DNA from: an uncultured Gammaproteobacteria bacterium | GTDB lineage: Bacteria > Pseudomonadota > Gammaproteobacteria > UBA6002 | Direction: 5' to 3' | Length of the DNA: 64,000 nt | NCBI GenBank assembly: GCA_963705725.1 | Contig: CAVPKM010000007.1 | Coordinates: forward strand, 32,001-96,000 | Shown: positions 1 through 64,000 of the stretch, one piece after another | Layout of the letters: each line of letters opens with the position of its first letter | Numbering within the stretch: position 1 is the stretch's first letter | Program-made: the position numbers and the translations under genes | The notes under the pieces: model-generated | Seen by the model: only the letters and a program-made list of their open reading frames with translations | Told to the model about the DNA's origin: nothing | Database searches by the model: none

Positions 1-640
1 GACCATAAGTGTCATGAAAGTGAACGGCAAGAATTTCTAGCGGAACCTGCTGTTTCACGATGTGAATTAACTCTTTCACATAATTGGGCGTCCCAATGCC
101 AATCGTATCCCCTAAAGAAATTTCATCGCAACCCATTTGATGCAGTGTTTGGCACAACTTTGCGACGGTTTGTGGCATTACCTTGCCTTCATAGGGACAA
201 CCGAGGACGCAAGATAAATAACCTCTTACTCTAATCTGATTGTTAATTGCTTCTTGCACCACATTGCGATAATTTTTTAAACTTTCCGCAATCGAACAAT
301 TGATATTTTTTTGAGAAAAACTTTCAGAAGATGATGCAAAAATAGCGATTTCTTTGACACCAGCTTCCATTGCTCTGGCTAAACCTTTGAGATTAGGCAC
401 TAACGCGGAGTAATGTACGGCATTTTTTTTATGGATTTGCGTAAAGACTTCAAAAGCATCTGCTGTTTGTGGGATTTTTTTTGGTGATACAAAACTCGTT
501 ACTTCAATATTTTTTAACCCGGTTTCTGATAACTGATTGATTAGTGCTACCTTAACAGACGTAGGTATCTGCTGGTTTTCGTTTTGTAGTCCATCGCGTG
601 GGCTGACTTCAACCAGCTTAATGGAAGTGGGTAGCATCAT
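1..640 (-). CDS. hmgL: Hydroxymethylglutaryl-CoA lyase (runs off left edge)
   Basis: Manual translation MMLPTSIKLVEVSPRDGLQNE...IEVTSFVSPKKIPQ...GCDEISLGDTIG...HFHDTYG, the DRE-TIM HMG-CoA lyase signature; not in ORF track. Confidence 0.9.
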   Translation of the reverse strand, partial: MMLPTSIKLVEVSPRDGLQNENQQIPTSVKVALINQLSETGLKNIEVTSFVSPKKIPQTADAFEVFTQIHKKNAVHYSALVPNLKGLARAMEAGVKEIAIFASSSESFSQKNINCSIAESLKNYRNVVQEAINNQIRVRGYLSCVLGCPYEGKVMPQTVAKLCQTLHQMGCDEISLGDTIGIGTPNYVKELIHIVKQQVPLEILAVHFHDTYG

Positions 641-655
641 TTTTTAACCACTTAT

Positions 656-1973
656 CTAAAGTGTGACGATTCGTTTTTGCCATTTTGCTGCAATGGCCTT
701 TAGTGCTTCAAAATCAAAGGTAACAAGATTGCCATTGCGTAACAATTGTTTACCTGCTACCCATGAATCCGTGATTTGATGATTCGCTGCCGCATATACG
801 ATTTGAGAGATAGGATGATAAACAGGTAGGGTATTGACCTGCTCTAAATCAATGGCAATGAGGTCTGCTGCTTTCCCGAGTTCTATTGAGCCAATTTCCC
901 GGTCAAGTCCCATTGCTTTGGCGCCATTAATTGTCGCCATTTCTAGTGCTTGGATAGCAGGGACAGCGGTCGCGTTATTTGCAATAGTTTTTCCGATTAA
1001 GGCAGCTGTTCTCATTTCACTTAGCATATCCAGATCATTGTTACTTGCTGCCCCATCCGTCCCCAACGCAATGTTGATTTGATTTTGTTTCAGTTCTTCA
1101 ATTGGGCAATAACCGCTTGCGAGTTTTAAATCAGATTCGGGGCAATGGGTAATATGGATGCCCGTTTCTTGCATAATAGCCATGTCTTCTTCATTAATTT
1201 GTGTCATATGAACGGCTTGAAATCGGTTAGAGAGTAGACCAAGTGCGTAAAGACGTCGAAGAGGTCTTAGATTAAATTGTTTAATGCTTTCTTGGACTTC
1301 GTTTGCCGTTTCATGTAAGTGCATGTGGATAGGTAACTGATATTTTTCAGAATAATTTGCAATTTTTTCCAAAATCGCATTCGTTGTGCCGTAAGGGCTA
1401 TGCGGGGCAAGACTCCAGGTTAACAGCGGATGATGAGTAAACTGGTCTCTTGCTATCAAAAATTTATCAAAAGCCTCCGCTTCATGCTGAGACCAGCTAT
1501 TTGGAAAATTAATGATAGTGGAGCCGATGCAAGCGCGAATGCCATGCTGTAAGGCCGCCTTGGCAATAACCTCTGGGTAAAAAAAATGCTCGTTAAAACA
1601 AGTGGTCCCGGTTTTTAACATTTCCGCAATAGCAATTTGAGTGCCATCTTCAATAAATTCCTCACTGAGCCATTTCCGCTCTGCTGGCCAAATATGATTG
1701 TTCAGCCATTCCATCAGCGGTAAAATCATCCGCTAACCCTCTAAATAGTGTCATGGGGCTATGGGTATGTGCATTAATAAAACCCGGCAGCAACGCATGA
1801 GTGGGGAGGTGAATTTCCTGATCAGTTGTGAAGATTTCCTTCGCTTGCCTTTGTGGCAGAATCGCTTGGATTCGACCATCTTGGATAACGATGGCCTGAT
1901 GTTCATAAACACTGGCGCGAGGGATGATGGGAATGAGCCACCGACAATAAATAATGCTATCCGTTTCTTGCAT
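656..1973 (-). CDS. mtaD: TRZ/ATZ-family amidohydrolase (MTA/SAH deaminase), split by a +1 frameshift near 1722
   Basis: PGFINAHTH and FRGLADD in ORF 1662..2045 join LPLMEWL, HMHLHET, HCPES, LGTDGAASNN in ORF 656..1729; one extra base in the A4 run. Confidence 0.85.
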
Positions 1974-2106
1974 CAAATAATTCCTAAGTTTCTGTAATTT
2001 GTTAGAAGTAATATACCCTTCGCGAAAGGTATATTTTGAGGTCATTCTTTCTCTTTTGGACTAGGTGCTGTCAATAGAATAATCCATGAATGGGTAGAGG
2101 GAGCGA

Positions 2107-2131
2107 TTGGAGGCAGCTTAGCTACCTCCAA
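2107..2131. terminator. Hairpin downstream of Spy-like gene
   Basis: ttggaggcagc-tta-gctacctccaa inverted repeat. Confidence 0.5.
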
Positions 2132-2135
2132 ACGA

Positions 2136-2577
2136 TTAGTCACGTGCACAAGATTTAAATTTTGCTTCCATTTTGTCATCTGCATCTTTAATTTTTTTCT
2201 GTAGCATCGTTTTTTGATCAGGATTCAGGATAGTAGAGAATTTGATTCTCTGCCATCAATCGCATTTTCATTACATCACCAATTAGCTTGGTTTTTTGAT
2301 CAACCAATCCTTGTAACTTTCCTTCGTCCATGTTAGGGGAGTTAACTGCTTGCTTGATTTGAGGCTCAAGCGAATTCATCTGCTCTCCAGCAGATTTTAA
2401 GCCGGTTTTTAGTTTGTCTAAGATAGGTTGTATTTTAGATTTTTCTGTATCATCAAGCTTGATGGATTTCACCATATCACTCAAACTTTGTTTACAAAAA
2501 CTGCTGTCAGCAGAAGCTACTTGATTTAATAGCAAAGAAGAGGCGAGTGCCGCTATTGCTAGAAGTTGCTTTTTCAT
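2136..2577 (-). CDS. Spy/CpxP-like periplasmic helical protein, frameshifted near 2240
   Basis: Signal peptide MKKQLLAIAALAS; shifted frame gives TILNPDQKTMLQKKIK...CARD*, resembling the LTxxQ motif. Confidence 0.6.
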
Positions 2578-2757
2578 GAGTACCTCCAAAATAAATCTAA
2601 CGAATAACAAGTATAGCAATGATTTTACATTGAATTGGAAACCCGCTTACGTTCAGTTTGGCGCTAGGACTGTAATGTGGTAAAATCCCTTGTTCAGCAC
2701 TGAATAGTTACGAAATTTCCAAATCACCTCTTACCTCTTATTAAAGTTGAGCAGTAT

Positions 2758-5327
2758 ATGACAGAATTTGCCGGAGAAGTCATTTCCGTAAATATAGAAG
2801 AAGAGCTAAAGCACTCTTATCTTGATTATGCAATGAGTGTCATTGTGGGTAGGGCATTGCCAGACGTTAGAGATGGCTTAAAGCCCGTTCACAGACGCGT
2901 GCTTTTTGCGATGAGCGAGTTGAATAATGACTGGAATAAACCTTATAAAAAATCAGCTCGTATCGTGGGGGATGTAATTGGTAAATATCATCCGCATGGA
3001 GACTCGGCCGTCTATGATACCATCGTGCGTATGGCTCAACCTTTCTCATTGCGCTATTTGTTGATTGATGGTCAAGGAAATTTCGGATCTGTTGATGGTG
3101 ATGCGCCTGCTGCGATGCGGTATACCGAAATTAGGATGTCTAAATTTGCACATCGACTGCTTGCTGATCTCGATAAAGAAACAGTTGAATTTGTCCCCAA
3201 CTATGACGAAACTGAGCATGTTCCAACAGTCTTGCCCACACGCATTCCAAATTTGCTCGTCAATGGCGCATCAGGCATTGCAGTTGGTATGGCGACAAAT
3301 ATCCCCCTCATAATTTAACTGAAGTCATCAATGCTTGCATGGCGCTAATTGAGCAACCAGATCTGGAAATCAATGAATTAATGCAATATATCCCTGGCCC
3401 AGATTTTCCTACTGCTGCAATTATTAATGGTCGAGCAGGAATTCAAGAGGCTTATAAAACAGGGCGAGGTCGAATTTATTTGCGTGCGCGCACCTCAATT
3501 GAAACAGATGAAAATGCCAACAAGCAGACCATTTTAATTCATGAGCTACCTTATCAAGTTAATAAAGCTCGATTACTGGAAAAAATTGGAGAGCTCGTTA
3601 AAGAGAAAAAAATTGAGGGGATTACCGCAATTCGAGATGAATCCGATAAAGATGGGATGCGTGTTGTTATTGAACTCAGGCGTGCTGAAAATGGCGAAGT
3701 GGTGTTGAATAATCTTTATGCTCACACACAAATGGAGACAGTATTCGGCATCAATATTGTTGCGCTTGATCGGGGTCAGCCAAAGGTACTCAATCTAAAA
3801 GAATTATTGGATGCTTTTTTACAGCATCGACGAGAAGTGGTGACTCGGAGAACTATCTATGAACTTAGAAAGGCAAGAGAAAGAGCGCATATTTTAGAGG
3901 GTTTAGGCATTGCCTTAGTGAATATTGATAAAATGATTGCCCTTATTAAAGCCGCTCCCAATCCTGCTCATGCAAAAGAAGCGTTACTTGAAGAAGCTTG
4001 GCAAATTAAAGAAATCGCCACATTACTCGAACGAACAGAAAGTCTAATCACTCGACCGATTGATTTAGACAGTAAATATGGGCTCAAAGATCAAGGCTAT
4101 TATCTTTCACCTGCTCAAGCTCAGGCTATTTTGGAATTACGGTTACATCGCCTCACCGGATTAGAACAAGAAAAAATTTTTACAGAATACCAAAATCTCA
4201 TTGAATTAATTCATGACCTTCTGGATATTTTAGAAAACCCTGCTCGATTGATGCAGGTAATTCGCGAAGAATTAGACGAAATTAGAGCCGAATTTGGTGA
4301 TGGGAGACGAACAGAGATCATAGATAGCAAGGAAGAGCTTTCTTTGGAAGATCTGATTACTGAAGAAGAGGTAGTGGTGACAATATCTCATCATGGTTAT
4401 GCCAAGACCCAATCATTGGATGCTTATCAAGCACAGCGTCGAGGTGGTCGTGGTAAGTCTGCGACTCATGTCAAAGAAGAAGATTATGTTACCACACTTC
4501 TCATCGCTAATACCCATGATACGATTTTATGCTTTTCTAATTCAGGAAAGGTCTATTGGCTAAAAGTTTATCAAATTCCACAAGCTAGCCGCATATCATT
4601 AGGTCGTCCCTTAGTGAATTTGCTTCCTTTAGGCTCTGAAGAGCGAATTAGCGCAATTTTATCTGTCAAGGAATTTTCTGAAGACCAATACATTATGATG
4701 GTGACGAGTCAAGGGGTAATAAAGAAGGTATCTCTCGAGCAATTTTCTCGTCCAAGATCAAATGGCATTATTGCGTTAGATATGCTGCCAGGTGATGATT
4801 TAGTTGGCGTTCAGTTAACCGATGGACATCAAGATGTCATGCTGTTTTCAAATAACGGAAAGGTTATTCGATTTAAAGAAGATGAAGTTAGAGCTATGGG
4901 TAGGGTAGCGCGTGGTGTAAGAGGAATGCGCTTGTCAGAAGACCAACGAGTGATTGCTTTAATTGTGGCGAAACGAGAAGGAGCCATTCTAACTGCAACG
5001 GAAAATGGTTATGGTAAACGGACGGATATTAGCGAATACAGATGCACCGGACGAGGAGGTCAAGGTGTGATCTCCATTCAAGTAAATGAGCGAAATGGTG
5101 GGGTAGTAGGAGCGGTTCAAGTGAGTGATGAAGATGAAATTTTGCTTATTAGTGATCAAGGAACAATGGTTCGAACAAGGGTAAGTGAAGTTTCTTTATT
5201 AAGCCGTAATACACAAGGTGTACGTTTAATTAATTTAGCAAATGATGAAAAACTTGTTGGCATTCAACCTGTTATTGAAAAATTGGAACAAGATGTAGCG
5301 GATGATGCGGATGATGCGGATGATTAG
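2758..5327 (+). CDS. gyrA: DNA gyrase subunit A, split by a -1 frameshift in the C run at ~3303-3307
   Basis: [33 protein letters not shown], GyrA box QRRGGRG; adding one C restores [14 protein letters not shown]. Confidence 0.97.
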
Positions 5328-5336
5328 GATATAACC

Positions 5337-6422
5337 ATGGAAAATCGTATTTTTAATTTTAGCGCCGGGCCTGCTAGCCTGCCTTTTGAAGTCATGCAAC
5401 AAGCAAAAGATGAATTCATGAATTGGAATGGGACAGGGATGGGGGTGATGGAAATCAGTCATCGTAGTCCGGAATACCTGGTAGTTGCAGAGGAAGCTGA
5501 ATTTGATCTACGTGAATTGTTAACCATTCCCAAAAACTACAAAGTACTTTTTTTGCAAGGCGGAGCGCGTAGTCAATTTTCAATGGTTCCTCTTAACCTA
5601 CTACGTGGCAAAACGACAGCTGACTATCTCGATACCGGTATTTGGTCCACGCTTGCAATGAAGGAGGGGGCGAGATATTGTGAAGTTAACCTTGTGGCTT
5701 CAAGTCGAGAAGAAAATTATTGTACGATTCCTCCCGAAAGTCAGTGGCATGTAAATGAAAAAGCGGCCTACTTTCACTATGTAGATAATGAAACAGTCAA
5801 CGGCGTCGAATTTAAAGCCATCCCACCCATCCGTCATGCGCCATTAGTTTCAGATATGTCTTCAAATTTTTTAACCAGACCTTTTGATATTACTCAGTTT
5901 GGATTAATTTATGCCGGAGCTCAAAAAAATATCGCTCCAGCGGGATTAACTCTGGTTGTTGTTCGAGAAGATTTAATCGGTCAAGCGTTACCCATTACAC
6001 CAACGATGTTTAATTATGAAGTCCATGCAAAAGAAAACTCAATGTATAACACCCCTCCCACCTTTGCTTGGTATATGGCAGGACTAACTTTTAAGTGGTT
6101 AAAAAAATTAGGTGGACTCAAGGCCATAGCTAGGCAAAATCTAGAAAAATCGAACTTATTGTACCAAGCAATCGATCAAAATGATTTTTATATTAACGAG
6201 ATCGATCCACAGTATCGATCCCGGGTGAATGTTGTATTTAAATTAAAAGATGAAAAGTTGAATGAACTATTTTTAAAGCAGGCAGACCAAGCAGGACTAG
6301 CTTATTTAAAAGGTCATAAGCTAGTAGGAGGAATGCGAGCCAGTCTTTACAATGCGATGCCCTTGGAAGGAGTAAAAGGTTTGGTTGCGTTCATGCATGA
6401 TTTTTCAAGGCAATATGGGTAA
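5337..6422 (+). CDS. serC: Phosphoserine aminotransferase
   Basis: FNFSAGPA, MEISHRS, DMSS, YAGAQKN, GGMRASLYNA. Confidence 0.96.
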   Translation: MENRIFNFSAGPASLPFEVMQQAKDEFMNWNGTGMGVMEISHRSPEYLVVAEEAEFDLRELLTIPKNYKVLFLQGGARSQFSMVPLNLLRGKTTADYLDTGIWSTLAMKEGARYCEVNLVASSREENYCTIPPESQWHVNEKAAYFHYVDNETVNGVEFKAIPPIRHAPLVSDMSSNFLTRPFDITQFGLIYAGAQKNIAPAGLTLVVVREDLIGQALPITPTMFNYEVHAKENSMYNTPPTFAWYMAGLTFKWLKKLGGLKAIARQNLEKSNLLYQAIDQNDFYINEIDPQYRSRVNVVFKLKDEKLNELFLKQADQAGLAYLKGHKLVGGMRASLYNAMPLEGVKGLVAFMHDFSRQYG

Positions 6423-6427
6423 GCTTA

Positions 6428-7747
6428 ATGACAAATAGCCTTTCTTATCAAGTCAGTCCAGCTAGGTCACTTCAAGGTGAAATTTGGGTGCCAGGCGATA
6501 AATCCATTTCTCATCGTGCTGCAATTTTGGGAGCATTGTCAGAGGGAACAACGGTTATTAAAGGATTTTTGCAATCAAAAGATACGCTAGCCACACTTAA
6601 TGCCATTAAAATCTTGGGTATCAAGATTGACTCCAATGAAGAGGAAACAATTATTCAAGGTAAGGGCTTGCATGGGCTTGAGGCGCCACGCCAAGCGCTA
6701 GATTGCGGAAACTCAGGCACATCGATGCGACTTTTAACCGGTGTCCTAGCAGGTCAACATTTTGATAGCGAACTGACAGGTGATTTATCATTACAAAAAA
6801 GACCGATGCAGCGTATTATTGACCCCTTAGTAGCGATGGGAGCGCAGATTGCAAGCGAATCCGGTTTGGCTCCGCTTTTTATTCATGGTACTAAAAAATT
6901 AAATCCCTTGACCTATATAATGCCGGTTGCCAGTGCTCAAGTAAAATCTTGCTTATTGCTGGCCGGTCTTTATGTCGAAGGAGAAGTGACGATTGTTTCT
7001 CCTATTGCTACTCGTGATCATACCGAAAGAATGTTAGCGGCTTTTCAGTATGAGGTTTATTCTTCAGGTCACAAAGTCCGAATTAAAGGTGCTGGGAAGC
7101 TGCATCCCACTTACATTGAAGTTCCTTGTGATATTTCTTCAGCAGCATTTTTTATTGTCGCAGCAACGCTGGTTCCAGGTTCTGACATTCTGCTGAAAAA
7201 TATAGGCATTAATCCTTATCGAATCGGCATTATACATATTTTGCGATTAATGGGCGCTAACATTACTTTTGAGCAAGAAACAAACATTGGTGATGAATAT
7301 GTAGCAGATATCCGAGTCCGCTCAGCTTCCCTACACGGGATTGATATTCCACTCGATCACGTGCCTTTAGCAATTGACGAGTTTCCAGTAATTTTCATCG
7401 CAGCGGCTTTTGCTCACGGTGTCACAATTTTGCGTGGAGCAGAAGAGCTACATGTCAAAGAATCAGATCGTATTCATGTGATGGCAAAAGGTTTAAACAA
7501 TTTGGGTATTCATGTAGATGAGAATCCTGACGGCATGACGATTAGCGGTGGTAAACTACGTGGCGGGACAGTAGATAGTGATGGTGATCATCGTGTTGCC
7601 ATGTCTTTTGCGATAGCAGGCTTGGTTGCAAAAGATGAAGTAGTGGTGAAAAATTGTGCCAATGTGGTGACTTCATTTCCTAATTTTGTGCAGCTATTAC
7701 AATCACTAGGCGTTCAGATCTCAGTCTGCCATGCTCACTTGTGCTAA
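6428..7747 (+). CDS. aroA: EPSP synthase
   Basis: PGDKSISHR, DCGNSGT, SAQVKS, RDHTERM, KESDRI, DHRVAM. Confidence 0.96.
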   Translation: MTNSLSYQVSPARSLQGEIWVPGDKSISHRAAILGALSEGTTVIKGFLQSKDTLATLNAIKILGIKIDSNEEETIIQGKGLHGLEAPRQALDCGNSGTSMRLLTGVLAGQHFDSELTGDLSLQKRPMQRIIDPLVAMGAQIASESGLAPLFIHGTKKLNPLTYIMPVASAQVKSCLLLAGLYVEGEVTIVSPIATRDHTERMLAAFQYEVYSSGHKVRIKGAGKLHPTYIEVPCDISSAAFFIVAATLVPGSDILLKNIGINPYRIGIIHILRLMGANITFEQETNIGDEYVADIRVRSASLHGIDIPLDHVPLAIDEFPVIFIAAAFAHGVTILRGAEELHVKESDRIHVMAKGLNNLGIHVDENPDGMTISGGKLRGGTVDSDGDHRVAMSFAIAGLVAKDEVVVKNCANVVTSFPNFVQLLQSLGVQISVCHAHLC

Positions 7748-8474
7748 TAGTTACCCAAAAATAATTGAGAAGTTTGTGATATATCATTCCCACGTAATTA
7801 CGATTGATGGTCCGAGTGGTTCTGGAAAAGGAACAATGGCGAAGCTCATTGCAAAGACTTTAGGATGGCATTATCTAGAAAGCGGCGCATTATATAGAGT
7901 ACTGGCTTTTGCAGCGATCAAAAAAGACATTAAGCTCGATGATGTTGATGCTTTGGCTCATGAAGCGAGTTTATTGCCAGTGAGGTTTGACCCAAAAGAC
8001 GAGAGTAAAATCTATTGGGAAAATCATGAAGTCACTGATGAAATCCATACCGAATTTTATGGAAATCTTGCGTCTCAAATCGCTGCAATTCCCACTGTTC
8101 GAGAAGCGCTGCTTGCTAGACAACGTATTTTTAAAGCCTCTCCTGGCCTAGTAACAGATGGCAGGGATATGGGTACCATGGTTTTTCCTGATGCAGAATT
8201 AAAATTTTTTCTGACAGCAGGGCGAGAGGAAAGAGCGAAAAGGCGATACGCGCAGTTGAAACAAAAAGGGATTAATGTTAGCCTCGAGAGCGTAATAAAC
8301 GAATTGACCGAACGTGACTATCGAGATGAAAATCGAATTGCTTCGCCGCTAAAACCTGCTGCAGACGCAATATTGATCGATTCAACCTCACTTAATGTTG
8401 AGCAGACATTTATAGAAATTATCAGTCGTGTTCGTGAAACATTTGGGACCTCTACTGACTTATATCCTTCATGA
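7731..8474 (+). CDS. cmk: Cytidylate kinase (start uncertain)
   Basis: ITIDGPSGSGKGT, DGRDMGT; lies between aroA and rpsA. Confidence 0.94.
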   Translation: MLTCANSYPKIIEKFVIYHSHVITIDGPSGSGKGTMAKLIAKTLGWHYLESGALYRVLAFAAIKKDIKLDDVDALAHEASLLPVRFDPKDESKIYWENHEVTDEIHTEFYGNLASQIAAIPTVREALLARQRIFKASPGLVTDGRDMGTMVFPDAELKFFLTAGREERAKRRYAQLKQKGINVSLESVINELTERDYRDENRIASPLKPAADAILIDSTSLNVEQTFIEIISRVRETFGTSTDLYPS

Positions 8475-8564
8475 AGGGAAGGGTCTATATCGTAGAGGCT
8501 TGTTAATTAACTATCATGCTAGGAGCATGATCCATCTAGAAATGGATTTTGTTAAGGTTATTAT

Positions 8565-10238
8565 ATGTCAGAAAATTTTGCGCAATTACTTAAAGAAAGC
8601 TTAGAGCAAATCGATCTACGTCCCGGTTCTGTTATTACTGCCACCATCACACAGATTGGTCAAGATGCAGTGATCGTTAATGCCGGTCTTAAATCAGACG
8701 CGATTATTTCCATTGATGAATTTCTAGATGATCATGGTAAACTTCAAGTTAAACCAGGCGAAAAAGTTAAGGTTGTCGTTGAAACTATTGAGGATGGGTT
8801 TGGTGAAACCCGTTTATCCCGCGAGAAAGCAAAGCGTGCAGAGGCATGGCGAATTCTCGAAAATGCTTATGAAAAAAAGGAAACCGTACAAGGCGTGATC
8901 ACAGAGCGCGTAAAAGGCGGATTTACCGTTTCTGTCAATTCTATTCGCGCGTTTTTACCTGGATCACTTGTTGACGTCAGGCCGGTGCGTGATCCTTCAT
9001 TCCTTGAAGGCAAAGAGCTTGGTTTCAAAATTATTAAAATGGACAAAAAACGCAGCAACATCGTTGTTTCTCGTCGAGCAGTGGTTGAAGAGGAATCCGG
9101 ATCAGAACGCGAAGCATTGCTTGAAAACCTTCAAGAAGGTCAAGTTGTCACAGGTGTAGTAAAAAATATTACCGATTATGGTGCCTTTGTTGATTTAGGC
9201 GGAGTAGATGGCTTATTGCATATCACCGATATGTCTTGGAAGCGTGTTAAACATCCTAGTGAGATGTTAACGGTAGGGGAAGAAATTACCGTTAAAGTCT
9301 TGAAGTATGATCGAGATAAAAAGCGTGTTTCATTAGGCTTAAAACAATTAGGTGAAGATCCTTGGTCAAATATTGCAAGACGATATCCAGTTGGTACGCG
9401 TTTATTTGGTAATGTGACAAATCTTGCAGATTATGGTTGCTTTGTGGAAATTGAAAATGGCATAGAAGGTTTAGTCCATATGTCAGAAATGGATTGGACG
9501 AATAAAAACATCCACCCAGCTAAAGTTGTACAAATTGGCGATGAAGTTGAAGTAATGGTGTTAGATATTGATGAAGAAAGACGCCGAATTTCGCTTGGTA
9601 TCAAACAGTGTCAACCTAATCCTTGGAAAGAATTTTCAGAGCATCATGAAAAAGATGAAGTGGTTAAGGGAAGCATCAAATCTATTACAGATTTTGGTAT
9701 ATTCATTGGGCTAGAAGGTGGAATTGATGGCTTAGTTCATTTATCAGATATTTCTTGGAAAGAATCTGGAGAGGAAGCGGTTCGTCGTTACAAAAAAGGC
9801 CAAGAAGTTGAGGCAATCATTCTTGCAATTGATCCAGAACGCGAACGAATTTCACTGGGTATTAAACAATTGGAACATGATCCTTTTGGTAAGTTCGCGG
9901 ACGAACATGAAAGAGGCGATGCCATTAAAGGAAAAGTAATTGAAGTTGAAGCTAAACACGCGGTGATTGCAATTACAGACGATGTGCAAGGCCAGCTACG
10001 TGCTGTAGATTTAGTAGATGAGCGAGTTAAAGATGTTAGAGAACACCTAAAAGAAGGTGATGAAATCGAAACAAAAATCGCAAATATTGATCGAAAAAAT
10101 CGTGTTATTAATTTAACTATGCGTGAAATTGAGCAACAACCAGCACCAACAGTCAAGCGTAGTAAACCTGAAGCTCCTACCGCTACCACACTTGGAGATC
10201 TCTTAAAAGAGCAGATCGAAGCTAAAAAAGAGGAGTAG
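8565..10238 (+). CDS. rpsA: 30S ribosomal protein S1
   Basis: Six S1 repeats ([19 protein letters not shown] etc.). Confidence 0.97.
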
Positions 10239-10277
10239 TTACCAACTACTTCAGCACAGATGCGAGTGCCGGTCCTT

Positions 10278-10308
10278 TGTCGTCCCGCGGCTTGTCCGCG
10301 GGATGATA
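10278..10308. repeat. REP/RPE-like palindrome, copy 1
   Basis: tgtcgtcccgcggcttgtccgcgggatgata stem-loop, similar to 10654-10684. Confidence 0.6.
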
Positions 10309-10367
10309 TCTGAACGTTTTAGTTGTCTAGTTCAACGCCATTGCTTACTAAAATAGCTGGGATTTTT

Positions 10368-10640
10368 ATGAAAATTTTCACCTATGTGATTGCCATCATT
10401 TTAATACTTTTCGGTTTATCCTTCGCGCTGTTAAATGCAAATGCCGTTAAATTGGATTATTATTTTGGTTCTGTGGATATCTCATTATCTTTATTGCTTA
10501 TCCTGACGGTCGGTCTTGGTATCTTGATTGGATTAATGTTTTCTCTTGCACCCTTATTAAAACTCAAGCGCAAAAACTATCAGCTGCGTTCACGGATCAA
10601 ACAGCTTGAGAATGAAATATTGGCTGACAAATCAACCTAA
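10368..10640 (+). CDS. lapA: LPS assembly protein A
   Basis: Two TM segments, FALLNANAVKLDYYFG, upstream of lapB. Confidence 0.85.
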   Translation: MKIFTYVIAIILILFGLSFALLNANAVKLDYYFGSVDISLSLLLILTVGLGILIGLMFSLAPLLKLKRKNYQLRSRIKQLENEILADKST

Positions 10641-10653
10641 ATAATTCCCCCAA

Positions 10654-10684
10654 GCCTTCCTGCGGCTTGTTCGCGGGATCCAAG
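10654..10684. repeat. REP/RPE-like palindrome, copy 2
   Basis: gccttcctgcggcttgttcgcgggatccaag. Confidence 0.55.
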
Positions 10685-10744
10685 TAAATTTTCTATAACC
10701 AAGGGCATAGGGTATAGGGCATAGTTACCTAAAGGATTAGTTAC

Positions 10745-11908
10745 ATGATAGAACTTTTACTACTTTTACTTCCAGTTGCCTCTGTTTCTGGATGGTACAT
10801 GGGTAGGAGAAGTCAACAGGTTCCAGAAAATTTAACGAATATTTTACATCGCGACTATTTTATCGGTCTGAATTACTTAATTAATGAACAACCAGATAAA
10901 GCAGTAGATATTTTTATTAAGCTGCTAGCGGTAGATCGGGATACAATTGATACACACTTAGCCTTGGGCAGTCTTTTTCGAAAAAGAGGGGAGGTGGATA
11001 GAGCAATTCGCATACATCAAAATCTAATTACACGACCTCAGCTCGAACAGGCGCAAAGAATAGAAGCGATTCATGAACTCGCTCAAGATTATCTTCGCGC
11101 TGGCGTTTTAGATCAAGCCGAAAGGCTTTTTTTGGAATTAATAAATAAAAATCAGCAAATGTCTTCTAGCCTTCGCTTTTTATTGAGCATTTATCAACAA
11201 CAAAAAGATTGGCATCAAGCAATCAAAACAGCAACCCTCCTCCAAAAAGAGGCGGGTGAAAAAATGCAAGCTACTATTGCACATTACTATTGTGAGCTTG
11301 CTGAAAATGACCGTTCTGAAGCAGAAGCTGATAAAATTTTAATGTATTTAAATCATGCCCTTTCAATTGATCCCAATTGCGTGCGAGCAAGCTTTGCTTT
11401 AGCAGAAGTTGCAATTAGAATTGGAGATTATGAAGCTGCAATTGTTCATTATAAAACTATACCTTCGCAAGATCTTGATTATCTTTCAGAAACCATGGTT
11501 CCACTGCGTTTTTGTTATGAAAAACTCAAGCAAGAAGAAGAATATATTAATTATCTCTGGTCACATTTAACAAAAAATCCGCGAACAACGATTGTGATTG
11601 CTATATCTGAATACATTAAGAAACAAGAGGGGATTAGAGCGGCAATTAACTTTCTTGCGGAACAGATCCGAAAGTCTCCTTCATTAAGAGGATTAAATCA
11701 CTTAATCCAACTTTATCTCGATATCTCAACAGGAGATGCAAAGGATAAACTCCGATTGCTACAGGACCTGGTCGTCACCTTAATAACAGACAAACCGACT
11801 TATCGTTGTAATGATTGTGGTTTTGCTACTTCTACCCTATATTGGTACTGTCCAGGCTGTAAGCATTGGAGCACCGTTCGTCCTTTGACCGGGGTAGTCG
11901 GGACTTAA
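10745..11908 (+). CDS. lapB: LPS assembly protein B
   Basis: N-terminal TM, TPRs (GEVDRAIRIHQNL), C-terminal CxxC...WYCPGC rubredoxin domain. Confidence 0.94.
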   Translation: MIELLLLLLPVASVSGWYMGRRSQQVPENLTNILHRDYFIGLNYLINEQPDKAVDIFIKLLAVDRDTIDTHLALGSLFRKRGEVDRAIRIHQNLITRPQLEQAQRIEAIHELAQDYLRAGVLDQAERLFLELINKNQQMSSSLRFLLSIYQQQKDWHQAIKTATLLQKEAGEKMQATIAHYYCELAENDRSEAEADKILMYLNHALSIDPNCVRASFALAEVAIRIGDYEAAIVHYKTIPSQDLDYLSETMVPLRFCYEKLKQEEEYINYLWSHLTKNPRTTIVIAISEYIKKQEGIRAAINFLAEQIRKSPSLRGLNHLIQLYLDISTGDAKDKLRLLQDLVVTLITDKPTYRCNDCGFATSTLYWYCPGCKHWSTVRPLTGVVGT

Positions 11909-11958
11909 AAAACAAGGTACGCTATACACAAAGTGACTGGATAAAAAATAGTTTGACT

Positions 11959-12297
11959 ATGTTAAAATTTTTAACATTATTCTTGATCTTAATTGCTTTA
12001 AATTGCAGAGCTGCACCAGTTTATTGGGAGCAGGTATTACATTATCGATCAATCCATACCGCACCCAATCGAGTGTTGATCGTTCCTTTAAAAGTCAATT
12101 TAAATACAGCAGATAAAAAAACACTCATGCAACTAAGCGGCATTGGTGATAAAAAAGCTGAGGCTATTATTCATTACCGAGAACAAAAGGGTCCCTTTAA
12201 AAATGTTCAAGAGCTCAGTAAGGTTCAAGGAATAACAAAAAAAATCTTTAAACAAATTATTGAAAATAATAAAAATCTTTTTGAAGACTTGATGTGA
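11959..12297 (+). CDS. comEA: ComEA-family helix-hairpin-helix DNA-binding protein
   Basis: VNLNTA, LSGIGDKKAEAIIHYR, GPFKNVQEL; signal peptide. Confidence 0.85.
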   Translation: MLKFLTLFLILIALNCRAAPVYWEQVLHYRSIHTAPNRVLIVPLKVNLNTADKKTLMQLSGIGDKKAEAIIHYREQKGPFKNVQELSKVQGITKKIFKQIIENNKNLFEDLM

Positions 12298-12306
12298 GCA
12301 AATAAT

Positions 12307-13164
12307 ATGTTAGTAAAAAAAGCGGTTTTTCCTGTTGCAGGTCTTGGCACTCGTTTTTTGCCAGCAACAAAAGCTAATCCTAAAGAGATGTTACCTATTG
12401 TAGACAAACCGTTGATTCAATATGCGGTTGAAGAAGCAATTGTGGCAGGCATCACAGAACTTATTTTTGTAACCAGTATTAGTAAACGGGCAATAGAGGA
12501 TCACTTTGATTCAAATTTTGAATTAGAGTCAAAATTGGCAGAAAGGGGTAAGGCAGAGCTTTTGGCCATTGTCCAAAATATTCTTCCACCTGGAATTTCA
12601 TGTATTTATATTCGACAAACTCATCCATTAGGATTAGGGCATGCAGTGCTATGTGCAAAAAATATTGTGGGTAATGAGCCTTTTGCGGTGTTATTGGCTG
12701 ATGATTTAATTGATTGCGGTGATGCGCAGTGTTTGTCTAAAATGGTAGAAGTTTATGAAAATACCAAATGTGCTGTCATTGCTGCCGAAGAAGTCTTGCC
12801 GAGTGAATCAGATAAGTACGGAATGATAAAATTAAGTCAACAGAATACAATCGAAGCGATTATCGAAAAACCGCCCACCCATGAAGCACCCTCAACGCTT
12901 GCGGCCGTTGGACGTTACATCCTCCCTGCAAGAATTTTTGCACTGCTAGAAACATTAGAGAGAGGAAAGGGCGATGAAATTCAGTTGACTGATGCCATCT
13001 CACTGCTGCTTGAAGAACAAAGCGTGCACGTATTTCAGTTTGAAGGAATTCGTTATGATTGTGGAACAAAACTTGGATATCTTCAGGCAATGGTAGCGCA
13101 GGCATGTAAACATCCAGAAGTTGCTGAAGAATTTAAACAATATTTACGATCATTAAATTTTTAA
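12307..13164 (+). CDS. galU: UTP-glucose-1-phosphate uridylyltransferase
   Basis: KAVFPVAGLGTRFLPATKANPKEMLP, EIQLTDAI. Confidence 0.96.
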   Translation: MLVKKAVFPVAGLGTRFLPATKANPKEMLPIVDKPLIQYAVEEAIVAGITELIFVTSISKRAIEDHFDSNFELESKLAERGKAELLAIVQNILPPGISCIYIRQTHPLGLGHAVLCAKNIVGNEPFAVLLADDLIDCGDAQCLSKMVEVYENTKCAVIAAEEVLPSESDKYGMIKLSQQNTIEAIIEKPPTHEAPSTLAAVGRYILPARIFALLETLERGKGDEIQLTDAISLLLEEQSVHVFQFEGIRYDCGTKLGYLQAMVAQACKHPEVAEEFKQYLRSLNF

Positions 13165-13174
13165 GCACGAATCG

Positions 13175-13807
13175 ATGAGCGCTCCTTTTTTAGAAGTGAT
13201 TAATGTCACCTGTACCCGTCATTTTCAACCATTATTCATGCCCATTTCCTTTAGGCTATATCCAGGTGAAGCATTACATATTTGTGGGGAAAATGGTGTG
13301 GGTAAAAGTACTTTTTTACGTACACTCTCGGGACTTTATACGCAATATGTAGGAAAAATTTTTTGGCAAGAGATGGCGATTGAAGAAGCAGCACATCAAA
13401 AAAAAATTTTTTATTTAGGTCATAAAAACACGATTAAATTAAACTTAACAGTTATCGAAAATCTTAGTCTATCTGCCTCATTGCAAAAAAAAGTCACAAA
13501 GAGAAAAGTGATCAGTACGCTCGATCAAATGGGTTTAACACATAAACAGCTAACCTTAGCAAGTATGCTATCTGCCGGACAAAAACAGCGATTAGCGCTT
13601 GCCAAGTTGTTGCTGACAAAAGCAAAGTTTTGGATTTTAGATGAACCATTTGTTTCTCTCGATCAAGCAGGGATAGCATGCATTCGGCAGATATTAAATT
13701 CCCATCTTGCAGCGGGTGGAATTTGTCTATTTACCTGTCACCAGGTAACGGATGAATTTAGTTATCCTTATCTACAGTTAATAACTCAACAAAGTCGTGA
13801 GTGGTAG
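13175..13807 (+). CDS. ccmA: Heme exporter ATPase
   Basis: GENGVGKST, LSAGQKQR, WILDEPF. Confidence 0.92.
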   Translation: MSAPFLEVINVTCTRHFQPLFMPISFRLYPGEALHICGENGVGKSTFLRTLSGLYTQYVGKIFWQEMAIEEAAHQKKIFYLGHKNTIKLNLTVIENLSLSASLQKKVTKRKVISTLDQMGLTHKQLTLASMLSAGQKQRLALAKLLLTKAKFWILDEPFVSLDQAGIACIRQILNSHLAAGGICLFTCHQVTDEFSYPYLQLITQQSREW

Positions 13808-13810
13808 CGC

Positions 13811-14476
13811 GTGGTTTCATTTTTTATCACAATAAAAAGAGAGATAACTATTGCATTAAGACGAAAAATTGACTACCTCAATCCGCTAGGTTTTTTTCTT
13901 TTAATTATTTTGCTTTTCCCCTTGGCGATTACTTCAGATATAAAAATGCTGGCACTAATTGGTCCTGGGGTAATTTGGATAGGCTTGTTATTTGCCAATT
14001 TATTATCGGTTGAAAATCTTTTTAGCGTAGATTTTGAAGATGGTACTTTAGAGCAGATGTGGCTTAATTCTAATTCATTTATATTAGTGATTTTAGGGAA
14101 ATTAATAGTCTATTGGATATTGACTGCCTTCCCGCTAATTGGGATAAGTGTCTTGGCCGGAATCCTCTATGAGCTAAATATTAAAATTATCTACTTATTA
14201 TTATCAAGTCTGCTGTTAGGATCACCGGTACTTGTCCTATTATCAGCGCTAGGGTCTGCGTTAACCTTGGGGCTTAGAAATAGAGGGTTAGTGCTTATTT
14301 TATTAGTTATCCCACTTTTTATTCCGATTTTAATATTTGGGGCAGGCGCAGTAAATCATGCTGCGCAAGCTATGGCGTTTGAAAGTCAACTATATTTTCT
14401 AGGCGCATTATTAATTTTGGCTCTAACCTTTCTTCCGCTGGCCATTACGTCGGCATTAAAAATCAGTTTAGAGTGA
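13811..14476 (+). CDS. ccmB: Heme exporter permease
   Basis: DFEDGTLEQ, LVIPLFIPILIFG. Confidence 0.93.
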   Translation: MVSFFITIKREITIALRRKIDYLNPLGFFLLIILLFPLAITSDIKMLALIGPGVIWIGLLFANLLSVENLFSVDFEDGTLEQMWLNSNSFILVILGKLIVYWILTAFPLIGISVLAGILYELNIKIIYLLLSSLLLGSPVLVLLSALGSALTLGLRNRGLVLILLVIPLFIPILIFGAGAVNHAAQAMAFESQLYFLGALLILALTFLPLAITSALKISLE

Positions 14477-14735
14477 AAGGTCACTACTCGTCCCAGGAAG
14501 GAAACGGTGCGTTGAACAGACTCTTACCCTGTGAGCAGTCACAATGAAAGAATGAAATTCGGAAAGGTTTGTAAGCTAGACTAGCAAACTGATGTAAGTA
14601 ACTTCACTGGTATCCGCTGTAATTAATTGTAAATTAAGAAAAATTTATAACTCGCGCCTTTTTAATCAATGCATTTTTCCAAGCTATTTTACACTCCTTA
14701 ACTATAATTACGCCATTAAATTTAGGGGAAGCAAT

Positions 14736-16010
14736 ATGGCGACATACAGCGTATATGATAATATTTTGATTAAATTAGAAAATGTGTTTATGAAAGTAGA
14801 GATGGATGTGGATAAGGAACAGTCAGAGCTATTATCAGAACACTTGAGGTTAAATTTTCAACTATCTGATTTAAAAAGCAAAATTGATATCTTAAATTCA
14901 TTGAAGCGCAGTTATGATCTTCACTCTGAAGATAGTGGTGAAATTGAAAAACTGCGTAAAAATATATTTAAAGCTTTATGTGATAAACAGTTGCAACTGC
15001 GCTTTATTCAAGAAAAAGAATTGCTTCTAACCTATTATTCACGGTCACAGTTGTTACAAGATTTGCCGACTGTTATTCAAATAAACCGAGAATTTCGATT
15101 AAGAAAAAGTTTGCTAGAAATTGAGTTATTAGCAAAATTTTTGGCAGATGATAAACGTTTTGCTGAATTTTATCATGAACTGGAAAGGGCAAATGAAATA
15201 TTTGATTTAGCGGTTGAATCCGGGGCAAATGATAAATTAGAAAATGCCCTCTCGCTATTCCAACGTTTTTTTGAAAAAGTCTGTCACTTTTTTAATTTAG
15301 AGTCCTCCTTAGTGGAGGAATTTAAACAGTTTAAAACTCAGATCTCTTTGCAAGCAAATTCAGTTTTAGGATTAACTGCTAAAGATTTGGACAGTCTGGA
15401 AGCTTTTTCTTATGTTTATCAAGATATCGCAAATAAACGAATCAGCTTGGAACTTGAAACAGATAAATTATTTTATCAATACAGCATGTTTCAAAATGGT
15501 AAAAGCATTATTCAAGCGGAGATAAAAAATACGCATGGAGAGCTTGAAAGTATTTTATTCAAAGAATATGCGATTAAGCAAAAAATGAAAGAGCTTAAGC
15601 AGTATAAAATAGAACTAAATCATCAAAAAGAAGATTTCATGAAAGATCCTACTGTCGATGGCTATGCCGAGGCCATGCGCCAACTGGAGCAGGTTGAAAC
15701 GCGTTTCAGAAGACTGATGATGCACAAAAACTTTGAAAAACCTTCGCTAGTATCAAGATTTTTTGCAGTGAATAGAACGAAAAAAATTAAAAAAAATGAA
15801 AGAACTTATTATAACAAAAATCTCTTCCAAATACTGCATAACAGCCGCGTGACCACTCAAGATAAAATGATTATCTTGAGACTTTCAAAACCCTCTAAAG
15901 TGATTAATACCTCAACGGGTAAGCTTTTTTATCAACGCACGAACAAGTTAAGATCGCTAAAAAGCTTAGAACAAACTATTTCTAGCCTTCAATCAAAAAA
16001 TTTACATTAG
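14736..16010 (+). CDS. Hypothetical coiled-coil protein (possible secreted effector)
   Basis: 424-aa E/K/L-rich ORF with no recognisable motif. Confidence 0.6.
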   Translation: MATYSVYDNILIKLENVFMKVEMDVDKEQSELLSEHLRLNFQLSDLKSKIDILNSLKRSYDLHSEDSGEIEKLRKNIFKALCDKQLQLRFIQEKELLLTYYSRSQLLQDLPTVIQINREFRLRKSLLEIELLAKFLADDKRFAEFYHELERANEIFDLAVESGANDKLENALSLFQRFFEKVCHFFNLESSLVEEFKQFKTQISLQANSVLGLTAKDLDSLEAFSYVYQDIANKRISLELETDKLFYQYSMFQNGKSIIQAEIKNTHGELESILFKEYAIKQKMKELKQYKIELNHQKEDFMKDPTVDGYAEAMRQLEQVETRFRRLMMHKNFEKPSLVSRFFAVNRTKKIKKNERTYYNKNLFQILHNSRVTTQDKMIILRLSKPSKVINTSTGKLFYQRTNKLRSLKSLEQTISSLQSKNLH

Positions 16011-16018
16011 CCAATAAG

Positions 16019-16040
16019 GCGGTAAATGAAAATTTACCGC
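16019..16040. terminator. Hairpin between convergent genes
   Basis: gcggtaaat-gaaa-atttaccgc. Confidence 0.6.
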
Positions 16041-16045
16041 TGAGC

Positions 16046-16198
16046 CTAAATCCTTCCTGATAAGAGAAGTATCAATAATATAATAAAAATAACTCCTAAA
16101 ATACCAGTCGGATAATAACCCCAACCTCGACTATGAGGCCAAGCAGGAAAGGCGCCTATTGCTAATATAATTAGAATAATCAATAATATAGTAATCAT
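16046..16198 (-). CDS. DUF3309-family small membrane protein (50 aa)
   Basis: MITILLIILIILAIGAFPAWPHSRGWGYYPTGILGVIFIIILILLLSGRI*; not in ORF track. Confidence 0.85.
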   Translation of the reverse strand: MITILLIILIILAIGAFPAWPHSRGWGYYPTGILGVIFIILLILLLSGRI

Positions 16199-16260
16199 AT
16201 TTAATGCTCCTATTTTAAAAAAATTATAGTACTTTTTATCTAGTATTATTAGTTTTTTTA

Positions 16261-17358
16261 TTAAGAAGCCGCAAATCTAGCAACCCTATCAAGCTGCGCA
16301 ACAACCTTGTTTCCCATCTCACAGGTGGATAACAACATTCCCTCAGCAGTCATCATATCTTTTGTTCTAAATCCTTCATCCAAAATAGTCGTCACTGCCG
16401 TTTGAATCATTTGCGCTTCTTGATCCAGTTTAAACGAGTATTTGAACATCATGGCGACACTTAATATGGCAGCCAGTGGATTGGCGATATTTAGTCCTGC
16501 AATATCAGGAGCACTGCCGTGGATCGGTTCGTACAAGGAGTAATGCTCGCCGAAAGAAGCCGATGGCAGCATGCCGAGTGATCCGGTCAACATTGATGCT
16601 TCATCTGATAAAATATCACCGAACAAATTTGCCGTAAGCATGACATCAAATTGTTTTGGATTACGGATCAACTGCATGGCCGCATTATCCACATACATAT
16701 TTGAAAGACTGATATCTGGATAGTCATGATCTCGTATCGCTTGCACCGTATTTCGCCACAACATCGAGGTTTCCAGTACGTTCGCTTTATCAACCGAGCA
16801 CACCTGATTATTCCGAAGTCTCGCCAATTCAAAGGCAACACGGGCTATTCGCTCAATTTCAGATTTCGAATAGCGCATGGTGTTAATACCAACCTCTTGG
16901 CCGTCAACAAGGCTAATACCGCGCGGTTCACCAAAATACACATCTCCGGTCAACTCGCGAACAATCATTAAATCCAGACCATTAATACACGCTGATTTTA
17001 ATGGCGATGATTCTGCCAGTGCTTGAAAAACAATGACAGGTCTTAAATTGGCAAAAAGACCCAATCCCTGACGGATACCCAGCAATCCCTTCTCGGGTTT
17101 ATGTGTATTTTCAACATGATCCCATTTCGGCCCGCCAACGGCACCCAACAAAATGCTATCCGATTTTTTGGCAGTTGCCATGGTCTCTTTATCTAACGGT
17201 TCGCCGCTATGATCAATCGATGCTCCACCGATTAAGCCATGAATTAAATTAAAGTGGTGCGCTGAATTTTGGTTAAACCACTGCAAAACCTTAACACCTT
17301 CTGCAGTCACTTCCGGGCCAATGCCATCACCGGGTAAAACCAGAATGGTTTTATTCAT
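16261..17358 (-). CDS. leuB: 3-isopropylmalate dehydrogenase
   Basis: LPGDGIGPEV, NLFGDILSDEA, YEPIHGSAPDIAG. Confidence 0.96.
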   Translation of the reverse strand: MNKTILVLPGDGIGPEVTAEGVKVLQWFNQNSAHHFNLIHGLIGGASIDHSGEPLDKETMATAKKSDSILLGAVGGPKWDHVENTHKPEKGLLGIRQGLGLFANLRPVIVFQALAESSPLKSACINGLDLMIVRELTGDVYFGEPRGISLVDGQEVGINTMRYSKSEIERIARVAFELARLRNNQVCSVDKANVLETSMLWRNTVQAIRDHDYPDISLSNMYVDNAAMQLIRNPKQFDVMLTANLFGDILSDEASMLTGSLGMLPSASFGEHYSLYEPIHGSAPDIAGLNIANPLAAILSVAMMFKYSFKLDQEAQMIQTAVTTILDEGFRTKDMMTAEGMLLSTCEMGNKVVAQLDRVARFAAS

Positions 17359-17965
17359 GAATAACTCCTTCAAACAGCCAGGGTTGCGCTATTTTTTGTT
17401 GGTTTTCAAACACCGATATCACCTCTTCATAGGCCAATGTTTCGCCAATTTCATCCAATCCCTTGAGCAAGGTTTCCCGGCGCCAGGCATCAATACAAAA
17501 AGGTATTTCCAGTGTATCAACACGGATGATTTGAGATTCCAAATCGACTGTCACCAGGTTATTGTTTCGCTCAACAAGCCGTTGGATGTGCGCTTTTGGC
17601 AGGACAACAGGCAGCAAGCCGTTTTTAAAACAATTACTATAAAATATATCAGCAAAGCTTGGGGCTATGATCACCTGAATTCCGAAATCAAGTAAAGACC
17701 ACACAGCATGCTCGCGACTTGAGCCACAGCCAAAATTTTCCTCAGCCAACAAAATCCTCGTCTGTTGGAAGTTTGGCTGATTCAAAATGAAATCGCGTTT
17801 TGGCTGATTCGCTTCATCGTAACGCATTTCAGCAAATAACCAAGTTCCCAATCCCGTGCGTTTTATCGTTTTAAGGTATTGCTTGGGTATAATCATATCG
17901 GTATCAATATTTGCAACGGGCAAATAAGCCATAACACTTGTGATTGTTTTAAATGCTTGCATCAT
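17351..17965 (-). CDS. leuD: Isopropylmalate isomerase small subunit
   Basis: [33 protein letters not shown]. Confidence 0.96.
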
Positions 17966-19368
17966 CGACCTCCTTTTATCGTTCTGACATCGGTTAACTT
18001 TCCTGTAATTGCCGCGGCGGCGGCCATTGCTGGACTCATCAAATGCGTACGACCCCCGCGTCCTTGACGACCTTCAAAATTACGATTGGACGTTGATGCG
18101 CAACGCTCCCCTGGGTTTAAGCGGTCTGCATTCATGGCTAAACACATGGAACAACCAGGCTCTCGCCAATCAAAACCTGCGGCAATAAAAATTTTATCCA
18201 GCCCTTCTGCTTCGGCTTGCTCTTTCACAAGTCCTGAGCCAGGTACAACCATGGCATCAACCCTTTCGGCAACGGTGTGGCCTTGAATAACCAGGGCTGC
18301 CGCACGCAAATCCTCGATACGCGCATTGGTGCAGGAGCCGATAAATACCTTGTTTATTTTAATAGCTTGCAAAGGCATGCCAGGCGTCAAGCCCATGTAA
18401 TCTAGGGCACGCACCATGGAATCTCGTCTGATGGGATCAGATTCTTTCGATGGGTAGGGCACATGGCCATCAATTGGCAATGCTGTTTCAGGACTGGTTC
18501 CCCACGTTACATAAGGGGTAAGCATATCGGCTTGCAGCGAGATGTCTTTATCATATTTCGCATCAATATCTGCATGGAGAGTTCGCCAGAAATCAGTAGC
18601 TTTATCCCACAATACGCCTTGAGGCGAATAAGGTTTACCACGCAAGTAATCACAAGTTACCTGATCCGGGGCTATCAAACCGGCTCGTGCTCCGGCTTCT
18701 ATGGCCATATTACAAATGGTCATTCTGGCTTCCATTGACAGTGCCTTGATTGCAGAACCCGTGAATTCAATGACATGCCCGGTGCCACCTGCCGTCCCGA
18801 TCTTTGCGATGATCGCCAGAATGATATCTTTTGCCGTCACACCAAAAGGTATATTTCCCTCAACACAGACGCGCATGTTTTTTGATTTTTTTAATACCAG
18901 GGTTTGTGTTGCAAAAACATGCTCTACTTCGCTTGTTCCAATACCAAATGCCAAAGCACCAAAGGCACCGTGCGTTGAAGTATGGCTATCACCGCACACA
19001 ATAGTGGTACCTGGCAATGTAAAACCCTGCTCTGGCCCAATGATATGAACAATCCCTTGTCGTTTATCCAAAAGCTCAATGTAGTGGATCCCGTGTTGGT
19101 TACAATTGTCTTGCAACAGGCTAACTTGTACCCGAGACTCATCATCGATTATGCCCATGCGGCGATTGTGAGTAGGTACATTGTGGTCGCTAACAGCTAA
19201 AATGGTCTCCGGGCGCCGAATTTTTCGACCAGCAACGGCCAAGCCTTCAAACGCTTGTGGGCTGGTGACTTCATGAATCAAGTGTCTGTCAATATAAATA
19301 ATCGACGTGCAATCAGGTTTATCGCACACTTGATGTTGCTCCCAAATCTTGTCATATAACGTTTTCAT
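17962..19368 (-). CDS. leuC: Isopropylmalate isomerase large subunit
   Basis: [43 protein letters not shown]. Confidence 0.96.
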
Positions 19369-21418
19369 CGTCACTCCCATTTTCCCTAACCAAATGTTCA
19401 TAGGCTTGAATAATGATTTTGGTTATCTTTCCTATCTCAAAACATCGATCGCCAATCTGTGAAACTGGTGTAACTTCAACCGCACTTCCCGTAATGAATA
19501 CCTCATTCGCATCCAGCACTTCATCAGGATATATATGACGTTCAATAACAGGGATATGATAGCATCGCGCAATCGCGATAACTGTCTGTCGCGTAATGCC
19601 ATTCAAAAAACAATCAGCAATGGGCGTGTGAATTACGCCGTTCTTAACCATAAAGAAATTAGCCCCCGTGCATTCAGCAACGTAGCCGCGATAATCCAGC
19701 ATCAAGGCGTCATGAAAACCGGCCTGTTCGGCTTTGTTCTTGCTCAAAGAACCAATCATATACAGCCCAGCTGCCTTTGCCGTGACCGGCGCCGTTGAAG
19801 GAGAGGGACGGGTCCAGTCGGACCACATTAGTTTCAATCCATGTTTCATGCTATTTTCATCGGAAAAATAGGATGTCCATTGCCAAGCTGCAATCGCCAC
19901 ATGGACGTTACACGAATGAGATGCAACACTCATGGTTTCCTCACCGCACCAGGCAATCGGTCGAATGTAAGCATCCTGCAAGTTATTTTTACGAATTATT
20001 TCTTCCGTAATGGCATTTAATTCAGCAACGGAATAAGGAATGTTAAATCCCAACTCATTGGCTGAATGATGCAAGCGTTCATTATGCTGATTCAACTTGA
20101 AGACCTTACCATTGTATGCGCGTGCACCTTCAAAAACCGCGCTAGCATAATGCAACCCATGAGTCAAAACAGAAACCTGTGCATCATTCCACGGGATGAA
20201 TTCACCGTCCATCCAGATCACGCCTTTTTGCTGATGAGTGATACTTTTAACCGGTGAGGTTTGTCCATCAATCAAAGCCATAATGTCAGCATCTGAAATA
20301 TCTTTCTGGGCATCGCCCAATGCTTTGAATTGTTTAAACAGCTTACTAAAAGCCTCGTCTTCAACATTGATTTTCAAGGTCGTTAATTTATTCCGAAATG
20401 CAGCGCGTCCTGAATGTTTGCCCATGCTCAATGTAGATTGCGTGATGCCAACGGATTCGGGCGTCATGATTTCATACGTTTCACGACACTTCAGCATGCC
20501 ATCCTGGTGAATACCAGATTCATGCGCAAATGCATTTGCACCGACAATAGCCTTGTTTTTTTGCACCACAAACCCACTCGCCGCTGAAACCAGTTTGGAA
20601 ATTTCAGCGATGTAGGTTGGATCAATGTTTATCGTGAAAGGAAACTGATCCTGTCTGGTTTTAATGGCCATGACAATTTCTTCCAGCGCAGCATTCCCTG
20701 CGCGTTCTCCAATGCCATTAATAGTGCATTCAATTTGCCGGGCACCCGCACTGATTGCAGCCAGTGAATTGGCAACAGCCATCCCCAGATCATTATGACA
20801 ATGGACAGACAGAATGGCTTTATCGATATTTGGCACCTTATTTTTGATTACTTTGATCAAATCACTGTATTCAATTGGAGTAGAATATCCAACCGTATCT
20901 GGAATATTGATGGTTCTTGCCCCAGCCTGAATGGCAATTTCAACAGCGCGCGTTAGAAAATCGATGTTTGACCGCGTTGCATCCATTGCAGACCACTCAA
21001 CGTCATCACAATAATGTCGTGCTGCACGAACTGATGTCTGAATTGCGTCCAATGCCTCATCATGGGTCATTCTGAACTGATGTTTCAAATGCATATCGGA
21101 TGTGGAAATGAACGTATGAATTCTCGGCCGCGCAGCTGATTTAACAGCGTGACCAGCAGCTTCAATATCCGCAATTTTTGCCCTTGCCAAGCTACTCACC
21201 GTTGCATTTTTTACCATCTTGCAAATCTGTTCAATGCATTGAAAATCACCCGTTGATGCGGCAGCAAACCCAGCTTCAATCACATCGACACCCATGCAAT
21301 CCAATGCACTAGCAATTTCAATTTTCTGACTCATCGTCATCGTGGCGCCAGGAGCTTGTTCTCCATCCCTCAATGTTGTATCCAGTATCATAATTTTATT
21401 TTGTGTATTCTGTTTCAT
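19352..21418 (-). CDS. leuA: Fusion: 2-isopropylmalate synthase catalytic domain + branched-chain aminotransferase (LeuA-IlvE)
   Basis: [34 protein letters not shown], then [43 protein letters not shown]. Confidence 0.92.
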
Positions 21419-21597
21419 GCTATTTACCTCTTTTCGAAGATAAAAAACCATTTTAACAAATTATGATTGAAAGATGGTTGCGATCATTGCTTGAAAATGG
21501 GGGATAAAGGAAATATAATTTCAATTATAATTGTTTATTTGAAATTAAATTCTAAATAACTGATTTTTCAAAGAAAGGGCAGGGGTGGCATTTTTTT

Positions 21598-22080
21598 ATG
21601 GATCGCATTGACAAAAAAATTTTAGAGCTATTGCAAGCAAATGGTCGCATCAGTAATCAGGAATTAGCAGATCAGGTGGCACTATCACCCTCACCCTGTT
21701 TACGTCGTGTTAAACAACTGGAAGAAGACGGTTACATCCGTGGCTATGTTGCATTACTCGACCCCGCTAAAATAGGGTTGCAATTGACAATTATAGTCTC
21801 GGTGACCCTGGTTAACCATGATCCAAAAGTAATGAAGCACTTTGAGGCTACAGTCGCCGCCTTCCCAGAAGTAATACAATGCTATCTCATTACAGGACAA
21901 TCTGCCGATTACCTTATAAAGGTGGTAGTCGCTAATCTGAACGAATATCAATCTTTTTTATTAAAAAAGCTAACAATTATTGATGGTGTCAATCAGGTGC
22001 ACTCCAGTTTTGTTTTGCAACGCATCGTTGATAGAACATCACTCCCACTGGATCATTTGAATGAGCAGCCTGGTAACTAA
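21598..22080 (+). CDS. lrp: Lrp/AsnC-family regulator, divergent from leu operon
   Basis: LQANGRISNQELADQVALSPSPCLRRVKQLE. Confidence 0.9.
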   Translation: MDRIDKKILELLQANGRISNQELADQVALSPSPCLRRVKQLEEDGYIRGYVALLDPAKIGLQLTIIVSVTLVNHDPKVMKHFEATVAAFPEVIQCYLITGQSADYLIKVVVANLNEYQSFLLKKLTIIDGVNQVHSSFVLQRIVDRTSLPLDHLNEQPGN

Positions 22081-22084
22081 CGAA

Positions 22085-22125
22085 TGGTTTTTTAGGACCA
22101 TAGCGGAGGCTAAGCGGGAAAGGCG
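22085..22125 (+). repeat. 41-bp direct repeat, left of hipBA
   Basis: 39/41 identical to 23802-23842. Confidence 0.9.
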
Positions 22126-22148
22126 AAAAAACTTTAATGAGAAGGTGC

Positions 22149-23477
22149 TTATGCTTCAAGCTTTTTCTTTACTTCGAGCATGCCTTCAAAAATCGGTTGG
22201 TAAATTTGTGTAGGAAAGGTACTTGGTAGTTGTGATTCTACCTTACTAATTACTTGATCAACCCTTGCGAGCAGGCTATCGATGAGAACTGAGGCAGTAG
22301 CCATTGAATAATTTGCAGCTTTTGCTGTCATTAAGAAATGACGGCGTTGTAGAGTATGCCAAGAATAATGGTTATTATTTCCTTTTAGTGCCATTGCCAT
22401 TTTTAATTTTTGTTTCGCTAGTTGCTTCTTTGCAACTAATGGGTAGGCAGATATGATGTCGTATAAGGGGGTGAGGCGGTATCTCCCGCCAGCTTCTAAA
22501 AAAATGCTGAAATTTTTTGCGTGACCATCAATTGCCCCGAGTAACCAAAATAATATTTGAGATTTAAAAAATATTTCACGATCATCATTGGAGTTATCTG
22601 ACCCTAGCAAGGTATCCATTATTTGAGATATTCCCGGACCTCCTTCAGATTGATATTTTATGCTAGGAGAGATGCCCTGCGTTTGGCACATGTCCTCTTG
22701 AGGTAATCGCATTATCCAGCTTTTATCGCTTGATAATCCGCGGTCAAATCGTTCGACGATTAATACTTTTACCTCTTCAAATTTACGTATACTAGTTTTT
22801 GCAACGGGCAAATCAAATGCTTCTGCAATTTTAGAGCATAACCACTCATTTTCACAGCTATCGCCTAGGTCCATTTGCTGATGCTGAAGATATCCAATTG
22901 GCAATTTAAAGATATGTGTTGTTGGTGTGGTATTAAGGGGCCGACACCATTCTTTTTTATAGAAAAGAAATGCTGTTTTTTCTTGTGCTCCCGCAATTGA
23001 AATACGAAATGCGTCATTTTTACCCTTCATACCAAGAGGGTAGAGCTGGTGATTTCTAAGTAATGCGGCTATTTGCGCTTCTGTCAATACTTCATATTGT
23101 ATTTCTCTTTTAAAGCTTTGAACTTCTTCCGTAACCATTTGAATAGCGCCTACACAATCTTTCCCTATGCTTGCTAATAAATCAAAAGGATGTGTCGTTG
23201 CCGTTTGAAATTCAGCCTGTATTCTTGCTCGTACTTGTGGATTTTCAGGAAGTAAATTATCAAAAAAATTATAAACAATATCCCCTGAAAAAACCTTGTT
23301 ACTGAGTGGGAGAGATAAGGATATAGAGCGCGCCGCTGATGTTTCCAGCCATTCTTGAGTATATTGATATATCAGTGCGCCTTTTGAAGTTTTTGTTAGC
23401 CTGCCGATTAATTTCCCATTCATTAATATATAAAGTATTCTGGTCTTATTTTTATTTGCTACCACTCTTCTTTCCAT
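22149..23477 (-). CDS. hipA: HipA toxin kinase
   Basis: FFDNLLP, RISIAGAQEKTA, TTHIFKLP, ENEW, DGHAKNFS, PLYD. Confidence 0.95.
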   Translation of the reverse strand: MERRVVANKNKTRILYILMNGKLIGRLTKTSKGALIYQYTQEWLETSAARSISLSLPLSNKVFSGDIVYNFFDNLLPENPQVRARIQAEFQTATTHPFDLLASIGKDCVGAIQMVTEEVQSFKREIQYEVLTEAQIAALLRNHQLYPLGMKGKNDAFRISIAGAQEKTAFLFYKKEWCRPLNTTPTTHIFKLPIGYLQHQQMDLGDSCENEWLCSKIAEAFDLPVAKTSIRKFEEVKVLIVERFDRGLSSDKSWIMRLPQEDMCQTQGISPSIKYQSEGGPGISQIMDTLLGSDNSNDDREIFFKSQILFWLLGAIDGHAKNFSIFLEAGGRYRLTPLYDIISAYPLVAKKQLAKQKLKMAMALKGNNNHYSWHTLQRRHFLMTAKAANYSMATASVLIDSLLARVDQVISKVESQLPSTFPTQIYQPIFEGMLEVKKKLEA

Positions 23478-23716
23478 TCTGTTTTATCATGCCCCTCTTT
23501 TGCTTCTTTTGGTAAGATTTGAATGTCAAGATCTAAAGCGGAAAGTATTCTAAAAAAAGTAGCCAGCTCTGTCCTTTGTGGTTTTACTTCAAACTGAGAA
23601 ACAGTTTGCTGCTTTAGGCCAACTCTTTGGCCTAATTCTGTCTGGCTTAACTTAAGTTTTTTACGTCTGTCCGTTAAATAAACGGCCAAGTCATTAGGTG
23701 AATGAACAAACATCAT
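23459..23716 (-). CDS. hipB: HipB antitoxin (Xre HTH)
   Basis: LSQTELGQRVGLKQQTVSQFE, C-terminal W; overlaps hipA start. Confidence 0.92.
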   Translation of the reverse strand: MMFVHSPNDLAVYLTDRRKKLKLSQTELGQRVGLKQQTVSQFEVKPQRTELATFFRILSALDLDIQILPKEAKEGHDKTEWKEEW

Positions 23717-23730
23717 TTCTCTCCATAAAT

Positions 23731-23803
23731 TACCCTTTATAGCATGTATTTTTAATTTTACCCCTTATAAAGGGTAATTTCAACTTACCCTTTATAAGGG
23801 GTG
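23731..23803. promoter_or_regulatory. Three putative HipB operators TACCC-N8-GGGTA
   Basis: Copies start at 23731, 23759 (perfect) and 23786; cf. E. coli TATCC-N8-GGATA operators. Confidence 0.8.
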
Positions 23804-23842
23804 GTTTTTTGGTACCATAGCGGAGGCTAAGCGGGAAAGGCG
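23802..23842 (+). repeat. 41-bp direct repeat, right of hipBA
   Basis: 39/41 identical to 22085-22125. Confidence 0.9.
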
Positions 23843-23945
23843 CTATTGCTAATATAATTAGAATAATCAATAATATAGCAATCATATTAAACGCGCATTT
23901 TTTATAAAATAATAGTATTTTTCATCTCGTATTATTAGTTTTTTT
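23823..23945 (-). pseudogene. Degenerate 5' copy of the DUF3309 gene plus its upstream region
   Basis: Aligns by eye to 16135-16260; TGG->TAG and a 1-bp deletion. Confidence 0.8.
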
Positions 23946-24011
23946 GTTTATTTCTGTTAGCAGAACCCTAGCTGACGAGTTGTGAGGTTTTTTAATGAAG
24001 AGTGAGCACAG

Positions 24012-24740
24012 ATGTTGACCTTGCTGTATAAATTCGCTGCACCCAAGTACTTTTTTACTGCTTCGGCTAAGTTATTGCCTCTATTAATAGTCATGTGCTG
24101 TATAACACTTGGATATGGTTTAGTCGGAGGATTATATCTCGCTCCGGCGGACTATCAGCAAGGTGAAGTATTTCGAATTATCTATGTTCATGTGCCAAGT
24201 GCCGTACTATCATTAGCGATTTATCTGATAATGGCAATTTTTGCAGGAATTGGCCTGATTTGGCGCATTAAAATTGCAAAGATCATTTTTACAGAAAGTG
24301 CACCAATTGGGATATCTTTTACTTTTTTGGCGCTGTTAACTGGTGCGTTATGGGGGCAGCCAACATGGGGGACGTGGTGGTTGTGGGATGCGCGGCTCAC
24401 ATCAGAATTAATTCTGCTTTTACTGTATTTTGCCATTCTTACGCTTCAATCAGCAATTGAGGATAAAGATAAAGCGATAAAAGCAAGTAGTTTGTTAGCG
24501 TTGGTGGGAGTGGTAGATCTGCCGATTATCCATTATTCAGTATATTGGTGGAACACCCTTCATCAGAAAGCCACCATTTTGAAACTGCATGCACCTTCTA
24601 TGGATTTGTCAATGCTATATCCATTATTATCAATGATATTGGCTTTTTTCTTATTTTATATTATTGTGTTGCTACTTCGTTCACGCAATGCGCTCCTTGT
24701 GCATGAAAAACAAGCGCAATGGATTAAACAAACGTTATAA
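24012..24740 (+). CDS. ccmC: Heme exporter protein C
   Basis: IIYVHVP, WGQPTWGTWWLWDARLTS, WWNTLHQ. Confidence 0.95.
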   Translation: MLTLLYKFAAPKYFFTASAKLLPLLIVMCCITLGYGLVGGLYLAPADYQQGEVFRIIYVHVPSAVLSLAIYLIMAIFAGIGLIWRIKIAKIIFTESAPIGISFTFLALLTGALWGQPTWGTWWLWDARLTSELILLLLYFAILTLQSAIEDKDKAIKASSLLALVGVVDLPIIHYSVYWWNTLHQKATILKLHAPSMDLSMLYPLLSMILAFFLFYIIVLLLRSRNALLVHEKQAQWIKQTL

Positions 24741-24743
24741 ATA

Positions 24744-24896
24744 ATGAAAACAATAGTTTCTTTTCTATCAATGAATGGTTATGGGTTTTTTGTCTGGACA
24801 TCTTATTCCCTCATGGCTGTTATTTTAATTTTTAATTTAACTGTGCCGTTATATAAATTTAAACAATTAAAAAACGAACTACGAGGCAAGTGTTGA
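24744..24896 (+). CDS. ccmD: Heme exporter protein D
   Basis: MKTIVSFLSMNGYGFFVWTSYSL...; between ccmC and ccmE; not in ORF track. Confidence 0.85.
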   Translation: MKTIVSFLSMNGYGFFVWTSYSLMAVILIFNLTVPLYKFKQLKNELRGKC

Positions 24897-25291
24897 ATAT
24901 AAAGCGAAGGAGGCGCTTAATATTAATCGTCTTGATGGTTCTAGGAGTAGGTTGTTCTACCAGCTTAGTCTTAGTCGCCTTGAATAAAAATATTAATTTA
25001 TATTATACTCCAAGCCAAATAAATCAAAAAAACCTTCCTAAAACGCGTTTGCGCCTAGGTGGATTAGTGAAAAATGGCAGTATCCATAGAGCAGGTGACA
25101 CGCTCAAAATTAATTTTATTGTTACTGATAATAAGCATGAAATTTCTGTCGTCTATGTGGGTATCCTTCCTGCTTTATTTCGAGAAGGACAGGGTGTGGT
25201 GGTCGAGGGTGAGTTCCTCAATCAGCACTTTATTGCCAAGCAAGTGTTGGCAAAACATGATGAAAACTATCGGCCGCCAGGCTTAAAATAG
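24890..25291 (+). CDS. ccmE: Heme chaperone
   Basis: LPALFREGQG, VLAKHDENY. Confidence 0.95.
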   Translation: MLNIKRRRRLILIVLMVLGVGCSTSLVLVALNKNINLYYTPSQINQKNLPKTRLRLGGLVKNGSIHRAGDTLKINFIVTDNKHEISVVYVGILPALFREGQGVVVEGEFLNQHFIAKQVLAKHDENYRPPGLK

Positions 25292-25301
25292 TGATGTAAA
25301 T

Positions 25302-27203
25302 ATGATTCCAGAAATAGGCCATTTTTGTTTAATCCTTGCTCTTTGCTTGGCAGTGATTCAAGCAATTTTGTCGATGACGGGAACAATTAAATCTCAGCCA
25401 TTGTGGGTTAAAATTGGCAAATCAGCCGCATTTGGCCAACTCTTTTTTTTAATTTCCTGCTTTTTTCTTCTCACTTATTCCTTCATAACCAATGATTTTT
25501 CAGTTGCTTATGTGGCACAAAATTCAAATAGCGCTCTGCCTTGGTTTTATCGGCTTTGTGCTAGCTGGGGAGCGCATGAGGGTTCTTTGCTGCTTTGGGT
25601 ATTGGTTCTTGCAGGCTGGACTGTCTCGTTTTGCCTGTTTGGATCAAAAAAAATAGATCAATTAAGCGGGTTAGTCGTTTCCATTCTAGGATTCGTCAGT
25701 ATAGGATTTTTACTTTTTTTACTGTTGACTTCCAACCCATTTCTTCGCTTATTACCAGATGCGCCGATTAATGGCAGAGATTTGAATCCACTTTTACAAG
25801 ATCCTGGGTTAATTATTCATCCTCCTATTTTATATATGGGATATGTAGGATTTGCCATTGCTTTTGCCTTTGCGCTTTCTGCCTTAATTAGCGGCAAGTT
25901 TGATGCAAACTGGGCAAGACAGGCAAGACCTTGGACATTAGTGGCTTGGAGTTTCTTAACATTGGGCATCACGCTTGGCAGTTGGTGGGCCTATCGTGTC
26001 CTTGGTTGGGGCGGGTGGTGGTTTTGGGACCCGGTCGAAAATGCTTCCTTCTTACCTTGGTTATCTGGCACTGCCTTGTTTCATTCCTTGCTCGTTGTCG
26101 AAAAACGAGAGACCTTTAAGGCCTGGGCAATCTTGTTAGCGGTGTGCACTTTTTCTCTTAGCCTAATTGGAACATTTTTAGTTCGATCCGGTATATTAGT
26201 TTCAGTTCATGCCTTTGCAGTCGACCCCACACGTGGTACCTTTGTGCTTTATTTCTTAGCAATTGTCATCGGGGGTTCCTTGCTTTTGTATGCCTTGCGT
26301 GGAAATAAAATTATTAATAGCGGGATATTTGGATGGTGGTCGAAAGAAACATTCTTATTGACGAATAATATTTTATTTACCGTTGCCATGTTAACAGTGC
26401 TTCTTGGCACAATTTATCCACTTATTATTGATGGTCTGGGTCTTGGGAAGTTATCAGTCGGGCCGCCTTATTTTAATACAGTTTTTGTTCCACTTATGAT
26501 ACCTGTTTTGTTTTTGATGGCATTTGCACCTGCAATTCATTGGGAAACGGCCAAACCAATACTGATCATTAAGCGGTTTAAATATTCACTGTTGGTTTCA
26601 ATCCTCCTTTCTATTAGCTTGCCGGTGATTATCACAAGGAAAATTCATTTAACGCTTGCGATCGGTCTTTTTTTAGCATTTTGGGTAGTGTTAGCGTCCC
26701 TGCAAAATCAAATACATGCCAACAAAAAAATAATGACACGTCGTTATGGAATGTTATTGGCGCATCTGGGTTTTGCGGTTTGTACGATAGGCGTCATCCT
26801 AACTTCTGCATATAGTGATCAACGTGATTTAAGCATGCAGTTAAAAGATTCGACAAGAATCGGTCCTTATCTGATTTCCTTCAATAGAATGGAAGAATAC
26901 CGTGGACCTAATTATTCTGCCTATCGGGGAGAATTTATAGCAACGCAGGGACATCAAATCTATCGGTTATTGCCGGAATTGCGGTTATTTCACGCACAAC
27001 AAATAAGTCTGCCAAAGGCGGCTATTCACAAACAATTATTTCATGATCTTTATATTTCATTAGGAGAACCTCTGCAAAATCAAGCTTGGTCAATGCGAAT
27101 TTATTATAAGCCATTTGTTCGCTGGATTTGGGTAGGAGGGATAATGATGATGTTGGGCGGAGTCGTGAGTGCATGGCAACTACGTAAAGTAAAAGGTCCA
27201 TGA
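25302..27203 (+). CDS. ccmF: Cytochrome c heme lyase
   Basis: HEGSLLLW, HPPILY, WGGWWFWDPVEN. Confidence 0.96.
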   Translation: MIPEIGHFCLILALCLAVIQAILSMTGTIKSQPLWVKIGKSAAFGQLFFLISCFFLLTYSFITNDFSVAYVAQNSNSALPWFYRLCASWGAHEGSLLLWVLVLAGWTVSFCLFGSKKIDQLSGLVVSILGFVSIGFLLFLLLTSNPFLRLLPDAPINGRDLNPLLQDPGLIIHPPILYMGYVGFAIAFAFALSALISGKFDANWARQARPWTLVAWSFLTLGITLGSWWAYRVLGWGGWWFWDPVENASFLPWLSGTALFHSLLVVEKRETFKAWAILLAVCTFSLSLIGTFLVRSGILVSVHAFAVDPTRGTFVLYFLAIVIGGSLLLYALRGNKIINSGIFGWWSKETFLLTNNILFTVAMLTVLLGTIYPLIIDGLGLGKLSVGPPYFNTVFVPLMIPVLFLMAFAPAIHWETAKPILIIKRFKYSLLVSILLSISLPVIITRKIHLTLAIGLFLAFWVVLASLQNQIHANKKIMTRRYGMLLAHLGFAVCTIGVILTSAYSDQRDLSMQLKDSTRIGPYLISFNRMEEYRGPNYSAYRGEFIATQGHQIYRLLPELRLFHAQQISLPKAAIHKQLFHDLYISLGEPLQNQAWSMRIYYKPFVRWIWVGGIMMMLGGVVSAWQLRKVKGP

Positions 27204-27745
27204 AAAAATTACAATACCTCTTACCCTTCATTTTTTTTGTTGGATTAATTATTTTATTCAAATATGGATTAATGCAAGATCCTAATTATTTACCTTCCGT
27301 AATGATTGGGAAACCGGTTCCTGCTTTCAGTGCAGAAACATTGGATCAAAAAAAAACGCAAATAACTGAAAATATATTTAAAGGAGACATCACTTTATTA
27401 AATGTTTGGGCTTCTTGGTGTCAAAATTGTCAAATGGAGCATCCTCTTCTCATTGATCTTGCTAAAAGTGGCCGGCTCAAATTATACAGTTTGAATTATA
27501 AAGATAAGCGTATTGCAGCAACTTCTTTCTTGCTCGAAATGGGCAATCCCTATCAAGCAACGATTTTTGATCCGGAAGCTAAGGTCTCCATGCAATTAGG
27601 TGTTTATGGTACTCCCGAAACATTTTTAATTGATAAACAAGGGATGATTCGCTATCGCTATGTCGGTCCGCTTACCCTTGCTAAAATAGAAAATGATTTG
27701 TTGCCGCGTATTAAACAACTTGAAGAGGAAGGCAGAAAAAAATGA
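27200..27745 (+). CDS. ccmG: Thiol:disulfide oxidoreductase DsbE
   Basis: NVWASWCQNC, GVYGTPETF. Confidence 0.93.
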   Translation: MKKLQYLLPFIFFVGLIILFKYGLMQDPNYLPSVMIGKPVPAFSAETLDQKKTQITENIFKGDITLLNVWASWCQNCQMEHPLLIDLAKSGRLKLYSLNYKDKRIAATSFLLEMGNPYQATIFDPEAKVSMQLGVYGTPETFLIDKQGMIRYRYVGPLTLAKIENDLLPRIKQLEEEGRKK

Positions 27746-28164
27746 ATCTAAATAAAAATCTAATTAAAAGATTATTACTTTTATTTTATTTCTTTTTTAT
27801 TGCGCCTTCCAGTTTAGCGGCTGTTCAATATCCTTATTATTTTACTTCTCCAGTTCAGCAGCAACGCTTCGAAAAACTTATTAGTGAATTACGATGTTTA
27901 GTTTGTCAAAATCAAAGCTTGGCAGAATCAAATGCACCACTTGCCCTTGATCTGAAAAGAGAGGTCTACCACAAAGTAGTGGCGGGTGCTTCTACGGCAG
28001 AAATAAAAACTTATTTAATTTCTCGCTATGGTGAATACATTTTATTCAAGCCTAATATAAATACAAATACCTACTTACTTTGGTTTGGGCCATTAATTTT
28101 TTTGTTGGGTGCTTCATCCATTATGTTTTTAAGTATCTATCGTCAAAGTAAAATAACTAATTAG
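27742..28164 (+). CDS. ccmH: Cytochrome c maturation protein H
   Basis: LRCLVCQNQS, RYGE. Confidence 0.93.
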   Translation: MNLNKNLIKRLLLLFYFFFIAPSSLAAVQYPYYFTSPVQQQRFEKLISELRCLVCQNQSLAESNAPLALDLKREVYHKVVAGASTAEIKTYLISRYGEYILFKPNINTNTYLLWFGPLIFLLGASSIMFLSIYRQSKITN

Positions 28165-28171
28165 GAAGGAC

Positions 28172-28867
28172 ATGCTATTATTTTGGGCAACGCTTTTCAG
28201 TGTTTTGTTAATTAGTCTGGTTATTTTGTCGCAGCCTTTTTTCTATTCATTTAATCGCAACCAATTAATTAAACAAAAAAGTCATTTTTATTTGTTGGCA
28301 GGCATTATTTTGTTCATGTCTTTAGGTAGTGTTTCTTTATATCTTTATTTGGGAAAAAGCCAAGCGGTTATCGAAAAGCGAAATACCCTTAAACATGCAA
28401 ATGAAATAAAAGCAGAAATCAAAAAAATGGGGTCACGCCAAAATATTATTCATGCCTTAAAATCAAAATTATTACAGATGCCAGAAAATAAAGAAAATGC
28501 GCGAGGCTGGTTCATACTTGGAAAACTTTATTTCAATGAAAATAAAATTCAAGATTCGAATGCCTGCTTTCAGAAAGCAGCGAAACTCAATCCAAGTTCA
28601 GAATATCAACTGCAGTCAGTAATCGTGAAATTTTATTTGAATAAACACTTGGATAAAAATGATAAACAAACGATTACTCAATTATTACGACGCTCAGCAA
28701 ATGATCCTAATTTGCTTAATCTGTTAGCTTTAGATGCTTACCAAGATAAAAAATATCAAATAGCGATTCGGTATTGGGAGAGGCTGCTCATGTATTTTCC
28801 ACCTCAATCAGAAGATTTTAATCACTTAATGACCATGATTAAACAAGCCCAAAGAGAAACTTCTTAA
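28172..28867 (+). CDS. ccmI: CcmI/CycH TPR protein
   Basis: Two TMs plus TPR (GWFILGKLY, AIRYWERLL); follows ccmH. Confidence 0.8.
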   Translation: MLLFWATLFSVLLISLVILSQPFFYSFNRNQLIKQKSHFYLLAGIILFMSLGSVSLYLYLGKSQAVIEKRNTLKHANEIKAEIKKMGSRQNIIHALKSKLLQMPENKENARGWFILGKLYFNENKIQDSNACFQKAAKLNPSSEYQLQSVIVKFYLNKHLDKNDKQTITQLLRRSANDPNLLNLLALDAYQDKKYQIAIRYWERLLMYFPPQSEDFNHLMTMIKQAQRETS

Positions 28868-28883
28868 ATGAATTTAGAAGGCA

Positions 28884-30059
28884 ATGAAGATTTTATATAT
28901 AAATGGAATTATTTTATTATTTATTTTTCTTCCCAATTTTTTTCTCTATGCAGCCAATAAGAACGCTAACGAAGAGGTAACTTTTGGTTTTTTTGTGCAA
29001 GGTGATGGCCTTGTTTTCTCCGGAGATAAAAAAGATCTAGTCGATAATAAAAATAATTTTATAAATGAATTTAATATTCCACGTGCTCGATTTTATATGA
29101 CGGGTAAAAAATGGGACTGGCATTATCAACTTACTTATGATGCAGCTCAAAAAACGCCGCGAGATTTTTTTATTCGTTATATAAAATATGAAAAATTTCG
29201 CGTGATGATTGGACAATATAAGGTTCCATTTAGTTTGCGTTTTGCAACAAAACAATCGCATGATATTTATTTAGAGCAAGCCTTGCCGACAATTGCATTT
29301 TTGCCTGGTTTCAAAATTGGAATGCAAACACAGTTTTATCCTGATCCATTCTCTATCACCCTTGGCCTCTATTCAATGGAAACGAATCGAAGATTTCGAG
29401 CCCATACCGTCCATGGAGAGGCACCACTTGGTTATAATGCACGAATTACTTATTCTCCCATCCATAAAGAGAGGTTGCTCATTCACCTTGGTATTGCTGC
29501 TGTCTACGAAGTGCCTGATTCCACCCACCGTTTTGTATTTGAAACTTTTCCTGAGGTACTAACTAAAAAACACGCTAGGCTAGTCAATACAGGACGCCTT
29601 GAAAACTGTCAATATCATATGGGTCAAGAATATGAAGCCGCGTTAATGTTGGGCGCTTTTTTTATAGAAGGGGAAGGTTACACAAATCATATCAACCGTT
29701 TGGCAACAAGTGAGAATGTAAATTTTAACGGATTTTTATTAGGGGCAGATTATTTTTTAACAGGTGAACATCATGGATATAATTTTAAAGACGGCAGCCT
29801 ACAAGAGTTTGATAAAATTAATCACCGTTTTGGTGCTTGGCAATTAGCTTTTCGTTACTCTTGGGTTGATCTTATGGATCGAACTGTGAAGGGCGGGAAA
29901 GAAAAAAATTATACGCTTGGTTTAAATTGGATTGCTAACCGGCATGTAAAGCTGATGTTAAATTACATTATTGCTGAGGCAAAACCTTCAGAGAATGGCT
30001 TGAACAGACATTTACATATTTTAGGATTGAGGTGTCAGTTAAGTGCAGAAAGCTGGTGA
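28884..30059 (+). CDS. OprO/OprP-family porin
   Basis: RARF, IGQYKVPFSL, YFLTGE, GAWQLAFRYS, TLGLNW. Confidence 0.8.
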   Translation: MKILYINGIILLFIFLPNFFLYAANKNANEEVTFGFFVQGDGLVFSGDKKDLVDNKNNFINEFNIPRARFYMTGKKWDWHYQLTYDAAQKTPRDFFIRYIKYEKFRVMIGQYKVPFSLRFATKQSHDIYLEQALPTIAFLPGFKIGMQTQFYPDPFSITLGLYSMETNRRFRAHTVHGEAPLGYNARITYSPIHKERLLIHLGIAAVYEVPDSTHRFVFETFPEVLTKKHARLVNTGRLENCQYHMGQEYEAALMLGAFFIEGEGYTNHINRLATSENVNFNGFLLGADYFLTGEHHGYNFKDGSLQEFDKINHRFGAWQLAFRYSWVDLMDRTVKGGKEKNYTLGLNWIANRHVKLMLNYIIAEAKPSENGLNRHLHILGLRCQLSAESW

Positions 30060-30096
30060 AAGTTTTTTACCCAGTTTTACATGATCTTTTTCATGG

Positions 30097-32100
30097 TTAC
30101 TCGCTTTGTAATAAAATCTCTTGTAGCCCTTTTATTTCATCACGAAGCTTCGCGGCTTCTTCAAATTCCAGATTTTTAGCATGAGTAAACATTTTTTCTT
30201 CTAAAATTTTTATTTCACGAGAAAGTTGGGTGGATGAAAGATGATGATAGCTGCCAGCCTTTTCAGAAATTATTTTTTCAGCATAACTTCCTGCAGTAGG
30301 GGAGGCGGTGTCCAAAATATCTTTAACAGCTTTTTGAATGCTTTTTGGAACAATGCCATGTTCGCGGTTATATTCTTTTTGTAAAATACGTCTTCTATCT
30401 GTTTCATCAATAGCTTTTTTCATCGAGTTGGTGATGGTGTCTGCATACATAATTACTCTTCCATGTACATTACGTGCGGCCCGCCCAATGGTTTGAATTA
30501 AAGAGCGTTCTGAACGTAAAAAACCTTCTTTATCTGCATCCAAAATTGCTACCAGGGACACTTCTGGTAAATCTAAGCCTTCACGCAAAAGATTAATTCC
30601 AACTAAAACATCGAAAACGCCCAACCGTAAATCACGTAAGATTTCCACGCGCTCAATGGTATCGATATCAGAATGCAGATAGCGAACTTTAATGCCATTC
30701 TCGAGTAAGTAGTCGGTTAAGTCTTCTGACATGCGCTTAGTTAAGGTAGTAATTAACACGCGTTCATGTAATTTAACTTTTTGCCGTATCTCCGATAAAA
30801 CGTCATCTACTTGAGTTCTGACAGGTCTAACCTCAATTTCTGGATCAACCAATCCAGTTGGCCTGACCACGAGCTGTGTCACGTGATCGCAATGCTGAAG
30901 TTCATAGGCACCAGGCGTTGCCGAAACATAGAGGGTTTGTGGCGACAAATGGGTGAATTCATCAAAGTGCAGCGGCCGGTTATCTAGCGCAGAGGGTAAT
31001 CGAAACCCATATTCGACTAACGTCGTTTTGCGAGAACGATCTCCATTATACATCGCTGAAAGTTGAGGCACGGTTACGTGAGATTCATCAATCACCAAAA
31101 GCGCATTGTTAGGTAAGTAATCCATTAAAGTAGGAGGGGGTTCGCCTGGATTTCTTCCCGAAAGATATCTCGAATAATTTTCAATCCCCGAGCAGTAGCC
31201 CATCTCCAAAATCATTTCAATATCATAAAGTGTACGTTGTTCAAGGCGTTGTGCCTCCACTAATTTATCGTTTTCACGTAAAATTGCTAACCTTTCTTTG
31301 AGTTCTTCTTTAATTAAATCAATCATGTCAAGCAGTTTTTGTCTGGGTGTGACGTAATGAGTTTTGGGGAAAATTGTCACTCTAGGGGTTTTTGATAAGA
31401 TCTCACCCGTTAACGGATCGAACAAACAAATTGACTCCACTTCCTCATCAAATAGCGAGACTCTCACTGCTTCATATTCAGATTCAGCTGGATAAATATC
31501 AATAATATCTCCTCGTACTCGATAGGTCGCACGCCGAAAATCCATATCGTTACGTGTATACTGGAGCTCTGCCAAGCGGCGTAAAATAGCGCGTTGGTCG
31601 ATAGCTTCCCCCACATTAATATGTAACACCATGCTGAGATAAGACTGAGGATCGCCTAATCCATAGATGGCTGAAACAGTTGCGACGATAATGGTATCTT
31701 TGCGTTCTAATAATGCTTTAGTAGCCGATAAGCGCATTTGCTCAATTTGATCATTGATTGAAGCGTCTTTTTCTATATAGGTATCAGACGATGGCACATA
31801 GGCTTCTGGTTGATAATAATCATAATAAGAAACAAAGTAGGCCACCGCATTTTTGGGGAAAAAAGTTTTCATTTCACTATAAAGTTGTGCGGCGAGTGTC
31901 TTGTTGGGCGCGATAATGAGCGTGGGTCTTTGAACCTTTTCAATGACGTTGGCAATGGTATAGGTTTTGCCTGATCCCGTTACACCTAATAATGTTTGGC
32001 GTAATAACCCATTCTCTAAACCCTGAACTAAGTCGTTGATTGCTTGTGGTTGATCCCCAGCAGGCGGAAATTTTGCATCGAGGGTTAACTTTTTGCTCAT
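30097..32100 (-). CDS. uvrB: Excinuclease ABC subunit B
   Basis: [33 protein letters not shown]. Confidence 0.97.
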
Positions 32101-32172
32101 AGAAATTGTTGCTTCAAATTTGTGATTTTAACGATTATCATACTATTTTTTGCTCTTGATAGGATATAAATT

Positions 32173-33372
32173 ATGAACTTACTACTTTCCAAAAAAGTTG
32201 AATCGGTTAAGCCTTCTCCAACTTTGGCGGTATCTAATCGCGCTACAGAATTAAAAGCCAGCGGCAAAGATATTATTGATCTCGGGGTGGGTGAACCGGA
32301 TTTTGATACCCCAGAACATATTAAAGAAGCAGCAATCAAAGCAATACACGATGGTTTTACTAAATACACAGCCGTTGAAGGAATTGCAAGCTTAAAAAAA
32401 GCCATCTCAATAAAATTTGCTAAAGAAAATAACCTCCATTATGCAATCAACCAAATTCTCGTATCAAATGGCGCTAAGCAAAGCTTATATAATTTATTCC
32501 AAGCGGTTCTTAACCCGGGTGATGAAGTGCTTATTCCCGCTCCTTACTGGGTGTCTTACCCAGACATGGCGCTGCTGGCTGATGCTACCCCTATCATTCT
32601 TCCTGCCGAAATTGAGCACTTGTTTAAAATTACTGCCGTTCAACTAGAAAAGGCCATTACGCCAAAAACAAAATTGATGGTAATCAACAGCCCCTCTAAT
32701 CCTACCGGGGTGGCCTATACCCGTGAGGAACTCACAGCGATCGCTGCTGTTTTGCTAAAACATCCACAAGTTATTATTGTTACAGATGATATATATGAAC
32801 ATATTTTATGGCGCGATGAGCCCTTCGTTAACATTTTAAATGTCTGTCCTGAATTATCTGATCGAACTGTTGTTGTCAATGGTGTATCTAAAGCCTATGC
32901 CATGACTGGCTGGCGTATTGGTTATGCGGCAGGTCCTATTCAAATTATTAATGCAATGAAAAAAGTGCAATCCCAAAGCACTTCTAATCCAAATTCAATT
33001 GCTCAAATTGCAGCTCAAGCCGCCTTAGAAGGGGATACGCGAGATTTAATTCGAATGGTGAGTGCTTTCAAAGAAAGACATGATTTTGTTGTCCCCGCGT
33101 TAAATAAAATTGAAGGAATAGAATGTTTACAGGCAGATGGAACTTTTTATGCCTTCCCTAATGCTAAAAAACTAATTTCAAATTTAAATTTCAATAATGA
33201 TATTGAGCTTGCTGATTTCATTTTAAATGAGGCCGAGGTTGCAGTGGTTCCCGGATCAGCATTTGGCTCTGAAGGTTATTTGCGGTTGTCTTATGCAACC
33301 AACTTGGATGCGTTAAGCAAGGCTATGGATAGAATCAAGCAAGCGATCGAAAAAAAACTAAAAGTCGGTTAA
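32173..33372 (+). CDS. aspC: Class I aspartate aminotransferase
   Basis: GEPDF, NSPSNPTG, DDIY, SKAYAMTGWRIG. Confidence 0.88.
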   Translation: MNLLLSKKVESVKPSPTLAVSNRATELKASGKDIIDLGVGEPDFDTPEHIKEAAIKAIHDGFTKYTAVEGIASLKKAISIKFAKENNLHYAINQILVSNGAKQSLYNLFQAVLNPGDEVLIPAPYWVSYPDMALLADATPIILPAEIEHLFKITAVQLEKAITPKTKLMVINSPSNPTGVAYTREELTAIAAVLLKHPQVIIVTDDIYEHILWRDEPFVNILNVCPELSDRTVVVNGVSKAYAMTGWRIGYAAGPIQIINAMKKVQSQSTSNPNSIAQIAAQAALEGDTRDLIRMVSAFKERHDFVVPALNKIEGIECLQADGTFYAFPNAKKLISNLNFNNDIELADFILNEAEVAVVPGSAFGSEGYLRLSYATNLDALSKAMDRIKQAIEKKLKVG

Positions 33373-33402
33373 ACCAGGCATTAAAAAAAGTGATAAAACC
33401 TA

Positions 33403-33431
33403 TTGACCAAACTTTAATGCCTCAGTAGTAT
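33403..33431 (+). promoter_or_regulatory. Sigma70 promoter of tRNA-Asn
   Basis: TTGACC-17 bp-TAGTAT just upstream of the tRNA. Confidence 0.65.
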
Positions 33432-33443
33432 ACCTTTTCCCGT

Positions 33444-33519
<76 letters not shown>

Positions 33520-33866
33520 AATAATCAAGCACTTACAACAAAATTCAAAAATTTCCCATTTATGTGTGCGGGATTTTTCGGGAGCTTGCTCCCGAAATAT
33601 TTTTTAGCATGGTAAGTGAATGCCATTCACCTTCTTTTCGTTAATATAGCGCTTGATAAACATCACACTTAAACCGCTGCCCCCTGATAAAGCCGCTAAC
33701 TTTATCCTGATTATTTTCTTATATCAAAATCATTGTTAATGGATTGGTCTTTACAAAATGGAAGATGCTTTCCTTAAAATTTAAAAATAAATTTAAATAT
33801 TTTAACTACAAATAATGGAATTTTTTGCTAAAATTTTATTGGATATGTCGATAATAGGAGAAAAAA

Positions 33867-34013
33867 ATGACGATAAGCAGAAATTCTTCAAAAAATTCTC
33901 AGAGTCATCAGACTAGAGTCCAAGCAGGTAAAAAAGCTGCTAAAACAAGAGGCCGTGCCAGCCTAGCAGAAGCTGGACGAAAAGGAGGAAAAGTAAGAGG
34001 GAAAAAGATGTAA
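33867..34013 (+). CDS. Small KGG-motif stress protein (48 aa)
   Basis: RBS aggag; ...TRVQAGKKAAKTRGRASLAEAGRKGGKVRGKKM*; one unit of the neighbouring repeat. Confidence 0.75.
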   Translation: MTISRNSSKNSQSHQTRVQAGKKAAKTRGRASLAEAGRKGGKVRGKKM

Positions 34014-34042
34014 GCAATTAACTTTTAATGGAGGAATTTAAT

Positions 34043-34483
34043 ATGATAAATAATCCAAAATCTAAAAATCAATACCAACAAACTCGTGTGGAAGCAGGTA
34101 AAAAAGCGGCTGAAACACGTGGCCATGAAAGTCTAGGTGAAGCTGGACGAAAAGGCGCAGAAGCTAGAACGCATGAAAGTCGTGTAGAAGGCGGTAAAAA
34201 GGCTGCGGAAACACGTGGTCATGAAAGCTTAGCTGAAGCTGGAAGAAAAGGAGCTGAAGAAAGAACGCATGGAAGTCGTGTAGAAGGCGGTAAAAAGGCT
34301 GCGGAAACACGTGGTCATGAAAGCTTGGCTGAAGCTGGAAGAAAAGGAGCTGAAGAAAGAACGCATGAAAGTCGTGTAGAAGGCGGTAAAAAGGCTGCGG
34401 AAACACGTGGTCATGAAAGCTTAGCTGAAGCCGGAAGAAAGGGTGGGGAAGCAAGAGGAAAAGATAATAAAAATAGAGAATAG
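34043..34483 (+). CDS. KGG-repeat (GsiB/Con-10/YciG-like) hydrophilin
   Basis: RBS ggagg; repeated EAGRKG(G) motifs. Confidence 0.85.
   Translation: MINNPKSKNQYQQTRVEAGKKAAETRGHESLGEAGRKGAEARTHESRVEGGKKAAETRGHESLAEAGRKGAEERTHGSRVEGGKKAAETRGHESLAEAGRKGAEERTHESRVEGGKKAAETRGHESLAEAGRKGGEARGKDNKNRE
34083..34445 (+). repeat. Coding tandem repeat, 96-bp unit (32 aa = 2x16 aa), ~4 copies
   Basis: cgtgtagaaggcggt recurs at 34181, 34277, 34373. Confidence 0.92.
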
Positions 34484-34496
34484 TTCTTTAAACCAA

Positions 34497-36013
34497 GAGG
34501 CTATAAAATTTTTTGTGTAACTGGATTTAGTCAGTATAAACTAACTGAAACAAGGAGTACTGACTATGGCGACAAAACTCACTTCATTTGATCCGCAAAT
34601 GATAGATAATTTGATTAAGGACTGCAAAACCCAAGAAGATATGTTTGGCGAAGGAGGTCTTCTGAAAAACTTGACGAAGGCACTTTTGGAAAGGGCCATG
34701 CAAGGAGAGATGAGCAGCCACTTGGGCTACGAGAAAAATGAGGCTAAAGGTAAGAATAGCGGCAATTCTCGAAATGGATATTCAGAAAAAACTTTAAAGG
34801 GCGAAAATGGCGAATTTACTATCCAGGTACCGAGAGATCGAAATGCAGATTTTTCTCCCCAGATTGTTGCTAAGAACCAAACGCGTTTTGAAGGGTTTGA
34901 TGACAAAATCATCAGCCTTTATGCGAGAGGGATGACGACACGTGATATACAGGGGCAATTGCAAGAGCTCTATGGGGTAGAAGTCTCTCCTACTTTCATT
35001 TCCAATGTGACCAACGAAGTCATTGAGGAAGTGAAAACTTGGCAGTGTCGTCCCTTGGATAAACTTTATCCCATTGTTTACTTTGATGCCTTAATGATCA
35101 AAGTTAAAGAAGATAAGCGAGTGATTAACAAAGCCTTTTATCTTGCTTTGGGTGTAGATCTTGAAGGGCAAAAAGAATTACTGGGAATTTGGATTAGCCA
35201 AACGGAAAGTTCAAAATTTTGGCTCAATGTGTTATCTGAATTGCAGCATCGTGGTGTGGGAGATATTTTGATTGCTTGCGTTGATGGCCTTACGGGCTTT
35301 CCTGATGCCATTTCAACGGTATTTCCCAAGACCCAGGTTCAACTTTGCATTGTTCATATGATTCGAAATTCACTACGCTATGTTCCTTGGAAAAGCCGTA
35401 AGCAAGTGGCGGCGGATTTAAAAACGATTTATGGCGCAAAGACACTCGATGAAGCCGAATTATGTCTCGCTACTTTTTCCGAGAAGTGGGACGAGCATTA
35501 CCCTTCTATCAGTAAAAGTTGGCTGACTCACTGGGAAAATGTCACGCCTTTTTTTGGCTACTCTTCTGAAATTCGTCGCGCGATTTATACTACGAATGCA
35601 GTTGAATCCGTGAATATGAGCCTTCGGAAGGTTATTAAAAGTAAGCGCGTTTTTCCTTCGGATGATGCGGCTTTGAAGCAGCTATATTTAGCGCTTAAAA
35701 ATATTTCAAAAAAATGGACAATGCCAATACGAAATTGGGGTGATGCCATGAATCGTTTTATGATCCTGTTCGAAGACAGGCTAAAAGGAGCGATTTAGTT
35801 TAAGAACTGATTTAAAATTTTGTGCCTTCGATCGCCTGTGGATATATGCACAAACTGACTCGTTGCACTCGTCAGTATTGCGCACATACCCACAGGCACA
35901 ATAATTTTATTTGTTTATTTAAAAAATTTTTGTTATTTTAATTTCGCTATCTGGAATTCGGTAGCAAAAAATCTGCTGACTCAACCTGCTTACACAAAAT
36001 TATTTACGCTACC
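34497..36013 (+). mobile_element. Intact IS256-family element with 8-bp TSD TAAACCAA
   Basis: Imperfect IRs gaggctataaaattttttgtgtaac / cttacacaaaattatttacgctacc; TAAACCAA at 34489-34496 and 36014-36021. Confidence 0.95.
34566..35798 (+). CDS. IS256 (Mutator-type DDE) transposase
   Basis: [37 protein letters not shown]. Confidence 0.96.
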   Translation: MATKLTSFDPQMIDNLIKDCKTQEDMFGEGGLLKNLTKALLERAMQGEMSSHLGYEKNEAKGKNSGNSRNGYSEKTLKGENGEFTIQVPRDRNADFSPQIVAKNQTRFEGFDDKIISLYARGMTTRDIQGQLQELYGVEVSPTFISNVTNEVIEEVKTWQCRPLDKLYPIVYFDALMIKVKEDKRVINKAFYLALGVDLEGQKELLGIWISQTESSKFWLNVLSELQHRGVGDILIACVDGLTGFPDAISTVFPKTQVQLCIVHMIRNSLRYVPWKSRKQVAADLKTIYGAKTLDEAELCLATFSEKWDEHYPSISKSWLTHWENVTPFFGYSSEIRRAIYTTNAVESVNMSLRKVIKSKRVFPSDDAALKQLYLALKNISKKWTMPIRNWGDAMNRFMILFEDRLKGAI

Positions 36014-36026
36014 TAAACCAAGGTTT

Positions 36027-36057
36027 AAGCACTCGTTTGATTCGAAGCGAGTGCTTA
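36027..36057. terminator. Hairpin, probably the original terminator of the KGG genes
   Basis: aagcactcgttt-gattcg-aagcgagtgctt inverted repeat right of the IS. Confidence 0.5.
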
Positions 36058-36513
36058 CCTTGAGCTCTATAGCATTAACTTGATGTTGAGTTAAAACCGC
36101 TTGCGATTTTTATAAGCGCTGTGTGTTTTTAGCAAATGCAATCCCCTCCTTTTTCCTTTTTTCCTTAATTGGCAAAAGCTTCCAGGGCAGAGAGGAGCAA
36201 TAATGTTAACATAGGCGAATCTCCACCAGTGAGTCAGCTTTCTTTCATCCACCCTAATCAGTTAACTGGATAACCCACACATAAGTCATTTATTCGCGTG
36301 CTAGGGACCCCTTCAATTACTGAATTGTACTGAATTGGCTAAAGCCGAGGTTCGTGCATTTCCGAGAAGGGAAGGATTAAATAGCTGGAAACTCCCATTC
36401 CCTATATCCAGGGCATACAGATGCTACAGGCAATGGTTTTAGCACCAAAGCTATTGGTATTGTATAGATAAAGAATCTAAAATATAAATAATGTATATTT
36501 TTGGAGGAATATT

Positions 36514-36591
36514 ATGTGGTACATCATAGGTTGGTTACTTGGAATTCCAGTCATTCTGCTTTTAATAATTTGGATAATTTCACATATTTAG
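36514..36591 (+). CDS. 25-aa single-TM small protein
   Basis: RBS ggagg; MWYIIGWLLGIPVILLLIIWIISHI*. Confidence 0.65.
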   Translation: MWYIIGWLLGIPVILLLIIWIISHI

Positions 36592-36630
36592 ATAACAAAA
36601 AAATATTTTTCCCACAAATAGGAGACTGCT

Positions 36631-37284
36631 ATGCAAAAAGATCTTAAAGAGTTTATCATTCCGGAATGGGCTAGGCTCAAGATAATTTCCTGGAAGGCTA
36701 TCATTGCTGGTACCGTGGCAGCAATTTCAGTAGGCTTATTACTCAATACATTAGGCATCGGTATTGGGCTTGCAGCATTTACCACCAGTGAAAGCGGTGC
36801 GTTAACCTATGCCATTAGCGGAATATTATGGTTAATAATTAGTACATTCATTGCAATGACAATCGGTGGGTTGGTTGTAGGGATGCTTGTCAGAACGGAT
36901 TATAAATCGTTCGGTGGTGCATTACATGGCTTTTTAGTTTGGGGCTTGTCTTCAATATTACTCTTCTTACTAACGAGCATGGTAATCATTCCAACCGTCG
37001 CTGAAATAGCACATGGTGCGGCAAGTAACCCCGCCTTAATTAACCAAGCACAAGCTGATTCTCGTCCGGCTTCTCATGTTATGGTGACATATAATAGTCG
37101 TACTGACACAAAAACAATTTCTACGTCTGTTAATACTCAAAAGTCACTAAATTTTGCAGGTGGGTTTTCACTATTATTTTTCTTTGCGTCTCTAATGGGC
37201 TTAATTGGAGCCATAATAGGAGCTAAAGTAGGCGTCAAAGATTACTTTGATCATCAACACAATCCTGAATTTAAAAGAGATTAA
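36631..37284 (+). CDS. Multi-TM membrane protein, function unknown
   Basis: ISWKAIIAG...GALHGFLVWGL; about four hydrophobic helices. Confidence 0.75.
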   Translation: MQKDLKEFIIPEWARLKIISWKAIIAGTVAAISVGLLLNTLGIGIGLAAFTTSESGALTYAISGILWLIISTFIAMTIGGLVVGMLVRTDYKSFGGALHGFLVWGLSSILLFLLTSMVIIPTVAEIAHGAASNPALINQAQADSRPASHVMVTYNSRTDTKTISTSVNTQKSLNFAGGFSLLFFFASLMGLIGAIIGAKVGVKDYFDHQHNPEFKRD

Positions 37285-37518
37285 TTGTTTTTCAATTATC
37301 AGAATGTGCCTTCCTGGAGTTTTTAAAAACATGCTTTTCTCTGCATTGACCTAGATAAGTAGCGAAGAAATTATTCTTCAGCAAATAAAGCCATCCGTCG
37401 AGAAAGCACGGTACGCGCTATTTAAGTATTTTTCTCTGGGGGGGATTCAATTTGGTATAAAAAAATAAAAAATTTGACAATTATTAATAGAAATATAATA
37501 TATTAGGATTTGTAGGTT

Positions 37519-38853
37519 ATGGGGTTTATCATGAAATTAAGCATACGGGATTCAAAAAGAAAAATAATCATTCTAAATGTCGAGCCTAGGATGAGCGTTA
37601 TTGATTTAAGAATTAAGTTGTATGAACTAAATGACCAAATTGATGAAATCATTTTATACCCTGACGATACCGTTGAAAATGGCATCACACTTGAAAATAA
37701 TCAAACTTTAGAAAACTATGCGATCAATGAAAATAGCTTAATCAAATTAGCTCCTCTCCTTGAAATTCCCAGTGAATTTTTTTGTCCCGTTTCTCTGTGT
37801 ATTTTCTTAAAGCCAGTTAAACTGCCTTGTGGCGCCACCATAGAATGTGAAGTCATCGAAAAGCATATCAAGCTGGCAGGGACTTGCCCTTTTACTCGAA
37901 AACCACTCACTACAACAGAATTGATCAAAGACACTATTCTGGAAGATCGAGTTAACAAGTTATTTGAGCAACATAAAAATAGTGCTGCTATTGAAGTATT
38001 AAATATAAAAAGATATCAATTAGAGGCGCCTGCCTTAAGTTTTCAAAATGACAGTCCGAGAGGACCGAGTGAGCCAAGTACAGATGATCAATTAGCGATG
38101 CATGCAGATCAGCCACCATCGAATGAAAATCCTCTAACTCAGGCACTAAGCGTTGTCAGAATGATACTTTCACTTGAACCAAATTTATTTGAATACGTAC
38201 AACCAGAGAACACAATAGCAACAACTGAAAATCAATTAAATGCTTGGCAAGCAGGAGCGCTAGAAAAGTTGCAACATCGCGGCTTAACTGAAGAAATGCT
38301 ACGAGCCTATAATCATAATGATCACAAATTTGATAATCATCATGCCTTTGCATTGGAAACGCTAGTTGAAAGCCGAGAGTTTTCCATCCAAGAAGCACTA
38401 GCTGAAATTGAAGGCTTGTCAGGTCATCAAGCAGAGGGTATTCGAAGGGGTTTAACTCGCCCTGAAGTTATCGATATGAATATTTGGCAGATAGAAACGC
38501 TAGTAAGCCTTAAAAGCTATGGCCTGACAGCAGAAATGCTAAGAGCTCATTTTTATAATGTTCAAGAATTTCATGATGGTCATTGCTACGCCTTGAAAAA
38601 TCTAGTTCAAACTCGAGAGTTTTCCGTCCAAGAAGCACTAGATGAAATTGAAGGCTTATCACCCTATCAAGTAGGGCGTATTCGAAACGGTTCAACTCGT
38701 GCTGAAGCAATCAATACTGGCGAAGCAGCAGCTAACGGTGGCCGTCACATGGCTTTGTTACCTTTTTTTAGCACTCTCCGACCTCGTACTGTGGAACGAC
38801 AGACAGGAAGTAATTACTCAATTAACGATGGGGCATCAAATGCATTCAAATAA
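37519..38853 (+). CDS. Ubiquitin-like domain + U-box + two internal repeats; putative effector E3 ligase
   Basis: N-terminus aligns by eye to ubiquitin; U-box IPSEFFCPVS..KPV.LPCG....IEKH...TCPFTRKPL. Confidence 0.8.
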   Translation: MGFIMKLSIRDSKRKIIILNVEPRMSVIDLRIKLYELNDQIDEIILYPDDTVENGITLENNQTLENYAINENSLIKLAPLLEIPSEFFCPVSLCIFLKPVKLPCGATIECEVIEKHIKLAGTCPFTRKPLTTTELIKDTILEDRVNKLFEQHKNSAAIEVLNIKRYQLEAPALSFQNDSPRGPSEPSTDDQLAMHADQPPSNENPLTQALSVVRMILSLEPNLFEYVQPENTIATTENQLNAWQAGALEKLQHRGLTEEMLRAYNHNDHKFDNHHAFALETLVESREFSIQEALAEIEGLSGHQAEGIRRGLTRPEVIDMNIWQIETLVSLKSYGLTAEMLRAHFYNVQEFHDGHCYALKNLVQTREFSVQEALDEIEGLSPYQVGRIRNGSTRAEAINTGEAAANGGRHMALLPFFSTLRPRTVERQTGSNYSINDGASNAFK

Positions 38854-39450
38854 CAATGAATGGGTGCCGATTTATATCACTGTTCGAGTATTAACAGACA
38901 AGAAGTTTGAAGGATATATGAATAGTAATCCTGATCCAGGGTGCGAGTTTCTTTATATTTATTAAGGCCAGATCAAGTTGAGCTTGGTCCAGCTAACTTT
39001 TCTTTAGCGTTACATGCGGGTTCTATCGAAGGTTCAGGAACAGAATCTAGACTCCATCGCCAGATTTAATGGCCTATCCACAAACATGGCCTCAGCCTCT
39101 GCAATCTCTAAGCCCACTTGACGACCTTTTGAGCCGGAAAATGAAATGGGGGTTGGGCGCGACCAGACTAGCCTGACTAGCTATAAAGTATTGATCGCTT
39201 CCGGCCGACTTGAGAATGCACCTTCGATTGCGTTAATGACGATTGATAAGCTGATTTACTGTATCAAGGAGAAAATAGTGATCGACTTTTCACCAGAGGA
39301 AGCCGCCTTTATTGAGCAAAACAATTCCTTTCAGGGTTAGGCAAAAGAGTTCCTCAATTTGGTGCATTGATTATTCAAATTTTAGAAAACACGCCAAGGC
39401 CTCAAAAGACTGACGCTTGTTCCGTTCAATAAGCTAGCATTGTCCCCTAT

Positions 39451-40392
39451 TTATGGGCCAGGGTGGCGCTCAGGAAATGTATTCATCACATCCTCTATAA
39501 TATCACTAATGGAGGGTTCTATCTCCTGTAAAGCATTTAATATTTGAGGGAGAAGCTGAGCGAGTTCTTCTGGAGAGGTTGTTAGGTAAAATATATCATC
39601 CTCATCTCCAGGAAATAAACCGATGCCAGGAAGATCGGCCGTTATTCCATGATTTTGAAGGGCTTCTTTAAATAGCCGATTGTGCGCTATTGCAGATCTG
39701 AAGGTGTCTCCTTCCATATAAGTAGCCGTGATCCATAAGGTACAGTTTTCGGGATTATTTTTTATTTGCATTTCACTTATATAACTTGGATTACTATTAT
39801 AATAAATTTTTTTTTCTCCTAAATAATGCCAAAGTTCCCAGGTACCCCAATTAATCCGCTGAAGACGAGAGGCTGGTTGCTGCGCTGGAGCCTCAAAAAA
39901 CTGAGGTGCTTGAGGTTGTTGCGCTTGAAACGCCTGCGCACCCACTGCTTGTTGCATAGCTAAAACATCGTCTGGTGTTGGCGCAGCAGGCTGATTGGTC
40001 TGGGTTGAGGTGGGGCTAGGAGCCTCATAAGCATATCTTTCTTTATTAACAGCTTGCATCAAATCCTTGTAATCAGGGCGGTCTTTATTTTCGTTCAAAA
40101 ATTTGTTAATTTCGTTTTCTATTTCGTTTTTCACTGCAACCGCTGTAGCGATATTATTCACTTGTATTAATGTCATCGGCTGTCGATTAAAGGGATTTCT
40201 TCCAGTAATTCTGACAGATTCTTGTACAAAATGCCGTTCAACAGGGTCGGAGGATCCTGCAATAATGATAGGATCGGTTAAGATTGCGCCAGTAAGTTCT
40301 GAAATATACCCAAGTCTACTCATGTGCTTTTTAAATTCTTCGAGCAGCTCGTCTTTATTTTTAATAGGGTTTTCTTCAAATTTATGCTCCAT
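39451..40392 (-). CDS. Divergent U-box protein; putative effector
   Basis: ISELTGAILTDPIII...VERHFV...RNPFNRQPM; shares a linker motif with 37519..38853. Confidence 0.65.
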   Translation of the reverse strand: MEHKFEENPIKNKDELLEEFKKHMSRLGYISELTGAILTDPIIIAGSSDPVERHFVQESVRITGRNPFNRQPMTLIQVNNIATAVAVKNEIENEINKFLNENKDRPDYKDLMQAVNKERYAYEAPSPTSTQTNQPAAPTPDDVLAMQQAVGAQAFQAQQPQAPQFFEAPAQQPASRLQRINWGTWELWHYLGEKKIYYNSNPSYISEMQIKNNPENCTLWITATYMEGDTFRSAIAHNRLFKEALQNHGITADLPGIGLFPGDEDDIFYLTTSPEELAQLLPQILNALQEIEPSISDIIEDVMNTFPERHPGP

Positions 40393-40590
40393 ACCTCTCT
40401 CCAGTGCCTTTATACCCTAAAGTAAAAGTGATTCGTTCTCTTAACTGGGTGTTTTTGATTATGACTAAGCCAATTGCGATTCAGGTAAAAATTTTAAAAT
40501 TTTCGTATCTGTTAGTATAGGATACCGCGCTTATTTTTAAAAAATAATCACACTGTACTACAATATTTCTAATAATATGAAAGGACAGTA

Positions 40591-41109
40591 ATGATGAAAA
40601 ATAAAGAAAAGGTTATTATTTCAGTTCCCCCTAAACTTGCCACACCAAATGATTTATTACCTCATGGACGCCAAGAAATAGCAGCTGCTATCAACCCACT
40701 TGTTGCTGATTCATTTGCATTGTTCGTCAAGGTTAAAAATTTCCATTGGCATGTCTCTGGAAGTCATTATCGAGATTATCATTTACTTTTTGATGAACAC
40801 GCCACTCAGATCTTTGCAATGGTTGATGTGTTGGCAGAGCGTGTGAGAAAGCTAGGGGGAACTACTATTCGCTCTATTGCTCATATTAATCGAATACAAC
40901 AAATTTCCGATGATGATGAAAAATTTGTTGAACCAAGAGAAATGGTAAGAAGATTAATGCATGATAATGAAAGCTTTTTGAAAAACATGCGTAGTGCCCA
41001 TGAGGTATGCAGTAAATATAATGATTGCGCCACAACCAGCGTTCTTGAGGTATTTATTGACGAGACCGAACGCAGAGTTTGGTTCCTTTATGAAACCCAA
41101 ATTGAGTAG
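40591..41109 (+). CDS. dps: Dps-family ferritin-like protein
   Basis: KNFHWHVSGSHYRDYHLLFDE, DVLAERVRKLGG, ETERRVWFL. Confidence 0.92.
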   Translation: MMKNKEKVIISVPPKLATPNDLLPHGRQEIAAAINPLVADSFALFVKVKNFHWHVSGSHYRDYHLLFDEHATQIFAMVDVLAERVRKLGGTTIRSIAHINRIQQISDDDEKFVEPREMVRRLMHDNESFLKNMRSAHEVCSKYNDCATTSVLEVFIDETERRVWFLYETQIE

Positions 41110-41180
41110 GCATATGGGTAACATGTTTCAACTTATAATATATTCTTTTTTTGGTCTTACACATAGCGTGAGGTAATTTT

Positions 41181-41912
41181 ATGAAAAATCATCTGCATTT
41201 ATGCCATAATTTATGGTCAAAATTTTTTATTGCTACATTCATTGTTTCAACATTAGCTCTATCCTATCAGTCTCAAGCTGAAAATAAATCTCCCTCCACT
41301 TTACAAACTAAAGCTTTAGCTAATGTGAAATTACCTAATCCTGTCTATAGTAGCCATACATCAATTGAAGAGGCTTTAAAAAAACGTCGATCAATCAGGG
41401 AGTACAAAAATAACCCTATCACATTGCAACAATTAGCTCAGTTACTTTGGGCTGCGCAAGGTATTACTTCTGCTAAGGGATTTAGAACAGCCCCTTCAGC
41501 AGGCGCTTTATATCCTATCGAAATTTATGTTCTGAGTGGAAATGTTAAAGGTTTAATGCCAGGTGTGTATCGTTATCTCCCTAAAAAGCATGTGCTGGAG
41601 CTTCTAGCTAAAGACGATATCCGTTCAAAATTAGCAACAGCAACTTTTAATCAAAGTGGTGTGACTAATGCAGCAGCAGATATCCTCATTACTGCAGCCT
41701 ATGCAAGAACCACTGCTAAATATGGAAATCGTGGAGAACGGTTTGCACAAATGGAAGCAGGCCAGGTAGCAGAAAATATATGCTTACAAGTCACTTCACT
41801 AGGACTTGGAACAGTCACAATTGGTGTCTTCAATGATTCAAAAGTTAAAGCGTTAATGAATTTTTCCAAAGATGAATATCCATTATATATTATGCCGGTA
41901 GGAAAAATATAA
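41181..41912 (+). CDS. SagB/nitroreductase-family protein with signal peptide
   Basis: RRSIREY, LLWAAQG, RTAPSAGALYP, EAGQVAEN. Confidence 0.88.
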   Translation: MKNHLHLCHNLWSKFFIATFIVSTLALSYQSQAENKSPSTLQTKALANVKLPNPVYSSHTSIEEALKKRRSIREYKNNPITLQQLAQLLWAAQGITSAKGFRTAPSAGALYPIEIYVLSGNVKGLMPGVYRYLPKKHVLELLAKDDIRSKLATATFNQSGVTNAAADILITAAYARTTAKYGNRGERFAQMEAGQVAENICLQVTSLGLGTVTIGVFNDSKVKALMNFSKDEYPLYIMPVGKI

Positions 41913-41920
41913 ATTAATAT

Positions 41921-41956
41921 ATCCTCTTAAGTTGCATGCGATTAACTTAAGAGGAT
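41921..41956. terminator. Stem-loop after nitroreductase gene
   Basis: atcctcttaagtt...aacttaagaggat. Confidence 0.55.
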
Positions 41957-42132
41957 GAAACTAGGACGCCGACCAGCTGCTTTCATTTGAATATTGTTGA
42001 ATAAAATAAATTTATGAAATCTGGAGTTTTAAACGATCCAGAAAATTTTAAGAGAACAAACTTTATAAATTTTTTTTGAACAGAGGGGTGTCATAACAAT
42101 AACCAAGAAAAATATGAAAAAAAGGAAATGAA

Positions 42133-42804
42133 ATGAAAGTATTAATGATATTAACTTCTCATGACCAATTAGGCGATACCGGTCAAAAAACTGGGTTTTG
42201 GCTCGAAGAATTCGCTGCACCTTATTATGTTTTTAAAGACGCCGATATCGAACTAACTTTAGCTTCACCCAAGGGTGGGCAACCTCCAATCGATCCCAAA
42301 AGTGACTTGCCTGAAAATCAAACTGCAGCAATTCAAAGATTTAAGAAAGATGATGAAGCAAACAAAGCACTTTCACAAACAGTAACGTTAACGGATCTAA
42401 AAGCAGAGGATTTCGATGCTATCTTTTATCCCGGCGGTCATGGTCCGATGTGGGATCTTGCCGAAAATTTAATTTCTATCAAACTTCTCGAATCTTTTTA
42501 TAGTCTTGGAAAACCCGTTGCTTTAGTTTGTCACTCTCCCGGAGTCCTTCGCCATGTCATGAATAAAGGTATACCTCTGGTAAAAGGAAAACGTGTAACG
42601 GGTTTTGCTAATAGTGAAGAGGCAGAAATCAAGCTCACCACCGTTGTTCCTTTTCTTGTGGAAGATGAATTAAAGAGATTAGGAGGATGTTACGAAAAGG
42701 CTTTAAATTGGCAAAGTTTTGTTGTTATTGATGGGCATCTTATTACAGGTCAAAATCCTGCTTCTTCTGCAGCAACTGCTGAAGCATTACTGAAAATGCT
42801 ATAA
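42133..42804 (+). CDS. DJ-1/PfpI (Hsp31-like) glutamine-amidotransferase-like protein
   Basis: TGFWLEEFAAPYY, PGGHGPMWDL, VCH, ITGQNPAS. Confidence 0.9.
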   Translation: MKVLMILTSHDQLGDTGQKTGFWLEEFAAPYYVFKDADIELTLASPKGGQPPIDPKSDLPENQTAAIQRFKKDDEANKALSQTVTLTDLKAEDFDAIFYPGGHGPMWDLAENLISIKLLESFYSLGKPVALVCHSPGVLRHVMNKGIPLVKGKRVTGFANSEEAEIKLTTVVPFLVEDELKRLGGCYEKALNWQSFVVIDGHLITGQNPASSAATAEALLKML

Positions 42805-42922
42805 TTTCGGAGTATAGCAAGAAGTTTGGATAAAACTTTGTTATTCTATGCTGTTTATCAATTTAAAAACGTTTTGGTATACCTTTGTGGCTTATGCTAG
42901 AGCAAGAAGAGTAGGGGAAGCC

Positions 42923-43444
42923 ATGATATTAAAGACTGCAAGGATAGACACAGTTTTAGGCCCGATGATTGCTATATCCGATGATACATCACTTTACTTG
43001 CTAGAATTTGTTACCAGAAGAGGATTAGAGCGAGAGGTAGAGCGCTTAAGGCATCGAGGGTTTGCCATGGTTCCTGGAAATGCCTTGCCACTTACCTCCA
43101 TAGAAACTGAGTTAGCAGCCTATTTTGAAGGAAAGCTTACTCAATTTAAAACACCATGCCGGACATTTGGTAGCCCTTTTCAGCAATTAGTATGGCAAGT
43201 GCTATGCCAAATTCCTTATAGCGAAACGAGAAGTTATGCAGAGCAATCGATTTGTTTGGGAAAACCAAGCGCATACCGCGCTGTCGCCAATGCGAATGGA
43301 GCCAATCAATTAGCAATTATTATTCCTTGTCATCGCGTTATTGCAAGTGATGGCTCACTGGGTGGGTATGGCGCTGGGTTAGCGGTAAAGCAATGGTTGA
43401 TTGAACATGAAAAACGACATAAAAAAGTATTAAAAAGTGAGTAA
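42923..43444 (+). CDS. ogt: O6-methylguanine-DNA methyltransferase (Ogt/Ada C-terminal type)
   Basis: RAVANANGAN, IIIPCHRVI. Confidence 0.88.
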   Translation: MILKTARIDTVLGPMIAISDDTSLYLLEFVTRRGLEREVERLRHRGFAMVPGNALPLTSIETELAAYFEGKLTQFKTPCRTFGSPFQQLVWQVLCQIPYSETRSYAEQSICLGKPSAYRAVANANGANQLAIIIPCHRVIASDGSLGGYGAGLAVKQWLIEHEKRHKKVLKSE

Positions 43445-43455
43445 AGGTAATAGGT

Positions 43456-44706
43456 TTATTGTCGAATCAATCGGAAATTCAAGCCAGGTAAATTGACTTT
43501 CTCTGTCGTTCGATAAGGATTAATATCTAAGCCACCGCGTCTTGTATAACGTCCATAAACCGTGAGTTTTTCTGGGCTGCAACGATTCATGATATCCATA
43601 AAAATGCGCTCAATGCATTGCTCATGAAATTCATTATGATTACGAAAAGAAACAAGATACTGAAGCAAACCTTCTCGATTGATTTGTTTTCCAGTATATG
43701 CAATTTGCACACTACCCCAGTCTGGTTGATTTGTGACTAAGCAATTAGACTTTAATAAGTCAGAATACAAAATTTCTTCTACCGTGTTATCTTTTACCGA
43801 GAGATAATTGGGTTCAACAAGATAGACGGAGCAAGTCACATCTAGGTCATCAATACACTCGCCTTTTGGCGCTGATTGAATTGTAGCAAGCGTTTTTTCT
43901 TTTAAAGATAGCAGTCTTACCTGAACCTCTCCATTTACACGGGAGCTCAAATCACGTTCGACAGTCAACCTAACTTCTTCGCTGTTGGTAAACTGTGTGT
44001 TATTGAACGAATTAAAATAAAGTTTCAATGATTTTGACTCAATTAAATTGTCTGTTGCACAATCTAAATTAATGTTAGCAATCGCAACAATGGGTTTGCC
44101 TTTTTTATTGAGCCATGACACTTCATAATGATTCCAACAATCAAAACCATAAAAAGGAAGATTTTGGGGGTCAACGCCAATTTCTTTCCGTTTGGACTCC
44201 CTTGGAATTGCAAATAACCGTTCTGGATTATAATGCAAATCATAGCTGGATGACTGACCTAATTCAGATTGTCTAAGACCAGCTTGATATCGTTTTTCTA
44301 ATGTTTCATTCATACGCTGACTCTCCAAAATATTGATAATTTGTAATGAACTATACCAGTTCACAAGTACTCCTGCCTTAATCTGATTGGCAATATAGAT
44401 CGTAAGCCTTGCAGCCTCATGGATACAATGTGCTTTCTCCTTCAAAGCTTCCGCCTGAAGGTGCATAGAAGGCAACACCTCAAACTCAGGCCGTTCTAAA
44501 ATTTTTTTAATGGAATCTAATGAAAACCCTAGGAATTTTAAAGTGGCCACTTGTTGTAATCGGATTACATCCTCATCTGAGTACAAGCGATAACCTGCAT
44601 CAGTTCGAAAAGAGGGTTTTAACAAACCAATCTCATCGTAGTATTGCAACGAACGAATACTTAATGCCGTCATTTGACTGATATCTTTAATTTTATGGTA
44701 TTTCAT
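43456..44706 (-). CDS. queF: Fusion: MerR-family HTH + bimodular QueF (preQ0 reductase)
   Basis: IRSLQYYDEIGLLKP..RTDAGYRLY; ESKSLKLYFNS, KSNCLVTNQPDW, EFHEQC, TRRGGLDINP. Confidence 0.9.
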   Translation of the reverse strand: MKYHKIKDISQMTALSIRSLQYYDEIGLLKPSFRTDAGYRLYSDEDVIRLQQVATLKFLGFSLDSIKKILERPEFEVLPSMHLQAEALKEKAHCIHEAARLTIYIANQIKAGVLVNWYSSLQIINILESQRMNETLEKRYQAGLRQSELGQSSSYDLHYNPERLFAIPRESKRKEIGVDPQNLPFYGFDCWNHYEVSWLNKKGKPIVAIANINLDCATDNLIESKSLKLYFNSFNNTQFTNSEEVRLTVERDLSSRVNGEVQVRLLSLKEKTLATIQSAPKGECIDDLDVTCSVYLVEPNYLSVKDNTVEEILYSDLLKSNCLVTNQPDWGSVQIAYTGKQINREGLLQYLVSFRNHNEFHEQCIERIFMDIMNRCSPEKLTVYGRYTRRGGLDINPYRTTEKVNLPGLNFRLIRQ

Positions 44707-44723
44707 TTTGACTCCTGAATTGG

Positions 44724-44754
44724 AGTTTATGCTATCACGCAAGGTGAAGGTCAA
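44724..44754 (-). promoter_or_regulatory. MerR-type promoter with 19-bp spacer and dyad
   Basis: Minus strand TTGACC-ttcaccttgcgtgatagca(19)-TAAACT; TCAC-N5-GTGA palindrome in the spacer. Confidence 0.8.
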
Positions 44755-44854
44755 GAAAAATTATGAGGAAAAAGCCAGGTCAGTGTTTTTCACTGGGTAG
44801 TGTTAGGTAAATAATTTATGGTACAGTCGTTACGAGAAAGCAAAATAAGCTAAC

Positions 44855-45341
44855 CTTAATTTTTCACATTGCTTTTTTTAAAAAATCTGCCACTATAGGA
44901 CACACGAGCGGGAAATTCCCGCCCGTGCGGAACCACTAAGGTGTTAGCGCGCCTAAGGGGTTCTAGCCACAAATTAACCTAACAACACGAGGTTAACTCA
45001 TGACTAACACTAGAATATCACCTATTTGCGCAAACGCGCAAAGTCCTTTTTCTTATTCCTCCCATTTTTTGCCAAACACAAAAGCAAATTCTACCCGTAA
45101 ACCCTCGGTTAGCCGTGAGCATTTGTGGCCGGCGACAGTTTGCTTAGTTTGGCAAGAGGGGTGGATGTTCTCAAGTAACAGGACAATATTCTAAGCAGAG
45201 GGGGATTGATGGCGGGTTGGCTTACTTCCCGCCTTCAATTTTTGAACACAAACCATTGTGCTCAACCTCTCTGCTGTGTTCAGACCTGTAGATAGGTTTT
45301 GCACTGCATTAAGGAAAATCTATGCAGTCGCCTTCAATTCG
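44855..45341 (+). repeat. Structured leader element, copy 1 (~490 bp, contains 64-codon ORF 45000..45194)
   Basis: Colinear with 51458-51946; hairpins retained despite substitutions. Confidence 0.88.
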
Positions 45342-46174
45342 AAGCGAAATTTCCAATCTTGAGGAAGTGCTATAGATGAAGAGGAAATCATTCAGTTATT
45401 CAAGAATCAATCAACAATTGATCCCTATACCAATAAAGTTGTAAAAGCGAAATCTGAATGTGAAGGTCGTCCCATAACACTGTTTGGTTTTCCTAACAGA
45501 GAGCGTGCGGCAAGAATTGAACTTAAATGGCACAAAAAAGTCATCCATAAGTTTTTTAGAGTGGGTGAGCCCTTAGCAGAAGGAAAACAATCAACACCAT
45601 TTTTAATATGGTTAACAACTGTATTGAACAAAAGCATCAAAACCCCATTCCTATCCAAGGCTACTCTAGGCGCAGCTTTATTATTGCGAGTCTAAAATTC
45701 TTACGCATTATGGCGATATGCCAGAATTAATTTTCATGTTGGGGATGACTAAAATTAAACTACTCGAGTAAATTCCGTGACGCAAAGGCAGAAGGGGATT
45801 TAAAATGAGGGCTCCCAATTATGGACATTGCATATGGTGAGGATGTATTAATAGGCTTTCGAACTTTATCATGCCTAAAAGGGATAGAAATCCAGATAAC
45901 CCGCAAGTGCGCTATAAAAAATTTCTTGAGATTTTTAAAGAACGATTAGCTACGATGGAGCCTTTTAGCCATTTGGATTTGAACAAATATGGAAATATCC
46001 TGATTGGTGTAGAGCCGGAGGCAAATGAATCTGATGAAAAAACACAAAACAACCTTCATCTGTTAAGGAGCATTATAATCAATCAGGTTTTTCTAACCTG
46101 ATAAGATTTGAATTTGTGAGCCATTATATTTCCTTCTAACTAGATAGTTGTGAATAGTGAAAAACATGAACGAA

Positions 46175-46637
46175 TTTTTTGCTACTCTCCTGAAATTTGT
46201 CGCGCGATTTATACTACGAATGCAGTTGAATCCGTGAATATGAGTCTTCGGAAGGTCATTAAAAGTAAGCGCGTTTTTCCTTCGGATGATGCCGCTTTGA
46301 AGCAGCTATATTTAGCGTTTAAAAATATTTCAAAAAAATGGACAATGCCAATACGAAATTGGGGTGATGCCATGAATCGTTTTATGATTCTGTTCGAAGG
46401 CAGGCTAAAAGGGGCGATTTAGTTTAAGAACTGATTTAAAATTTTGTGCCTTCGATCGCCTGTGGATATATGCACAAACTGACTCGTTGCACTCGTCAGT
46501 ATTGCGCACATACCCACAGGCACAATAATTTTATTTGTTTATTTAAAAAATTTTTGTTATTTTAATTTCGCTATCTGGAATTCGGTAGCAAAAAATCTGC
46601 TGACTCAACCTGCTTACACAAAATTATTTACGCTACC
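46175..46637 (+). mobile_element. IS256 3' remnant including right IR
   Basis: Near-identical to ~35550-36013. Confidence 0.92.
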
Positions 46638-46669
46638 AATATTATTTCTATAAAAATTAAAGAGTTATC

Positions 46670-48154
46670 TTGATATTAAAATTTAAAATCTTTTTTTTTG
46701 TATTTTTAGCCACAATTTTTTGTAATTGTTCTGCAAATACAGCTGAAAGTAAAACAAAACATTACCTATTAAAGCCTAGTGGTGAATATTGCGTATCTTT
46801 TGAAGATATACATCTATTAAATACCACTCTTTGTCCTGACCCAAATTTTAATGGTAAGAATGATGCGGACTTTAGCTCAGGGAATAAAGTGCACTGCCAT
46901 GAAATCATGGTCAGGATATATTATCCTACTAGAGAGTTAAATCAAAAAGCACCTTACAATTCTCCTTTTATTAAACAGTTGCAGGATAATATTAAAAACT
47001 CTAAGGATGGCTCTATAAATTTGCAACAGTCCTTAAATGAAATTTATAGTAATACATCTGAAAAAAAATCGGCTATTGATAATAAAGCCTTCCCGATTAT
47101 TTTTTTTAGCCCGGGTTTAGGTTGTTCTGTACAAACTTACGAGAACATTATTACTGAGCTAGTCAGTCATGGATATATTGTGGCTGGAGTGAATACCCCC
47201 TTTTTAAGCGGTAGTATTGAACTCCCTAATCATTATATTGTTAAACCAGTCATACCCCGTTCTACGGATGAGATTGAGAAGTCTTTTATCAATATACAAA
47301 GTAAGGATCTGGAGTTTTGTATTAATAATATTAAAAATTGGAAACATTTACGTGCATATAAAAATATGGACTTTATACACGTAGGCGCTTTTGGACATTC
47401 CATTGGCGGTAGAATTGTAGCAAATTTAACTCATTCGCAATCAAATAAGCTACAAGCCGCAGCTGCTATGGATACGGCAATCGATCCTTCAGGAGATTCG
47501 TTGAGAGGATTTGCTATCCCTTTTATGCATGAAATTGCGGCAAATAAGCTCTCAATTTCCTCATCTCCCTTAAGCTTTGTGCTAAATCAAAATGGCTTTT
47601 TGGTTCATATCTCACCTAGCCCTAATGATAAAAATTACAGTTACCACATGAATTTCTCAGATTTTTCCACCTTACAATATCAGCCAGCTGTTAAGGTTTT
47701 TCTTAATTCTTTGAAACAAAATTCGGAGAAGGATTTTAATATCAAAATTCATCAAAATTCAGTCAATGATGAAATATCACTTGGTTTGGATGAGGAGACT
47801 TATCTTTTAGCTAAAAGAAATAGCAAATGGGAATTAACATACTACAAAGGAAGAAAGAAAATAATAGATCTTGATATTATGAATATTAAAGGACTCAGTG
47901 CGCTGCTAGCCCCTTTAAACAAGCCTAAAGAGTTGAACGCTGCAAGATTAAAACAAGTTAAATTCTCTTTAACTTGTTTTAGAAAAAACATGAATGAACT
48001 AGTGGGTATAGGCAATGGCTGGGAGCTAACAAAATCTATTAATACCCATTTGATAGCTTTTTTTGATACTTTTTTAAAAGGGCAAGATAATATATCATTC
48101 AAGCAGTGTCAGCCCTTAACAACGAATGTTTATATTAAATGTAACCTAAGGTGA
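46670..48154 (+). CDS. Secreted alpha/beta hydrolase (PAF-acetylhydrolase-like)
   Basis: Signal peptide, FPIIFFSPGLG, ELVSHGYIV, GHSIG nucleophile elbow, HMNFSD. Confidence 0.82.
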   Translation: MILKFKIFFFVFLATIFCNCSANTAESKTKHYLLKPSGEYCVSFEDIHLLNTTLCPDPNFNGKNDADFSSGNKVHCHEIMVRIYYPTRELNQKAPYNSPFIKQLQDNIKNSKDGSINLQQSLNEIYSNTSEKKSAIDNKAFPIIFFSPGLGCSVQTYENIITELVSHGYIVAGVNTPFLSGSIELPNHYIVKPVIPRSTDEIEKSFINIQSKDLEFCINNIKNWKHLRAYKNMDFIHVGAFGHSIGGRIVANLTHSQSNKLQAAAAMDTAIDPSGDSLRGFAIPFMHEIAANKLSISSSPLSFVLNQNGFLVHISPSPNDKNYSYHMNFSDFSTLQYQPAVKVFLNSLKQNSEKDFNIKIHQNSVNDEISLGLDEETYLLAKRNSKWELTYYKGRKKIIDLDIMNIKGLSALLAPLNKPKELNAARLKQVKFSLTCFRKNMNELVGIGNGWELTKSINTHLIAFFDTFLKGQDNISFKQCQPLTTNVYIKCNLR

Positions 48155-48285
48155 ATTAGATTACACTAACCAAAAAATTTATGATGATTGTCAAGAGATC
48201 AGTCATTTGTATCTGGGAAACAAATTTTAAAAGTATCTGAAATGTAATTGATATGATAGAAATATCTGTTACTACTCTTTGGGAT

Positions 48286-49107
48286 TTACAGTTTAGCTAC
48301 AAGATTCTGTCCGGCTGATTTTAATTCTTGATCAGTTTTTTCTCTTTGAATGACTTCCCCTGATTCTGCCCAGAATTGATGATGCCAGGTATCATATATA
48401 TTCCAATCTCCCTTTGAAAAAGATTCATTTTCTTGAGTAAGCATTAACCAAGCTATAAATTTAGCGGCTATTTGAGGTGGCAATAATTCACTTCGATTAA
48501 AAAACCCTTGAAAAATATTAAGGGAAGGTAATTGATTTTTATTGGCAAGGCGTAGATTTTTTTGAATGTCTGTTTCAATAATGCCAGGCATGACGGATCC
48601 AAAGACTACATTTTGAGCTTGAAATTCCGCATTGAAATACTCTTTAAGCATAAGTAAGGCAGATTTGGTTATTCCATAAGCAGCCATACCTGGCAGTGGA
48701 TGGTGAGCAAGTCCAGATGAAATATGCAAGACACGACCGCCATCTTCTAAGTGGGGAAGTAATAACTGTGTTAAACGCAGTGGTGCTTTTACATGCAATT
48801 CATAATGCAAATCCAAGATGCTGTTATCCATTACCCGAAGAGGAGAGGGTATGGCAACCCCTGCATTATGAATCAAAAATATTCCTTTCTCGGTTATAGA
48901 ATTTTTAATTTTTTGTCTATCCTGATCTTGAGTCATATCACCATCAATAATTTCAATTAAATGAGGGTACAATGCCTGTAAACTTTTTAATAATCGTTCA
49001 TTGCGCGCAACTGCGATCACTCTATGCCCCATGGAAGCAAATTTGATGCTGAGAGCTCTTCCGATTCCTCTGCTTGCACCTGTGATGATAACTGTTTTAT
49101 TTTTCAT
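48286..49107 (-). CDS. Short-chain dehydrogenase/reductase
   Basis: TGASRGIG, HNAG, ISSG, YGITK. Confidence 0.9.
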   Translation of the reverse strand: MKNKTVIITGASRGIGRALSIKFASMGHRVIAVARNERLLKSLQALYPHLIEIIDGDMTQDQDRQKIKNSITEKGIFLIHNAGVAIPSPLRVMDNSILDLHYELHVKAPLRLTQLLLPHLEDGGRVLHISSGLAHHPLPGMAAYGITKSALLMLKEYFNAEFQAQNVVFGSVMPGIIETDIQKNLRLANKNQLPSLNIFQGFFNRSELLPPQIAAKFIAWLMLTQENESFSKGDWNIYDTWHHQFWAESGEVIQREKTDQELKSAGQNLVAKL

Positions 49108-49442
49108 TATGATTTCTCAAGTTATTCAATAAATTCTTTCATAATTTTGGTGTTCTTGAAGTTATGCTATGATGACCAAAGTAAGAGATTCCCTTTTCAA
49201 ATTCAAGAACAAGATTATCCTGATCTATTCAGGTTGAAACTTATTATTCTGATGACGATAATCTATTGCTAATTGCTACCTATGAGCAAAAAACTGTTGA
49301 AACGATAGTCTGTAATAGGCTGCTGAACCGTTCTATTTGGGAAAAATGGATTTCATGAAATTTCGAGGGATAACTTACCTATATGATGAAAAAAATAATT
49401 TTATGATAGATTGGATTAGTTTTTATAAGAGAGGGCTAGAGA

Positions 49443-50100
49443 ATGAATAAAGAATATTGGCATAGAAAATGGCAATTTAAAGAAATTGGTTTTAATCAAT
49501 TACAACCAAATAAACTTATGCAACAATATTTTTTCTTTTTTAAAACTGGTTCCTGGCAATTCTATTTTTATTCCCTTGTGTGGCCAAAGTCTTGATATGA
49601 TTTGGCTTGCAGAGCAAGGTTACCAAGTCATTGGCGTTGAGCTTAGTCAGATTGCTTGTGATGCTTTTTTTGAGGATAATAAAATTCCTGCCAAAATAAC
49701 GAAGCTCGAAGACTTTATTCTCTATTCTAGTGGTAACATTCGGATTTTTTGTGGTGATTTTTTTAGGATCAATCAAGCAATTCTCGGTAAAATTGATGGA
49801 ATCTATGATAGGGCAGCTTTGATTGCTTTGCCCACAAAAGTTCGCCAATCTTACTCTGAGCATTTAATTAAACTAATGACAGAAAAAACGGTCCTATTTT
49901 TAATTACTATGATGTACGACCAAGAAGAGTTGCAGGGGCCGCCATTCTCTGTTGATCAGGAAGAGATTATTGCGCTGTATGCCGCTCATTTTGATATTAA
50001 TCAGTTGTACAGTAAATCATTTGAAATACCCGCATATCTTCAGGATAAAGGATTACATTACGCTACGGAGCAAGTCTATTTGTTAACTCGTGGAAAATAG
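49443..50100 (+). CDS. tpm: Thiopurine S-methyltransferase, +1 frameshift in T runs at ~49528-49541
   Basis: MNKEYWHRKW..IGFNQ joins FIPLCGQSLDM, YDRAALIALP, GPPFSV. Confidence 0.88.
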
Positions 50101-50410
50101 CGGCAATTCTCAAAATGGATATTCAGAAAAAACTTTAAAGGCGAAAATGGTGAATTTACTATCCAGGTACCGAGAGATCGAAATGCAGATTTTTCTCCCC
50201 AGATTGTTGCTAAGAACCCAACGCGTTTTGAAGGGTTTGATGACAAAATCATAGCCTTTATGCGAGAGGGATGACGACACGTGATATACAGGGGCAATTG
50301 CAAGAGCTCTATGGCGTAGAAGTCTCTGCTACTTTCATTCCAATGTGACCAACGAAATCATTGAGGAAGTGAAAACTTGGCAGTGTCGTCCCTTGGATAA
50401 ACTTTATCCC
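50096..50410 (+). mobile_element. Internal IS256 transposase fragment with frameshifts
   Basis: Matches ~34755-35072 of the intact copy. Confidence 0.9.
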
Positions 50411-50730
50411 AGGCCTATTTTTAAAGCCATGAACCCGATACTGAGACAAACTTTTTTACTTCATCCTGAAGCAAGTAAAGTTCTGCTTAAATTAGTTAAA
50501 GAGCACAATTTCCCCTTAATAAACTTAATTCCGGAAGAGGAACGTCTGATTTGCTATTTGCAGGAACCTGCAGATCTTTTGTTTTATCCAAAACTTGCTT
50601 AGGAGTTGGTTAATTTGATTTGTCATTATCCAGTGATAACTTTTTCGCCTTAAGATGAGATAAATTTATTGCTAGAAAAAACTATTCGTTAATGAGCAGA
50701 ATTGGAATATCGCAATAGGATGTAAAAACA

Positions 50731-50808
50731 TTTAAAGAAAATATCTCTCTCAGAAAATCACTGTATTTTCTTGATCCCGTTGGACACAAGCTTGAAATCC
50801 AGAAATGA
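50731..50808 (+). pseudogene. Remnant of a FosA/FosB-like VOC gene
   Basis: FKENISLRKSLYFLDPVGHKLEIQ resembles the Fos motif S.YF.DPDGHKLE. Confidence 0.5.
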
Positions 50809-51007
50809 GAATAGCTGTTAAAAAAATCGGATGCTGGTCATTAGAAAAATGTAGAGTGGTTTGTATGAGCCCCAAAAATCATTGGTATTAGTGGCAATAT
50901 GGGTGCTGGAAAAACAACTCTCGCCCACACTCTTCAACAAGATTTACAATCAATTCGGAGTTAAAATCAGCGCAAAGTTTCCTATGCATCATGTCTTTAT
51001 TTCCAAA

Positions 51008-51406
51008 TCAATCAGATACCATAGATGGATGATGAGTAAATTCAACCTCATTGCCTGAGGGATCAAGGATACTAAAAGCTTTTGTTCCAATGCCAAACGT
51101 CTTAGGTTCATCCAGAATTATAACAGGGTATTGTTTGATATATTGATACCAGGCATCCACATCCTGTGGGCAGCTAATGGCAAAACCAAAGTGCTCGAGT
51201 CTTTGAGGTTGAGCAAAATTTGCAGTGTCACCTTGATGCAAAGAAATGTTATCTTCGCTGGAGGTTAAATAGGCATAATCGTTTGTTTCATGCTCGAGCG
51301 TCATTCCAATGATATTTGTATAAAAATCAATGCATTCCTGTAGATTATTGACGCGCAGTGCAATGTGTCTAAGCCCTCTCATTTTTGGCTTTGTATTTGC
51401 ATTCAT
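51008..51406 (-). CDS. VOC/glyoxalase-family protein
   Basis: LRHIALRV, LEHFGF, LDPSGNEVEF. Confidence 0.88.
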   Translation of the reverse strand: MNANTKPKMRGLRHIALRVNNLQECIDFYTNIIGMTLEHETNDYAYLTSSEDNISLHQGDTANFAQPQRLEHFGFAISCPQDVDAWYQYIKQYPVIILDEPKTFGIGTKAFSILDPSGNEVEFTHHPSMVSD

Positions 51407-51457
51407 TGCTTAATCCTTTCTCTTGAGTAATGAGAAGGCAGGAAAAAATAATCTCCT

Positions 51458-51946
51458 CTTAATTTTTCAGATTGCTTTTTTTAAAAAATCTGCCACTATA
51501 AACACACGGACGGGGAAACCCCCGCCCGTGCGGAACCACGAAGGTGTTAGAGCACCCAAGGGTTCTAGCCACAAACTAACCTAACAACACGAGGTTAACT
51601 CATGACTAGCATTAGGATATCACCTACTTGCGCCAACACGCAAAGTCCTTTTTCTTATTCCTCCCATTTTTTGCCCAATACAAAAGCCAATTGCACCCGT
51701 AAACCCTCGGTTAGCCGTGAGCAGTTGTGGCCGGAAGCAATTTGCTTGGTTCGGCAAGCGGGAGGGAGATTCCCGAGAATTAGGACAATATTCTAAGCAG
51801 AGGGGGTTGATGGCGGGCTGAATTGTCACCCGCCTTCAATTTTGAACACAACAACTTGTGCTCAACCTCTCTGCTGTGTCCCAACCCTTTAGATAGGTTG
51901 TGCACTGCGTATAAGGAAAATCTTTATGCAGTCACCTGCCATTCAA
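51458..51946 (+). repeat. Structured leader element, copy 2 (contains 64-codon ORF 51602..51796)
   Basis: Colinear with 44855-45341; ends within the start of ORF 51926. Confidence 0.88.
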
Positions 51947-52357
51947 TTTGATGCTGCCCCTTGGCCGCTTAAGCCTAATGAAATTATGCAGCTCTCATCA
52001 TTCATTGCCATTGTGCTGCGCCATTTTCGCCAATGTGCTTCTTCCTGTGAAGCGAGCTATTTATCTCAGTTACAAGTCATTTCAGACTGTCATTACTTAG
52101 TTCATTTAGCACAGCAGGAAGATAGCCTCTTTTCCAGGCCTCTCTCGCTTGAGCAGATTTCAAGCGTTGCGCTTAATCTGGCAGAAGCCATCAATACCCT
52201 TAGCGATAAAATCCGGTTAATGGATTCTCCCTGGTTTTATGCGGATTTTTACTCAAGCGTCAATTATCTCTTAAGCGATAAGTTTGGTTACTTAAGTCAA
52301 GACTTCACGCTCATCAAGCAACTGCGAAAAAAAATTAATCGGGTTAAAGGAGAATAG
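51926..52357 (+). CDS. Hypothetical helical protein, first gene of CDPS operon
   Basis: RBS taagga; 2-nt gap to the CDPS gene. Confidence 0.65.
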   Translation: MQSPAIQFDAAPWPLKPNEIMQLSSFIAIVLRHFRQCASSCEASYLSQLQVISDCHYLVHLAQQEDSLFSRPLSLEQISSVALNLAEAINTLSDKIRLMDSPWFYADFYSSVNYLLSDKFGYLSQDFTLIKQLRKKINRVKGE

Positions 52358-52359
52358 GC

Positions 52360-53079
52360 ATGGAAACAACCCATACAGAGATCTGTCGTCCCCTTAAAGC
52401 AAGCTTTGCAGGAGCCAAAGCTTTTCGCCACCATTTCAGCCGGGCAACTGCCCAGCTCACCATCAGCATTGGCCAAGCGGTGCACGAAGGAGAGCGCTTA
52501 GCCGCTACCTTAGCGCTCATCAATCGCTCCTTTGCCAGTTGTAAGGTGATGATCGATGATAGTATTCAATGGTATACCTTAGCGATTAACGCGCCGGAAC
52601 AATCCTCCTCCCTCTTACTCCAAAACGCAATTGCAGCAGGGGATCACTACCTGAATACCACCTCAGCACTCTTTCAGTCATCACTCACCATTCCTTATGA
52701 AATTGTCCGCTGGAAAGATTGGCACGGCCTGCCCAGTTGGCAAACGGCGGTGGCCTTGATGCATCAAGACTATGAGGAAAATACGCTCCTTCGCAGCGAA
52801 ATTCAAAAAAACATCACGACCTTTCTAGATCGCTATGAGAAGCGGGGAACGGATAAGACCTATGATCGATCTCGCGCCTGGCGACTCTGCCTTCATTACT
52901 TATTAGAAGAATGTGCGGTGATGCGTACCTTTTGGGTGGAACTGGGTTGTCATTATGAGGTGTATCCGAGTGGTCGCAATGAAGCGATGCGCGCCACCTA
53001 TGAGCATTATATTCAGCCTTATCATCCGCATTTATTAACATCGATTGCGCTGCGTTTTCATCGACTCGGCAGGGAATAA
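52360..53079 (+). CDS. tRNA-dependent cyclodipeptide synthase (XYP subfamily)
   Basis: ISIGQAVHEG (catalytic Ser), DSIQ, IVRWKDW, YLLEEC, YEVYP. Confidence 0.82.
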   Translation: METTHTEICRPLKASFAGAKAFRHHFSRATAQLTISIGQAVHEGERLAATLALINRSFASCKVMIDDSIQWYTLAINAPEQSSSLLLQNAIAAGDHYLNTTSALFQSSLTIPYEIVRWKDWHGLPSWQTAVALMHQDYEENTLLRSEIQKNITTFLDRYEKRGTDKTYDRSRAWRLCLHYLLEECAVMRTFWVELGCHYEVYPSGRNEAMRATYEHYIQPYHPHLLTSIALRFHRLGRE

Positions 53080-53090
53080 AAGGAGTGGCG

Positions 53091-54722
53091 ATGAACCCCA
53101 CGAAAAGAGTAGCAGCAGGCAAGCAAGCGGTGAATTGTCAACTGGTGCTAGAAAGTTTACTGCGACATTTACCCGGTCATGTCTATTGGAAAAATACAGA
53201 TGGGATTTATCTTGGTTGTAATGATCGTCAAGCACAAAGTTTAGGTCTGACTTTAGGCCGTGAAGTAATCGGTAAAACCGATTTTGAGCTCCCTTGGCAG
53301 GCAGAATTAGCAGCGCATTTTTGGGAAAATGATCGCCAAGTGTTAGTGAGCGGCTTATCAAAAACGGTAGAAGAAATGGCGGTGATAGATGGGAAGGCAG
53401 CCATGGTGTGGAGCATCAAGGTTCCCTTAAAAACCGATCAAGGTCAAATGGTCGGGGTGCTGGGGATTTCCATTGATATCACGGCGCAAAAAAAGGCAGA
53501 AGCCAAATTAATCCAAGCTAAGGAGAATGTGGAAGCGGCCTATTTGACTAAAACCCGATTTTTAGAAAACCTGCGTCATGATATTCGCACCCCGATCAGC
53601 GGGATGCGTGGCTGCATCCAGTTGTTGCAAGACTGCTTAGAGGAAAAAAATCCAGAAATAAAGCAAGCCAAAGAGTATTTGCAGGATGTAGATAGTTCGA
53701 GTAGCGAGCTCTTAAGCTTATTAAATAAGGTGACGATGAGCACTCAAGCCATGGATGGGGTGTCTGCGCTTAAAAAGCAGCGCGTTAATCTAAAGTGTCA
53801 ACTGCTTTCTCTATTAAAGCTCAATCAAGCACGAGCAAAAGAAAAAGGACTGAAGTTAGCGCTGAAATATGATGAATCGATTCCCTTATTAATTGGGGAT
53901 GGCGAGCGTATTGAGCAAATTCTGGTAGAGTTAATGAGCAATGCCTTAAATTTTACGGATAAGGGCGGCATTACCCTCACCGCTCAGCTTGCAAAGCAAG
54001 CAGGAGAGCGGGTCATTATTAAAATGATGGTTCAAGATACCGGAATTGGCATGACCCTTGAAAAGCAGCAAGCCCTATTTACGCGCTTACCACATTTATC
54101 TGCTGCTTATTCAGGCTTATCACGTGGGATGGGCCTAGGATTAGCCTTAATCAAACAAATCATCGATGAACTGGAGGGAGAGATTTATGTCGACAGTTGT
54201 CCAAAAAAAGGCACGACTTATACCTGTATCTTGCCGCTACAAGTTGCATTATTAAATGAGCAGGAACTGCAGCTGAATAAAAAAGCAGGCAATACGATTT
54301 CGCTCACTATGGCTGCAAAAGCACAGCCATTTTCTTCCCCAAAGGCGAGTGCAATTCGGGTATTGTTAGTGGAAGATGACCTGATCGCCCGGAAAGTGAG
54401 CGCGGTCTTGCTCACCAAGCTTGGATGTCAGGTCAGCCTAGCTGAAACGGTGGCTTCTGCTCTTGAAAAAATTAAATCGGAAAGTTATGAATTAGTTTTT
54501 ATGGACATTGGGTTACCAGATGGCAGTGGGATAGAGGTAGCAAAAGTAGCGAGGCGAAATAAGGCCAGTCAAAATCAAGCCACACCCATTATTGCGGTGT
54601 CGGCCCATGTTGATGAGGCAGGCAAAGCCGCTTGTCATCTTGCGGGGATGGATATCGTGCTTGCTAAGCCCTTATCGGAGGAAAAGGTGCGAGCTATATT
54701 GGCGCTTTTTGTTCGGAAATGA
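53091..54722 (+). CDS. Soluble hybrid histidine kinase PAS-HisKA-HATPase-REC
   Basis: PGHVYWK..G.YLGCN..GKTDFELPW; HDIRTP; NALNFT, DTGIG, GMGLGL; VEDD, MDIGLPD, KP; no TM segment. Confidence 0.92.
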   Translation: MNPTKRVAAGKQAVNCQLVLESLLRHLPGHVYWKNTDGIYLGCNDRQAQSLGLTLGREVIGKTDFELPWQAELAAHFWENDRQVLVSGLSKTVEEMAVIDGKAAMVWSIKVPLKTDQGQMVGVLGISIDITAQKKAEAKLIQAKENVEAAYLTKTRFLENLRHDIRTPISGMRGCIQLLQDCLEEKNPEIKQAKEYLQDVDSSSSELLSLLNKVTMSTQAMDGVSALKKQRVNLKCQLLSLLKLNQARAKEKGLKLALKYDESIPLLIGDGERIEQILVELMSNALNFTDKGGITLTAQLAKQAGERVIIKMMVQDTGIGMTLEKQQALFTRLPHLSAAYSGLSRGMGLGLALIKQIIDELEGEIYVDSCPKKGTTYTCILPLQVALLNEQELQLNKKAGNTISLTMAAKAQPFSSPKASAIRVLLVEDDLIARKVSAVLLTKLGCQVSLAETVASALEKIKSESYELVFMDIGLPDGSGIEVAKVARRNKASQNQATPIIAVSAHVDEAGKAACHLAGMDIVLAKPLSEEKVRAILALFVRK

Positions 54723-54933
54723 ATAAAGCAGAATATTGAATATCAGAAATGGCTTACAAATTTATTCGAACATTTTCTACATACAGCAGGATAAATTTTT
54801 TATTATGGTGGCAGAATAAGAGGTCAAACATGAATATTTTTAAAGGATTGATCTGACTGCTTAATGGACCCTATTCTCCTTGCCTCCTGAGTTTTATCTC
54901 GCAATTAACACATAAATCACATTAAGGTCTGAC

Positions 54934-57900
54934 ATGCAATACAAGCAGCAAGCGTATCCCTTTAGTTTAATTTCAAGTAAGGGATTAGGAAAAACCTACT
55001 CGTCCTTCGATAAAATTGGACCGCTTCTGCCGATGAAAGGATTTGGCGCGGCAGGATTAACATTTTATCCGAATGTGGCAATAGGGAACTTATTTTTTCA
55101 AGACCATATGCTAAAAATTGAAGAGCAGGGCGGGATCCTTGAGCTTGGGTTTATTTACAATAGTCAAGCAGCAAGCGTGGATCCGGTTTGGCAGTTTGCG
55201 CATCCTAAATTTTATTTGTTATCGCGTTATTCTCAGCAAGTAGTGCTTTCTGAAGCAGATGGCTATCGTACAATCTATACGTTAGATCTCAAAAGCGGTT
55301 TTTTTTATAGTGAGACAGGCTCAAGAAAGGGAATCGCTTGGCTTTATTATCAGGAAGCCAATCAGCAATGGGTGCATTATCGACCTTTTGATCAAGTGAC
55401 GGAATATTTTAATGCGGAAGGATTGCTAGTAAAGCGTGAAACGAAAGCCGGTAACATCACAATCTATTATTATGATGCGTATTTACGCTTAAAAGAAATC
55501 ATTGGTGCAAGTGGTAACCGGTATAAATTTCACTATCAAGAAAATACACTTTCTCTTTATTTAGTGACGCTTGATTCCTCCGAGCAATTGTTGCAATCCT
55601 ATTTGTTTGATCTTGAGGGAAGACTTACCTTAAGCCAAACGCCGGATGGGTATCAAACCCAGTATTTTTACAGTGAAGTGTCTGCTCGGCAATTATTGGC
55701 GGTGAAACAATCTGACCAAACGATGTTAGGTTTTGGTTATGATCATTCCAATCGATTAGTGGAATGTTGTTTAGGCGATGCCTCCACGTTTACTTTGCAG
55801 TATCCAAATGAAACACAGCCGGATTTTTTGTTCAGCGATCCTGTTGGTGGCACGACCTCACTCAAGCTAAATGACCAGGTAGCTATCATTGAAATTGCGC
55901 GATCTCAAGGTATCGGTGCTGATTTTAAGGAAAAATTGATTACCGCCTATCATTACAATGCGCTGACACAACTGACGCTTATCCTTCATCCTAACCAGGG
56001 CCAGGAAGGCTTAAGTTATACCGATCGCTTTGGGTTGGTGCGCCTGAACGAAGGGCCAAATGGGCAAATGGTCGAGCAGGTCTATGAAGAAGAAGCGATG
56101 GCTGTTCGTTTGGTTGCTGACATTCAGTATGAAACGGTTCATGGCAGAAAAAATACGCTTTTAGCGACTTATTATGTTTATGACACCGATTTTAATCATC
56201 AATATACTTTTTTACGATTTAAGATTAACCCCTTAGGCAACGTGACGGAATATCGTCCGGATCGATGTGGCAATATTGCATCTGAACGAACCTATTTGGG
56301 CGGGATTTTTGATCGAAATCAGCGAGATCCCCGCCAGGCGCCGACTTTATCAGAGATAAAAGCTTGGGTGAGCCTGCAAGATGCCGCTAAGGTGAATTTA
56401 GTTGCCTATGAATATAATCTGAGAGGGCAATGGCAACATTACTGTCAATACGCTGAGGTCGATCAAGCAGGAAAGGGGAAACTCGATGAAGCCATGGGTC
56501 AGATTTATACCTTTCGAACGCTGTATGGGGAACCTTTTTTTAAGCAGGTGAAACAAAATAATATTCAGGCAGCAGTGACCCGGCAGCGCTTTGATGCGCT
56601 AGAGCGCCTGCTGAGTAGGACCGATGCCCTTAATCAAACCACGACGGATGACTATTTTGATGCTAAAGGCCAGGTAAAAATCATTTATCCGAATGGGAAA
56701 ATTGAGATTCGGCAACAAGATGCGAGAGGAAATGGCGTTTCCCTGCAAGAGATCGTAGCGGAACAAGAGAGACTCACGCAGTATCGGCGAGATGCAAACG
56801 GGCGGGTGGTATTAACGACCAGGCCCGATGGGGAGTTTCTTTATACTTTTTTTGATCATCAAGATCGCCTCAAGTTTTGTGTCACAGCGCTTGGAATCGT
56901 CACCCAGCAGGTTTATGCGGTTAAAAACCGTTTTGTTTCGACCACCGTTTATGCCAAGTGCATTGATACTCGGCAATTATGGCCGAGTGATCCGCCACCA
57001 CCTGGCTCCCTGCCGCAAGTTGATCGCTTGATCGCCTTATTGCCGGGTATTGCGGATGAGAGTATTGATCAAACACATTATACCTTTTTTGATTTTTCTG
57101 ATCGCCCGATTTATGAGGTGGATGAGGAAGGGTATGTCACGCAATTTCAGTACAATGCGCGCAATCAAAAGCGGGTTGAGATTGCGTATGCCAACCCTTT
57201 AGAGGATGAGCAGTTAGCGGAGTTAAAAGCAGGAAAGACACTTGCTCTTCCCATTGATTTCAATCAAGACCGAGTAAAACGGGATTTCTATGATAATAGT
57301 GGCGCGCTAATTGGTGAGCAGAATAGCGCAGGTTATGTGACTGAGTATGTGTTAGATGGGGCAGGAAATACGAAAGAATGCATTCGATATCACACCCCGA
57401 TGCCGCTTGATTTAGCACTACGCGATTTTGATCAAGTGCGGCCAAATGCTGCTTTACTCGATGCGCATACCTATTATTTTCGCAATAGCAAAGGAGCGCT
57501 GGTCGGACAATTCGATCCCGCAGATAGATGGGGAGAATATTATTATACGGCGCATCACGCTTACCCCAATGGCTTAATCCAAAAAAGTATTCGATATAGC
57601 ACTAAGGTGAGTTTTCCTCTGCTTCTGCCCCCTCCAGCCAATCCCGAAGCCGATGAAATCACTCTCTATCGCTATGATCTATTAGGTAGGCTTTTAGAGA
57701 CCGTTTTTCCGAATCAGAAAAAAGACCGTCTTCAATATAATGTGTCGGGTAACGTGATTTCAGCTAAATCTCAGGATTTACACTTTCCTGACTTGATGGA
57801 TCCTGATCATCAGCGAGCCAGGCATGCGCATTACGATGCTTGGGGCCAAAAAGTTAAGGAAACGAATGAGTTTGATGGGGAAATCTTCCATCATTATGAC

Positions 57901-60900
57901 CCGATAACCGGGCTGAAAACCCATACCACGGATGCCCTAAATCGGACCACGTATTATTTTTATGATCTTGATCAACGGTGGGTGGCCTCAGTCAATCCGG
58001 TAGGGGCAGTAGTGAAATACGAGCGGGATGCGTTTGGGGAGCGAATTAAAACGATTCGTTATGCCACGCCTGCTAAGGGAATCCCTACAGGGGGTTACCT
58101 CACGCCAGAGATTGAGAAACACTTTATTGCGGATCCTGAAAAAGACCAAGTGGTGTTATTCAAACGCAATCGTTTGAGCCAAGTTGTAGAGCAAATCGAT
58201 GCGAAAGGCAACATGAGCACGTTTAAGCATAATGGCTTTAAGCAAGTAGTGGAAAAAAATTTACCGGTAGCAGGTCCCCATCCGACGTTGAGGTTATCCC
58301 ACGAATTTGAAGTGCGTGGATTAGCGATTAACACGCGGATTGAAGCACTGGATACCCCGGTTGAGCACATTGAGCGGGCTTATGCGAATTTTTATGGCAA
58401 AGAGACTTATAAAAAAGATGCGCGTGGCGGGGTTTATCGTACGTTTTATGGTTGTCGCGGTTTAGTGAGTCAAAAAATTCAAGAAAGCGGCGCTGGCGAG
58501 GCGAGTCATTTTTTCACTTATAATGCGTTTGAAGCGTTGGCTACTGAAACCGATGCGTTGAATCAGACTACCACCTATCACTACAATCATCTGGCCCGTC
58601 AACATACTCTGCATTTCCCGGTTCATGGTGTCACGCAAACCCTTATCCACAATATTTTTGATGAAAAAATTCAGGAAACGGACAGTTTGGGCAATCGCCA
58701 ACGCTTCGAGCATGCAGCAAATGGTCAAGTGCAGATTGATGAAGATCCACTGGGACACATCACGCGTAGCGAGTTTGACCTGATGGGGCAGCTCGAGAGC
58801 AAGATTGATGCTAAGGGAGTGGAAACAAGGTTTAAATACAATGAAGCGGGGGATCTATTATTCCAAATTGAAGATGCGGCGGGCTTAGGGCTTCAAACCC
58901 ACTATCAACGCGATGTGTTTGGCAATGCGCTGCAAATCACGAATCCCCGTCAAGTCGTCACGCAAAATACCTATGACCAAACAAACTGCTTAACTTCAAG
59001 CGTGCTGGATGCGATTGATTCCGGTTTAAATTTAACGATTCATCCCACTTACAATGCAATGGGAAAGGAAGAGGGCAAGCAGCAAGGCGATAAGGTTAAC
59101 CCTTTGCAGTATGAAGAAAAATATCCTCTCGATGGCCGTGGTCGACAGATCGGTAAAACCCTCGATCCAACTGGCTTAGCGCTCGCTGCTCACCAGCACT
59201 TGAATGCAGCAGGAGACGTTATTGCTGAAGTGGATTTCAATGGCAATGTGACGCGCAAATTTTATGATGATTTCGGGCAGCTTCGTTTTGTGGTGGACCC
59301 AGAAGGTGGGGTGACTGAGACAAATTATGATCTTGTGAATCGAATCCATTATACGCGTCTTTATGAAAAAAGCATTAATCCGGATCAACTGACCGATCAA
59401 ACCGATCTTCACACCTTGTTAGGGTTAGTCGAGGTAGATTCGCAAGATAGCATCCTGTTTTATTTTTATGATGCAGATGGGTTAGCGCGGTTTGAAGTCA
59501 ACGGGTTAGGAGTAGTGGCGGAAGGTGCTACGACCTAGCGCGCCGTAGAATCAAGACAATCCATTATGCCACGCCGATTAACCCCGCGCTGTTGCCGGTC
59601 CTAACCACGGCCGCACTGAGCAGGCTGGTCAAACTGGAAGAAAAAAATCCCAAAAACCGCATCTCATATTTTATTTTAGATGCAAAAGGCCAGCAGCGAT
59701 TTTGCATTGATGCTGAACATTATCTCTCTGAACAGCGCTATGATGCCAATGGAAATGGGATTGCCAACATTGCCTATGCGCATCGCCTTGCTGATCCAGA
59801 GAAAATTGCTCGACTCGCGCCACTTGAGGTATTAAAAAATATCACGCTCGATCCTTTACTCGATCGCACCAGCTATCAGGTTTTTGATCACGTAAACCGA
59901 CCGGCATTTCGTGTGGATGGGGAAGGGGCGGTCACACAATATTTTCATGATGAAAATGGAAATCTTATTCAAACGTGTCAATATGCAACCAAAATTGCGG
60001 TGCCAAGTGAGTACCAAGACTTAGTGATTCGATTAAGGCAATTGACACCGAGTCCCCAGATTGATCGCATTAATGAATACAGATTTGACCACGCCGATCG
60101 TCAAATTGGCGAAAAAGATCCCTTGGGTTATGTGGATGAATTTAGAAAAGATGCGGTAGGAAACACGATTTTGCATCGTGATCGTGCAGGCAATGATTGG
60201 GGATATCAGCATGATGGGGCCAATCGCTTAACCCTTGAAACGCTGCCAAAGGTGGGTGTGACCGCTATGACAAAAAAGATCGCGCATAACCAGGTGACAT
60301 TGTCTGACCAAACCCGCGACATGGCCATTGAAAATAAAAAAATTTTAGATGCCAATGGCAATGAAACACAAATCATCCGAGCGGCGAATACGGATGCCCC
60401 AAGAATTCTCCACTGTACTTACAATAAGCGCCGTCAACTTGTTGGAACGCGCATGAATCAAGTGCTGATTGATGATGAAACGAAAGCCCCAAGCTTTGAT
60501 TTCCCGCCGGTTAAAGTCGTCGATCTCACTACCCAGATTGTTTATAACGCAAAAAAATTAAAAGTTTGTCAGCAGGATGAATCCGGCAATTGGTCTTTTT
60601 TTGTTTATGATTGTGAAGGCAATTTATGTGATGAGGTCGATCCCCTTGGCGCGGTCAAGCAGTATGAATACAGTGCCTTTGGAGAGGTGATCCACGAAAG
60701 GGCCTTTGCCACTCCCATTCAGTTAGATTTAGCGCTTTTTACGCAAACCGGTATTCCGCTTTCAGTGATTCAAGCACCCGGCGTGATCGAACCCAGCCTT
60801 GATGATCGTCTAAAAACCTATGTGCGGGATAATCGTGGTGATATTATCTTAATTGAACAAGGTCCCACCTTCTATTATTTGCCAAACGGCAGCGATCAGC

Positions 60901-63900
60901 CGAGCTATCAATTGGGATATTCTCAAGTGAAGTCGCATTATAATGCCTTTCGAGAATGCGTGCACCAAGGTGTGTTAATCGATCCGAAAGCCGATACTTG
61001 GACACAACGGCTTGAGTGGTTTGATCGAAATGGTAAGCAGGTAGCCAAATGTGATCCCGAGTTTAGGGTGGTCCGCATCCGCTTTGATGCATTTAGCAAT
61101 GCTATTCAAAAAATGGAATGGGCAAATCCACCAAAAATGCTGCCAACTAGGCTCACCCCTTTACTCGAACTAGACCACAGTCATGTTCCTTCTCTAGCGG
61201 ATCGCCATTTTATTTTTGATTATGACTTGGCGGGGCAGTGTATTCAAAAAACCACCAAACAAGTGATCGTGCAGCAGATTCGTTTTGGGGTCAATAATAT
61301 TCCCGCTATGGAAAACAAACCCGCTCAAGATTTGATCCAACAATACCAATATAATCCCTTAAGAAAACAAATTCGCCTCACCTATGAAGACGGCTCAACA
61401 GCTTTCACCTATTACAATGCGTTAAGCTTAGTCATCGCGAGAACGGGTTGCCCGCGCGAAACCCTGTTTGCTACGACACTGATTCCGTTAAGTTATTTTG
61501 GCTATGATGCGTTTTTGCAGCAAGTGATGACGACGCGCTTTAAAAAAGGGACAGCGGCAGCCAACTTGGATTCGTTGCCTGTGCCAATTAAGCGAGATAA
61601 CGGCGATCAAACGGAGTTAACCTACCTGGATTCTCGCGGTCGTGTAATTTATGCACAAGATGCAGCCGGTGAGGTTGAGGGCTTTACCTATAATGCGATG
61701 GCGAAGGTTGCCCTGCAGTGCTGGCGCTTGACGAACACGGTCAATGGAGTGGTGGTGCACTTGGATGCCAAACGCTTTCATTATGATGCGATAAATCACG
61801 TGATCCGTCTTTTTTTGCTTCGTGATAATCAAGCAATACAAATGACCGCTTACCAATGGAATCTTTTTGGCAACTGCATAGCAGAAGGACCGGGTAACCC
61901 TAGCTGCCCCCTCATTCGCCGCTTTGATGGTCTGAATCACCCTTGGTTTGATAATGAAGGCGGCCTCGACAAAATCACGCTCAGAAATTTATCAGGGGAA
62001 GTGACCGTGCGGTTAACCTCACCGACCAAAGATTTAAGACAGGTGACTTATGATGCGTTGCCCACTGTCCTCACTTGGACCCACTTAGACTTACTGCGAG
62101 AAGAAACCGTTCGCGATCGATTGGGACGCAAGATTTTGAGCACGAAGCCAGCTTATAGCCGGCCCGATACCCGCCATCCCATTGATATTCCCTTAAGTCT
62201 TGCTGTGGGCAAACAGTATCCAGCATTCGGCGAGGTGAGCTTAAGTTGGATTGTCCCACAAGAAAAGACGGTGGTGCTAGAGTGTTTCCTCTGGCCTTTT
62301 GGCCATCCTGAACAAAAGCAAGCCTTGCCTATTCAGACAATAAATGGGCGTTGTGGCTTGGGGGTTTCACACTTATTGGATCGTTATCGGTATCAAATTA
62401 ATTATTATTTTATCAATCCCCTCACCAAACAGCTTGAGGCAACCCCGATGTTTCAAACAGAAGGGGAAGTGCAGATTGTGGGGAATTCGCTCAATCCATG
62501 TTTCAACCTCCTGGTCACCGTCGAAAAGGAAAATCAGCTGATATTATCGGGGAATACAGAAGGGATAGAATCGATCTCGCTCTGGCAGGATAATCAAGAA
62601 ATTGCAAAGATCCCCGTGCAAGTTCAGCAAGATAAGCGGTGGGTTAATTTAAGTGCTTACCCTTCCGGTTGTTATACCTTACTCCCTTTAAAAAAGGACA
62701 ATGTCGCCTTACCTGAAAGCTTGCCCTTTACTATTTATACGACAACACCGTCAAAGGTGCCGCTTGCAAAAGAAATTCAAGCAAGTTTTAGCTTATCGTT
62801 TTTAGCGCAAAATGGGTACCATGGGCAGCTAGGTTGGCAAGTATCTGATTATGCAGCAAGCCCGATCGTGATGACCTGTCATTACTTAGATCAAGAAGAT
62901 CAAAGGCGCATTCATGAAGACACGATTTTTCCGGGTACAGATAAAGGCCAGTATACCGACAGCCGAGGAAACACCTTAATTTGCAATACGGAATTTGCCT
63001 ATCCTGTTCAGGCAGTGTTGGCTCTTTCTTTATCGATTCAATTGGATGAAGACGATTTAGTGCCAATTGCGGCTTATGCCCAACCGAGCGCCGCAGCAGG
63101 GGATGGCACAAATGTCATTCTAGCCAGTTATTTTCCCGGAACCACGGTTCTTTATATTGCGCCGCTAAGCGGGTTTGATCGGCTGCCCACGTTATCGTAT
63201 TTGGATAGGACATTGGATCGCTTAGCCGATTGGAAGCCCTTGCCGGCGATGGGGATGACGCGAAGCGGTATTATTGTGGACGTGTCCGATTTCTTGCCTT
63301 GTGTGTATCCGTTTAAATTAGCAGATTCCCTTAGCTTTCTGCCGGATTTTGGGCAGGGAGCGGCCTATTTCGCCAACCTGCCCGATAATTCGACTTCGCT
63401 TACTTTAACAGAAGTCATTCCCTTCGCACTCCCTTATCGAGAAGAAAATTTTCGGTTGTTTTTTACCGATCGGACATCGGTCGTTGATGTATTAATGCAG
63501 CATCAAACAAATGAGACGATAAGAAAGCAGTTAGCTCCCGAAATCTTAGAAGCCTTAATTCAGGCATCCTTTACTCTGGGGAAAGCAGCAGAGCTTAATC
63601 TGAAAAATCCCTCGCTTGAATTTTGCGCTAAGCAGGAAGTCTTTGAACGTTACCTGCATTTCTTAAAGGAAAAAGGCGAACTGGGTTGGATCGCGGCGTT
63701 GATTTATGCCAAATCGCAAGACATGAGCGTTTATTTTTGGGAAAAATCGCTGGATAAGCCAGGATCACTTCACTTAGTTGGGTTTCATGACGCAGGTCAA
63801 CTGGCGAAAAAAACCTTATATTTTATGGTCTCAGGCTATACCCAATTTCATGTATTCTTACCAGAAGGAATAGGTTTAGCAGACCGCTATTCCCTCAATC

Positions 63901-64000
63901 CCACTTATTCTTTTACGGTATCCAAGGGCAGTCAACTTTATCCCAGTAGTCCTTTGCCGGCACCTGAACCTATTCATGTGTTGCCGAGTCAGCATTTTGA
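54934..64000 (+). CDS. Giant YD/RHS-repeat protein (>3000 aa), one frameshift at ~59522, runs off right edge
   Basis: YD repeats throughout; after ORF 54934..59538, frame 3 from 59523 reads RCYDLARRRIKTIHYATP and was open at the points checked (62.3, 62.8, 63.3-64.0 kb). Confidence 0.85.

What the first reader, a model, noticed from the sequence alone, without database searches (positions are those of the whole stretch)
43456..44754. MerR-QueF fusion with its own 19-bp-spacer MerR promoter and possible internal start
Seen: a MerR HTH/coiled coil (~130 aa) runs in frame into a complete QueF with catalytic Cys/Asp and the EFHEQC motif. Upstream is TTGACC-19-TAAACT with a TCAC-N5-GTGA dyad. An internal Met (MNETLEK, ATG at 44313) has GGAG 9 nt upstream. 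Known: MerR activators bind dyads in 19-bp spacers, TipA makes long and short products from one gene, and queuosine genes are often controlled by preQ1 riboswitches. Inference: QueF replaces the effector domain, giving an autoregulated protein sensor of preQ0/preQ1 or NADPH.
Basis: partly seen in the sequence, partly recalled or inferred. Interest (0 to 1): 0.75.

Follow-up and report, generated by a model that had tools for sequence, protein, structure and literature searches.

The report
Self-regulated MerR–QueF fusion gene
A tRNA-modification enzyme (QueF) is fused to a TipA/Mta-type DNA-binding switch that sits on its own promoter, a design conserved across Legionella and its relatives, so these bacteria probably control this enzyme with a protein sensor rather than the usual riboswitch.

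Summary
The gene (window 43456..44706, minus strand, 416 aa) joins a MerR DNA-binding domain and coiled coil to a complete type II QueF. Its catalytic Cys, His and Arg are intact, and it is the only QueF in this genome.

- **Conservation:** the same architecture is intact in 24 of 149 sampled Legionellaceae genomes and in 109 of the 120 best protein clusters. No locus has two adjacent genes instead.
- **Promoter:** all 26 fused loci with upstream DNA carry TTGACY, a 19-bp spacer and TAnnnT, with the dyad CTCACGTnACGTGAT. This is the published TipA/Mta/SkgA operator type, and it occurs once per genome, so the protein most likely regulates only itself.
- **Internal start:** Met132 is invariant. 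The GGAG 9 nt upstream is held by synonymous-site selection. Lineages that lost the MerR part start exactly there.
- **Selection:** both halves are under purifying selection (dN/dS 0.04–0.22).
- **Origin here:** this genome probably acquired gene plus promoter by horizontal transfer.

My reading is a TipA-like, single-gene, two-product autoregulated system in which QueF replaces TipAS. The effector (preQ0 is my guess) and the two products are inferred, not shown. I found no description in print.

The parts
43456..44706 (-). MerR-QueF fusion CDS, 416 aa plus stop. The real start is ATG 44706.
   Evidence: P0001 (416 aa) is identical. It is the only QueF match in the genome.
44749..44754 (-). 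-35 hexamer TTGACC
   Evidence: Read. TTGAC[CT] is present in 26 of 26 fused loci.
44730..44748 (-). 19-nt spacer holding the operator dyad. The window has TTCACCTTGCGTGAT; the family consensus is CTCACGTnACGTGAT.
   Evidence: It has the same register and sequence type as the tipA, mta and skgA promoter probes printed in PMC7762955.
44724..44729 (-). -10 hexamer TAAACT
   Evidence: TAnnnT lies at this distance in 26 of 26 loci.
44712..44715 (-). Shine-Dalgarno GGAG of the long product, 5 nt before the ATG
44494..44694 (-). Winged helix-turn-helix of the MerR module (residues 5-71)
   Evidence: Pfam MerR_1 and MerR. Nearest solved chains are MtaN 1jbg (E 2.4e-21), TipAN 2vz4, SkgA 7cla and BmrR.
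44377..44478 (-). Long helix (residues 77-110), the MerR dimerisation coiled coil
   Evidence: AlphaFold2 model helix 77-110, block pLDDT 75-81. It aligns to the MerR-DNA-bind region.
44284..44358 (-). Two short helices (residues 117-127 and 131-141) carrying the conserved NW...I..ILE...M motif. They are candidate equivalents of the TipA alpha6-alpha7 switch.
   Evidence: Model. They align with stand-alone MerR relatives L006-L008. The TipA alpha6-alpha7 role comes from PMC7762955 passages.
44323..44326 (-). Internal Shine-Dalgarno GGAG, formed by the Leu127-Glu128 codons TTG GAG, 9 nt before the internal ATG
   Evidence: Glu128 is GAG in 25 of 25. Leu127 is xTG in 23 of 26, the highest of 45 conserved Leu columns.
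44311..44313 (-). Internal in-frame ATG (Met132), the candidate start of a 285-aa QueF-only product
   Evidence: Met is present in 26 of 26. Unfused descendants L119 and L121 start here with GGAG-N9 retained. Public records annotate both 416-aa and 285-aa forms.
43459..44274 (-). Complete bimodular (type II) QueF domain, residues 145-416
   Evidence: TIGR03138 scores 401.9 bits. It is 51% identical to Vibrio cholerae QueF with TM 0.94 and rmsd 1.8 A.
43741..43743 (-). Codon of the catalytic Cys322, which aligns to V. cholerae Cys194
   Evidence: Alignment. The residue is invariant in A1.

Best explanation
This is a single-gene, self-regulated system of the TipA/Mta design in which the drug-binding TipAS domain has been replaced by the enzyme QueF, the NADPH-dependent preQ0 to preQ1 reductase of queuosine synthesis.

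The 416-aa long form dimerises through its MerR coiled coil. It binds the dyad inside the 19-bp spacer of its own promoter. By the MerR 'activation by distortion' mechanism it switches that otherwise poor promoter on. This step is inferred from family membership and from conservation of the operator.

The same mRNA probably also yields a 285-aa QueF-only product from the conserved internal GGAG-N9-ATG. That would be the bulk enzyme, as TipAS is the bulk binder. This is inferred from synonymous-site conservation and from descendants that start there.

The most likely signal is the substrate preQ0 bound in the QueF domain of the long form. Accumulating preQ0 would induce the enzyme that removes it, and the enzyme's action would shut induction off. 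This last step is a guess at about 35-40%. The NADPH/NADP ratio, the product preQ1, or thiol oxidation of the active-site Cys are alternatives.

In this genome the gene is the only QueF. It arrived with its promoter as a self-contained cassette by horizontal transfer from a Legionella-like donor.
For: - **Architecture:** MerR plus complete QueF lie in one frame. QueF Cys322, His361 and Arg390 correspond to V. cholerae C194, H233 and R262 and are invariant.
- **Pathway context:** this is the sole QueF in G000, and QueC, Tgt and a PTPS/QueD are present.
- **Conservation of the fusion:** 109 of the 120 best clusters carry both MerR and QueF Pfam domains. Of 149 scored Legionellaceae genomes, 24 have an intact full-length frame. 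Among 1.84 billion 50%-identity representatives there is one full-length fused cluster.
- **Never split:** no MerR hit lies beside any of about 80 unfused queF loci.
- **Selection:** dN/dS is 0.04-0.22 for the MerR part and 0.05-0.12 for the QueF part, in the 7 pairs where dS could be computed.
- **Promoter:** 26 of 26 fused loci have TTGACY-19-TAnnnT with CTCACGTnACGTGAT. This is the same type as the tipA, mta and skgA probes in PMC7762955.
- **TipA/Mta class:** MtaN is the best solved match of the N-domain.
- **One site per genome:** the window site scores 38.0 bits against 15.8 for the next best in G000. In five complete Legionella-family genomes the pattern is no more frequent than its reversed control, and the best hit in each is the site at this gene.
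- **No riboswitch:** Rfam finds no preQ1 riboswitch in the window, and the leader is only about 10-20 nt.
- **Internal start:** Met132 is present in 26 of 26. Glu128 is GAG in 25 of 25, against 5-21 of 23-26 at the 11 other conserved Glu columns. Leu127 is xTG in 23 of 26. Unfused L119 and L121 keep GGAG-N9-ATG as their start. Stand-alone relatives have an aligned Met with a purine-rich stretch before it.
- **TipA precedent:** TipA systems put sensor, activator and neutraliser in one gene with two translation products (PMC7762955). TipA binds its ligand covalently (PMC9909328), and QueF forms a covalent thioimide with preQ0 (PDB title 4f8b).
Against: - There is no experimental or expression evidence. 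No sequencing run was listed, so neither the transcription start nor the two products are shown.
- The QueF domain is a fully intact enzyme, so nothing in the sequence requires a sensing role.
- Model residues 144-153, between the MerR part and QueF, have pLDDT below 50. A floppy tether would argue against tight allosteric coupling.
- The MerR part was lost at least twice in lineages nested among fused ones, so the regulation is dispensable.
- The window's own operator is the second weakest of the 26 (38.0 bits; range 37.3-49.3) and has two changes in the left half-site.
- The conserved internal Met and GGAG could be a relic kept for reasons other than initiation.
Confidence: 0.6

Rival explanations
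1. The fusion is an artefact. An assembly or sequencing indel merged a merR gene with a downstream queF.
For: The genome is a 20-contig draft. Reads could not be inspected.
Against: The same uninterrupted frame is found in 24 of 149 sampled genomes, several of them on megabase contigs, and in 109 of the 120 best clusters. No relative has two adjacent genes. Both parts are under purifying selection.
Confidence: 0.01
2. The protein is a regulator and an enzyme but not a sensor. The MerR module binds its operator and sets a fixed or simply self-limiting level of transcription. QueF is only a passenger enzyme, and no small molecule is sensed through it.
For: QueF is catalytically complete. The inter-domain linker is predicted to be disordered. 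In the passages read from PMC7762955, TipAN alone binds the tipA promoter more tightly than full-length TipAL (44 against 380 nM), so a MerR N-domain can engage its operator without a liganded C-domain. From recall, MtaN alone activates constitutively. The MerR part is dispensable in several lineages.
Against: A 19-bp-spacer promoter with a strictly conserved dyad is the hallmark of ligand-switched MerR activation (PMC9909328). The alpha6-alpha7-like segment, which is the switch in TipA, is conserved (N116, W117, L127 and E128 are invariant). It is hard to see why a constitutive activator would be kept fused for so long.
Confidence: 0.22
3. It is a redox or stress switch. The signal is the NADPH/NADP+ ratio, or oxidation of the active-site cysteine, not a 7-deazaguanine.
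For: QueF binds NADPH. A Cys55-Cys99 disulfide form of B. subtilis QueF has been solved (PDB title 5udg). Several MerR members sense oxidative stress (PMC9909328). The neighbours here are stress-type genes (Dps-like ferritin, nitroreductase, DJ-1/PfpI, methylguanine methyltransferase), although synteny is not conserved.
Against: There is no conserved regulon beyond the gene itself, which fits pathway homeostasis better than a stress response. The neighbours differ between genomes.
Confidence: 0.12
4. The MerR part is a decaying remnant. Only the 285-aa QueF from the internal start matters.
For: Many public Legionella pneumophila records annotate only the 285-aa form. Some lineages lost or broke the N-terminal part: G136 has 2 TGA, G150 is truncated, and L119-L121 are deleted.
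Against: dN/dS of the MerR part is 0.04-0.22. There are 25 invariant positions within residues 1-131 across 20 proteins that are 57-81% identical to the window's. The operator is conserved in 26 of 26 loci.
Confidence: 0.04

Closest known systems
TipAL/TipAS of Streptomyces lividans and the TipA class (Mta, SkgA)
   Same: The N-terminal domain is nearest to MtaN, TipAN and SkgA. [quoted passage not shown] The promoter is autoregulated with a 19-bp spacer. There is an in-frame internal start for a C-terminal-only product. The whole system is one gene (PMC7762955 passages). The ligand of the C-terminal module binds covalently to a cysteine in both (PMC9909328; PDB title 4f8b).
   Different: There is no TipAS domain: Pfam PF07739 is not found, and QueF_N plus QueF are found instead. 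The C-terminal module is a housekeeping enzyme of tRNA modification, not an antibiotic binder. The presumed ligand is an endogenous metabolite.
AlbA/AlbAS (albicidin-responsive, self-upregulating MerR factor with a short ligand-binding product)
   Same: It is a self-upregulating MerR gene that also gives its ligand-binding domain alone (I saw only the start of the abstract in the listing).
   Different: It is a drug-binding domain in Gram-negative bacteria, not an enzyme. I did not read the paper.
Trigger enzymes with a built-in DNA-binding domain (PutA, BirA, NadR; recalled, not checked here)
   Same: One polypeptide is both an enzyme of a pathway and the transcription factor for that pathway's own gene.
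   Different: Those are repressors with other DNA-binding folds. Here the domain is a MerR-type activator acting within the promoter spacer, with a probable second, enzyme-only product.
preQ1 riboswitch control of queuosine genes
   Same: Both control 7-deazaguanine metabolism by sensing a pathway intermediate, if the effector guess is right.
   Different: The sensor here is a protein and acts at transcription initiation. No Rfam riboswitch is found in the window, and the leader is too short to hold one.
Stand-alone bimodular QueF (Vibrio cholerae, E. coli type)
   Same: The fold matches at 51% identity with TM 0.94, and the catalytic Cys, His and Arg are the same. TIGR03138 scores above its cut-off.
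   Different: It carries about 144 extra N-terminal residues with a DNA-binding module and its own operator.

Membership tests
MerR family of transcription regulators | [quoted passage not shown] | tested here: met
   Pfam MerR_1 scores 58.6 bits (cut-off 21.6) and MerR 44.2 bits (cut-off 28.2). Solved MerR chains match.
MerR family of transcription regulators | Long dimerisation helix after the HTH | tested here: met
   The model has a helix at 77-110.
MerR family of transcription regulators | Target promoter with a 19-20 bp spacer and a palindrome inside it | tested here: met
   Present in 26 of 26 loci. The criterion comes from PMC9909328.
MerR family of transcription regulators | Ligand-switched activation by DNA distortion | not testable with these tools
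   Needs EMSA, footprinting or in vitro transcription.
TipA class (TipAL/TipAS, Mta, SkgA) | TipAN-like N-domain and TipA-type operator in its own promoter | tested here: met
   MtaN E 2.4e-21 and TipAN E 3.6e-14. The operator was compared with the probes printed in PMC7762955.
TipA class (TipAL/TipAS, Mta, SkgA) | C-terminal TipAS antibiotic-recognition domain (PF07739) | tested here: not met
   Absent, where QueF_N and QueF are found instead. A genuine TipAS hit was obtained for L093 with the same search, so the search can detect the domain.
TipA class (TipAL/TipAS, Mta, SkgA) | Two translation products from one gene through an in-frame internal start | tested here: inconclusive
   The ATG and GGAG are conserved with synonymous-site constraint, and descendants start there. 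There are no protein or ribosome data.
QueF, bimodular type (TIGR03138) | Score above the curated cut-off over the full model | tested here: met
   401.9 bits against 293.45, model positions 4-275 of 275.
QueF, bimodular type (TIGR03138) | Catalytic Cys, plus the His and Arg probed by mutant structures | tested here: met
   Cys322, His361 and Arg390 align to V. cholerae C194, H233 and R262 and are invariant in A1.
QueF, bimodular type (TIGR03138) | NADPH-dependent reduction of preQ0 to preQ1 | not testable with these tools
   Needs an enzyme assay. Being the sole QueF in a genome that has QueC, Tgt and PTPS argues for activity.
preQ1-riboswitch-controlled queuosine genes | A preQ1 riboswitch in the leader | tested here: not met
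   Rfam at gathering thresholds finds only a tRNA in the window. An E-value scan of 44700-46700 gives nothing relevant.

The most novel reading that the evidence does not exclude
The long form is a protein sensor of preQ0. Covalent thioimide formation at Cys322 in its QueF domain relieves a TipA-like autoinhibition and fires its own 19-bp-spacer promoter. The internally initiated short form is the bulk enzyme that consumes the signal. This would be the first transcription-factor sensor of a 7-deazaguanine and a portable one-gene 'substrate-induced enzyme' cassette, one that has moved between bacterial orders with its promoter.
Probability: 0.3. Interest if true: 0.8.

Novelty: new variant of a known kind. 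Interest (0 to 1): 0.66.

Why it matters
Control of queuosine precursor synthesis is known mainly through preQ1 riboswitches. A protein-level, MerR-type switch built into the enzyme itself would be a different solution. It is present across Legionella and its relatives. Public Legionella pneumophila records carry the gene both as a 416-aa and as a 285-aa protein, always named QueF, so the DNA-binding half is hidden in the short annotations.

It also extends the TipA 'minimal autoregulated system' from antibiotic binders to a metabolic enzyme. That gives a clean natural case of domain swapping behind a conserved DNA-binding and switch module. It also offers a compact candidate part for preQ0/preQ1 biosensors. 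The prediction is directly testable with one protein and one 31-bp DNA.

Tried and rejected
- **Reads and expression:** The look-up of sequencing runs listed no run for 43400-44900, and no RNA holder was listed.
- **Dimer model:** Complex prediction for the homodimer found the queue full and was then declared unavailable. No dimer model was made.
- **The search for related loci in genome contigs:** I obtained the Legionellaceae loci through the genome search instead.
- **A regulon beyond the gene:** none was found. In the matrix scan of G000, the second-best hit is the promoter of a separate TipA-class paralogue. In five complete genomes the pattern count is no higher than its reversed control.
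- **Split-gene relatives:** none were found.
- **Other DNA-binding domains fused to QueF:** five N-terminally extended QueF representatives carry no extra Pfam domain, and a sixth protein scanned with them (P0233) is a fragment of the MerR fusion itself.
- **Synteny with other fused loci:** none.
- **Taxonomy check with the 1534-aa ORF:** it turned out to be an RHS-repeat protein and was uninformative. I used UvrB instead.
- **Standard promoter scan:** a 16-18 nt spacer scan finds no ordinary promoter upstream of the gene and does not see the 19-bp one.
- **Literature:** searches for 'QueF' with 'MerR', 'QueF' with 'Legionella', 'preQ0' with 'MerR', and '7-cyano-7-deazaguanine reductase' with 'Legionella' gave no paper on the fusion. 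The only co-occurrences I opened (PMC13602947, PMC12632869) were incidental. Subscription journals and domain-architecture databases were not searchable.
- **Earlier notes of this scan:** none fit.
Full report
**What is there.** On the minus strand a single open frame runs from 44754 to 43456. The TTG at 44754 is the -35 hexamer read as a codon. The real start is the ATG at 44706, preceded by GGAG at 44715-44712, and the protein is 416 aa. Pfam finds MerR_1 and MerR at the N-terminus and QueF_N plus QueF in the C-terminal two thirds. NCBIfam's equivalog model for bimodular QueF (TIGR03138) scores 401.9 bits against a cut-off of 293.45, over model positions 4-275 of 275. My query carried one extra codon, so residue numbers are one too high. 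Numbers below are for the 416-aa protein.

**Structure of the two halves.** The QueF part is 51% identical to Vibrio cholerae QueF, and the AlphaFold2 model superposes on it with TM 0.94 and rmsd 1.8 A. Cys322, His361 and Arg390 align with the residues mutated in the solved C194A, H233A and R262L structures. They are invariant in 20 fused proteins that are 57-81% identical to the window's. The N-terminal part is nearest to MtaN (E 2.4e-21), then to a Listeria MerR-like protein, TipAN, SkgA and BmrR, which is the multidrug or TipA branch of the family. The model shows the HTH, a long helix at 77-110, two short helices at 117-127 and 131-141, and a low-confidence linker at 144-153 before QueF.

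**The fusion is not an artefact.**
- Of the 120 best clusters in 5.8 billion proteins, 109 carry both MerR and QueF Pfam domains. Those with source names are Legionella species, Fluoribacter (F. gormanii, F. dumoffii) or an unclassified gammaproteobacterial MAG; the Legionella ones include L. adelaidensis (81% identical), L. longbeachae, L. micdadei and L. pneumophila.
- In a sample of 151 genomes of the family that holds one such locus, 149 were scored and 137 have a QueF match. An intact full-length fused frame is present in 24 genomes, and one of these has two copies.
- Four more genomes have a copy that is cut by a contig end (G104, G019), broken by two TGA (G136) or N-terminally truncated (G150). 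The rest have QueF alone.
- A tblastn of the MerR part against all held loci found no MerR gene beside any unfused queF, so the 'two separate genes' state was not seen.
- In 1.84 billion 50%-identity representatives there is a single full-length fused cluster. Five other N-terminally extended QueF representatives carry no recognisable extra domain. The architecture is therefore lineage-restricted.
- Both halves are under purifying selection. Nei-Gojobori dN/dS is 0.04-0.22 for residues 1-131 and 0.05-0.12 for residues 145-416, in the 7 of 11 chosen pairs that could be computed. Two pairs were dropped for unequal length and two had saturated dS.

**The promoter.** I extracted the DNA upstream of every non-duplicate fused locus that had any: 26 loci including the window. 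L096 is cut at the contig start, L116 has a broken frame, and the second copy in G130 had no locus, so these were left out. All 26 show TTGAC[CT], exactly 19 bp, then TAnnnT, lying 47-60 nt before the ATG. The near-invariant block is CTCACGTnACGTGAT, beginning right after the -35 hexamer.

The window's copy reads TTGACC-TTCACCTTGCGTGATAGCA-TAAACT. It is the second weakest by matrix score (38.0 bits; range 37.3-49.3). It is still far above the next site in the 1.58-Mb genome, which scores 15.8.

The methods of PMC7762955 print the 26-bp tipA, mta and skgA promoter probes. They have the same layout and the same half-sites. By my count, the mta probe matches the window in 20 of 26 positions and differs from locus L108 in one. 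According to the MerR review PMC9909328 (passages), 19-20 bp spacers with a palindrome inside are the family's signature, and the long spacer is required for regulation. A standard 16-18 nt promoter scan finds no other promoter upstream.

**Regulon.** The second-best matrix hit in G000 (C13:194118) is the 19-bp-spacer promoter of a separate, ordinary TipA-class gene of 253 aa with a TGACG-type dyad. In five complete genomes of the Legionella family, the 15-nt pattern with up to 2 mismatches occurs no more often than its reversed control (3-11 against 11-16), and the best hit in each is the site at this gene. The simplest reading is pure autoregulation.

**The internal start.**
- Met132 (ATG 44313-44311) is present in all 26 fused genes.
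- The Leu127-Glu128 codons are TTG or CTG followed by GAG in most of them, which puts GGAG 9 nt before the ATG (for the 23 that matched my pattern; for all 26 after alignment).
- Glu128 is GAG in 25 of 25, and the single Lys is AAG. At the 11 other conserved Glu columns GAG is used in 5 to 21 of 23-26.
- Leu127 ends in TG in 23 of 26. This is the highest of 45 conserved Leu columns, and the next highest is 17 of 26.
- Neighbouring third positions vary freely. These sequences are related, so the counts are not independent events. However, synonymous sites are near saturation between most of them.

Two of the unfused genes nested among fused ones, L119 and L121, begin at exactly this ATG and keep GGAG-N9. 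L119 also keeps a few codons of the former linker in front.

Stand-alone MerR proteins of related genomes (L006-L008, 315-347 aa, C-terminal part without Pfam match) align with residues 1 to about 140 of the fusion. The alignment includes the NW...I..LI...M motif with the Met in register. L006-L008, and L009, which is near-identical to L007, have purine-rich stretches before that ATG and their own 19-bp-spacer promoters. The internal start therefore looks inherited from a TipA-like parent, and the junction with QueF lies just after it.

Public records of the Legionella pneumophila orthologue exist both as 416-aa and as 285-aa proteins, all named QueF.

**History.** A quick maximum-likelihood tree of the QueF domain used 51 rows. 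Six loci were dropped because my motif filter missed them, and the careful search did not finish. It puts all 27 fused rows in one clade of 34 (SH-aLRT 96) together with 7 unfused rows. The window sits in a clade of 9 (support 98) with 5 fused and 4 unfused rows, including L. fairfieldensis. Well-supported branches force at least 2 changes of state. With the remnants in L119, this reads as one gain followed by repeated loss of the MerR part.

**Arrival in this genome.** The window's genome does not belong to that family.
- Its UvrB, on the same contig at 30097-32100, is 82-83% identical to its three genus-mates but 69-71% to two Legionella-family genomes.
- The fusion is 81% identical to one of the latter. 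Two genus-mates have an unfused QueF of 53-56% identity, and none was found with this query in the other two.
- Neighbouring genes are not shared with any other fused locus.
- About 90 nt upstream of the promoter a 500-bp repeat begins, followed by an IS256-type fragment.
- Synonymous divergence from the nearest relative is already about 1.1-1.2.

So the gene came with its promoter as a unit, but not recently. It is now the only QueF in a genome that has QueC, Tgt and a PTPS/QueD homologue.

**How it most likely works.** Three things are shown: the architecture, its conservation, and the conserved operator and internal start signals. Two things are inferred from family rules: the long form binds the dyad as a dimer and activates the over-long promoter by distortion, and the mRNA also gives a QueF-only product. 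This is the logic described for TipA, where sensor, activator and neutraliser are in one gene with two translation products, and where the alpha6-alpha7 segment transmits ligand binding (PMC7762955 passages).

The signal is a guess. I favour preQ0, the substrate, which QueF binds covalently through the active-site cysteine (PDB title 4f8b). This parallels TipA's covalent ligand, and it would give substrate induction with built-in shut-off. Three observations weigh against tight coupling: the disordered linker, the intact enzyme, and the repeated loss of the MerR part.

**Comparison and novelty.** The protein meets the tested criteria for the MerR family and for bimodular QueF. It shares the N-domain, the operator, the autoregulated promoter and probably the two-product design of the TipA class. 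It fails the class's defining TipAS domain, so it works like a TipA system without being a member. I found no paper describing it in four targeted full-text searches. Subscription journals could not be searched. I rate it a new variant of a known kind.

Noticed in passing
window 44842-45340: A stretch of about 500 bp that starts about 90 nt upstream of the fusion's promoter occurs three times in the genome, with the other copies on C7 and C10 at 84-86% identity. It has no long ORF and no Rfam match, so its nature is unknown.
   Followed up: partly
window 46175-46637 (and an intact copy at 34566-35798): The 3' end of an IS256-type (Transposase_mut) element is repeated at least 8 times in the genome at about 98% identity. 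The copy here is a fragment, and an intact 410-aa transposase lies 10 kb away.
   Followed up: partly
G000 contig C13, around 194118 (minus strand), outside the window: An ordinary TipA-class gene of 253 aa, similar to L093 which has a TipAS Pfam hit, has its own TTGACT-19-TATCGT promoter and a TGACG...CGTCA dyad. The genome therefore holds two TipA-type promoters with different half-sites.
   Followed up: partly
L006:1498-2445, L007:895-1938, L008:1492-2535, L009:880-1923: These stand-alone MerR proteins of 315-347 aa come from genus-mates. Their C-terminal 180-220 residues match no Pfam family. Each has a 19-bp-spacer promoter with a dyad, and an internal Met preceded by a purine-rich stretch. 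They may form another two-product TipA-like class with an unknown ligand domain.
   Followed up: partly
window 37519-38853; 54934-59538; 59592-63998: A U-box domain protein of eukaryotic type, as in effectors of intracellular bacteria, and two very large RHS-repeat proteins lie in the same window.
   Followed up: no
G130 (C6 and C8), G136:C1:2982373-2983551, G150:C1:358707-359762: One Legionella-family genome has two fused copies. One has a fused copy broken by two TGA plus a partial second QueF. One has a copy lacking the first 65 residues. These are snapshots of gain, duplication and decay.
   Followed up: no
cluster of P0064: The Legionella pneumophila orthologue is deposited both as 416 aa and as 285 aa, with the 285-aa form on the larger number of contigs. 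Automatic annotation therefore often hides the MerR half.
   Followed up: partly
window 40591-43444: The fusion is flanked downstream by a run of stress or repair genes on the other strand: a Dps-like ferritin, a nitroreductase, a DJ-1/PfpI protein and a methylguanine-DNA methyltransferase. The last of these ends 11 nt from the fusion's stop codon, so the two genes converge.
   Followed up: no

Follow-up and report, generated by a model that had tools for sequence, protein, structure and literature searches.

A repeated structured RNA leader ahead of signalling gene cassettes in an uncultured gammaproteobacterium, with a candidate antisense RNA in its 5' part

Results

The repeated 490-base stretch found twice in the window (the whole 64,000-nucleotide stretch of gammaproteobacterial DNA that was analysed) serves as the control region for a family of paralogous signalling gene cassettes, and, as judged from its sequence, this control region is an unannotated structured RNA leader. 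The 5' part of the leader probably encodes an antisense RNA of ~110 nt: one helix pairs on the antisense strand only, and a motif on the minus strand is conserved. The best explanation of these features, put forward tentatively, is a countertranscript-gated leader, a control region built like a plasmid copy-control switch.

Copies and distribution of the element

Copy 1 (~44857-45340) and copy 2 (~51458-51946) align with 86% identity over 487/489 bases. Both lie where a preliminary description of this DNA had placed them, and all of the features that it listed, from the promoter-like block through the actgcat..aagga..atgcagt stem, are present in the two copies.

Copy 1
44869-44896, plus strand: putative promoter-like block, from the sequence alignment
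44899-45057, plus strand: 5' domain (P1, P2/P2a, CCACAA, P3, uORF start, P4), matching the covariance model with 138.8 bits, E 2e-29
44896-45006, minus strand: predicted antisense RNA, with TG and -10 hexamer TGATATTCT at 45020-45012
45000-45194, plus strand: upstream ORF (uORF) of 64 codons, an open frame
45195-45274, plus strand: junction J, MFE -43.4 kcal/mol
45275-45340, plus strand: distal hairpins, followed by the opening ~6 codons of a lost cargo gene, where homology ends

Copy 2
51472-51499, plus strand: putative promoter-like block (TTGCTT, a 16-nt spacer including TG, then CACTAT)
51505-51530, plus strand: P1, the 5'-terminal leader hairpin, from folds and compensatory pairs
51532-51566, plus strand: P2, enclosing hairpin P2a with its hypervariable loop, from compensatory changes
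51577-51597, plus strand: P3 hairpin (taacct..aggtta) holding the uORF GAGG ribosome-binding site (RBS), from covariation and sequence
51602-51796, plus strand: uORF of 64 codons, containing P4 and the conserved CCTTTTTCTT
51628-51643, plus strand: P4 hairpin inside the uORF, from compensatory changes
51796-51874, plus strand: junction J (closing stem J-P1, GCAGAGGGG/CCTCTCTGC; J-P2; J-P3), MFE -42.5 kcal/mol
51875-51946, plus strand: distal hairpins and the stem over the first cargo gene start, from sequence
51497-51608, minus strand: predicted antisense RNA of ~110 nt (SL1, SL2, SL3 and a U-rich tail), from the fold, with ends placed by the -10 element and a terminator-like hairpin
51565-51610, minus strand: antisense-specific hairpin SL1 over CCACAA, the RBS hairpin and the uORF start, from alignment A9
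51614-51643, minus strand: predicted antisense promoter (TTGCGT at 51643-51638, an 18-nt spacer ending in TG at 51622-51621, TATCCT at 51619-51614)

The genome carries a third copy, on the minus strand at G000:C10:2207-2691, which shares 94% identity with copy 2. Collecting homologues, as had been suggested, gave 25 complete copies for analysis: the two in the window, one in the rest of the genome and 22 from related uncultured gammaproteobacterial genomes. A search of 185,579 species genomes for an exact pattern found 16 loci, 15 of them in a single MAG record and the remaining one in a second, and a covariance model covering the 160 nt at the 5' end gave 26 matches among the loci collected, with E values of 1e-19 to 1e-34. 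Across the five genomes of the genus, covariance-model matches numbered three in the source genome (G000), 25 in G002 (21 of them at E <= 2e-18), one strong match in G001, two weak ones in G004 and none in G003. The element keeps a constant orientation and always lies directly upstream of operons, as the preliminary description had held for the cargo genes, and it is more strongly conserved than the synonymous sites of the adjoining genes. IS256/Mutator transposase fragments are found nearby. Terminal inverted repeats are absent from copy 2 and limited to one 12-nt pair in copy 1. A scan against Rfam, which the preliminary description had suggested, returned no known family for the leader at the gathering score or at E up to 10.

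Helices of the sense leader

The promoter-like block is aligned and conserved across lineages (TTGCTT/TTGATT ... TGn[G/C]A[T/C][A/T][G/A]T), and a simple sigma-70 scan flags it in no copy scanned. Downstream of it, compensatory changes back the sense helices P1, P2/P2a, P3, which buries the RBS, and P4. The P1 stem reads gggaaattccc in one window copy vs ggggaaacccc in the other, and both window copies carry gaacc..ggtg-loop-cgcc/cacc..ggttc in P2/P2a. RNAalifold predicts 23 pairs, 15 of them with compensatory changes. In an alignment fitted to the covariance model, a procedure biased in favour of that model, 94.4% of cells are paired in the sense orientation and 16/23 pairs have changed on both sides (3/4 in P2, 3/4 in P2a and 5/6 in P3, some of the last from register shifts); these values were reached by 0/500 shuffles, and slid controls gave 24-42%. 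The claim of an unannotated structured leader is thus supported by compensatory changes and by the Rfam result. The distal part of copy 2 is conserved only among the three copies of the source genome, and unrelated sequence takes its place in other lineages.

The upstream ORF and the junction J

The uORF is open in 25/25 copies, at 59-75 codons, with no stops in its own frame vs 0-7 and 4-6 in the other two. The two window uORFs have equal length and differ in 16/64 residues. The ratio dN/dS, whose calculation had been proposed, is 0.35-1.22 over 16 pairs, reaching 0.9-1.2 among close paralogues, vs 0.03-0.24 for downstream genes, where 12 of 18 pairs could be computed, and variable columns are spread 17/17/20 over the codon positions. 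These values bear out the earlier claim that the frame is kept open without strong constraint on the peptide. It is the synonymous rate that is depressed: dS is 0.19-0.21 in the uORF vs 0.65-0.73 in neighbouring genes, and dN (0.09-0.18 in pairs of the L022 group) is similar to the 0.07-0.12 of the neighbours. A peptide motif, PS..HE.LW, is nearly invariant, and the three uORFs of the source genome have lost most of the family motif. In the uORF body, C exceeds G mildly and not in every lineage, and a Rho site is therefore weakly supported.

Directly after the uORF TAA of both window copies stands gcagagg...cctctctgc, a sense-specific three-way junction, J, that starts at the uORF stop codon. 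Its architecture is shared by 24/24 non-decayed copies (-30 to -44 kcal/mol), in which J-P1 begins 3 to 0 nt before the first base past the stop; the length of the uORF varies, yet its stop stays at the foot of J. The MFE of J is -39.7 as sense vs -33.1 as antisense, and 59/533 pairs are G.U. The loop of J-P2 is variable too, though it lies outside the antisense overlap. The start and stop of the uORF are anchored to RNA structures while the peptide evolves almost freely, as comparison of the copies supports. From the uORF stop to the next start codon there are 124-186 nt in most copies, cargo-less decayed copies aside, and simple translational coupling therefore does not apply.

Antisense-specific pairing in the 5' half

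The 5' half of the leader also carries strand-specific antisense signs, which the preliminary description had missed. In alignment A9 the SL1 helix has 355/368 cells paired as antisense vs 246/368 as sense, and its outer 7 pairs have 230/236 vs 134/236, values reached by 0/500 shuffles; the U.G in the helix is invariant in 34/34 sequences. The start codon, invariant anyway, forms part of the antisense helix. The segment from CCACAA to AUG is stabler as antisense in 24/25 leaders and in 11/12 relatives (mean MFE -14.1 vs -7.7 kcal/mol, mean z -3.0 vs -1.7), and the local hairpin of copy 1 has -18.7 kcal/mol as antisense vs -6.6 as sense. When 51622-51497 of copy 2 is folded as the minus strand, three stem-loops form at -55.4 kcal/mol (z -6.5), vs -38.5 kcal/mol (z -4.0) for the sense strand of the same stretch.

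On the minus strand, CTTTGYG-(spacer)-TGnTAnnnT keeps one fixed position, 9 nt from the start codon, in 25/25 copies, and TAnnnT recurs at this offset in 10/11 free-standing relatives. A simple sigma-70 scan flags this putative antisense promoter in no copy scanned, and its -35 element matches only at TTG. The motif TGnTAnnnT lies inside an ORF, where its conservation could reflect sense-RNA or peptide reasons. The complement of P1 is flagged as terminator-like on the minus strand in two of the four leader copies scanned, copy 2 (51532-51503) and L026; it receives no such flag in copy 1 or L023, and in the largest lineage this terminator has a poor U-tract.

Hypervariable loops

The leader loops do more than drift freely: they are hypervariable, a second feature that had escaped the preliminary description. 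The P2a hairpin is distinct in 25/26 copies and the P3 loop in 23/26. Among nine paralogues at 95-97% identity, the P2a window has a nucleotide diversity of 0.32 and the P3 loop a mean pairwise distance of ~0.5, vs 0.00-0.03 in the rest of the leader and mostly 0.01-0.06 in the genes. Between L076 and L078, all 7 differences in 110 nt of 5'UTR fall in the P2a loop (5) and the P3 loop (2). Loops vary 10-fold faster than synonymous sites, with stems and single-stranded motifs fixed, and the helices tolerate large changes in loop length.

Cargo genes

Copy 2 is followed by three cargo genes.

51926-52357, plus strand: cargo 1, a 143-aa protein (MQSP...)
52360-53079, plus strand: cargo 2, a cyclodipeptide synthase (PDB chain 5ocd_A, E 7.2e-55, residues 12-235)
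53085-54722, plus strand: cargo 3, a soluble hybrid histidine kinase (PAS_4-HisKA-HATPase_c-receiver, Pfam)

Homology indicates that the cargo combines an enzyme, here the cyclodipeptide synthase, with a soluble PAS hybrid histidine kinase. Cargo 1 belongs to no known Pfam or NCBIfam family and has a homologue behind the leader of L042 (32% identity, E 1.6e-15). Cargo 2 matches TIGR04539 at E 1.1e-6, below the cut-off of that model, and has homologues of 51-55% identity behind five other leaders. Cassettes of other lineages end with kinases homologous to cargo 3. RHS genes follow the cassette in the window. Copy 1 had been described as having lost its cargo after about six codons, and this description holds: homology ends there, and tblastn found no remnant of the three cargo proteins in the rest of the window.

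Kinship with small-protein genes and plasmid control modules

The uORF appears, from profile comparison, to be the relic of a real small-protein gene, a relationship that the preliminary description had also missed. Alignment of the uORF peptides with a free-standing small-protein family by hhalign gives a probability of 86.7% (E 4.4e-6); the profile of that family finds no uORF at E <= 0.01 in the genus genomes. The free-standing proteins are predicted to form a two-helix hairpin (pLDDT 85.8); their dN/dS is 0.19-0.41, and differences fall most often on codon position 3, then on 1 and then on 2. Their genes share the leader 5'UTR, which the covariance model matches weakly, and stand at the head of plasmid rep genes and of further accessory operons; modules of this kind lie immediately upstream of genes for a PF10134 initiator (E 6.7e-31) and for a PF04796 RepA (E 4.3e-31). 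The leader is kin to small-ORF modules ahead of plasmid rep genes. Since the motif persists and the free-standing relatives are real proteins, the uORF product may still matter.

Discussion

The cassette leader resembles R1 CopA/tap, IncB repY and the Pseudomonas REx-C modules. The last are described as combining stem-loops and a leader peptide with a putative antisense RNA, and as interchangeable between rep genes that are not homologous; their incompatibility shifts when a few nucleotides of a single stem-loop change, and it is reported to be translation of the leader ORF, rather than the peptide made, that sets their expression (PMC5304414). In most copies, the distance from the uORF stop to the cargo start sets the cassette leader apart from tap/repA and repY/repZ.

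One rival reading is a purely sense cis-regulatory leader that has no antisense RNA and works as a ribosome-dependent attenuator or as a 5'UTR sensing a ligand or protein; in it, P1/P2 would sense something, P3 would gate uORF initiation, and arrival of the ribosome at J would set read-through past a terminator-like J-P2 or a Rho site. In its favour are the covariation of the sense helices, a J specific to the sense strand and anchored to the stop codon, the terminator-like flags on J-P2 with its following T-run in L026 and on P4 with CCTTTTTCTT in three copies, and a uORF that stays open under no strong constraint on its peptide. We nonetheless consider such a leader unlikely: it leaves unexplained the antisense-only pairing of CCACAA and the start-codon region in 34 sequences, the conserved TGnTAnnnT and the rapid change of loops between fixed stems and single-stranded motifs, and the peptide has neither regulatory codon runs nor a conserved C-terminal arrest motif. 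Also doubtful is a working small-protein gene, first in its operon and encoding a helical hairpin like the free-standing relatives, with the surrounding structures serving mRNA stability or its own translational control. The hhalign link to a family that evolves like real proteins, the predicted hairpin, the near-invariant PS..HE.LW and an absolute dN like that of neighbouring genes, with only dS low, speak for such a gene. The even spread of variable sites over codon positions, the high dN/dS among close paralogues, the loss of most of the family motif in the source genome, the failure of the family profile to find the uORFs of the genus genomes at E <= 0.01 and a length that varies while the stop remains at the foot of J speak against it.

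Readings at the DNA level fare worse. That the inverted repeats are operators for dimeric regulators, such as the partner response regulator of the kinase, within a complex promoter/operator region is very unlikely, even though P4 (TTGYGC-N4-GCRCAA) and P1 are near-perfect palindromes, Watson-Crick covariation keeps a DNA palindrome as well as an RNA stem, and G.U (21 cells) and A.C (23 cells) are equally common in P1-P4, so that such counts do not separate the strands. SL1 depends on invariant G.U pairs, which are meaningless in duplex DNA, the G.U-containing J lies ~200 nt inside the predicted transcript, and the changes in loop length are unlike operator half-site spacing. Least credible is a mobile element (a MITE or transposon end) or a plain functionless segmental duplication. 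Multiple copies, the transposase fragments nearby and the cargo-less copy 1 would fit; the lack of terminal inverted repeats, the constant orientation directly upstream of operons, the conservation above adjacent synonymous sites and the covariation would not.

In the countertranscript-gated leader that we favour, the sense promoter would drive a highly structured leader of ~450 nt, with P1, P2 with its variable P2a, the single-stranded CUAGCCACAAA stretch, P3 burying the ribosome-binding site and the 59-75-codon ORF in order, and with the uORF stop codon at the foot of the very stable J. An extended -10 promoter on the opposite strand, within uORF codons 5-15, would make the ~110-nt RNA with three stem-loops: SL1 covering the start codon and RBS, SL2 complementary to P2, and SL3 complementary to P1 and serving as terminator. 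We infer that this RNA is made, that it represses and that uORF translation is needed for cargo expression. The antisense RNA would meet its own leader through the P2a and P3 loops and then block the uORF RBS and start codon. Ribosomes translating the uORF would run to the foot of J and keep the leader productive, whether through the melting of J-P1 or through protection of the RNA from Rho or nucleases, and the cargo would be expressed; the uORF peptide itself would be for the most part dispensable. Since nearly every paralogue has loops of its own, each cassette would respond to its own antisense RNA and to no other.

Copies and distribution of the leader

The ~490-bp leader is a new sequence family, and the type of switch that it resembles is already known in kind. 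As the preliminary description proposed, its two copies in the window (copy 1, ~44857-45340; copy 2, ~51458-51946) are true repeats, 86% identical, in which all of the named elements are found in the order given. A third copy lies on the minus strand of another contig of the same genome (G000:C10:2207-2691) and is 94% identical to copy 2. The proposed loss of cargo from copy 1 is also borne out: homology breaks off after about six codons of the first cargo gene, and elsewhere in the window none of the three cargo proteins has a remnant. The third copy retains the kinase (99% identity over 429 aa), and the start of its 143-aa gene is fused to the end of the 239-aa gene by an internal deletion. 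Transposase sequences of the IS256/Mutator family are present in the window, and the fragments, located between the leader copies, are a likely cause of the rearrangement that removed the copy 1 cargo.

34566-35798: intact IS256/Mutator-family transposase gene
46150-46422: fragment of the same gene
50345-50602: fragment of the same gene

The element belongs to no known Rfam family. Within the window, only a tRNA reaches its gathering score, and a search at E <= 10 over 44500-52500 returns nothing on the element other than a chance mir-320 match at 51405-51453 (18.9 bits against a gathering score of 55.5). With blastn, PLSDB plasmids gave no match; among 61 genomes the only relatives were those in G002, which belongs to the same genus, apart from a 32-nt match that looks like chance. 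A search pattern derived from the alignment (CCACAAA-N14-30-CTCATG-N36-CAAAGNCCTTT), scanned against one genome for each of 185,579 species, yielded 16 loci, 15 in one MAG record and one in another. The two matches of this pattern in metagenome contigs were judged to be chance: one is GC-rich and beside an argininosuccinate-lyase-like gene (L038), and the other is repeat-rich with a 4-codon ORF (L039).

A covariance model of the first 160 nt of the leader was run on five genomes of the genus. It gave three matches in the genome that contains the window, 25 in G002 (21 at E <= 2e-18), one strong match in G001, and two weak ones in G004; the fifth genome, G003 (77% complete), has none. After removal of duplicates, the analysed set comprises 25 complete copies in six lineages, besides which there are a decayed copy (L067) and a copy truncated after helix P2 (L068). 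Nine paralogues are 95-97% identical over >1.8 kb. G002 (L022-L037, L062-L066) carries at least 20 paralogous cassettes of an enzyme and a PAS hybrid kinase in one genome; some of these kinases are shortened (390 aa in L030) or split (460 + 140 aa in L036).

Cargo operons

The listed genes after the other copies agree with a leader that precedes cargo: the element is always directly upstream of an operon, in constant orientation. In the window, the operon encodes a 143-aa protein of no family, a 239-aa protein, and a kinase, in that order, and two RHS-repeat genes come after it. The kinase is a soluble PAS_4-HisKA-HATPase_c-receiver hybrid.

52360-53079, + strand: cyclodipeptide synthase, 239 aa (PDB 5ocd_A, E 7.2e-55; TIGR04539 below its cut-off)
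54934-59538, + strand: RHS-repeat protein, 1534 aa
59592-63998, + strand: RHS-repeat protein, >1469 aa, running past the window end

Elsewhere, the kinase is preceded by a carbamoyltransferase-like protein (nine copies), a SAM methyltransferase (six copies), or homologues of the cyclodipeptide synthase at 51-55% identity (five copies). The G001 cargo consists of a homologue of the 143-aa protein followed by a receiver protein, and two copies, copy 1 and L024, are without cargo. Pfam and NCBIfam searches with the leader ORF (uORF), the small proteins described below, and the 143-aa protein gave no match. The cyclodipeptide synthase gene immediately precedes that of a cytoplasmic PAS hybrid kinase, which suggests that the two serve as synthase and sensor of a diketopiperazine signal; no such pair was found in one literature search on cyclodipeptide synthases, histidine kinases, and Legionella.

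Other genes of the window are of separate interest. The 431-aa protein encoded at 43456-44754 is an unusual fusion of a regulator with an enzyme, and the two U-box domain proteins are eukaryote-like, which fits a host-associated lifestyle.

34028-34483, + strand: 151-aa protein of tandem repeats (GHESLAEAGRKGAEERTHESRVEGGKKAAETR), no Pfam family above cut-off
37519-38853, + strand: U-box domain protein, E 3e-15
39451-40392, - strand: U-box domain protein, E 7.9e-5
43456-44754, - strand: MerR-type HTH (MerR_1) with QueF_N and QueF (7-cyano-7-deazaguanine reductase)

Structure of the sense RNA

The 5' part of the leader folds into helices P1, P2, P2a, P3, which contains the GAGG ribosome-binding site (RBS), and P4, which lies within codons 10-15 of the uORF. 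RNAalifold on 19 copies gives 23 pairs for these helices, 15 of them compensatory. In a 26-sequence alignment that was fitted to the covariance model and is therefore biased towards it, 94.4% of cells pair and both sides have changed in 16 of the 23 pairs. None of 500 shuffles matches these values, and controls in which the helices are slid reach 24-42%. A long-range pairing, CCUUUUUCU/AGAAAAAGG, was seen by eye and in one RNAalifold run only.

Downstream of the uORF, a junction (J) adopts the same fold in all 24 non-decayed copies, with minimum free energies (MFE) of -30 to -44 kcal/mol; each copy was folded singly in place of an alignment, and the agreement is not an independent test of covariation. 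The junction is composed of a closing stem of 9-12 bp (J-P1), a long hairpin (J-P2), and, in some copies, a further hairpin (J-P3). J-P1 starts 0-3 nt before the first base that follows the uORF stop codon. Compensating changes distinguish the lineages: in J-P1, C-G is replaced by U-A in five copies, and the J-P2 stem is GGCGGG/CCCGCC, GGCAGGAUCC/GGAUCCUGC, or GCGGAGUGGG/CCCAUUCCGC. The fold is specific to the sense strand: of its 533 pairs, 59 are G.U, and the MFE averages -39.7 kcal/mol versus -33.1 kcal/mol for the complement. RNAalifold on a MAFFT alignment of J, in which the 3' side is misaligned, recovers only six poor pairs. Terminator-like sites on the sense strand are formed by P4 with a T-run and, in one lineage, by J-P2 with a T-run; J-P2 followed by U3-U6 is like a leaky terminator, flagged in that one lineage.

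The leader ORF

The uORF is open in 25 of 25 copies, always from the same ATG, with a length of 59, 64, 65, 74, or 75 codons. Its frame has no internal stop codon, frames 2 and 3 have 0-7 and 4-6, respectively, and the chance of an open frame after shuffling is 0.008-0.04 per sequence. In 22 copies the uORF ends directly at the junction, and in L034, L064, and the decayed L024 it ends 2-4 nt short of it.

Despite the open frame, the ratio of nonsynonymous to synonymous substitution (dN/dS) is 0.35-1.22 for the uORF (16 pairs). For the genes that accompany it at these loci (kinase, carbamoyltransferase, methyltransferase) it is 0.03-0.24 in the 12 pairs, out of 18, whose dS is unsaturated. The high ratio arises mainly because dS is low: it is 0.19-0.21 in the uORF where neighbouring genes have 0.65-0.73, so synonymous sites are constrained. 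Variable columns are spread evenly over the three codon positions (17, 17, and 20 of 32 ungapped codons). Judged by these substitution patterns, the evolution of the uORF is not protein-like. A peptide motif, PS..HE.LW, persists, and the uORF may still encode a useful protein.

The distance from the uORF stop to the first downstream ORF is 82-186 nt in copies that keep their cargo. The stop is not at or over the RBS of the downstream gene but abuts J instead. The base content of the uORF body is skewed towards C (0.21-0.30) over G (0.16-0.21), except in the L022 group, which is without skew.

A predicted antisense RNA

On the minus strand, all 25 copies share, without gaps, the motif CTTTGYG, a spacer ending in TG, one base, and TAnnnT. 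TAnnnT ends 9 nt before the complement of the uORF start codon and reads as an extended -10 element with TTG at -35. At the same offset, 10 of 11 free-standing relatives of the uORF (see below) have TAAGCT, TAGGCT, TAAGAT, TACGCT, or TAGACT, and the eleventh has TATTAT two bases closer. The putative start, 7 nt after the -10 element, is the first base of a stem-loop, SL1. In the predicted transcript of ~110 nt, which in copy 2 would run from ~51608 to ~51497, SL1 covers the complement of the start codon and RBS, SL2 that of P2, and SL3 that of P1.

In SL1, antisense UUUGUGG pairs through G.U with CCAUGAG, the complement of the start codon region, so that the P3 complement becomes part of a longer hairpin (13-18 bp). 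The sense CCACAA, which appears single-stranded, would be invariant because it is paired on the other strand. For this segment, the antisense strand gives the more stable fold in 24 of 25 leaders (mean z -3.0 versus -1.7) and, in the free-standing relatives, in 11 of 12 (mean z -3.3 versus -0.9). Over 34 distinct sequences, the 11-pair helix of SL1 has 355 paired cells of 368 when read as antisense and 246 when read as sense; for its outer seven pairs the counts are 230/236 versus 134/236. One U.G pair is invariant in 34/34, none of 500 shuffles matches the observed values, and slid controls reach 33-48%. By these measures, the predicted antisense transcript has its own conserved fold. For copy 2, it folds into three stem-loops at -55.4 kcal/mol (z -6.5), and the sense strand at -38.5 kcal/mol (z -4.0).

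The P1 complement with its U-rich tail resembles a minus-strand terminator; among four leader copies scanned, it is flagged in copy 2 and L026 and unflagged in copy 1 and L023, and it is poor in the largest lineage. A scan for consensus promoters flagged neither the sense nor the antisense promoter. The antisense helix is, moreover, partly the start codon itself, and G.U (21 cells) and A.C (23 cells) are equally common in P1-P4.

Variable loops

Among the nine close paralogues, nucleotide diversity is 0.32 in a 20-nt window at P2a, 0.10-0.12 in P1, and 0.14 in codons 2-8. The promoter has 0.00-0.02, most of the uORF 0.00-0.04, and the genes mostly 0.01-0.06. In a comparison by segment, where register shifts distort some of the other values, pairwise distances average 0.52 for the P3 loop and 0.00 for CUAACCACAAAU. 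Among 26 copies there are 25 distinct P2a hairpins, the sole identical pair being in two different records, and 23 distinct P3 loops. Between two free-standing modules, L076 and L078 (dS 0.08), 7 of 110 UTR positions differ, five in the P2a loop and two in the P3 loop. The J-P2 loop is also variable, though it is outside the antisense overlap. An antisense RNA encoded in cis is always complementary to its own target, so fast divergence of the loops is expected from selection against cross-talk. As a pattern, the loop variation would fit a specificity set by a few stem-loop nucleotides.

Free-standing relatives of the uORF

The weak matches of the covariance model in G004 and G002 are the 5'UTRs of ORFs of 68-87 codons. 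Within these 5'UTRs are a hairpin like P2, CUAACCACAA, and a hairpin that holds the RBS. A profile built from four such ORFs matches at 14 places, spread over three of the five genomes of the genus; the genome of the window has none. The free-standing ORFs are protein-like, with dN/dS of 0.19-0.41 and codon positions that rank 3 > 1 > 2 in their number of differences. Their product is predicted to be a two-helix hairpin (pLDDT 85.8), for which Foldseek against the PDB gives nothing at E <= 0.001 and generic helical hairpins only. The family comprises 21 proteins among 5.8 billion, unnamed and all 'hypothetical', and tblastn of two of the small proteins against PLSDB gave no match. Alignment of uORF peptides with the free-standing proteins by hhalign gives a probability of 86.7% (E 4.4e-6) over 37 columns.

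Free-standing modules are found directly before unrelated plasmid initiators, PF10134 (L073) and PF04796 (L078, L080). Other modules precede a ParE/HTH pair, an AAA_15 ATPase, a glyoxalase and a phosphotransferase, a YhgA-like transposase, or a Schlafen/AlbA_2 protein. This variety suggests that the leader is one branch of a portable 'first-gene' module. Rep genes are absent from the signalling cassettes, all 25 leaders preceding enzyme and kinase genes. One contig of G002 (C53) carries four small-ORF modules, three of them before initiators of two families (L073, 1501-2682; L078, 440-1719), and resembles a plasmid with several replicons or a plasmid-derived island. At L018 (16265-18036, - strand), an AAA_15/AAA_21 ATPase and a 231-aa gene follow a free-standing module in an order that recalls two-gene ATPase/nuclease defence systems.

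Alternative explanations

The element could be a MITE or the end of an insertion sequence, a reading rejected on the absence of terminal inverted repeats; one 12-nt inverted pair in copy 1 is internal, and copy 2 has none. Two roles for the peptide, a histidine-phosphotransfer partner and an agr/comQXPA-type pheromone precursor, were likewise set aside: there is no family match, the kinase is without a membrane segment, and relatives of the uORF occur without kinases. A ribosome-mediated attenuator of the trp or pyrBI type would combine sensing codons in the uORF with mutually exclusive terminator and antiterminator hairpins; the leader has the terminator-like sites described above, and no conserved codon runs are present in the uORF. 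Direct translational coupling is unlikely, given 124-186 nt from the stop to the next start in most copies. At the RNA level, an RfaH ops site or a CsrA sponge was dropped, as no convincing motif was seen by eye, and an intramolecular kiss between the P2a and P3 loops was dropped because complementarity is absent by eye in 11 copies.

Comparison with known systems

By analogy, the best fit is a countertranscript-gated leader of the plasmid-replication-control type. The preliminary reading, in which translation of the uORF rather than its sequence unlocks the cargo genes, is supported in part; an antisense layer must be added to it. In the RNAI (Inc RNA)-repY-repZ system of IncB/IncI-alpha plasmids, an antisense RNA blocks a leader ORF whose translation is needed downstream, and loop nucleotides set specificity. 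In CopA/CopT-tap-repA of plasmid R1, as summarized in PMC5304414 (citing Blomberg 1992), a stem-loop antisense RNA encoded in cis targets the loops of the mRNA leader and blocks the leader ORF; translation of that ORF, not its peptide, is needed for downstream expression, and a few loop nucleotides set incompatibility. The leader described here is similar to both in having an ORF that is open but not kept as a peptide and a loop-specificity pattern, its antisense RNA being predicted. It differs in the absence of any sequence or Rfam relationship and in that its 59-75-codon ORF stops at a three-way junction >120 nt before the next gene, whereas theirs overlaps the RBS of the next gene. Its cargo is signalling genes rather than an initiator, and only the free-standing relatives precede rep genes.

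Parallels are also seen with the REx-C control modules of Pseudomonas plasmid replicons (Bardaji et al. 2017). In that article (PMC5304414), non-homologous rep genes are preceded by a portable unit made up of stem-loops, a leader ORF, and a putative antisense RNA; a few nucleotides in one stem-loop alter incompatibility, and, as the authors note, it is the translation of the leader ORF, not the product, on which rep expression depends. Like REx-C as described there, the present leader is a portable module of stem-loops, a leader ORF, and a predicted antisense RNA, is found in one genus only, and precedes non-homologous genes; it shares compensatory stem changes, a clustering in one stem-loop of the changes that would set specificity, and leader peptides that have diverged while the RNA is conserved. 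Unlike REx-C, it is of another sequence family, stands before at least 25 signalling cassettes without a rep gene, and has an extra 5' hairpin and the junction after the ORF. By this analogy, at least 25 signalling cassettes appear to have come under a REx-C-like logic as it spread.

In the type I toxin-antitoxin system hok/sok/mok, an antisense RNA blocks the upstream ORF mok, which is coupled to the downstream gene, and the mRNA is highly folded with long-range pairings. The leader is similar in its folded mRNA and in the predicted antisense RNA against an upstream ORF, and differs in that a small hydrophobic toxin is absent and enzymes and kinases lie downstream. In mgtL/mgtA, tnaC, and pyrL, whether a short upstream ORF is translated determines what becomes of the downstream message. 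A small ORF, cbrX, is reported to be translationally coupled to the histidine-kinase gene cbrA (PMC6591292). Compared with the leader, these ORFs are shorter, extend into the next gene, or contain arrest motifs or sensing codons, and none is known to have a dedicated antisense RNA such as that predicted here.

Proposed mechanism and implications

In a countertranscript-gated leader, a ribosome terminating on the uORF would melt J, as suggested by the anchoring of the stop codon to J-P1. Rho could load on untranslated uORF RNA, which the excess of C over G in most lineages would allow; a Rho-loading site in the uORF is possible but weak.

A more far-reaching reading is tentative and, in our estimate, rather doubtful: that the chromosome has exapted a plasmid-type copy-control switch, in which a private antisense RNA is combined with a leader ORF that is translated but meaningless, to gate more than 20 parallel small-molecule signalling circuits, with hypervariable kissing loops as the addresses that keep the circuits orthogonal. 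Each circuit would comprise a cyclodipeptide synthase, a carbamoyltransferase-like enzyme, or a methyltransferase with a cytoplasmic PAS hybrid kinase. If exaptation is the correct explanation, paralogous two-component pathways would be insulated at the RNA level; to our knowledge, such insulation has so far been known only at the protein interface.

The pairing of a synthase with a PAS kinase suggests an unexplored synthase/sensor class in gammaproteobacteria of intracellular lifestyle. If the countertranscript model holds, a new RNA family of leader, antisense RNA, and junction would join the short list of leader-ORF/countertranscript switches, as the first such switch known on signalling operons rather than on replication, transfer, or toxin genes. 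The locus would then show a real small-protein gene with antisense control decaying to a pure 'translate-me' leader, and near-identical paralogous circuits in one genome would be separated by a few loop nucleotides, an arrangement usable as a design principle.

Follow-up and report, generated by a model that had tools for sequence, protein, structure and literature searches.

Why a cyclodipeptide synthase (CDPS) should be encoded directly next to a soluble sensor kinase is the question raised by a locus in the 64,000-nucleotide stretch of DNA from an uncultured Gammaproteobacteria bacterium that was analyzed here (the window). The locus consists of the following features:

51431..51925, plus strand: leader, a repeated, structured and putatively translated RNA element
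51926-52357, plus strand: ORF for a 143-aa protein of a rare family
52360-53079, plus strand: CDPS gene (239 aa), starting 2 nt past the 143-aa ORF
53085-54722, plus strand: kinase gene (545 aa) with a GTG start, 5 nt from the CDPS gene
54934 (start): RHS-repeat ORF, 211 nt past the kinase gene (Pfam RHS_repeat, E = 2.6e-41)

The 143-aa ORF, the CDPS gene and the kinase gene all lie on the plus strand, which confirmed the single-strand arrangement and the 2-nt gap before the CDPS gene described in an initial annotation. The 11-nt gap between CDPS and kinase genes given there holds for an alternative ATG start at 53091 (5 nt with the GTG at 53085). Upstream genes encode a glyoxalase (minus strand) and a TPMT methyltransferase, and annotation of the immediate neighbors revealed neither a tailoring oxidase or P450 nor a methyltransferase or exporter, in agreement with the earlier statement that tailoring enzymes and exporters are missing. 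The make-and-sense layout of leader, enzyme and PAS kinase is best read as one small-molecule module. With a probability of roughly 0.55, we take it to be a leader-gated cassette in which the CDPS makes a cyclodipeptide that is sensed by the co-transcribed cytoplasmic PAS kinase, which in turn feeds a phosphorelay.

Comparison of the CDPS with solved structures yielded a match to 5ocd_A covering the whole Rossmann-fold domain (residues 12-235 vs. 10-231, E = 7.2e-55), followed by 5mlq and 9i5m (about 1.7e-22). The ISIGQ, YLLEE and VYP motifs were all found, and S36, Y180, E183/E184 and Y202-P203 are invariant across 24 aligned family members; S36, Y180, E184 and Y202 are the equivalents of AlbC S37, Y178, E182 and Y202 (numbering from the initial annotation and the literature). 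The model and structure comparison suggested at that time gave a divided result: solved XYP structures matched, whereas TIGR04539 reached 28.4 bits, under its cut-off of 45. A Pfam scan yielded no match to a CDPS model at E ≤ 1 either. Curated models cover this clade poorly. Homology to solved structures was given more weight, and the product of 52360-53079 is, judged from its sequence, a genuine XYP-subfamily CDPS with intact catalytic residues, which bears out the CDPS-like gene with XYP motifs noted before. Fdum-CDPS (PDB 5OCD), reported to use two Gly-tRNAs (PMC12945691), and other Legionellaceae XYP CDPSs have full-length homology, the catalytic residues and the XYP motif in common with the enzyme from the window; for the CDPS of L. 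lansingensis, the product is given as cGE (PMC5816076). Fdum-CDPS has L and P where the group of the window CDPS carries Q32 and T34. According to PMC5816076, positions 33 and 35 of AlbC belong to the P1 pocket, and Q32 and T34 would be two such positions if the usual AlbC offset holds. The product therefore probably differs from that of Fdum-CDPS. Prediction of the product from pocket residues was abandoned, since the mapping of positions from AlbC to XYP enzymes is uncertain.

The downstream gene encodes four Pfam domains:

53160-53492, plus strand: PAS_4 (aa 26-136)
53550-53732, plus strand: HisKA (aa 156-216)
53895-54242, plus strand: HATPase_c (aa 271-386)
54360-54701, plus strand: Response_reg, i.e., REC (aa 426-539)

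Its motifs are intact (H-box H165, N-box at 286, G1 box at 318, receiver D474), with the G2 box recognized by eye in the translation, and no TM segment was found (the top 19-residue Kyte-Doolittle mean was 1.25). By domains and motifs, the product of 53085-54722 classifies as a hybrid sensor histidine kinase with PAS input; domains and hydropathy agree with the PAS-HisKA-HATPase-REC kinase lacking a TM helix that had been described earlier. Members of the CDPS family turn two aminoacyl-tRNAs into a cyclodipeptide, and going by this family knowledge, the enzyme would do so in the cytoplasm. We infer that the cyclodipeptide may be the PAS ligand, so that the PAS domain would sense the CDPS product, or that the CDPS otherwise controls the PAS domain directly. 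PAS input would then change how H165 autophosphorylates and how the phosphoryl group reaches D474 in the receiver of the same protein, from where it would pass via the genome's single Hpt to one of very few response regulators. A cyclodipeptide, being a small and probably diffusible molecule, could let such a circuit register cell density or confinement; as its synthesis consumes charged tRNA, aminoacyl-tRNA supply could equally be what is reported.

Relay parts encoded elsewhere in this genome comprise one stand-alone Hpt and six REC domains. Among 79 loci with CDPS relatives, no receiver ORF as large as a DNA-binding regulator was found, and 17 REC-only ORFs of 119-162 aa were counted. A search for ANTAR antiterminator partners yielded no match, with a control that likewise matched 0 of 14 well-known genomes. 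The 143-aa protein had no match in Pfam, NCBIfam, PDB or the atlas searched. Its family has 12 full-length relatives (33-48% identity; H33 invariant in the alignment), which adjoin receiver-domain genes in the loci L114, L050 and L051 and were not found at other CDPS loci. It is probably an accessory of the phosphorelay from a rare family, and would be an optional one travelling with receiver domains. A role as Hpt-like relay protein was rejected, as there was no Pfam Hpt match and hhalign against the genome's Hpt gave 0.4% probability; a canonical Hpt is encoded apart from this ORF, and Hpt-like identity is retained at low odds.

The neighborhood survey proposed in the initial annotation revealed a PAS kinase adjacent to (≤600 nt) or fused with the CDPS in 73 of the 79 loci (43 co-directional, 19 convergent, 6 divergent, 1 mixed and 4 fused), and this linkage is conserved far beyond chance. 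The four single-protein CDPS-PAS-kinase fusions were confirmed by Pfam and place the CDPS N-terminally, exactly at the usual site of a sensor domain; a further CDPS-PAS fusion, P0052, has 54% identity to the window CDPS. A PAS-only ORF 3′ of the CDPS is present in L053, L065 and P0052, and the convergent loci come nearly all from Legionella and close relatives. In 25 Legionellales genomes, long CDPSs of a second, very divergent clade have a PAS kinase at a distance of about 1.3 kb (coordinates compared by hand; one example, L083, was verified individually), and 30 of the 39 best Legionellales PAS matches have, again compared by hand, a strong CDPS match no more than about 3 kb away. By these searches, CDPS-kinase pairs appear to occur in Legionellales, related intracellular Gammaproteobacteria and some MAGs labelled Rickettsiaceae, many of the host genomes being small (1.3-1.7 million bases). 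The suggestion that the kinase system controls the RHS protein did not survive this survey: a relative of the RHS gene was present in 0 of 79 loci, and this candidate target was dropped.

Adjacency could also arise if leader, enzyme and kinase co-travel merely as a mobile or recombining cassette, with no functional tie. Such cassettes are indeed multi-copy and recently amplified, to the extent of eight nearly identical copies with a carbamoyltransferase (see below), and this genome has IS elements and deletion derivatives around them. Against this, adjacency persists across distant lineages whose CDPSs have diverged to as little as 22-35% identity, and is seen in three orientations and also where the leader, found in one genus only, is missing; the fusions, too, argue against chance linkage. 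Mere co-travel is thus highly improbable. An orphan copy of the kinase at C10:357-1994 of this genome is 99.2% identical and has its CDPS deleted; besides this deletion derivative of the cassette, the genome holds a second pair that is broken by an IS. Both had been overlooked initially, as had the multi-copy translated leader and the interchangeable enzyme slot.

Co-divergence of CDPS and PAS domain also supports the make-and-sense reading. Over 51 pairs, divergence of the CDPS correlated with that of the PAS domain at r = 0.93 vs. 0.73 for the kinase core (partial r 0.85 vs. 0.23; Mantel 0/999), and dereplication to 34 pairs gave 0.75 vs. 0.36, all figures being derived from raw identity and approximate domain cuts of non-independent pairs. 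Such tight co-divergence would also fit if the CDPS were itself the input domain of the kinase, relaying binding or turnover of aminoacyl-tRNA allosterically by protein contact, so that the pair would act as a charged-tRNA sensor and the cyclodipeptide would be a by-product. The N-terminal sensor position of the CDPS in the fusions and the PAS-only ORFs in L053, L065 and P0052 fit this proposal as well, and density sensing is less expected in hosts with genomes of the size given above. It is nevertheless unlikely: 19 of 79 loci are convergent and hence not co-translated, the carbamoyltransferases and methyltransferases that take the place of the CDPS elsewhere use no tRNA, and the invariance of the catalytic residues indicates that chemistry, beyond binding alone, is under selection.

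These alternative enzymes bear on what the PAS domain recognizes. In the same-genus genome G004, leader and close kinase flank a carbamoyltransferase (8 loci, the recently amplified copies) or a SAM methyltransferase (1 locus), and the carbamoyltransferase-kinase pair recurs in the distant MAG L070 with the same PAS signature, beside a CDPS remnant. Kinases linked to these enzymes carry W together with MV or VL in the PAS domain, compared to Y/F together with QA in CDPS-linked ones. QA was found in 90 of 118 CDPS-linked PAS domains and also in 13 of the 15 closest PAS kinases from genomes scored as CDPS-negative at E ≤ 1e-10, which ruled it out as a CDPS-specific signature; the derived combinations W/MV and W/VL, seen in kinases beside a carbamoyltransferase or methyltransferase, would alone stay informative. 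Among those 15 kinases, 7 adjoin a member of an unrelated family of about 440 aa (no match in Pfam, NCBIfam or PDB), 1 adjoins an FAD oxidoreductase and 2 have nothing recognizable beside them. The PAS subtype is present in 154 of 204 Legionellales genomes vs. 68 of 203 for the CDPS, and seven genomes retain an apparent kinase orthologue without a strong CDPS. Since QA-type PAS domains stand beside unrelated partners, they may sense something common to all of them, and the wide distribution of the subtype together with its varied neighbors speaks against ligand specificity.

Alternatively, the kinase might be the regulator of the pathway: its PAS domain would sense another cytoplasmic cue (redox, a metabolite or a host signal), the relay would control the adjacent enzyme, and the product would be exported against host or competitors. 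Regulators are rarely fused to the enzyme under their control, and five proteins, the four fusions and one more, join a CDPS to the PAS kinase. The CDPS moreover co-diverges with the PAS domain and not with the kinase core, the PAS signatures shift with the partner enzyme in two lineages, and the cassettes contain neither a DNA-binding regulator nor an exporter. We therefore consider this explanation doubtful, even though it would account for a widespread PAS subtype that keeps QA beside unrelated genes, for one leader serving cassettes with three different enzymes and for orphan kinases that persist without a CDPS. It would also be in line with published readings, in which CDPSs of intracellular bacteria are regarded as host-directed or defensive (Aravind 2010, PMC2922099; likewise the Megaira paper, PMC10132079, each as far as the passages on these enzymes go).

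Gating of the cassette, the remaining part of the preferred make-and-sense reading, concerns the leader, in and around which the following features were located:

51472..51502, plus strand: AT-rich promoter-like block (TTGCTT ... TATAAA), conserved in alignments at the 5′ edge of the repeat
51505..51530, plus strand: first hairpin (MFE fold); its stem differs between copies with complementarity kept
51569..51730, plus strand: long-range helix (RNAalifold, 18 copies)
51602..51796, plus strand: 64-codon small ORF within the leader
51812..51843, plus strand: terminator-like hairpin (GGCGGG...CCCGCC) with U-run; 6 of 8 pairs change on both sides
44839..45321, plus strand: third leader copy, 86% identical, with nothing after it but a 17-codon stub and a transposase fragment
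46150-46422: the transposase fragment, matching Transposase_mut

Using nhmmer and blastn, the leader was detected three times in this genome; same-genus genomes and one related MAG contributed at least 16 further copies. A copy in G001 was missed by BLAST and recovered by the profile search. The alignment comprises 18 copies. The copy at 44839..45321 is regarded as a decayed cassette because of what follows it. The leader folds at an MFE of -150.4 kcal/mol compared to -117.9 ± 5.9 for shuffles (z = -5.5; 0 of 100 as good). Across the 18 copies, 94.3% of pair cells are in standard pairs (86.7 ± 0.6% in shuffles) and 21 pairs show changes on both sides (4-8 in slid controls). Fold and covariation thus confirm the structured leader that had been recognized initially. 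A search of Rfam 15 yielded no match at E ≤ 1, and as an unclassified structured RNA with an embedded ORF, the leader is of interest as a regulatory element by itself. The block at 51472..51502 may act as promoter; a consensus promoter/terminator scan gave nothing above shuffles, and the block went uncalled because its spacer is 19 nt.

In the long-range helix, CCACAAA and the CUCAUG start region (51569-51609) pair with CGUGAG...UUGUGG (51707-51730), which closes around the small ORF up to about codon 40 and sequesters its AUG; in helix 7, 100% of the cells are paired, with eight AU<->GC double changes at one pair. The small ORF is open in 18 of 18 copies (59, 64, 65 or 75 codons), ends at the same conserved TAA/TAG in 17 of them and would arise by chance in 1.8-4.3% of cases per lineage. 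Substitutions are spread evenly over the codon positions (16/17/17), and the peptide sequence is therefore under no visible selection; no homologue was found among called proteins, and on both grounds a conserved protein was rejected. We read the ORF as translated, with a peptide sequence that would be unselected. The terminator-like hairpin starts 16 nt past its stop (about 18-20 nt on the alignment). From this anatomy, namely the AUG in the long-range helix, the 64-codon ORF and the closely following hairpin, the leader would gate read-through into the operon by translation-coupled attenuation. Since it is common to cassettes with different enzymes, it is not specific to cyclodipeptides.

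More tentatively, these observations might be extended to Legionellales, related intracellular Gammaproteobacteria and some Rickettsiaceae-labelled MAGs, which may possess diversified make-and-sense modules whose PAS domain reads the product of the partner enzyme, be it mostly a CDPS or sometimes a carbamoyltransferase, a methyltransferase or the ~440-aa protein, and which in one genus would have a translated riboregulator of a new class as their gate. The interchangeable slot offers natural controls for ligand specificity. Cyclodipeptides have often been proposed as bacterial signals, and the CDPS-PAS kinase pair is a concrete receptor candidate; if the make-and-sense reading is true, they are true signaling molecules with a dedicated receptor. 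With such a pair, the persistence of CDPSs lacking tailoring enzymes in intracellular bacteria with reduced genomes would likewise find an explanation; this persistence had, in the relevant passage, puzzled Aravind's group in 2010 (PMC2922099). In the literature searched, no dedicated receptor encoded beside a CDPS was found, the sole precedent being a single sentence suggesting quorum sensing in Skinnider 2018 (PMC5767969), where PAS is counted as one of the most frequent non-biosynthetic domains around CDPSs and, in the sections covering this point, kinase, clade and fusions are not named.

Several known systems resemble parts of this arrangement. The leaders of trp, pheA and erm, which are leader-peptide attenuators or translated regulatory leaders, likewise have a promoter-proximal small ORF closely before an intrinsic-terminator-like hairpin upstream of an operon. 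Unlike these, the ORF described here is long (59-75 codons) and without a run of regulatory codons, a long-range helix with covariation holds its AUG, and the element, present in several copies, heads operons with different enzymes. The classical CDPS clusters for albonoursin (AlbC with AlbA/B) and pulcherriminic acid (YvmC with CypX) have the enzyme family in common with the window, but carry tailoring genes, whereas the conserved partner here is a sensor kinase. LqsA/LqsS(/LqsT) of Legionella and CqsA/CqsS of Vibrio pair an autoinducer synthase with its cognate sensor kinase. The resemblance to their layout pointed out initially stood with respect to adjacency, as a gene for a small-molecule synthase adjoins one for a phosphorelay-feeding sensor kinase in 73 of 79 loci, and the orphan kinase at C10:357-1994 parallels the second, orphan sensor of Lqs. 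It did not extend to the sensors, LqsS and CqsS being membrane-integral and the window kinase soluble with PAS input (maximum Kyte-Doolittle mean 1.25). The Lqs/Cqs synthase, furthermore, is a PLP-dependent acyltransferase and the one in the window a tRNA-dependent CDPS, and in some CDPS lineages synthase and sensor are fused into one protein. The comparison rests on layout and not on homology, and given its soluble kinase, the locus is likened to Lqs and Cqs in its putative working rather than classed as a member.

The arrangement of genes proposed by the initial annotation matches exactly the open reading frames (ORFs) at 51926-54722. They are listed here together with the leader preceding them and the giant RHS-repeat gene following them.

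Features of the cassette and its 3′ neighbor in the window (coordinates, strand, description)
51431-51925, forward, leader, cassette copy
51926-52357, forward, 143-aa ORF
52360-53079, forward, cyclodipeptide synthase (CDPS), 239 aa, 2 nt after the 143-aa ORF
53085-54722, forward, hybrid histidine kinase, 545 aa, GTG start (an alternative ATG at 53091 gives the 11-nt gap of the initial annotation)
beginning 211 nt past the kinase end, forward, giant RHS-repeat ORF (Pfam RHS_repeat 2.6e-41)

The kinase contains the Pfam domains PAS_4, HisKA, HATPase_c and Response_reg, with H165, the N box, the G1 box and D474 intact, and no hydrophobic segment was found in it (maximum 19-residue KD = 1.25), in line with the earlier description of a soluble PAS kinase without a transmembrane helix. 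As had also been stated, no gene adjoining the cassette encodes a tailoring enzyme or an exporter; its 5′ neighbors code for a glyoxalase (reverse strand) and a TPMT methyltransferase. The suggestion that the kinase controls the RHS gene could not be upheld, since RHS genes are not conserved beside CDPS loci elsewhere. The RHS-repeat gene itself consists of two giant forward-strand ORFs, 54934-59538 (1534 aa) and one from 59592 to the window end, which runs past the window (approximately 2800 aa); with about 50 nt between them, they represent two separate genes or the pieces of a single interrupted one. Near position 51400, the GC content rises from about 0.34 to about 0.46. The step falls at approximately 51000-51500, with values of about 0.33-0.37 on the upstream side and of 0.43-0.48 in the leader and onward through the RHS gene, and the cassette and RHS region may be of different origin from the flank. 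The host assembly comprises 1.58 Mb in 20 contigs (92% complete). No more than five genomes make up its GTDB order, and they share one genus; the host therefore belongs to a gammaproteobacterial lineage that is uncultured and distinct from Legionella and Coxiella. With six receiver (REC) domains and one stand-alone Hpt (on contig C4), the genome has a tiny two-component repertoire.

The 239-aa protein scored 28.4 bits against TIGR04539, below the cut-off of 45, and yielded no match to the Pfam CDPS model. A phmmer search against PDB sequences returned 5ocd_A with E = 7.2e-55 over residues 12-235, followed by chains of 5mlq, 9i5m and 9iam at approximately 1e-22. The large protein collection contained 51 relatives, and in the 24 CDPS members that were aligned S36, Y180, E183/E184 and Y202-P203 are invariant (24/24), residues which by alignment constitute the catalytic set and the XYP signature. 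The CDPS call of the initial annotation is thereby borne out: judged by its sequence, the enzyme is a real CDPS.

With one genome scanned per species, 98 pattern matches were obtained, of which 79 are loci encoding CDPS relatives. These originate from Legionella, Fluoribacter, Tatlockia, Coxiellaceae and many uncultured Gammaproteobacteria, with a few from metagenome-assembled genomes (MAGs) labeled Rickettsiaceae, Burkholderiales, Neisseriaceae or Bacteroides. When the window proteins were compared with all ORFs of at least 60 aa at these loci, a kinase relative was found adjacent to the CDPS (at most 600 nt away) or fused to it at 73 of the 79. The linkage seen in the window is hence conserved, with 43 kinase genes lying co-directionally downstream, 19 convergent (nearly all in Legionella and close relatives), six divergent, one mixed and four in single ORFs with the CDPS. 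As for the other six loci, the CDPS lies at a contig edge in L009, L015 and L039, one gene separates it from the kinase in L070 and L073, and no kinase is present within 7 kb of it in L026.

Single-ORF fusions of CDPS and kinase (locus, Pfam domains, length)
L056, CDPS, two PAS, HisKA, HATPase, REC, 867 aa
L057, CDPS, PAS, HisKA, HATPase, 595 aa
L074, CDPS, PAS, HisKA, HATPase, REC, 767 aa
L077, CDPS, PAS, HATPase, 845 aa

A search among longer relatives additionally revealed a 436-aa protein of CDPS and PAS (P0052, 54% identical), the tail of which looks frameshifted at the expected start of HisKA.

For 51 CDPS/kinase pairs with complete domains, pairwise distances were compared. CDPS distances correlated with PAS distances at r = 0.93 and with those of the kinase core at r = 0.73, while PAS and its own kinase core gave r = 0.72. 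The partial correlation of CDPS and PAS given the core was 0.85, compared to 0.23 for CDPS and core given PAS, and in a Mantel test the observed value was reached in none of 999 permutations. With the set dereplicated to 34 pairs, r was 0.75 (CDPS-PAS), 0.36 (CDPS-core) and 0.33 (PAS-core). On this measure, which is crude in that it rests on raw identity, with domains cut approximately and rows that are related, CDPS and PAS appear to be inherited and to change together more tightly than the kinase's own two halves.

In a survey of the order of the Legionella genome G005, the CDPS profile matched in 68 of 203 scored Legionellales genomes at E ≤ 1e-10, whereas the PAS domain of the kinase alone matched in 154 of 204, a single genome holding as many as 17 copies. 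CDPS loci are therefore not the only place where this PAS subtype occurs. Among the best 39 PAS matches (E ≤ 3.4e-37), 30 have a strong CDPS match no more than approximately 3 kb away according to coordinates compared by hand; seven of the other nine come from genomes without a strong CDPS, one lies at a distance of 10.5 kb and one at a contig edge. Second-tier PAS matches (approximately 1e-27, ORFs of about 560 aa) are found in 25 genomes approximately 1.3 kb from weak partial CDPS matches, which reside in divergently oriented ORFs of 430-495 aa, as exemplified by L083, where a 476-aa CDPS-like ORF is situated beside a 563-aa PAS-HisKA-HATPase-REC kinase. They probably correspond to the long CDPSs of Legionellaceae that, according to PMC5816076, carry an additional C-terminal domain. 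The seven genomes with a top-matching PAS kinase and no strong CDPS are G112, G097, G131, G091, G096, G113 and G149; the kinase has 537 aa in G131 and about 820 aa in the other six, and that of L084 clusters with a CDPS-linked Legionella kinase with 99% support. These kinases may be sensors that have outlived their synthase.

The 495 bases 5′ of the 143-aa ORF are a repeat with three copies in the host genome, two of which lie outside the cassette.

Further leader copies in the host genome (coordinates, description)
window 44839-45321, 86% identical, with nothing but a 17-codon stub downstream
C10:2232-2717 (C10 being another contig of the same genome), 94% identical

A profile search placed the leader directly 5′ of the CDPS at L001, L002, L003, L005 and L006, judged by their record titles all from one MAG, and did not detect it at the other 74 CDPS loci. 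Ten more copies occur in the same-genus genome G004 and one in G001, the latter found by the profile and missed by BLAST; Rfam contained no match. RNAalifold predicted 60 pairs for 18 aligned copies. For 55 of these, 94.3% of pairing cells were compatible vs. 86.7 ± 0.6% in shuffles, none of 500 shuffles being as high, and both sides had changed in 21 of the 55 pairs vs. 4-8 when partners were slid, with a covariation score of 0.30 vs. 0.04-0.10 in controls. The structured leader of the initial annotation is accordingly backed by covariation. At its 5′ edge, a conserved AT-rich promoter-like block precedes the first hairpin. The start region with CCACAAA and CUCAUG pairs with CAUGAG...UUUGUGG approximately 110-190 nt downstream, and one pair of this long-range helix shows eight AU-GC swaps across copies. 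An internal hairpin comes next in 5′-3′ order, and then a terminator-like hairpin with a U-run (6/8 pairs covary) that itself lies inside a G-rich/C-rich helix. A small ORF beginning at the AUG of CUCAUG is open in all 18 copies (59, 64, 65 or 75 codons), 17 of which share a common TAA/TAG stop; the stop is 18-20 nt before the terminator stem on the alignment reading and 16 nt in the window copy. ORFs of such length arose in 1.8-4.3% of mononucleotide shuffles per lineage. Substitutions are spread evenly over codon positions (16/17/17) and the conserved blocks are frozen also at third positions, which argues for selection on RNA and translatability rather than on the peptide. From this anatomy we infer a translated attenuator.

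On its upstream side, the decayed leader copy at 44839-45321 adjoins a 432-aa ORF (43456-44754, reverse strand) in which a MerR-type HTH (7e-16) is joined to both QueF domains (QueF_N 2.8e-44, QueF 5.5e-29), an unusual regulator-enzyme fusion. Between this copy and the CDPS cassette are a Mutator-family transposase fragment (46150-46422, forward, Transposase_mut 4.3e-9) and an ORF of 494 aa (46670-48154, forward) that weakly matches PAF-acetylhydrolase/alpha-beta hydrolase.

Eight of the ten additional G004 leaders (L085-L094) are followed by a divergent 357-359-aa carbamoyltransferase and a kinase closely resembling that of the window, which is intact in six cases (561 or 565 aa, E of approximately 1e-130) and split or truncated in L087 and L092. 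The carbamoyltransferase matches OTCace_N (1e-35) and OTCace (3e-28), its top NCBIfam match being N-acetylornithine carbamoyltransferase at 214 bits, below the cut-off. Of the two other leaders, one precedes a SAM methyltransferase and a 523-aa kinase and one has no clear kinase. The enzyme slot of the cassette is interchangeable. A quick tree of 24 kinases separated the CDPS-linked and carbamoyltransferase-linked kinases of G004 into two clades with 100% support each; a third holds the window kinase and its C10 copy, the three, in unresolved order, nesting within CDPS-linked kinases of other lineages. The PAS domains carry W and MV/VL when linked to a carbamoyltransferase or methyltransferase and Y/F and QA when linked to a CDPS. 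In a distant Legionellales MAG (L070:7055-10420), a CDPS truncated to a remnant precedes a carbamoyltransferase that shares 66% identity with that of G004; next comes a 561-aa kinase (40% identical) whose PAS domain bears the same signature. This recurrence establishes carbamoyltransferase and kinase as a second conserved pair type, and the locus looks like the fossil of an enzyme swap.

For genomes scored CDPS-negative, partners were also checked at the 15 PAS-kinase loci that matched best. Five have a long CDPS-like ORF just under threshold as neighbor, seven a member of an unrelated family of about 440 aa directly upstream on the same strand, one an FAD oxidoreductase and two nothing recognizable. 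The QA motif is retained in 13 of these 15 kinases, which refutes it as a mark of CDPS partnership. The approximately 440-aa family has no Pfam, NCBIfam or PDB match; its members (about 435-460 aa, at L096-L099, L101, L105 and L107) are 30-87% identical and may be another partner enzyme. As a broader rule, this PAS-kinase family seems to be encoded beside one partner gene, usually for an enzyme. Among cases made by computation for a functional pair, the coupling of CDPS and PAS kinase is one of the better supported, and its most economical reading, to which we assign a probability of roughly 0.55, is that the cyclodipeptide would be the ligand of the PAS domain. Ligand specificity is put in doubt by the frequent occurrence of this PAS subtype next to other partners, which keeps two alternatives alive, namely that the kinase acts as a regulator or that CDPS and kinase form an allosteric sensor.

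The host genome also carries decayed relatives of the cassette on C10.

CDPS-related loci on C10 (coordinates, description)
C10:283-2718, second cassette copy (locus L082, C10:503-3562)
C10:41298-42017, second CDPS paralogue, 239 aa, 31% identical

The second cassette copy consists of the leader, a 109-aa in-frame join of the first 63 residues of the 143-aa protein and the last 20 of the CDPS (923 bp being deleted between them), and an intact kinase 99.2% identical in DNA to that of the window; immediately upstream is a gene for a stand-alone REC protein of 137 aa (Response_reg 7.9e-19). The kinase is an orphan sensor left after synthase loss. Next to the second paralogue (region C10:41298-46764), a PAS kinase is broken by transposase-like ORFs, which we read as IS66- and IS256-like.

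The 143-aa protein has 12 full-length relatives (33-48% identity) among 1.8 billion representatives, with H33 invariant in the alignment, and the family matched in two of 204 Legionellales genomes and three of the five genomes of the host genus. It is a real but rare family. In G001, a genome with no CDPS, the leader is followed by a homolog and a stand-alone REC, and at L050 and L051 the order is CDPS, kinase, REC and then a weak member of the family; the protein travels with receiver domains. No similarity to Hpt was found.

Our search of the CDPS and PAS-histidine-kinase literature yielded no account of such a module, although supplements may list kinase neighbors. Skinnider et al. (2018; PMC5767969) counted PAS with the non-biosynthetic domains that recur most in the vicinity of CDPSs, and suggested quorum sensing. 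Aravind and colleagues (2010; PMC2922099) describe the CDPSs of Legionella and Rickettsiella as stand-alone and without fusions and suggest a role in host manipulation, and Megaira CDPSs are interpreted as defensive in PMC10132079. With regard to possible products, PMC5816076 names cGE for the XYP enzyme of L. lansingensis, and 5OCD is, according to a 2026 review (PMC12945691), the Fluoribacter dumoffii CDPS, with two Gly-tRNAs as substrates. This enzyme has L and P at the positions where the CDPS group of the window has Q32 and T34.
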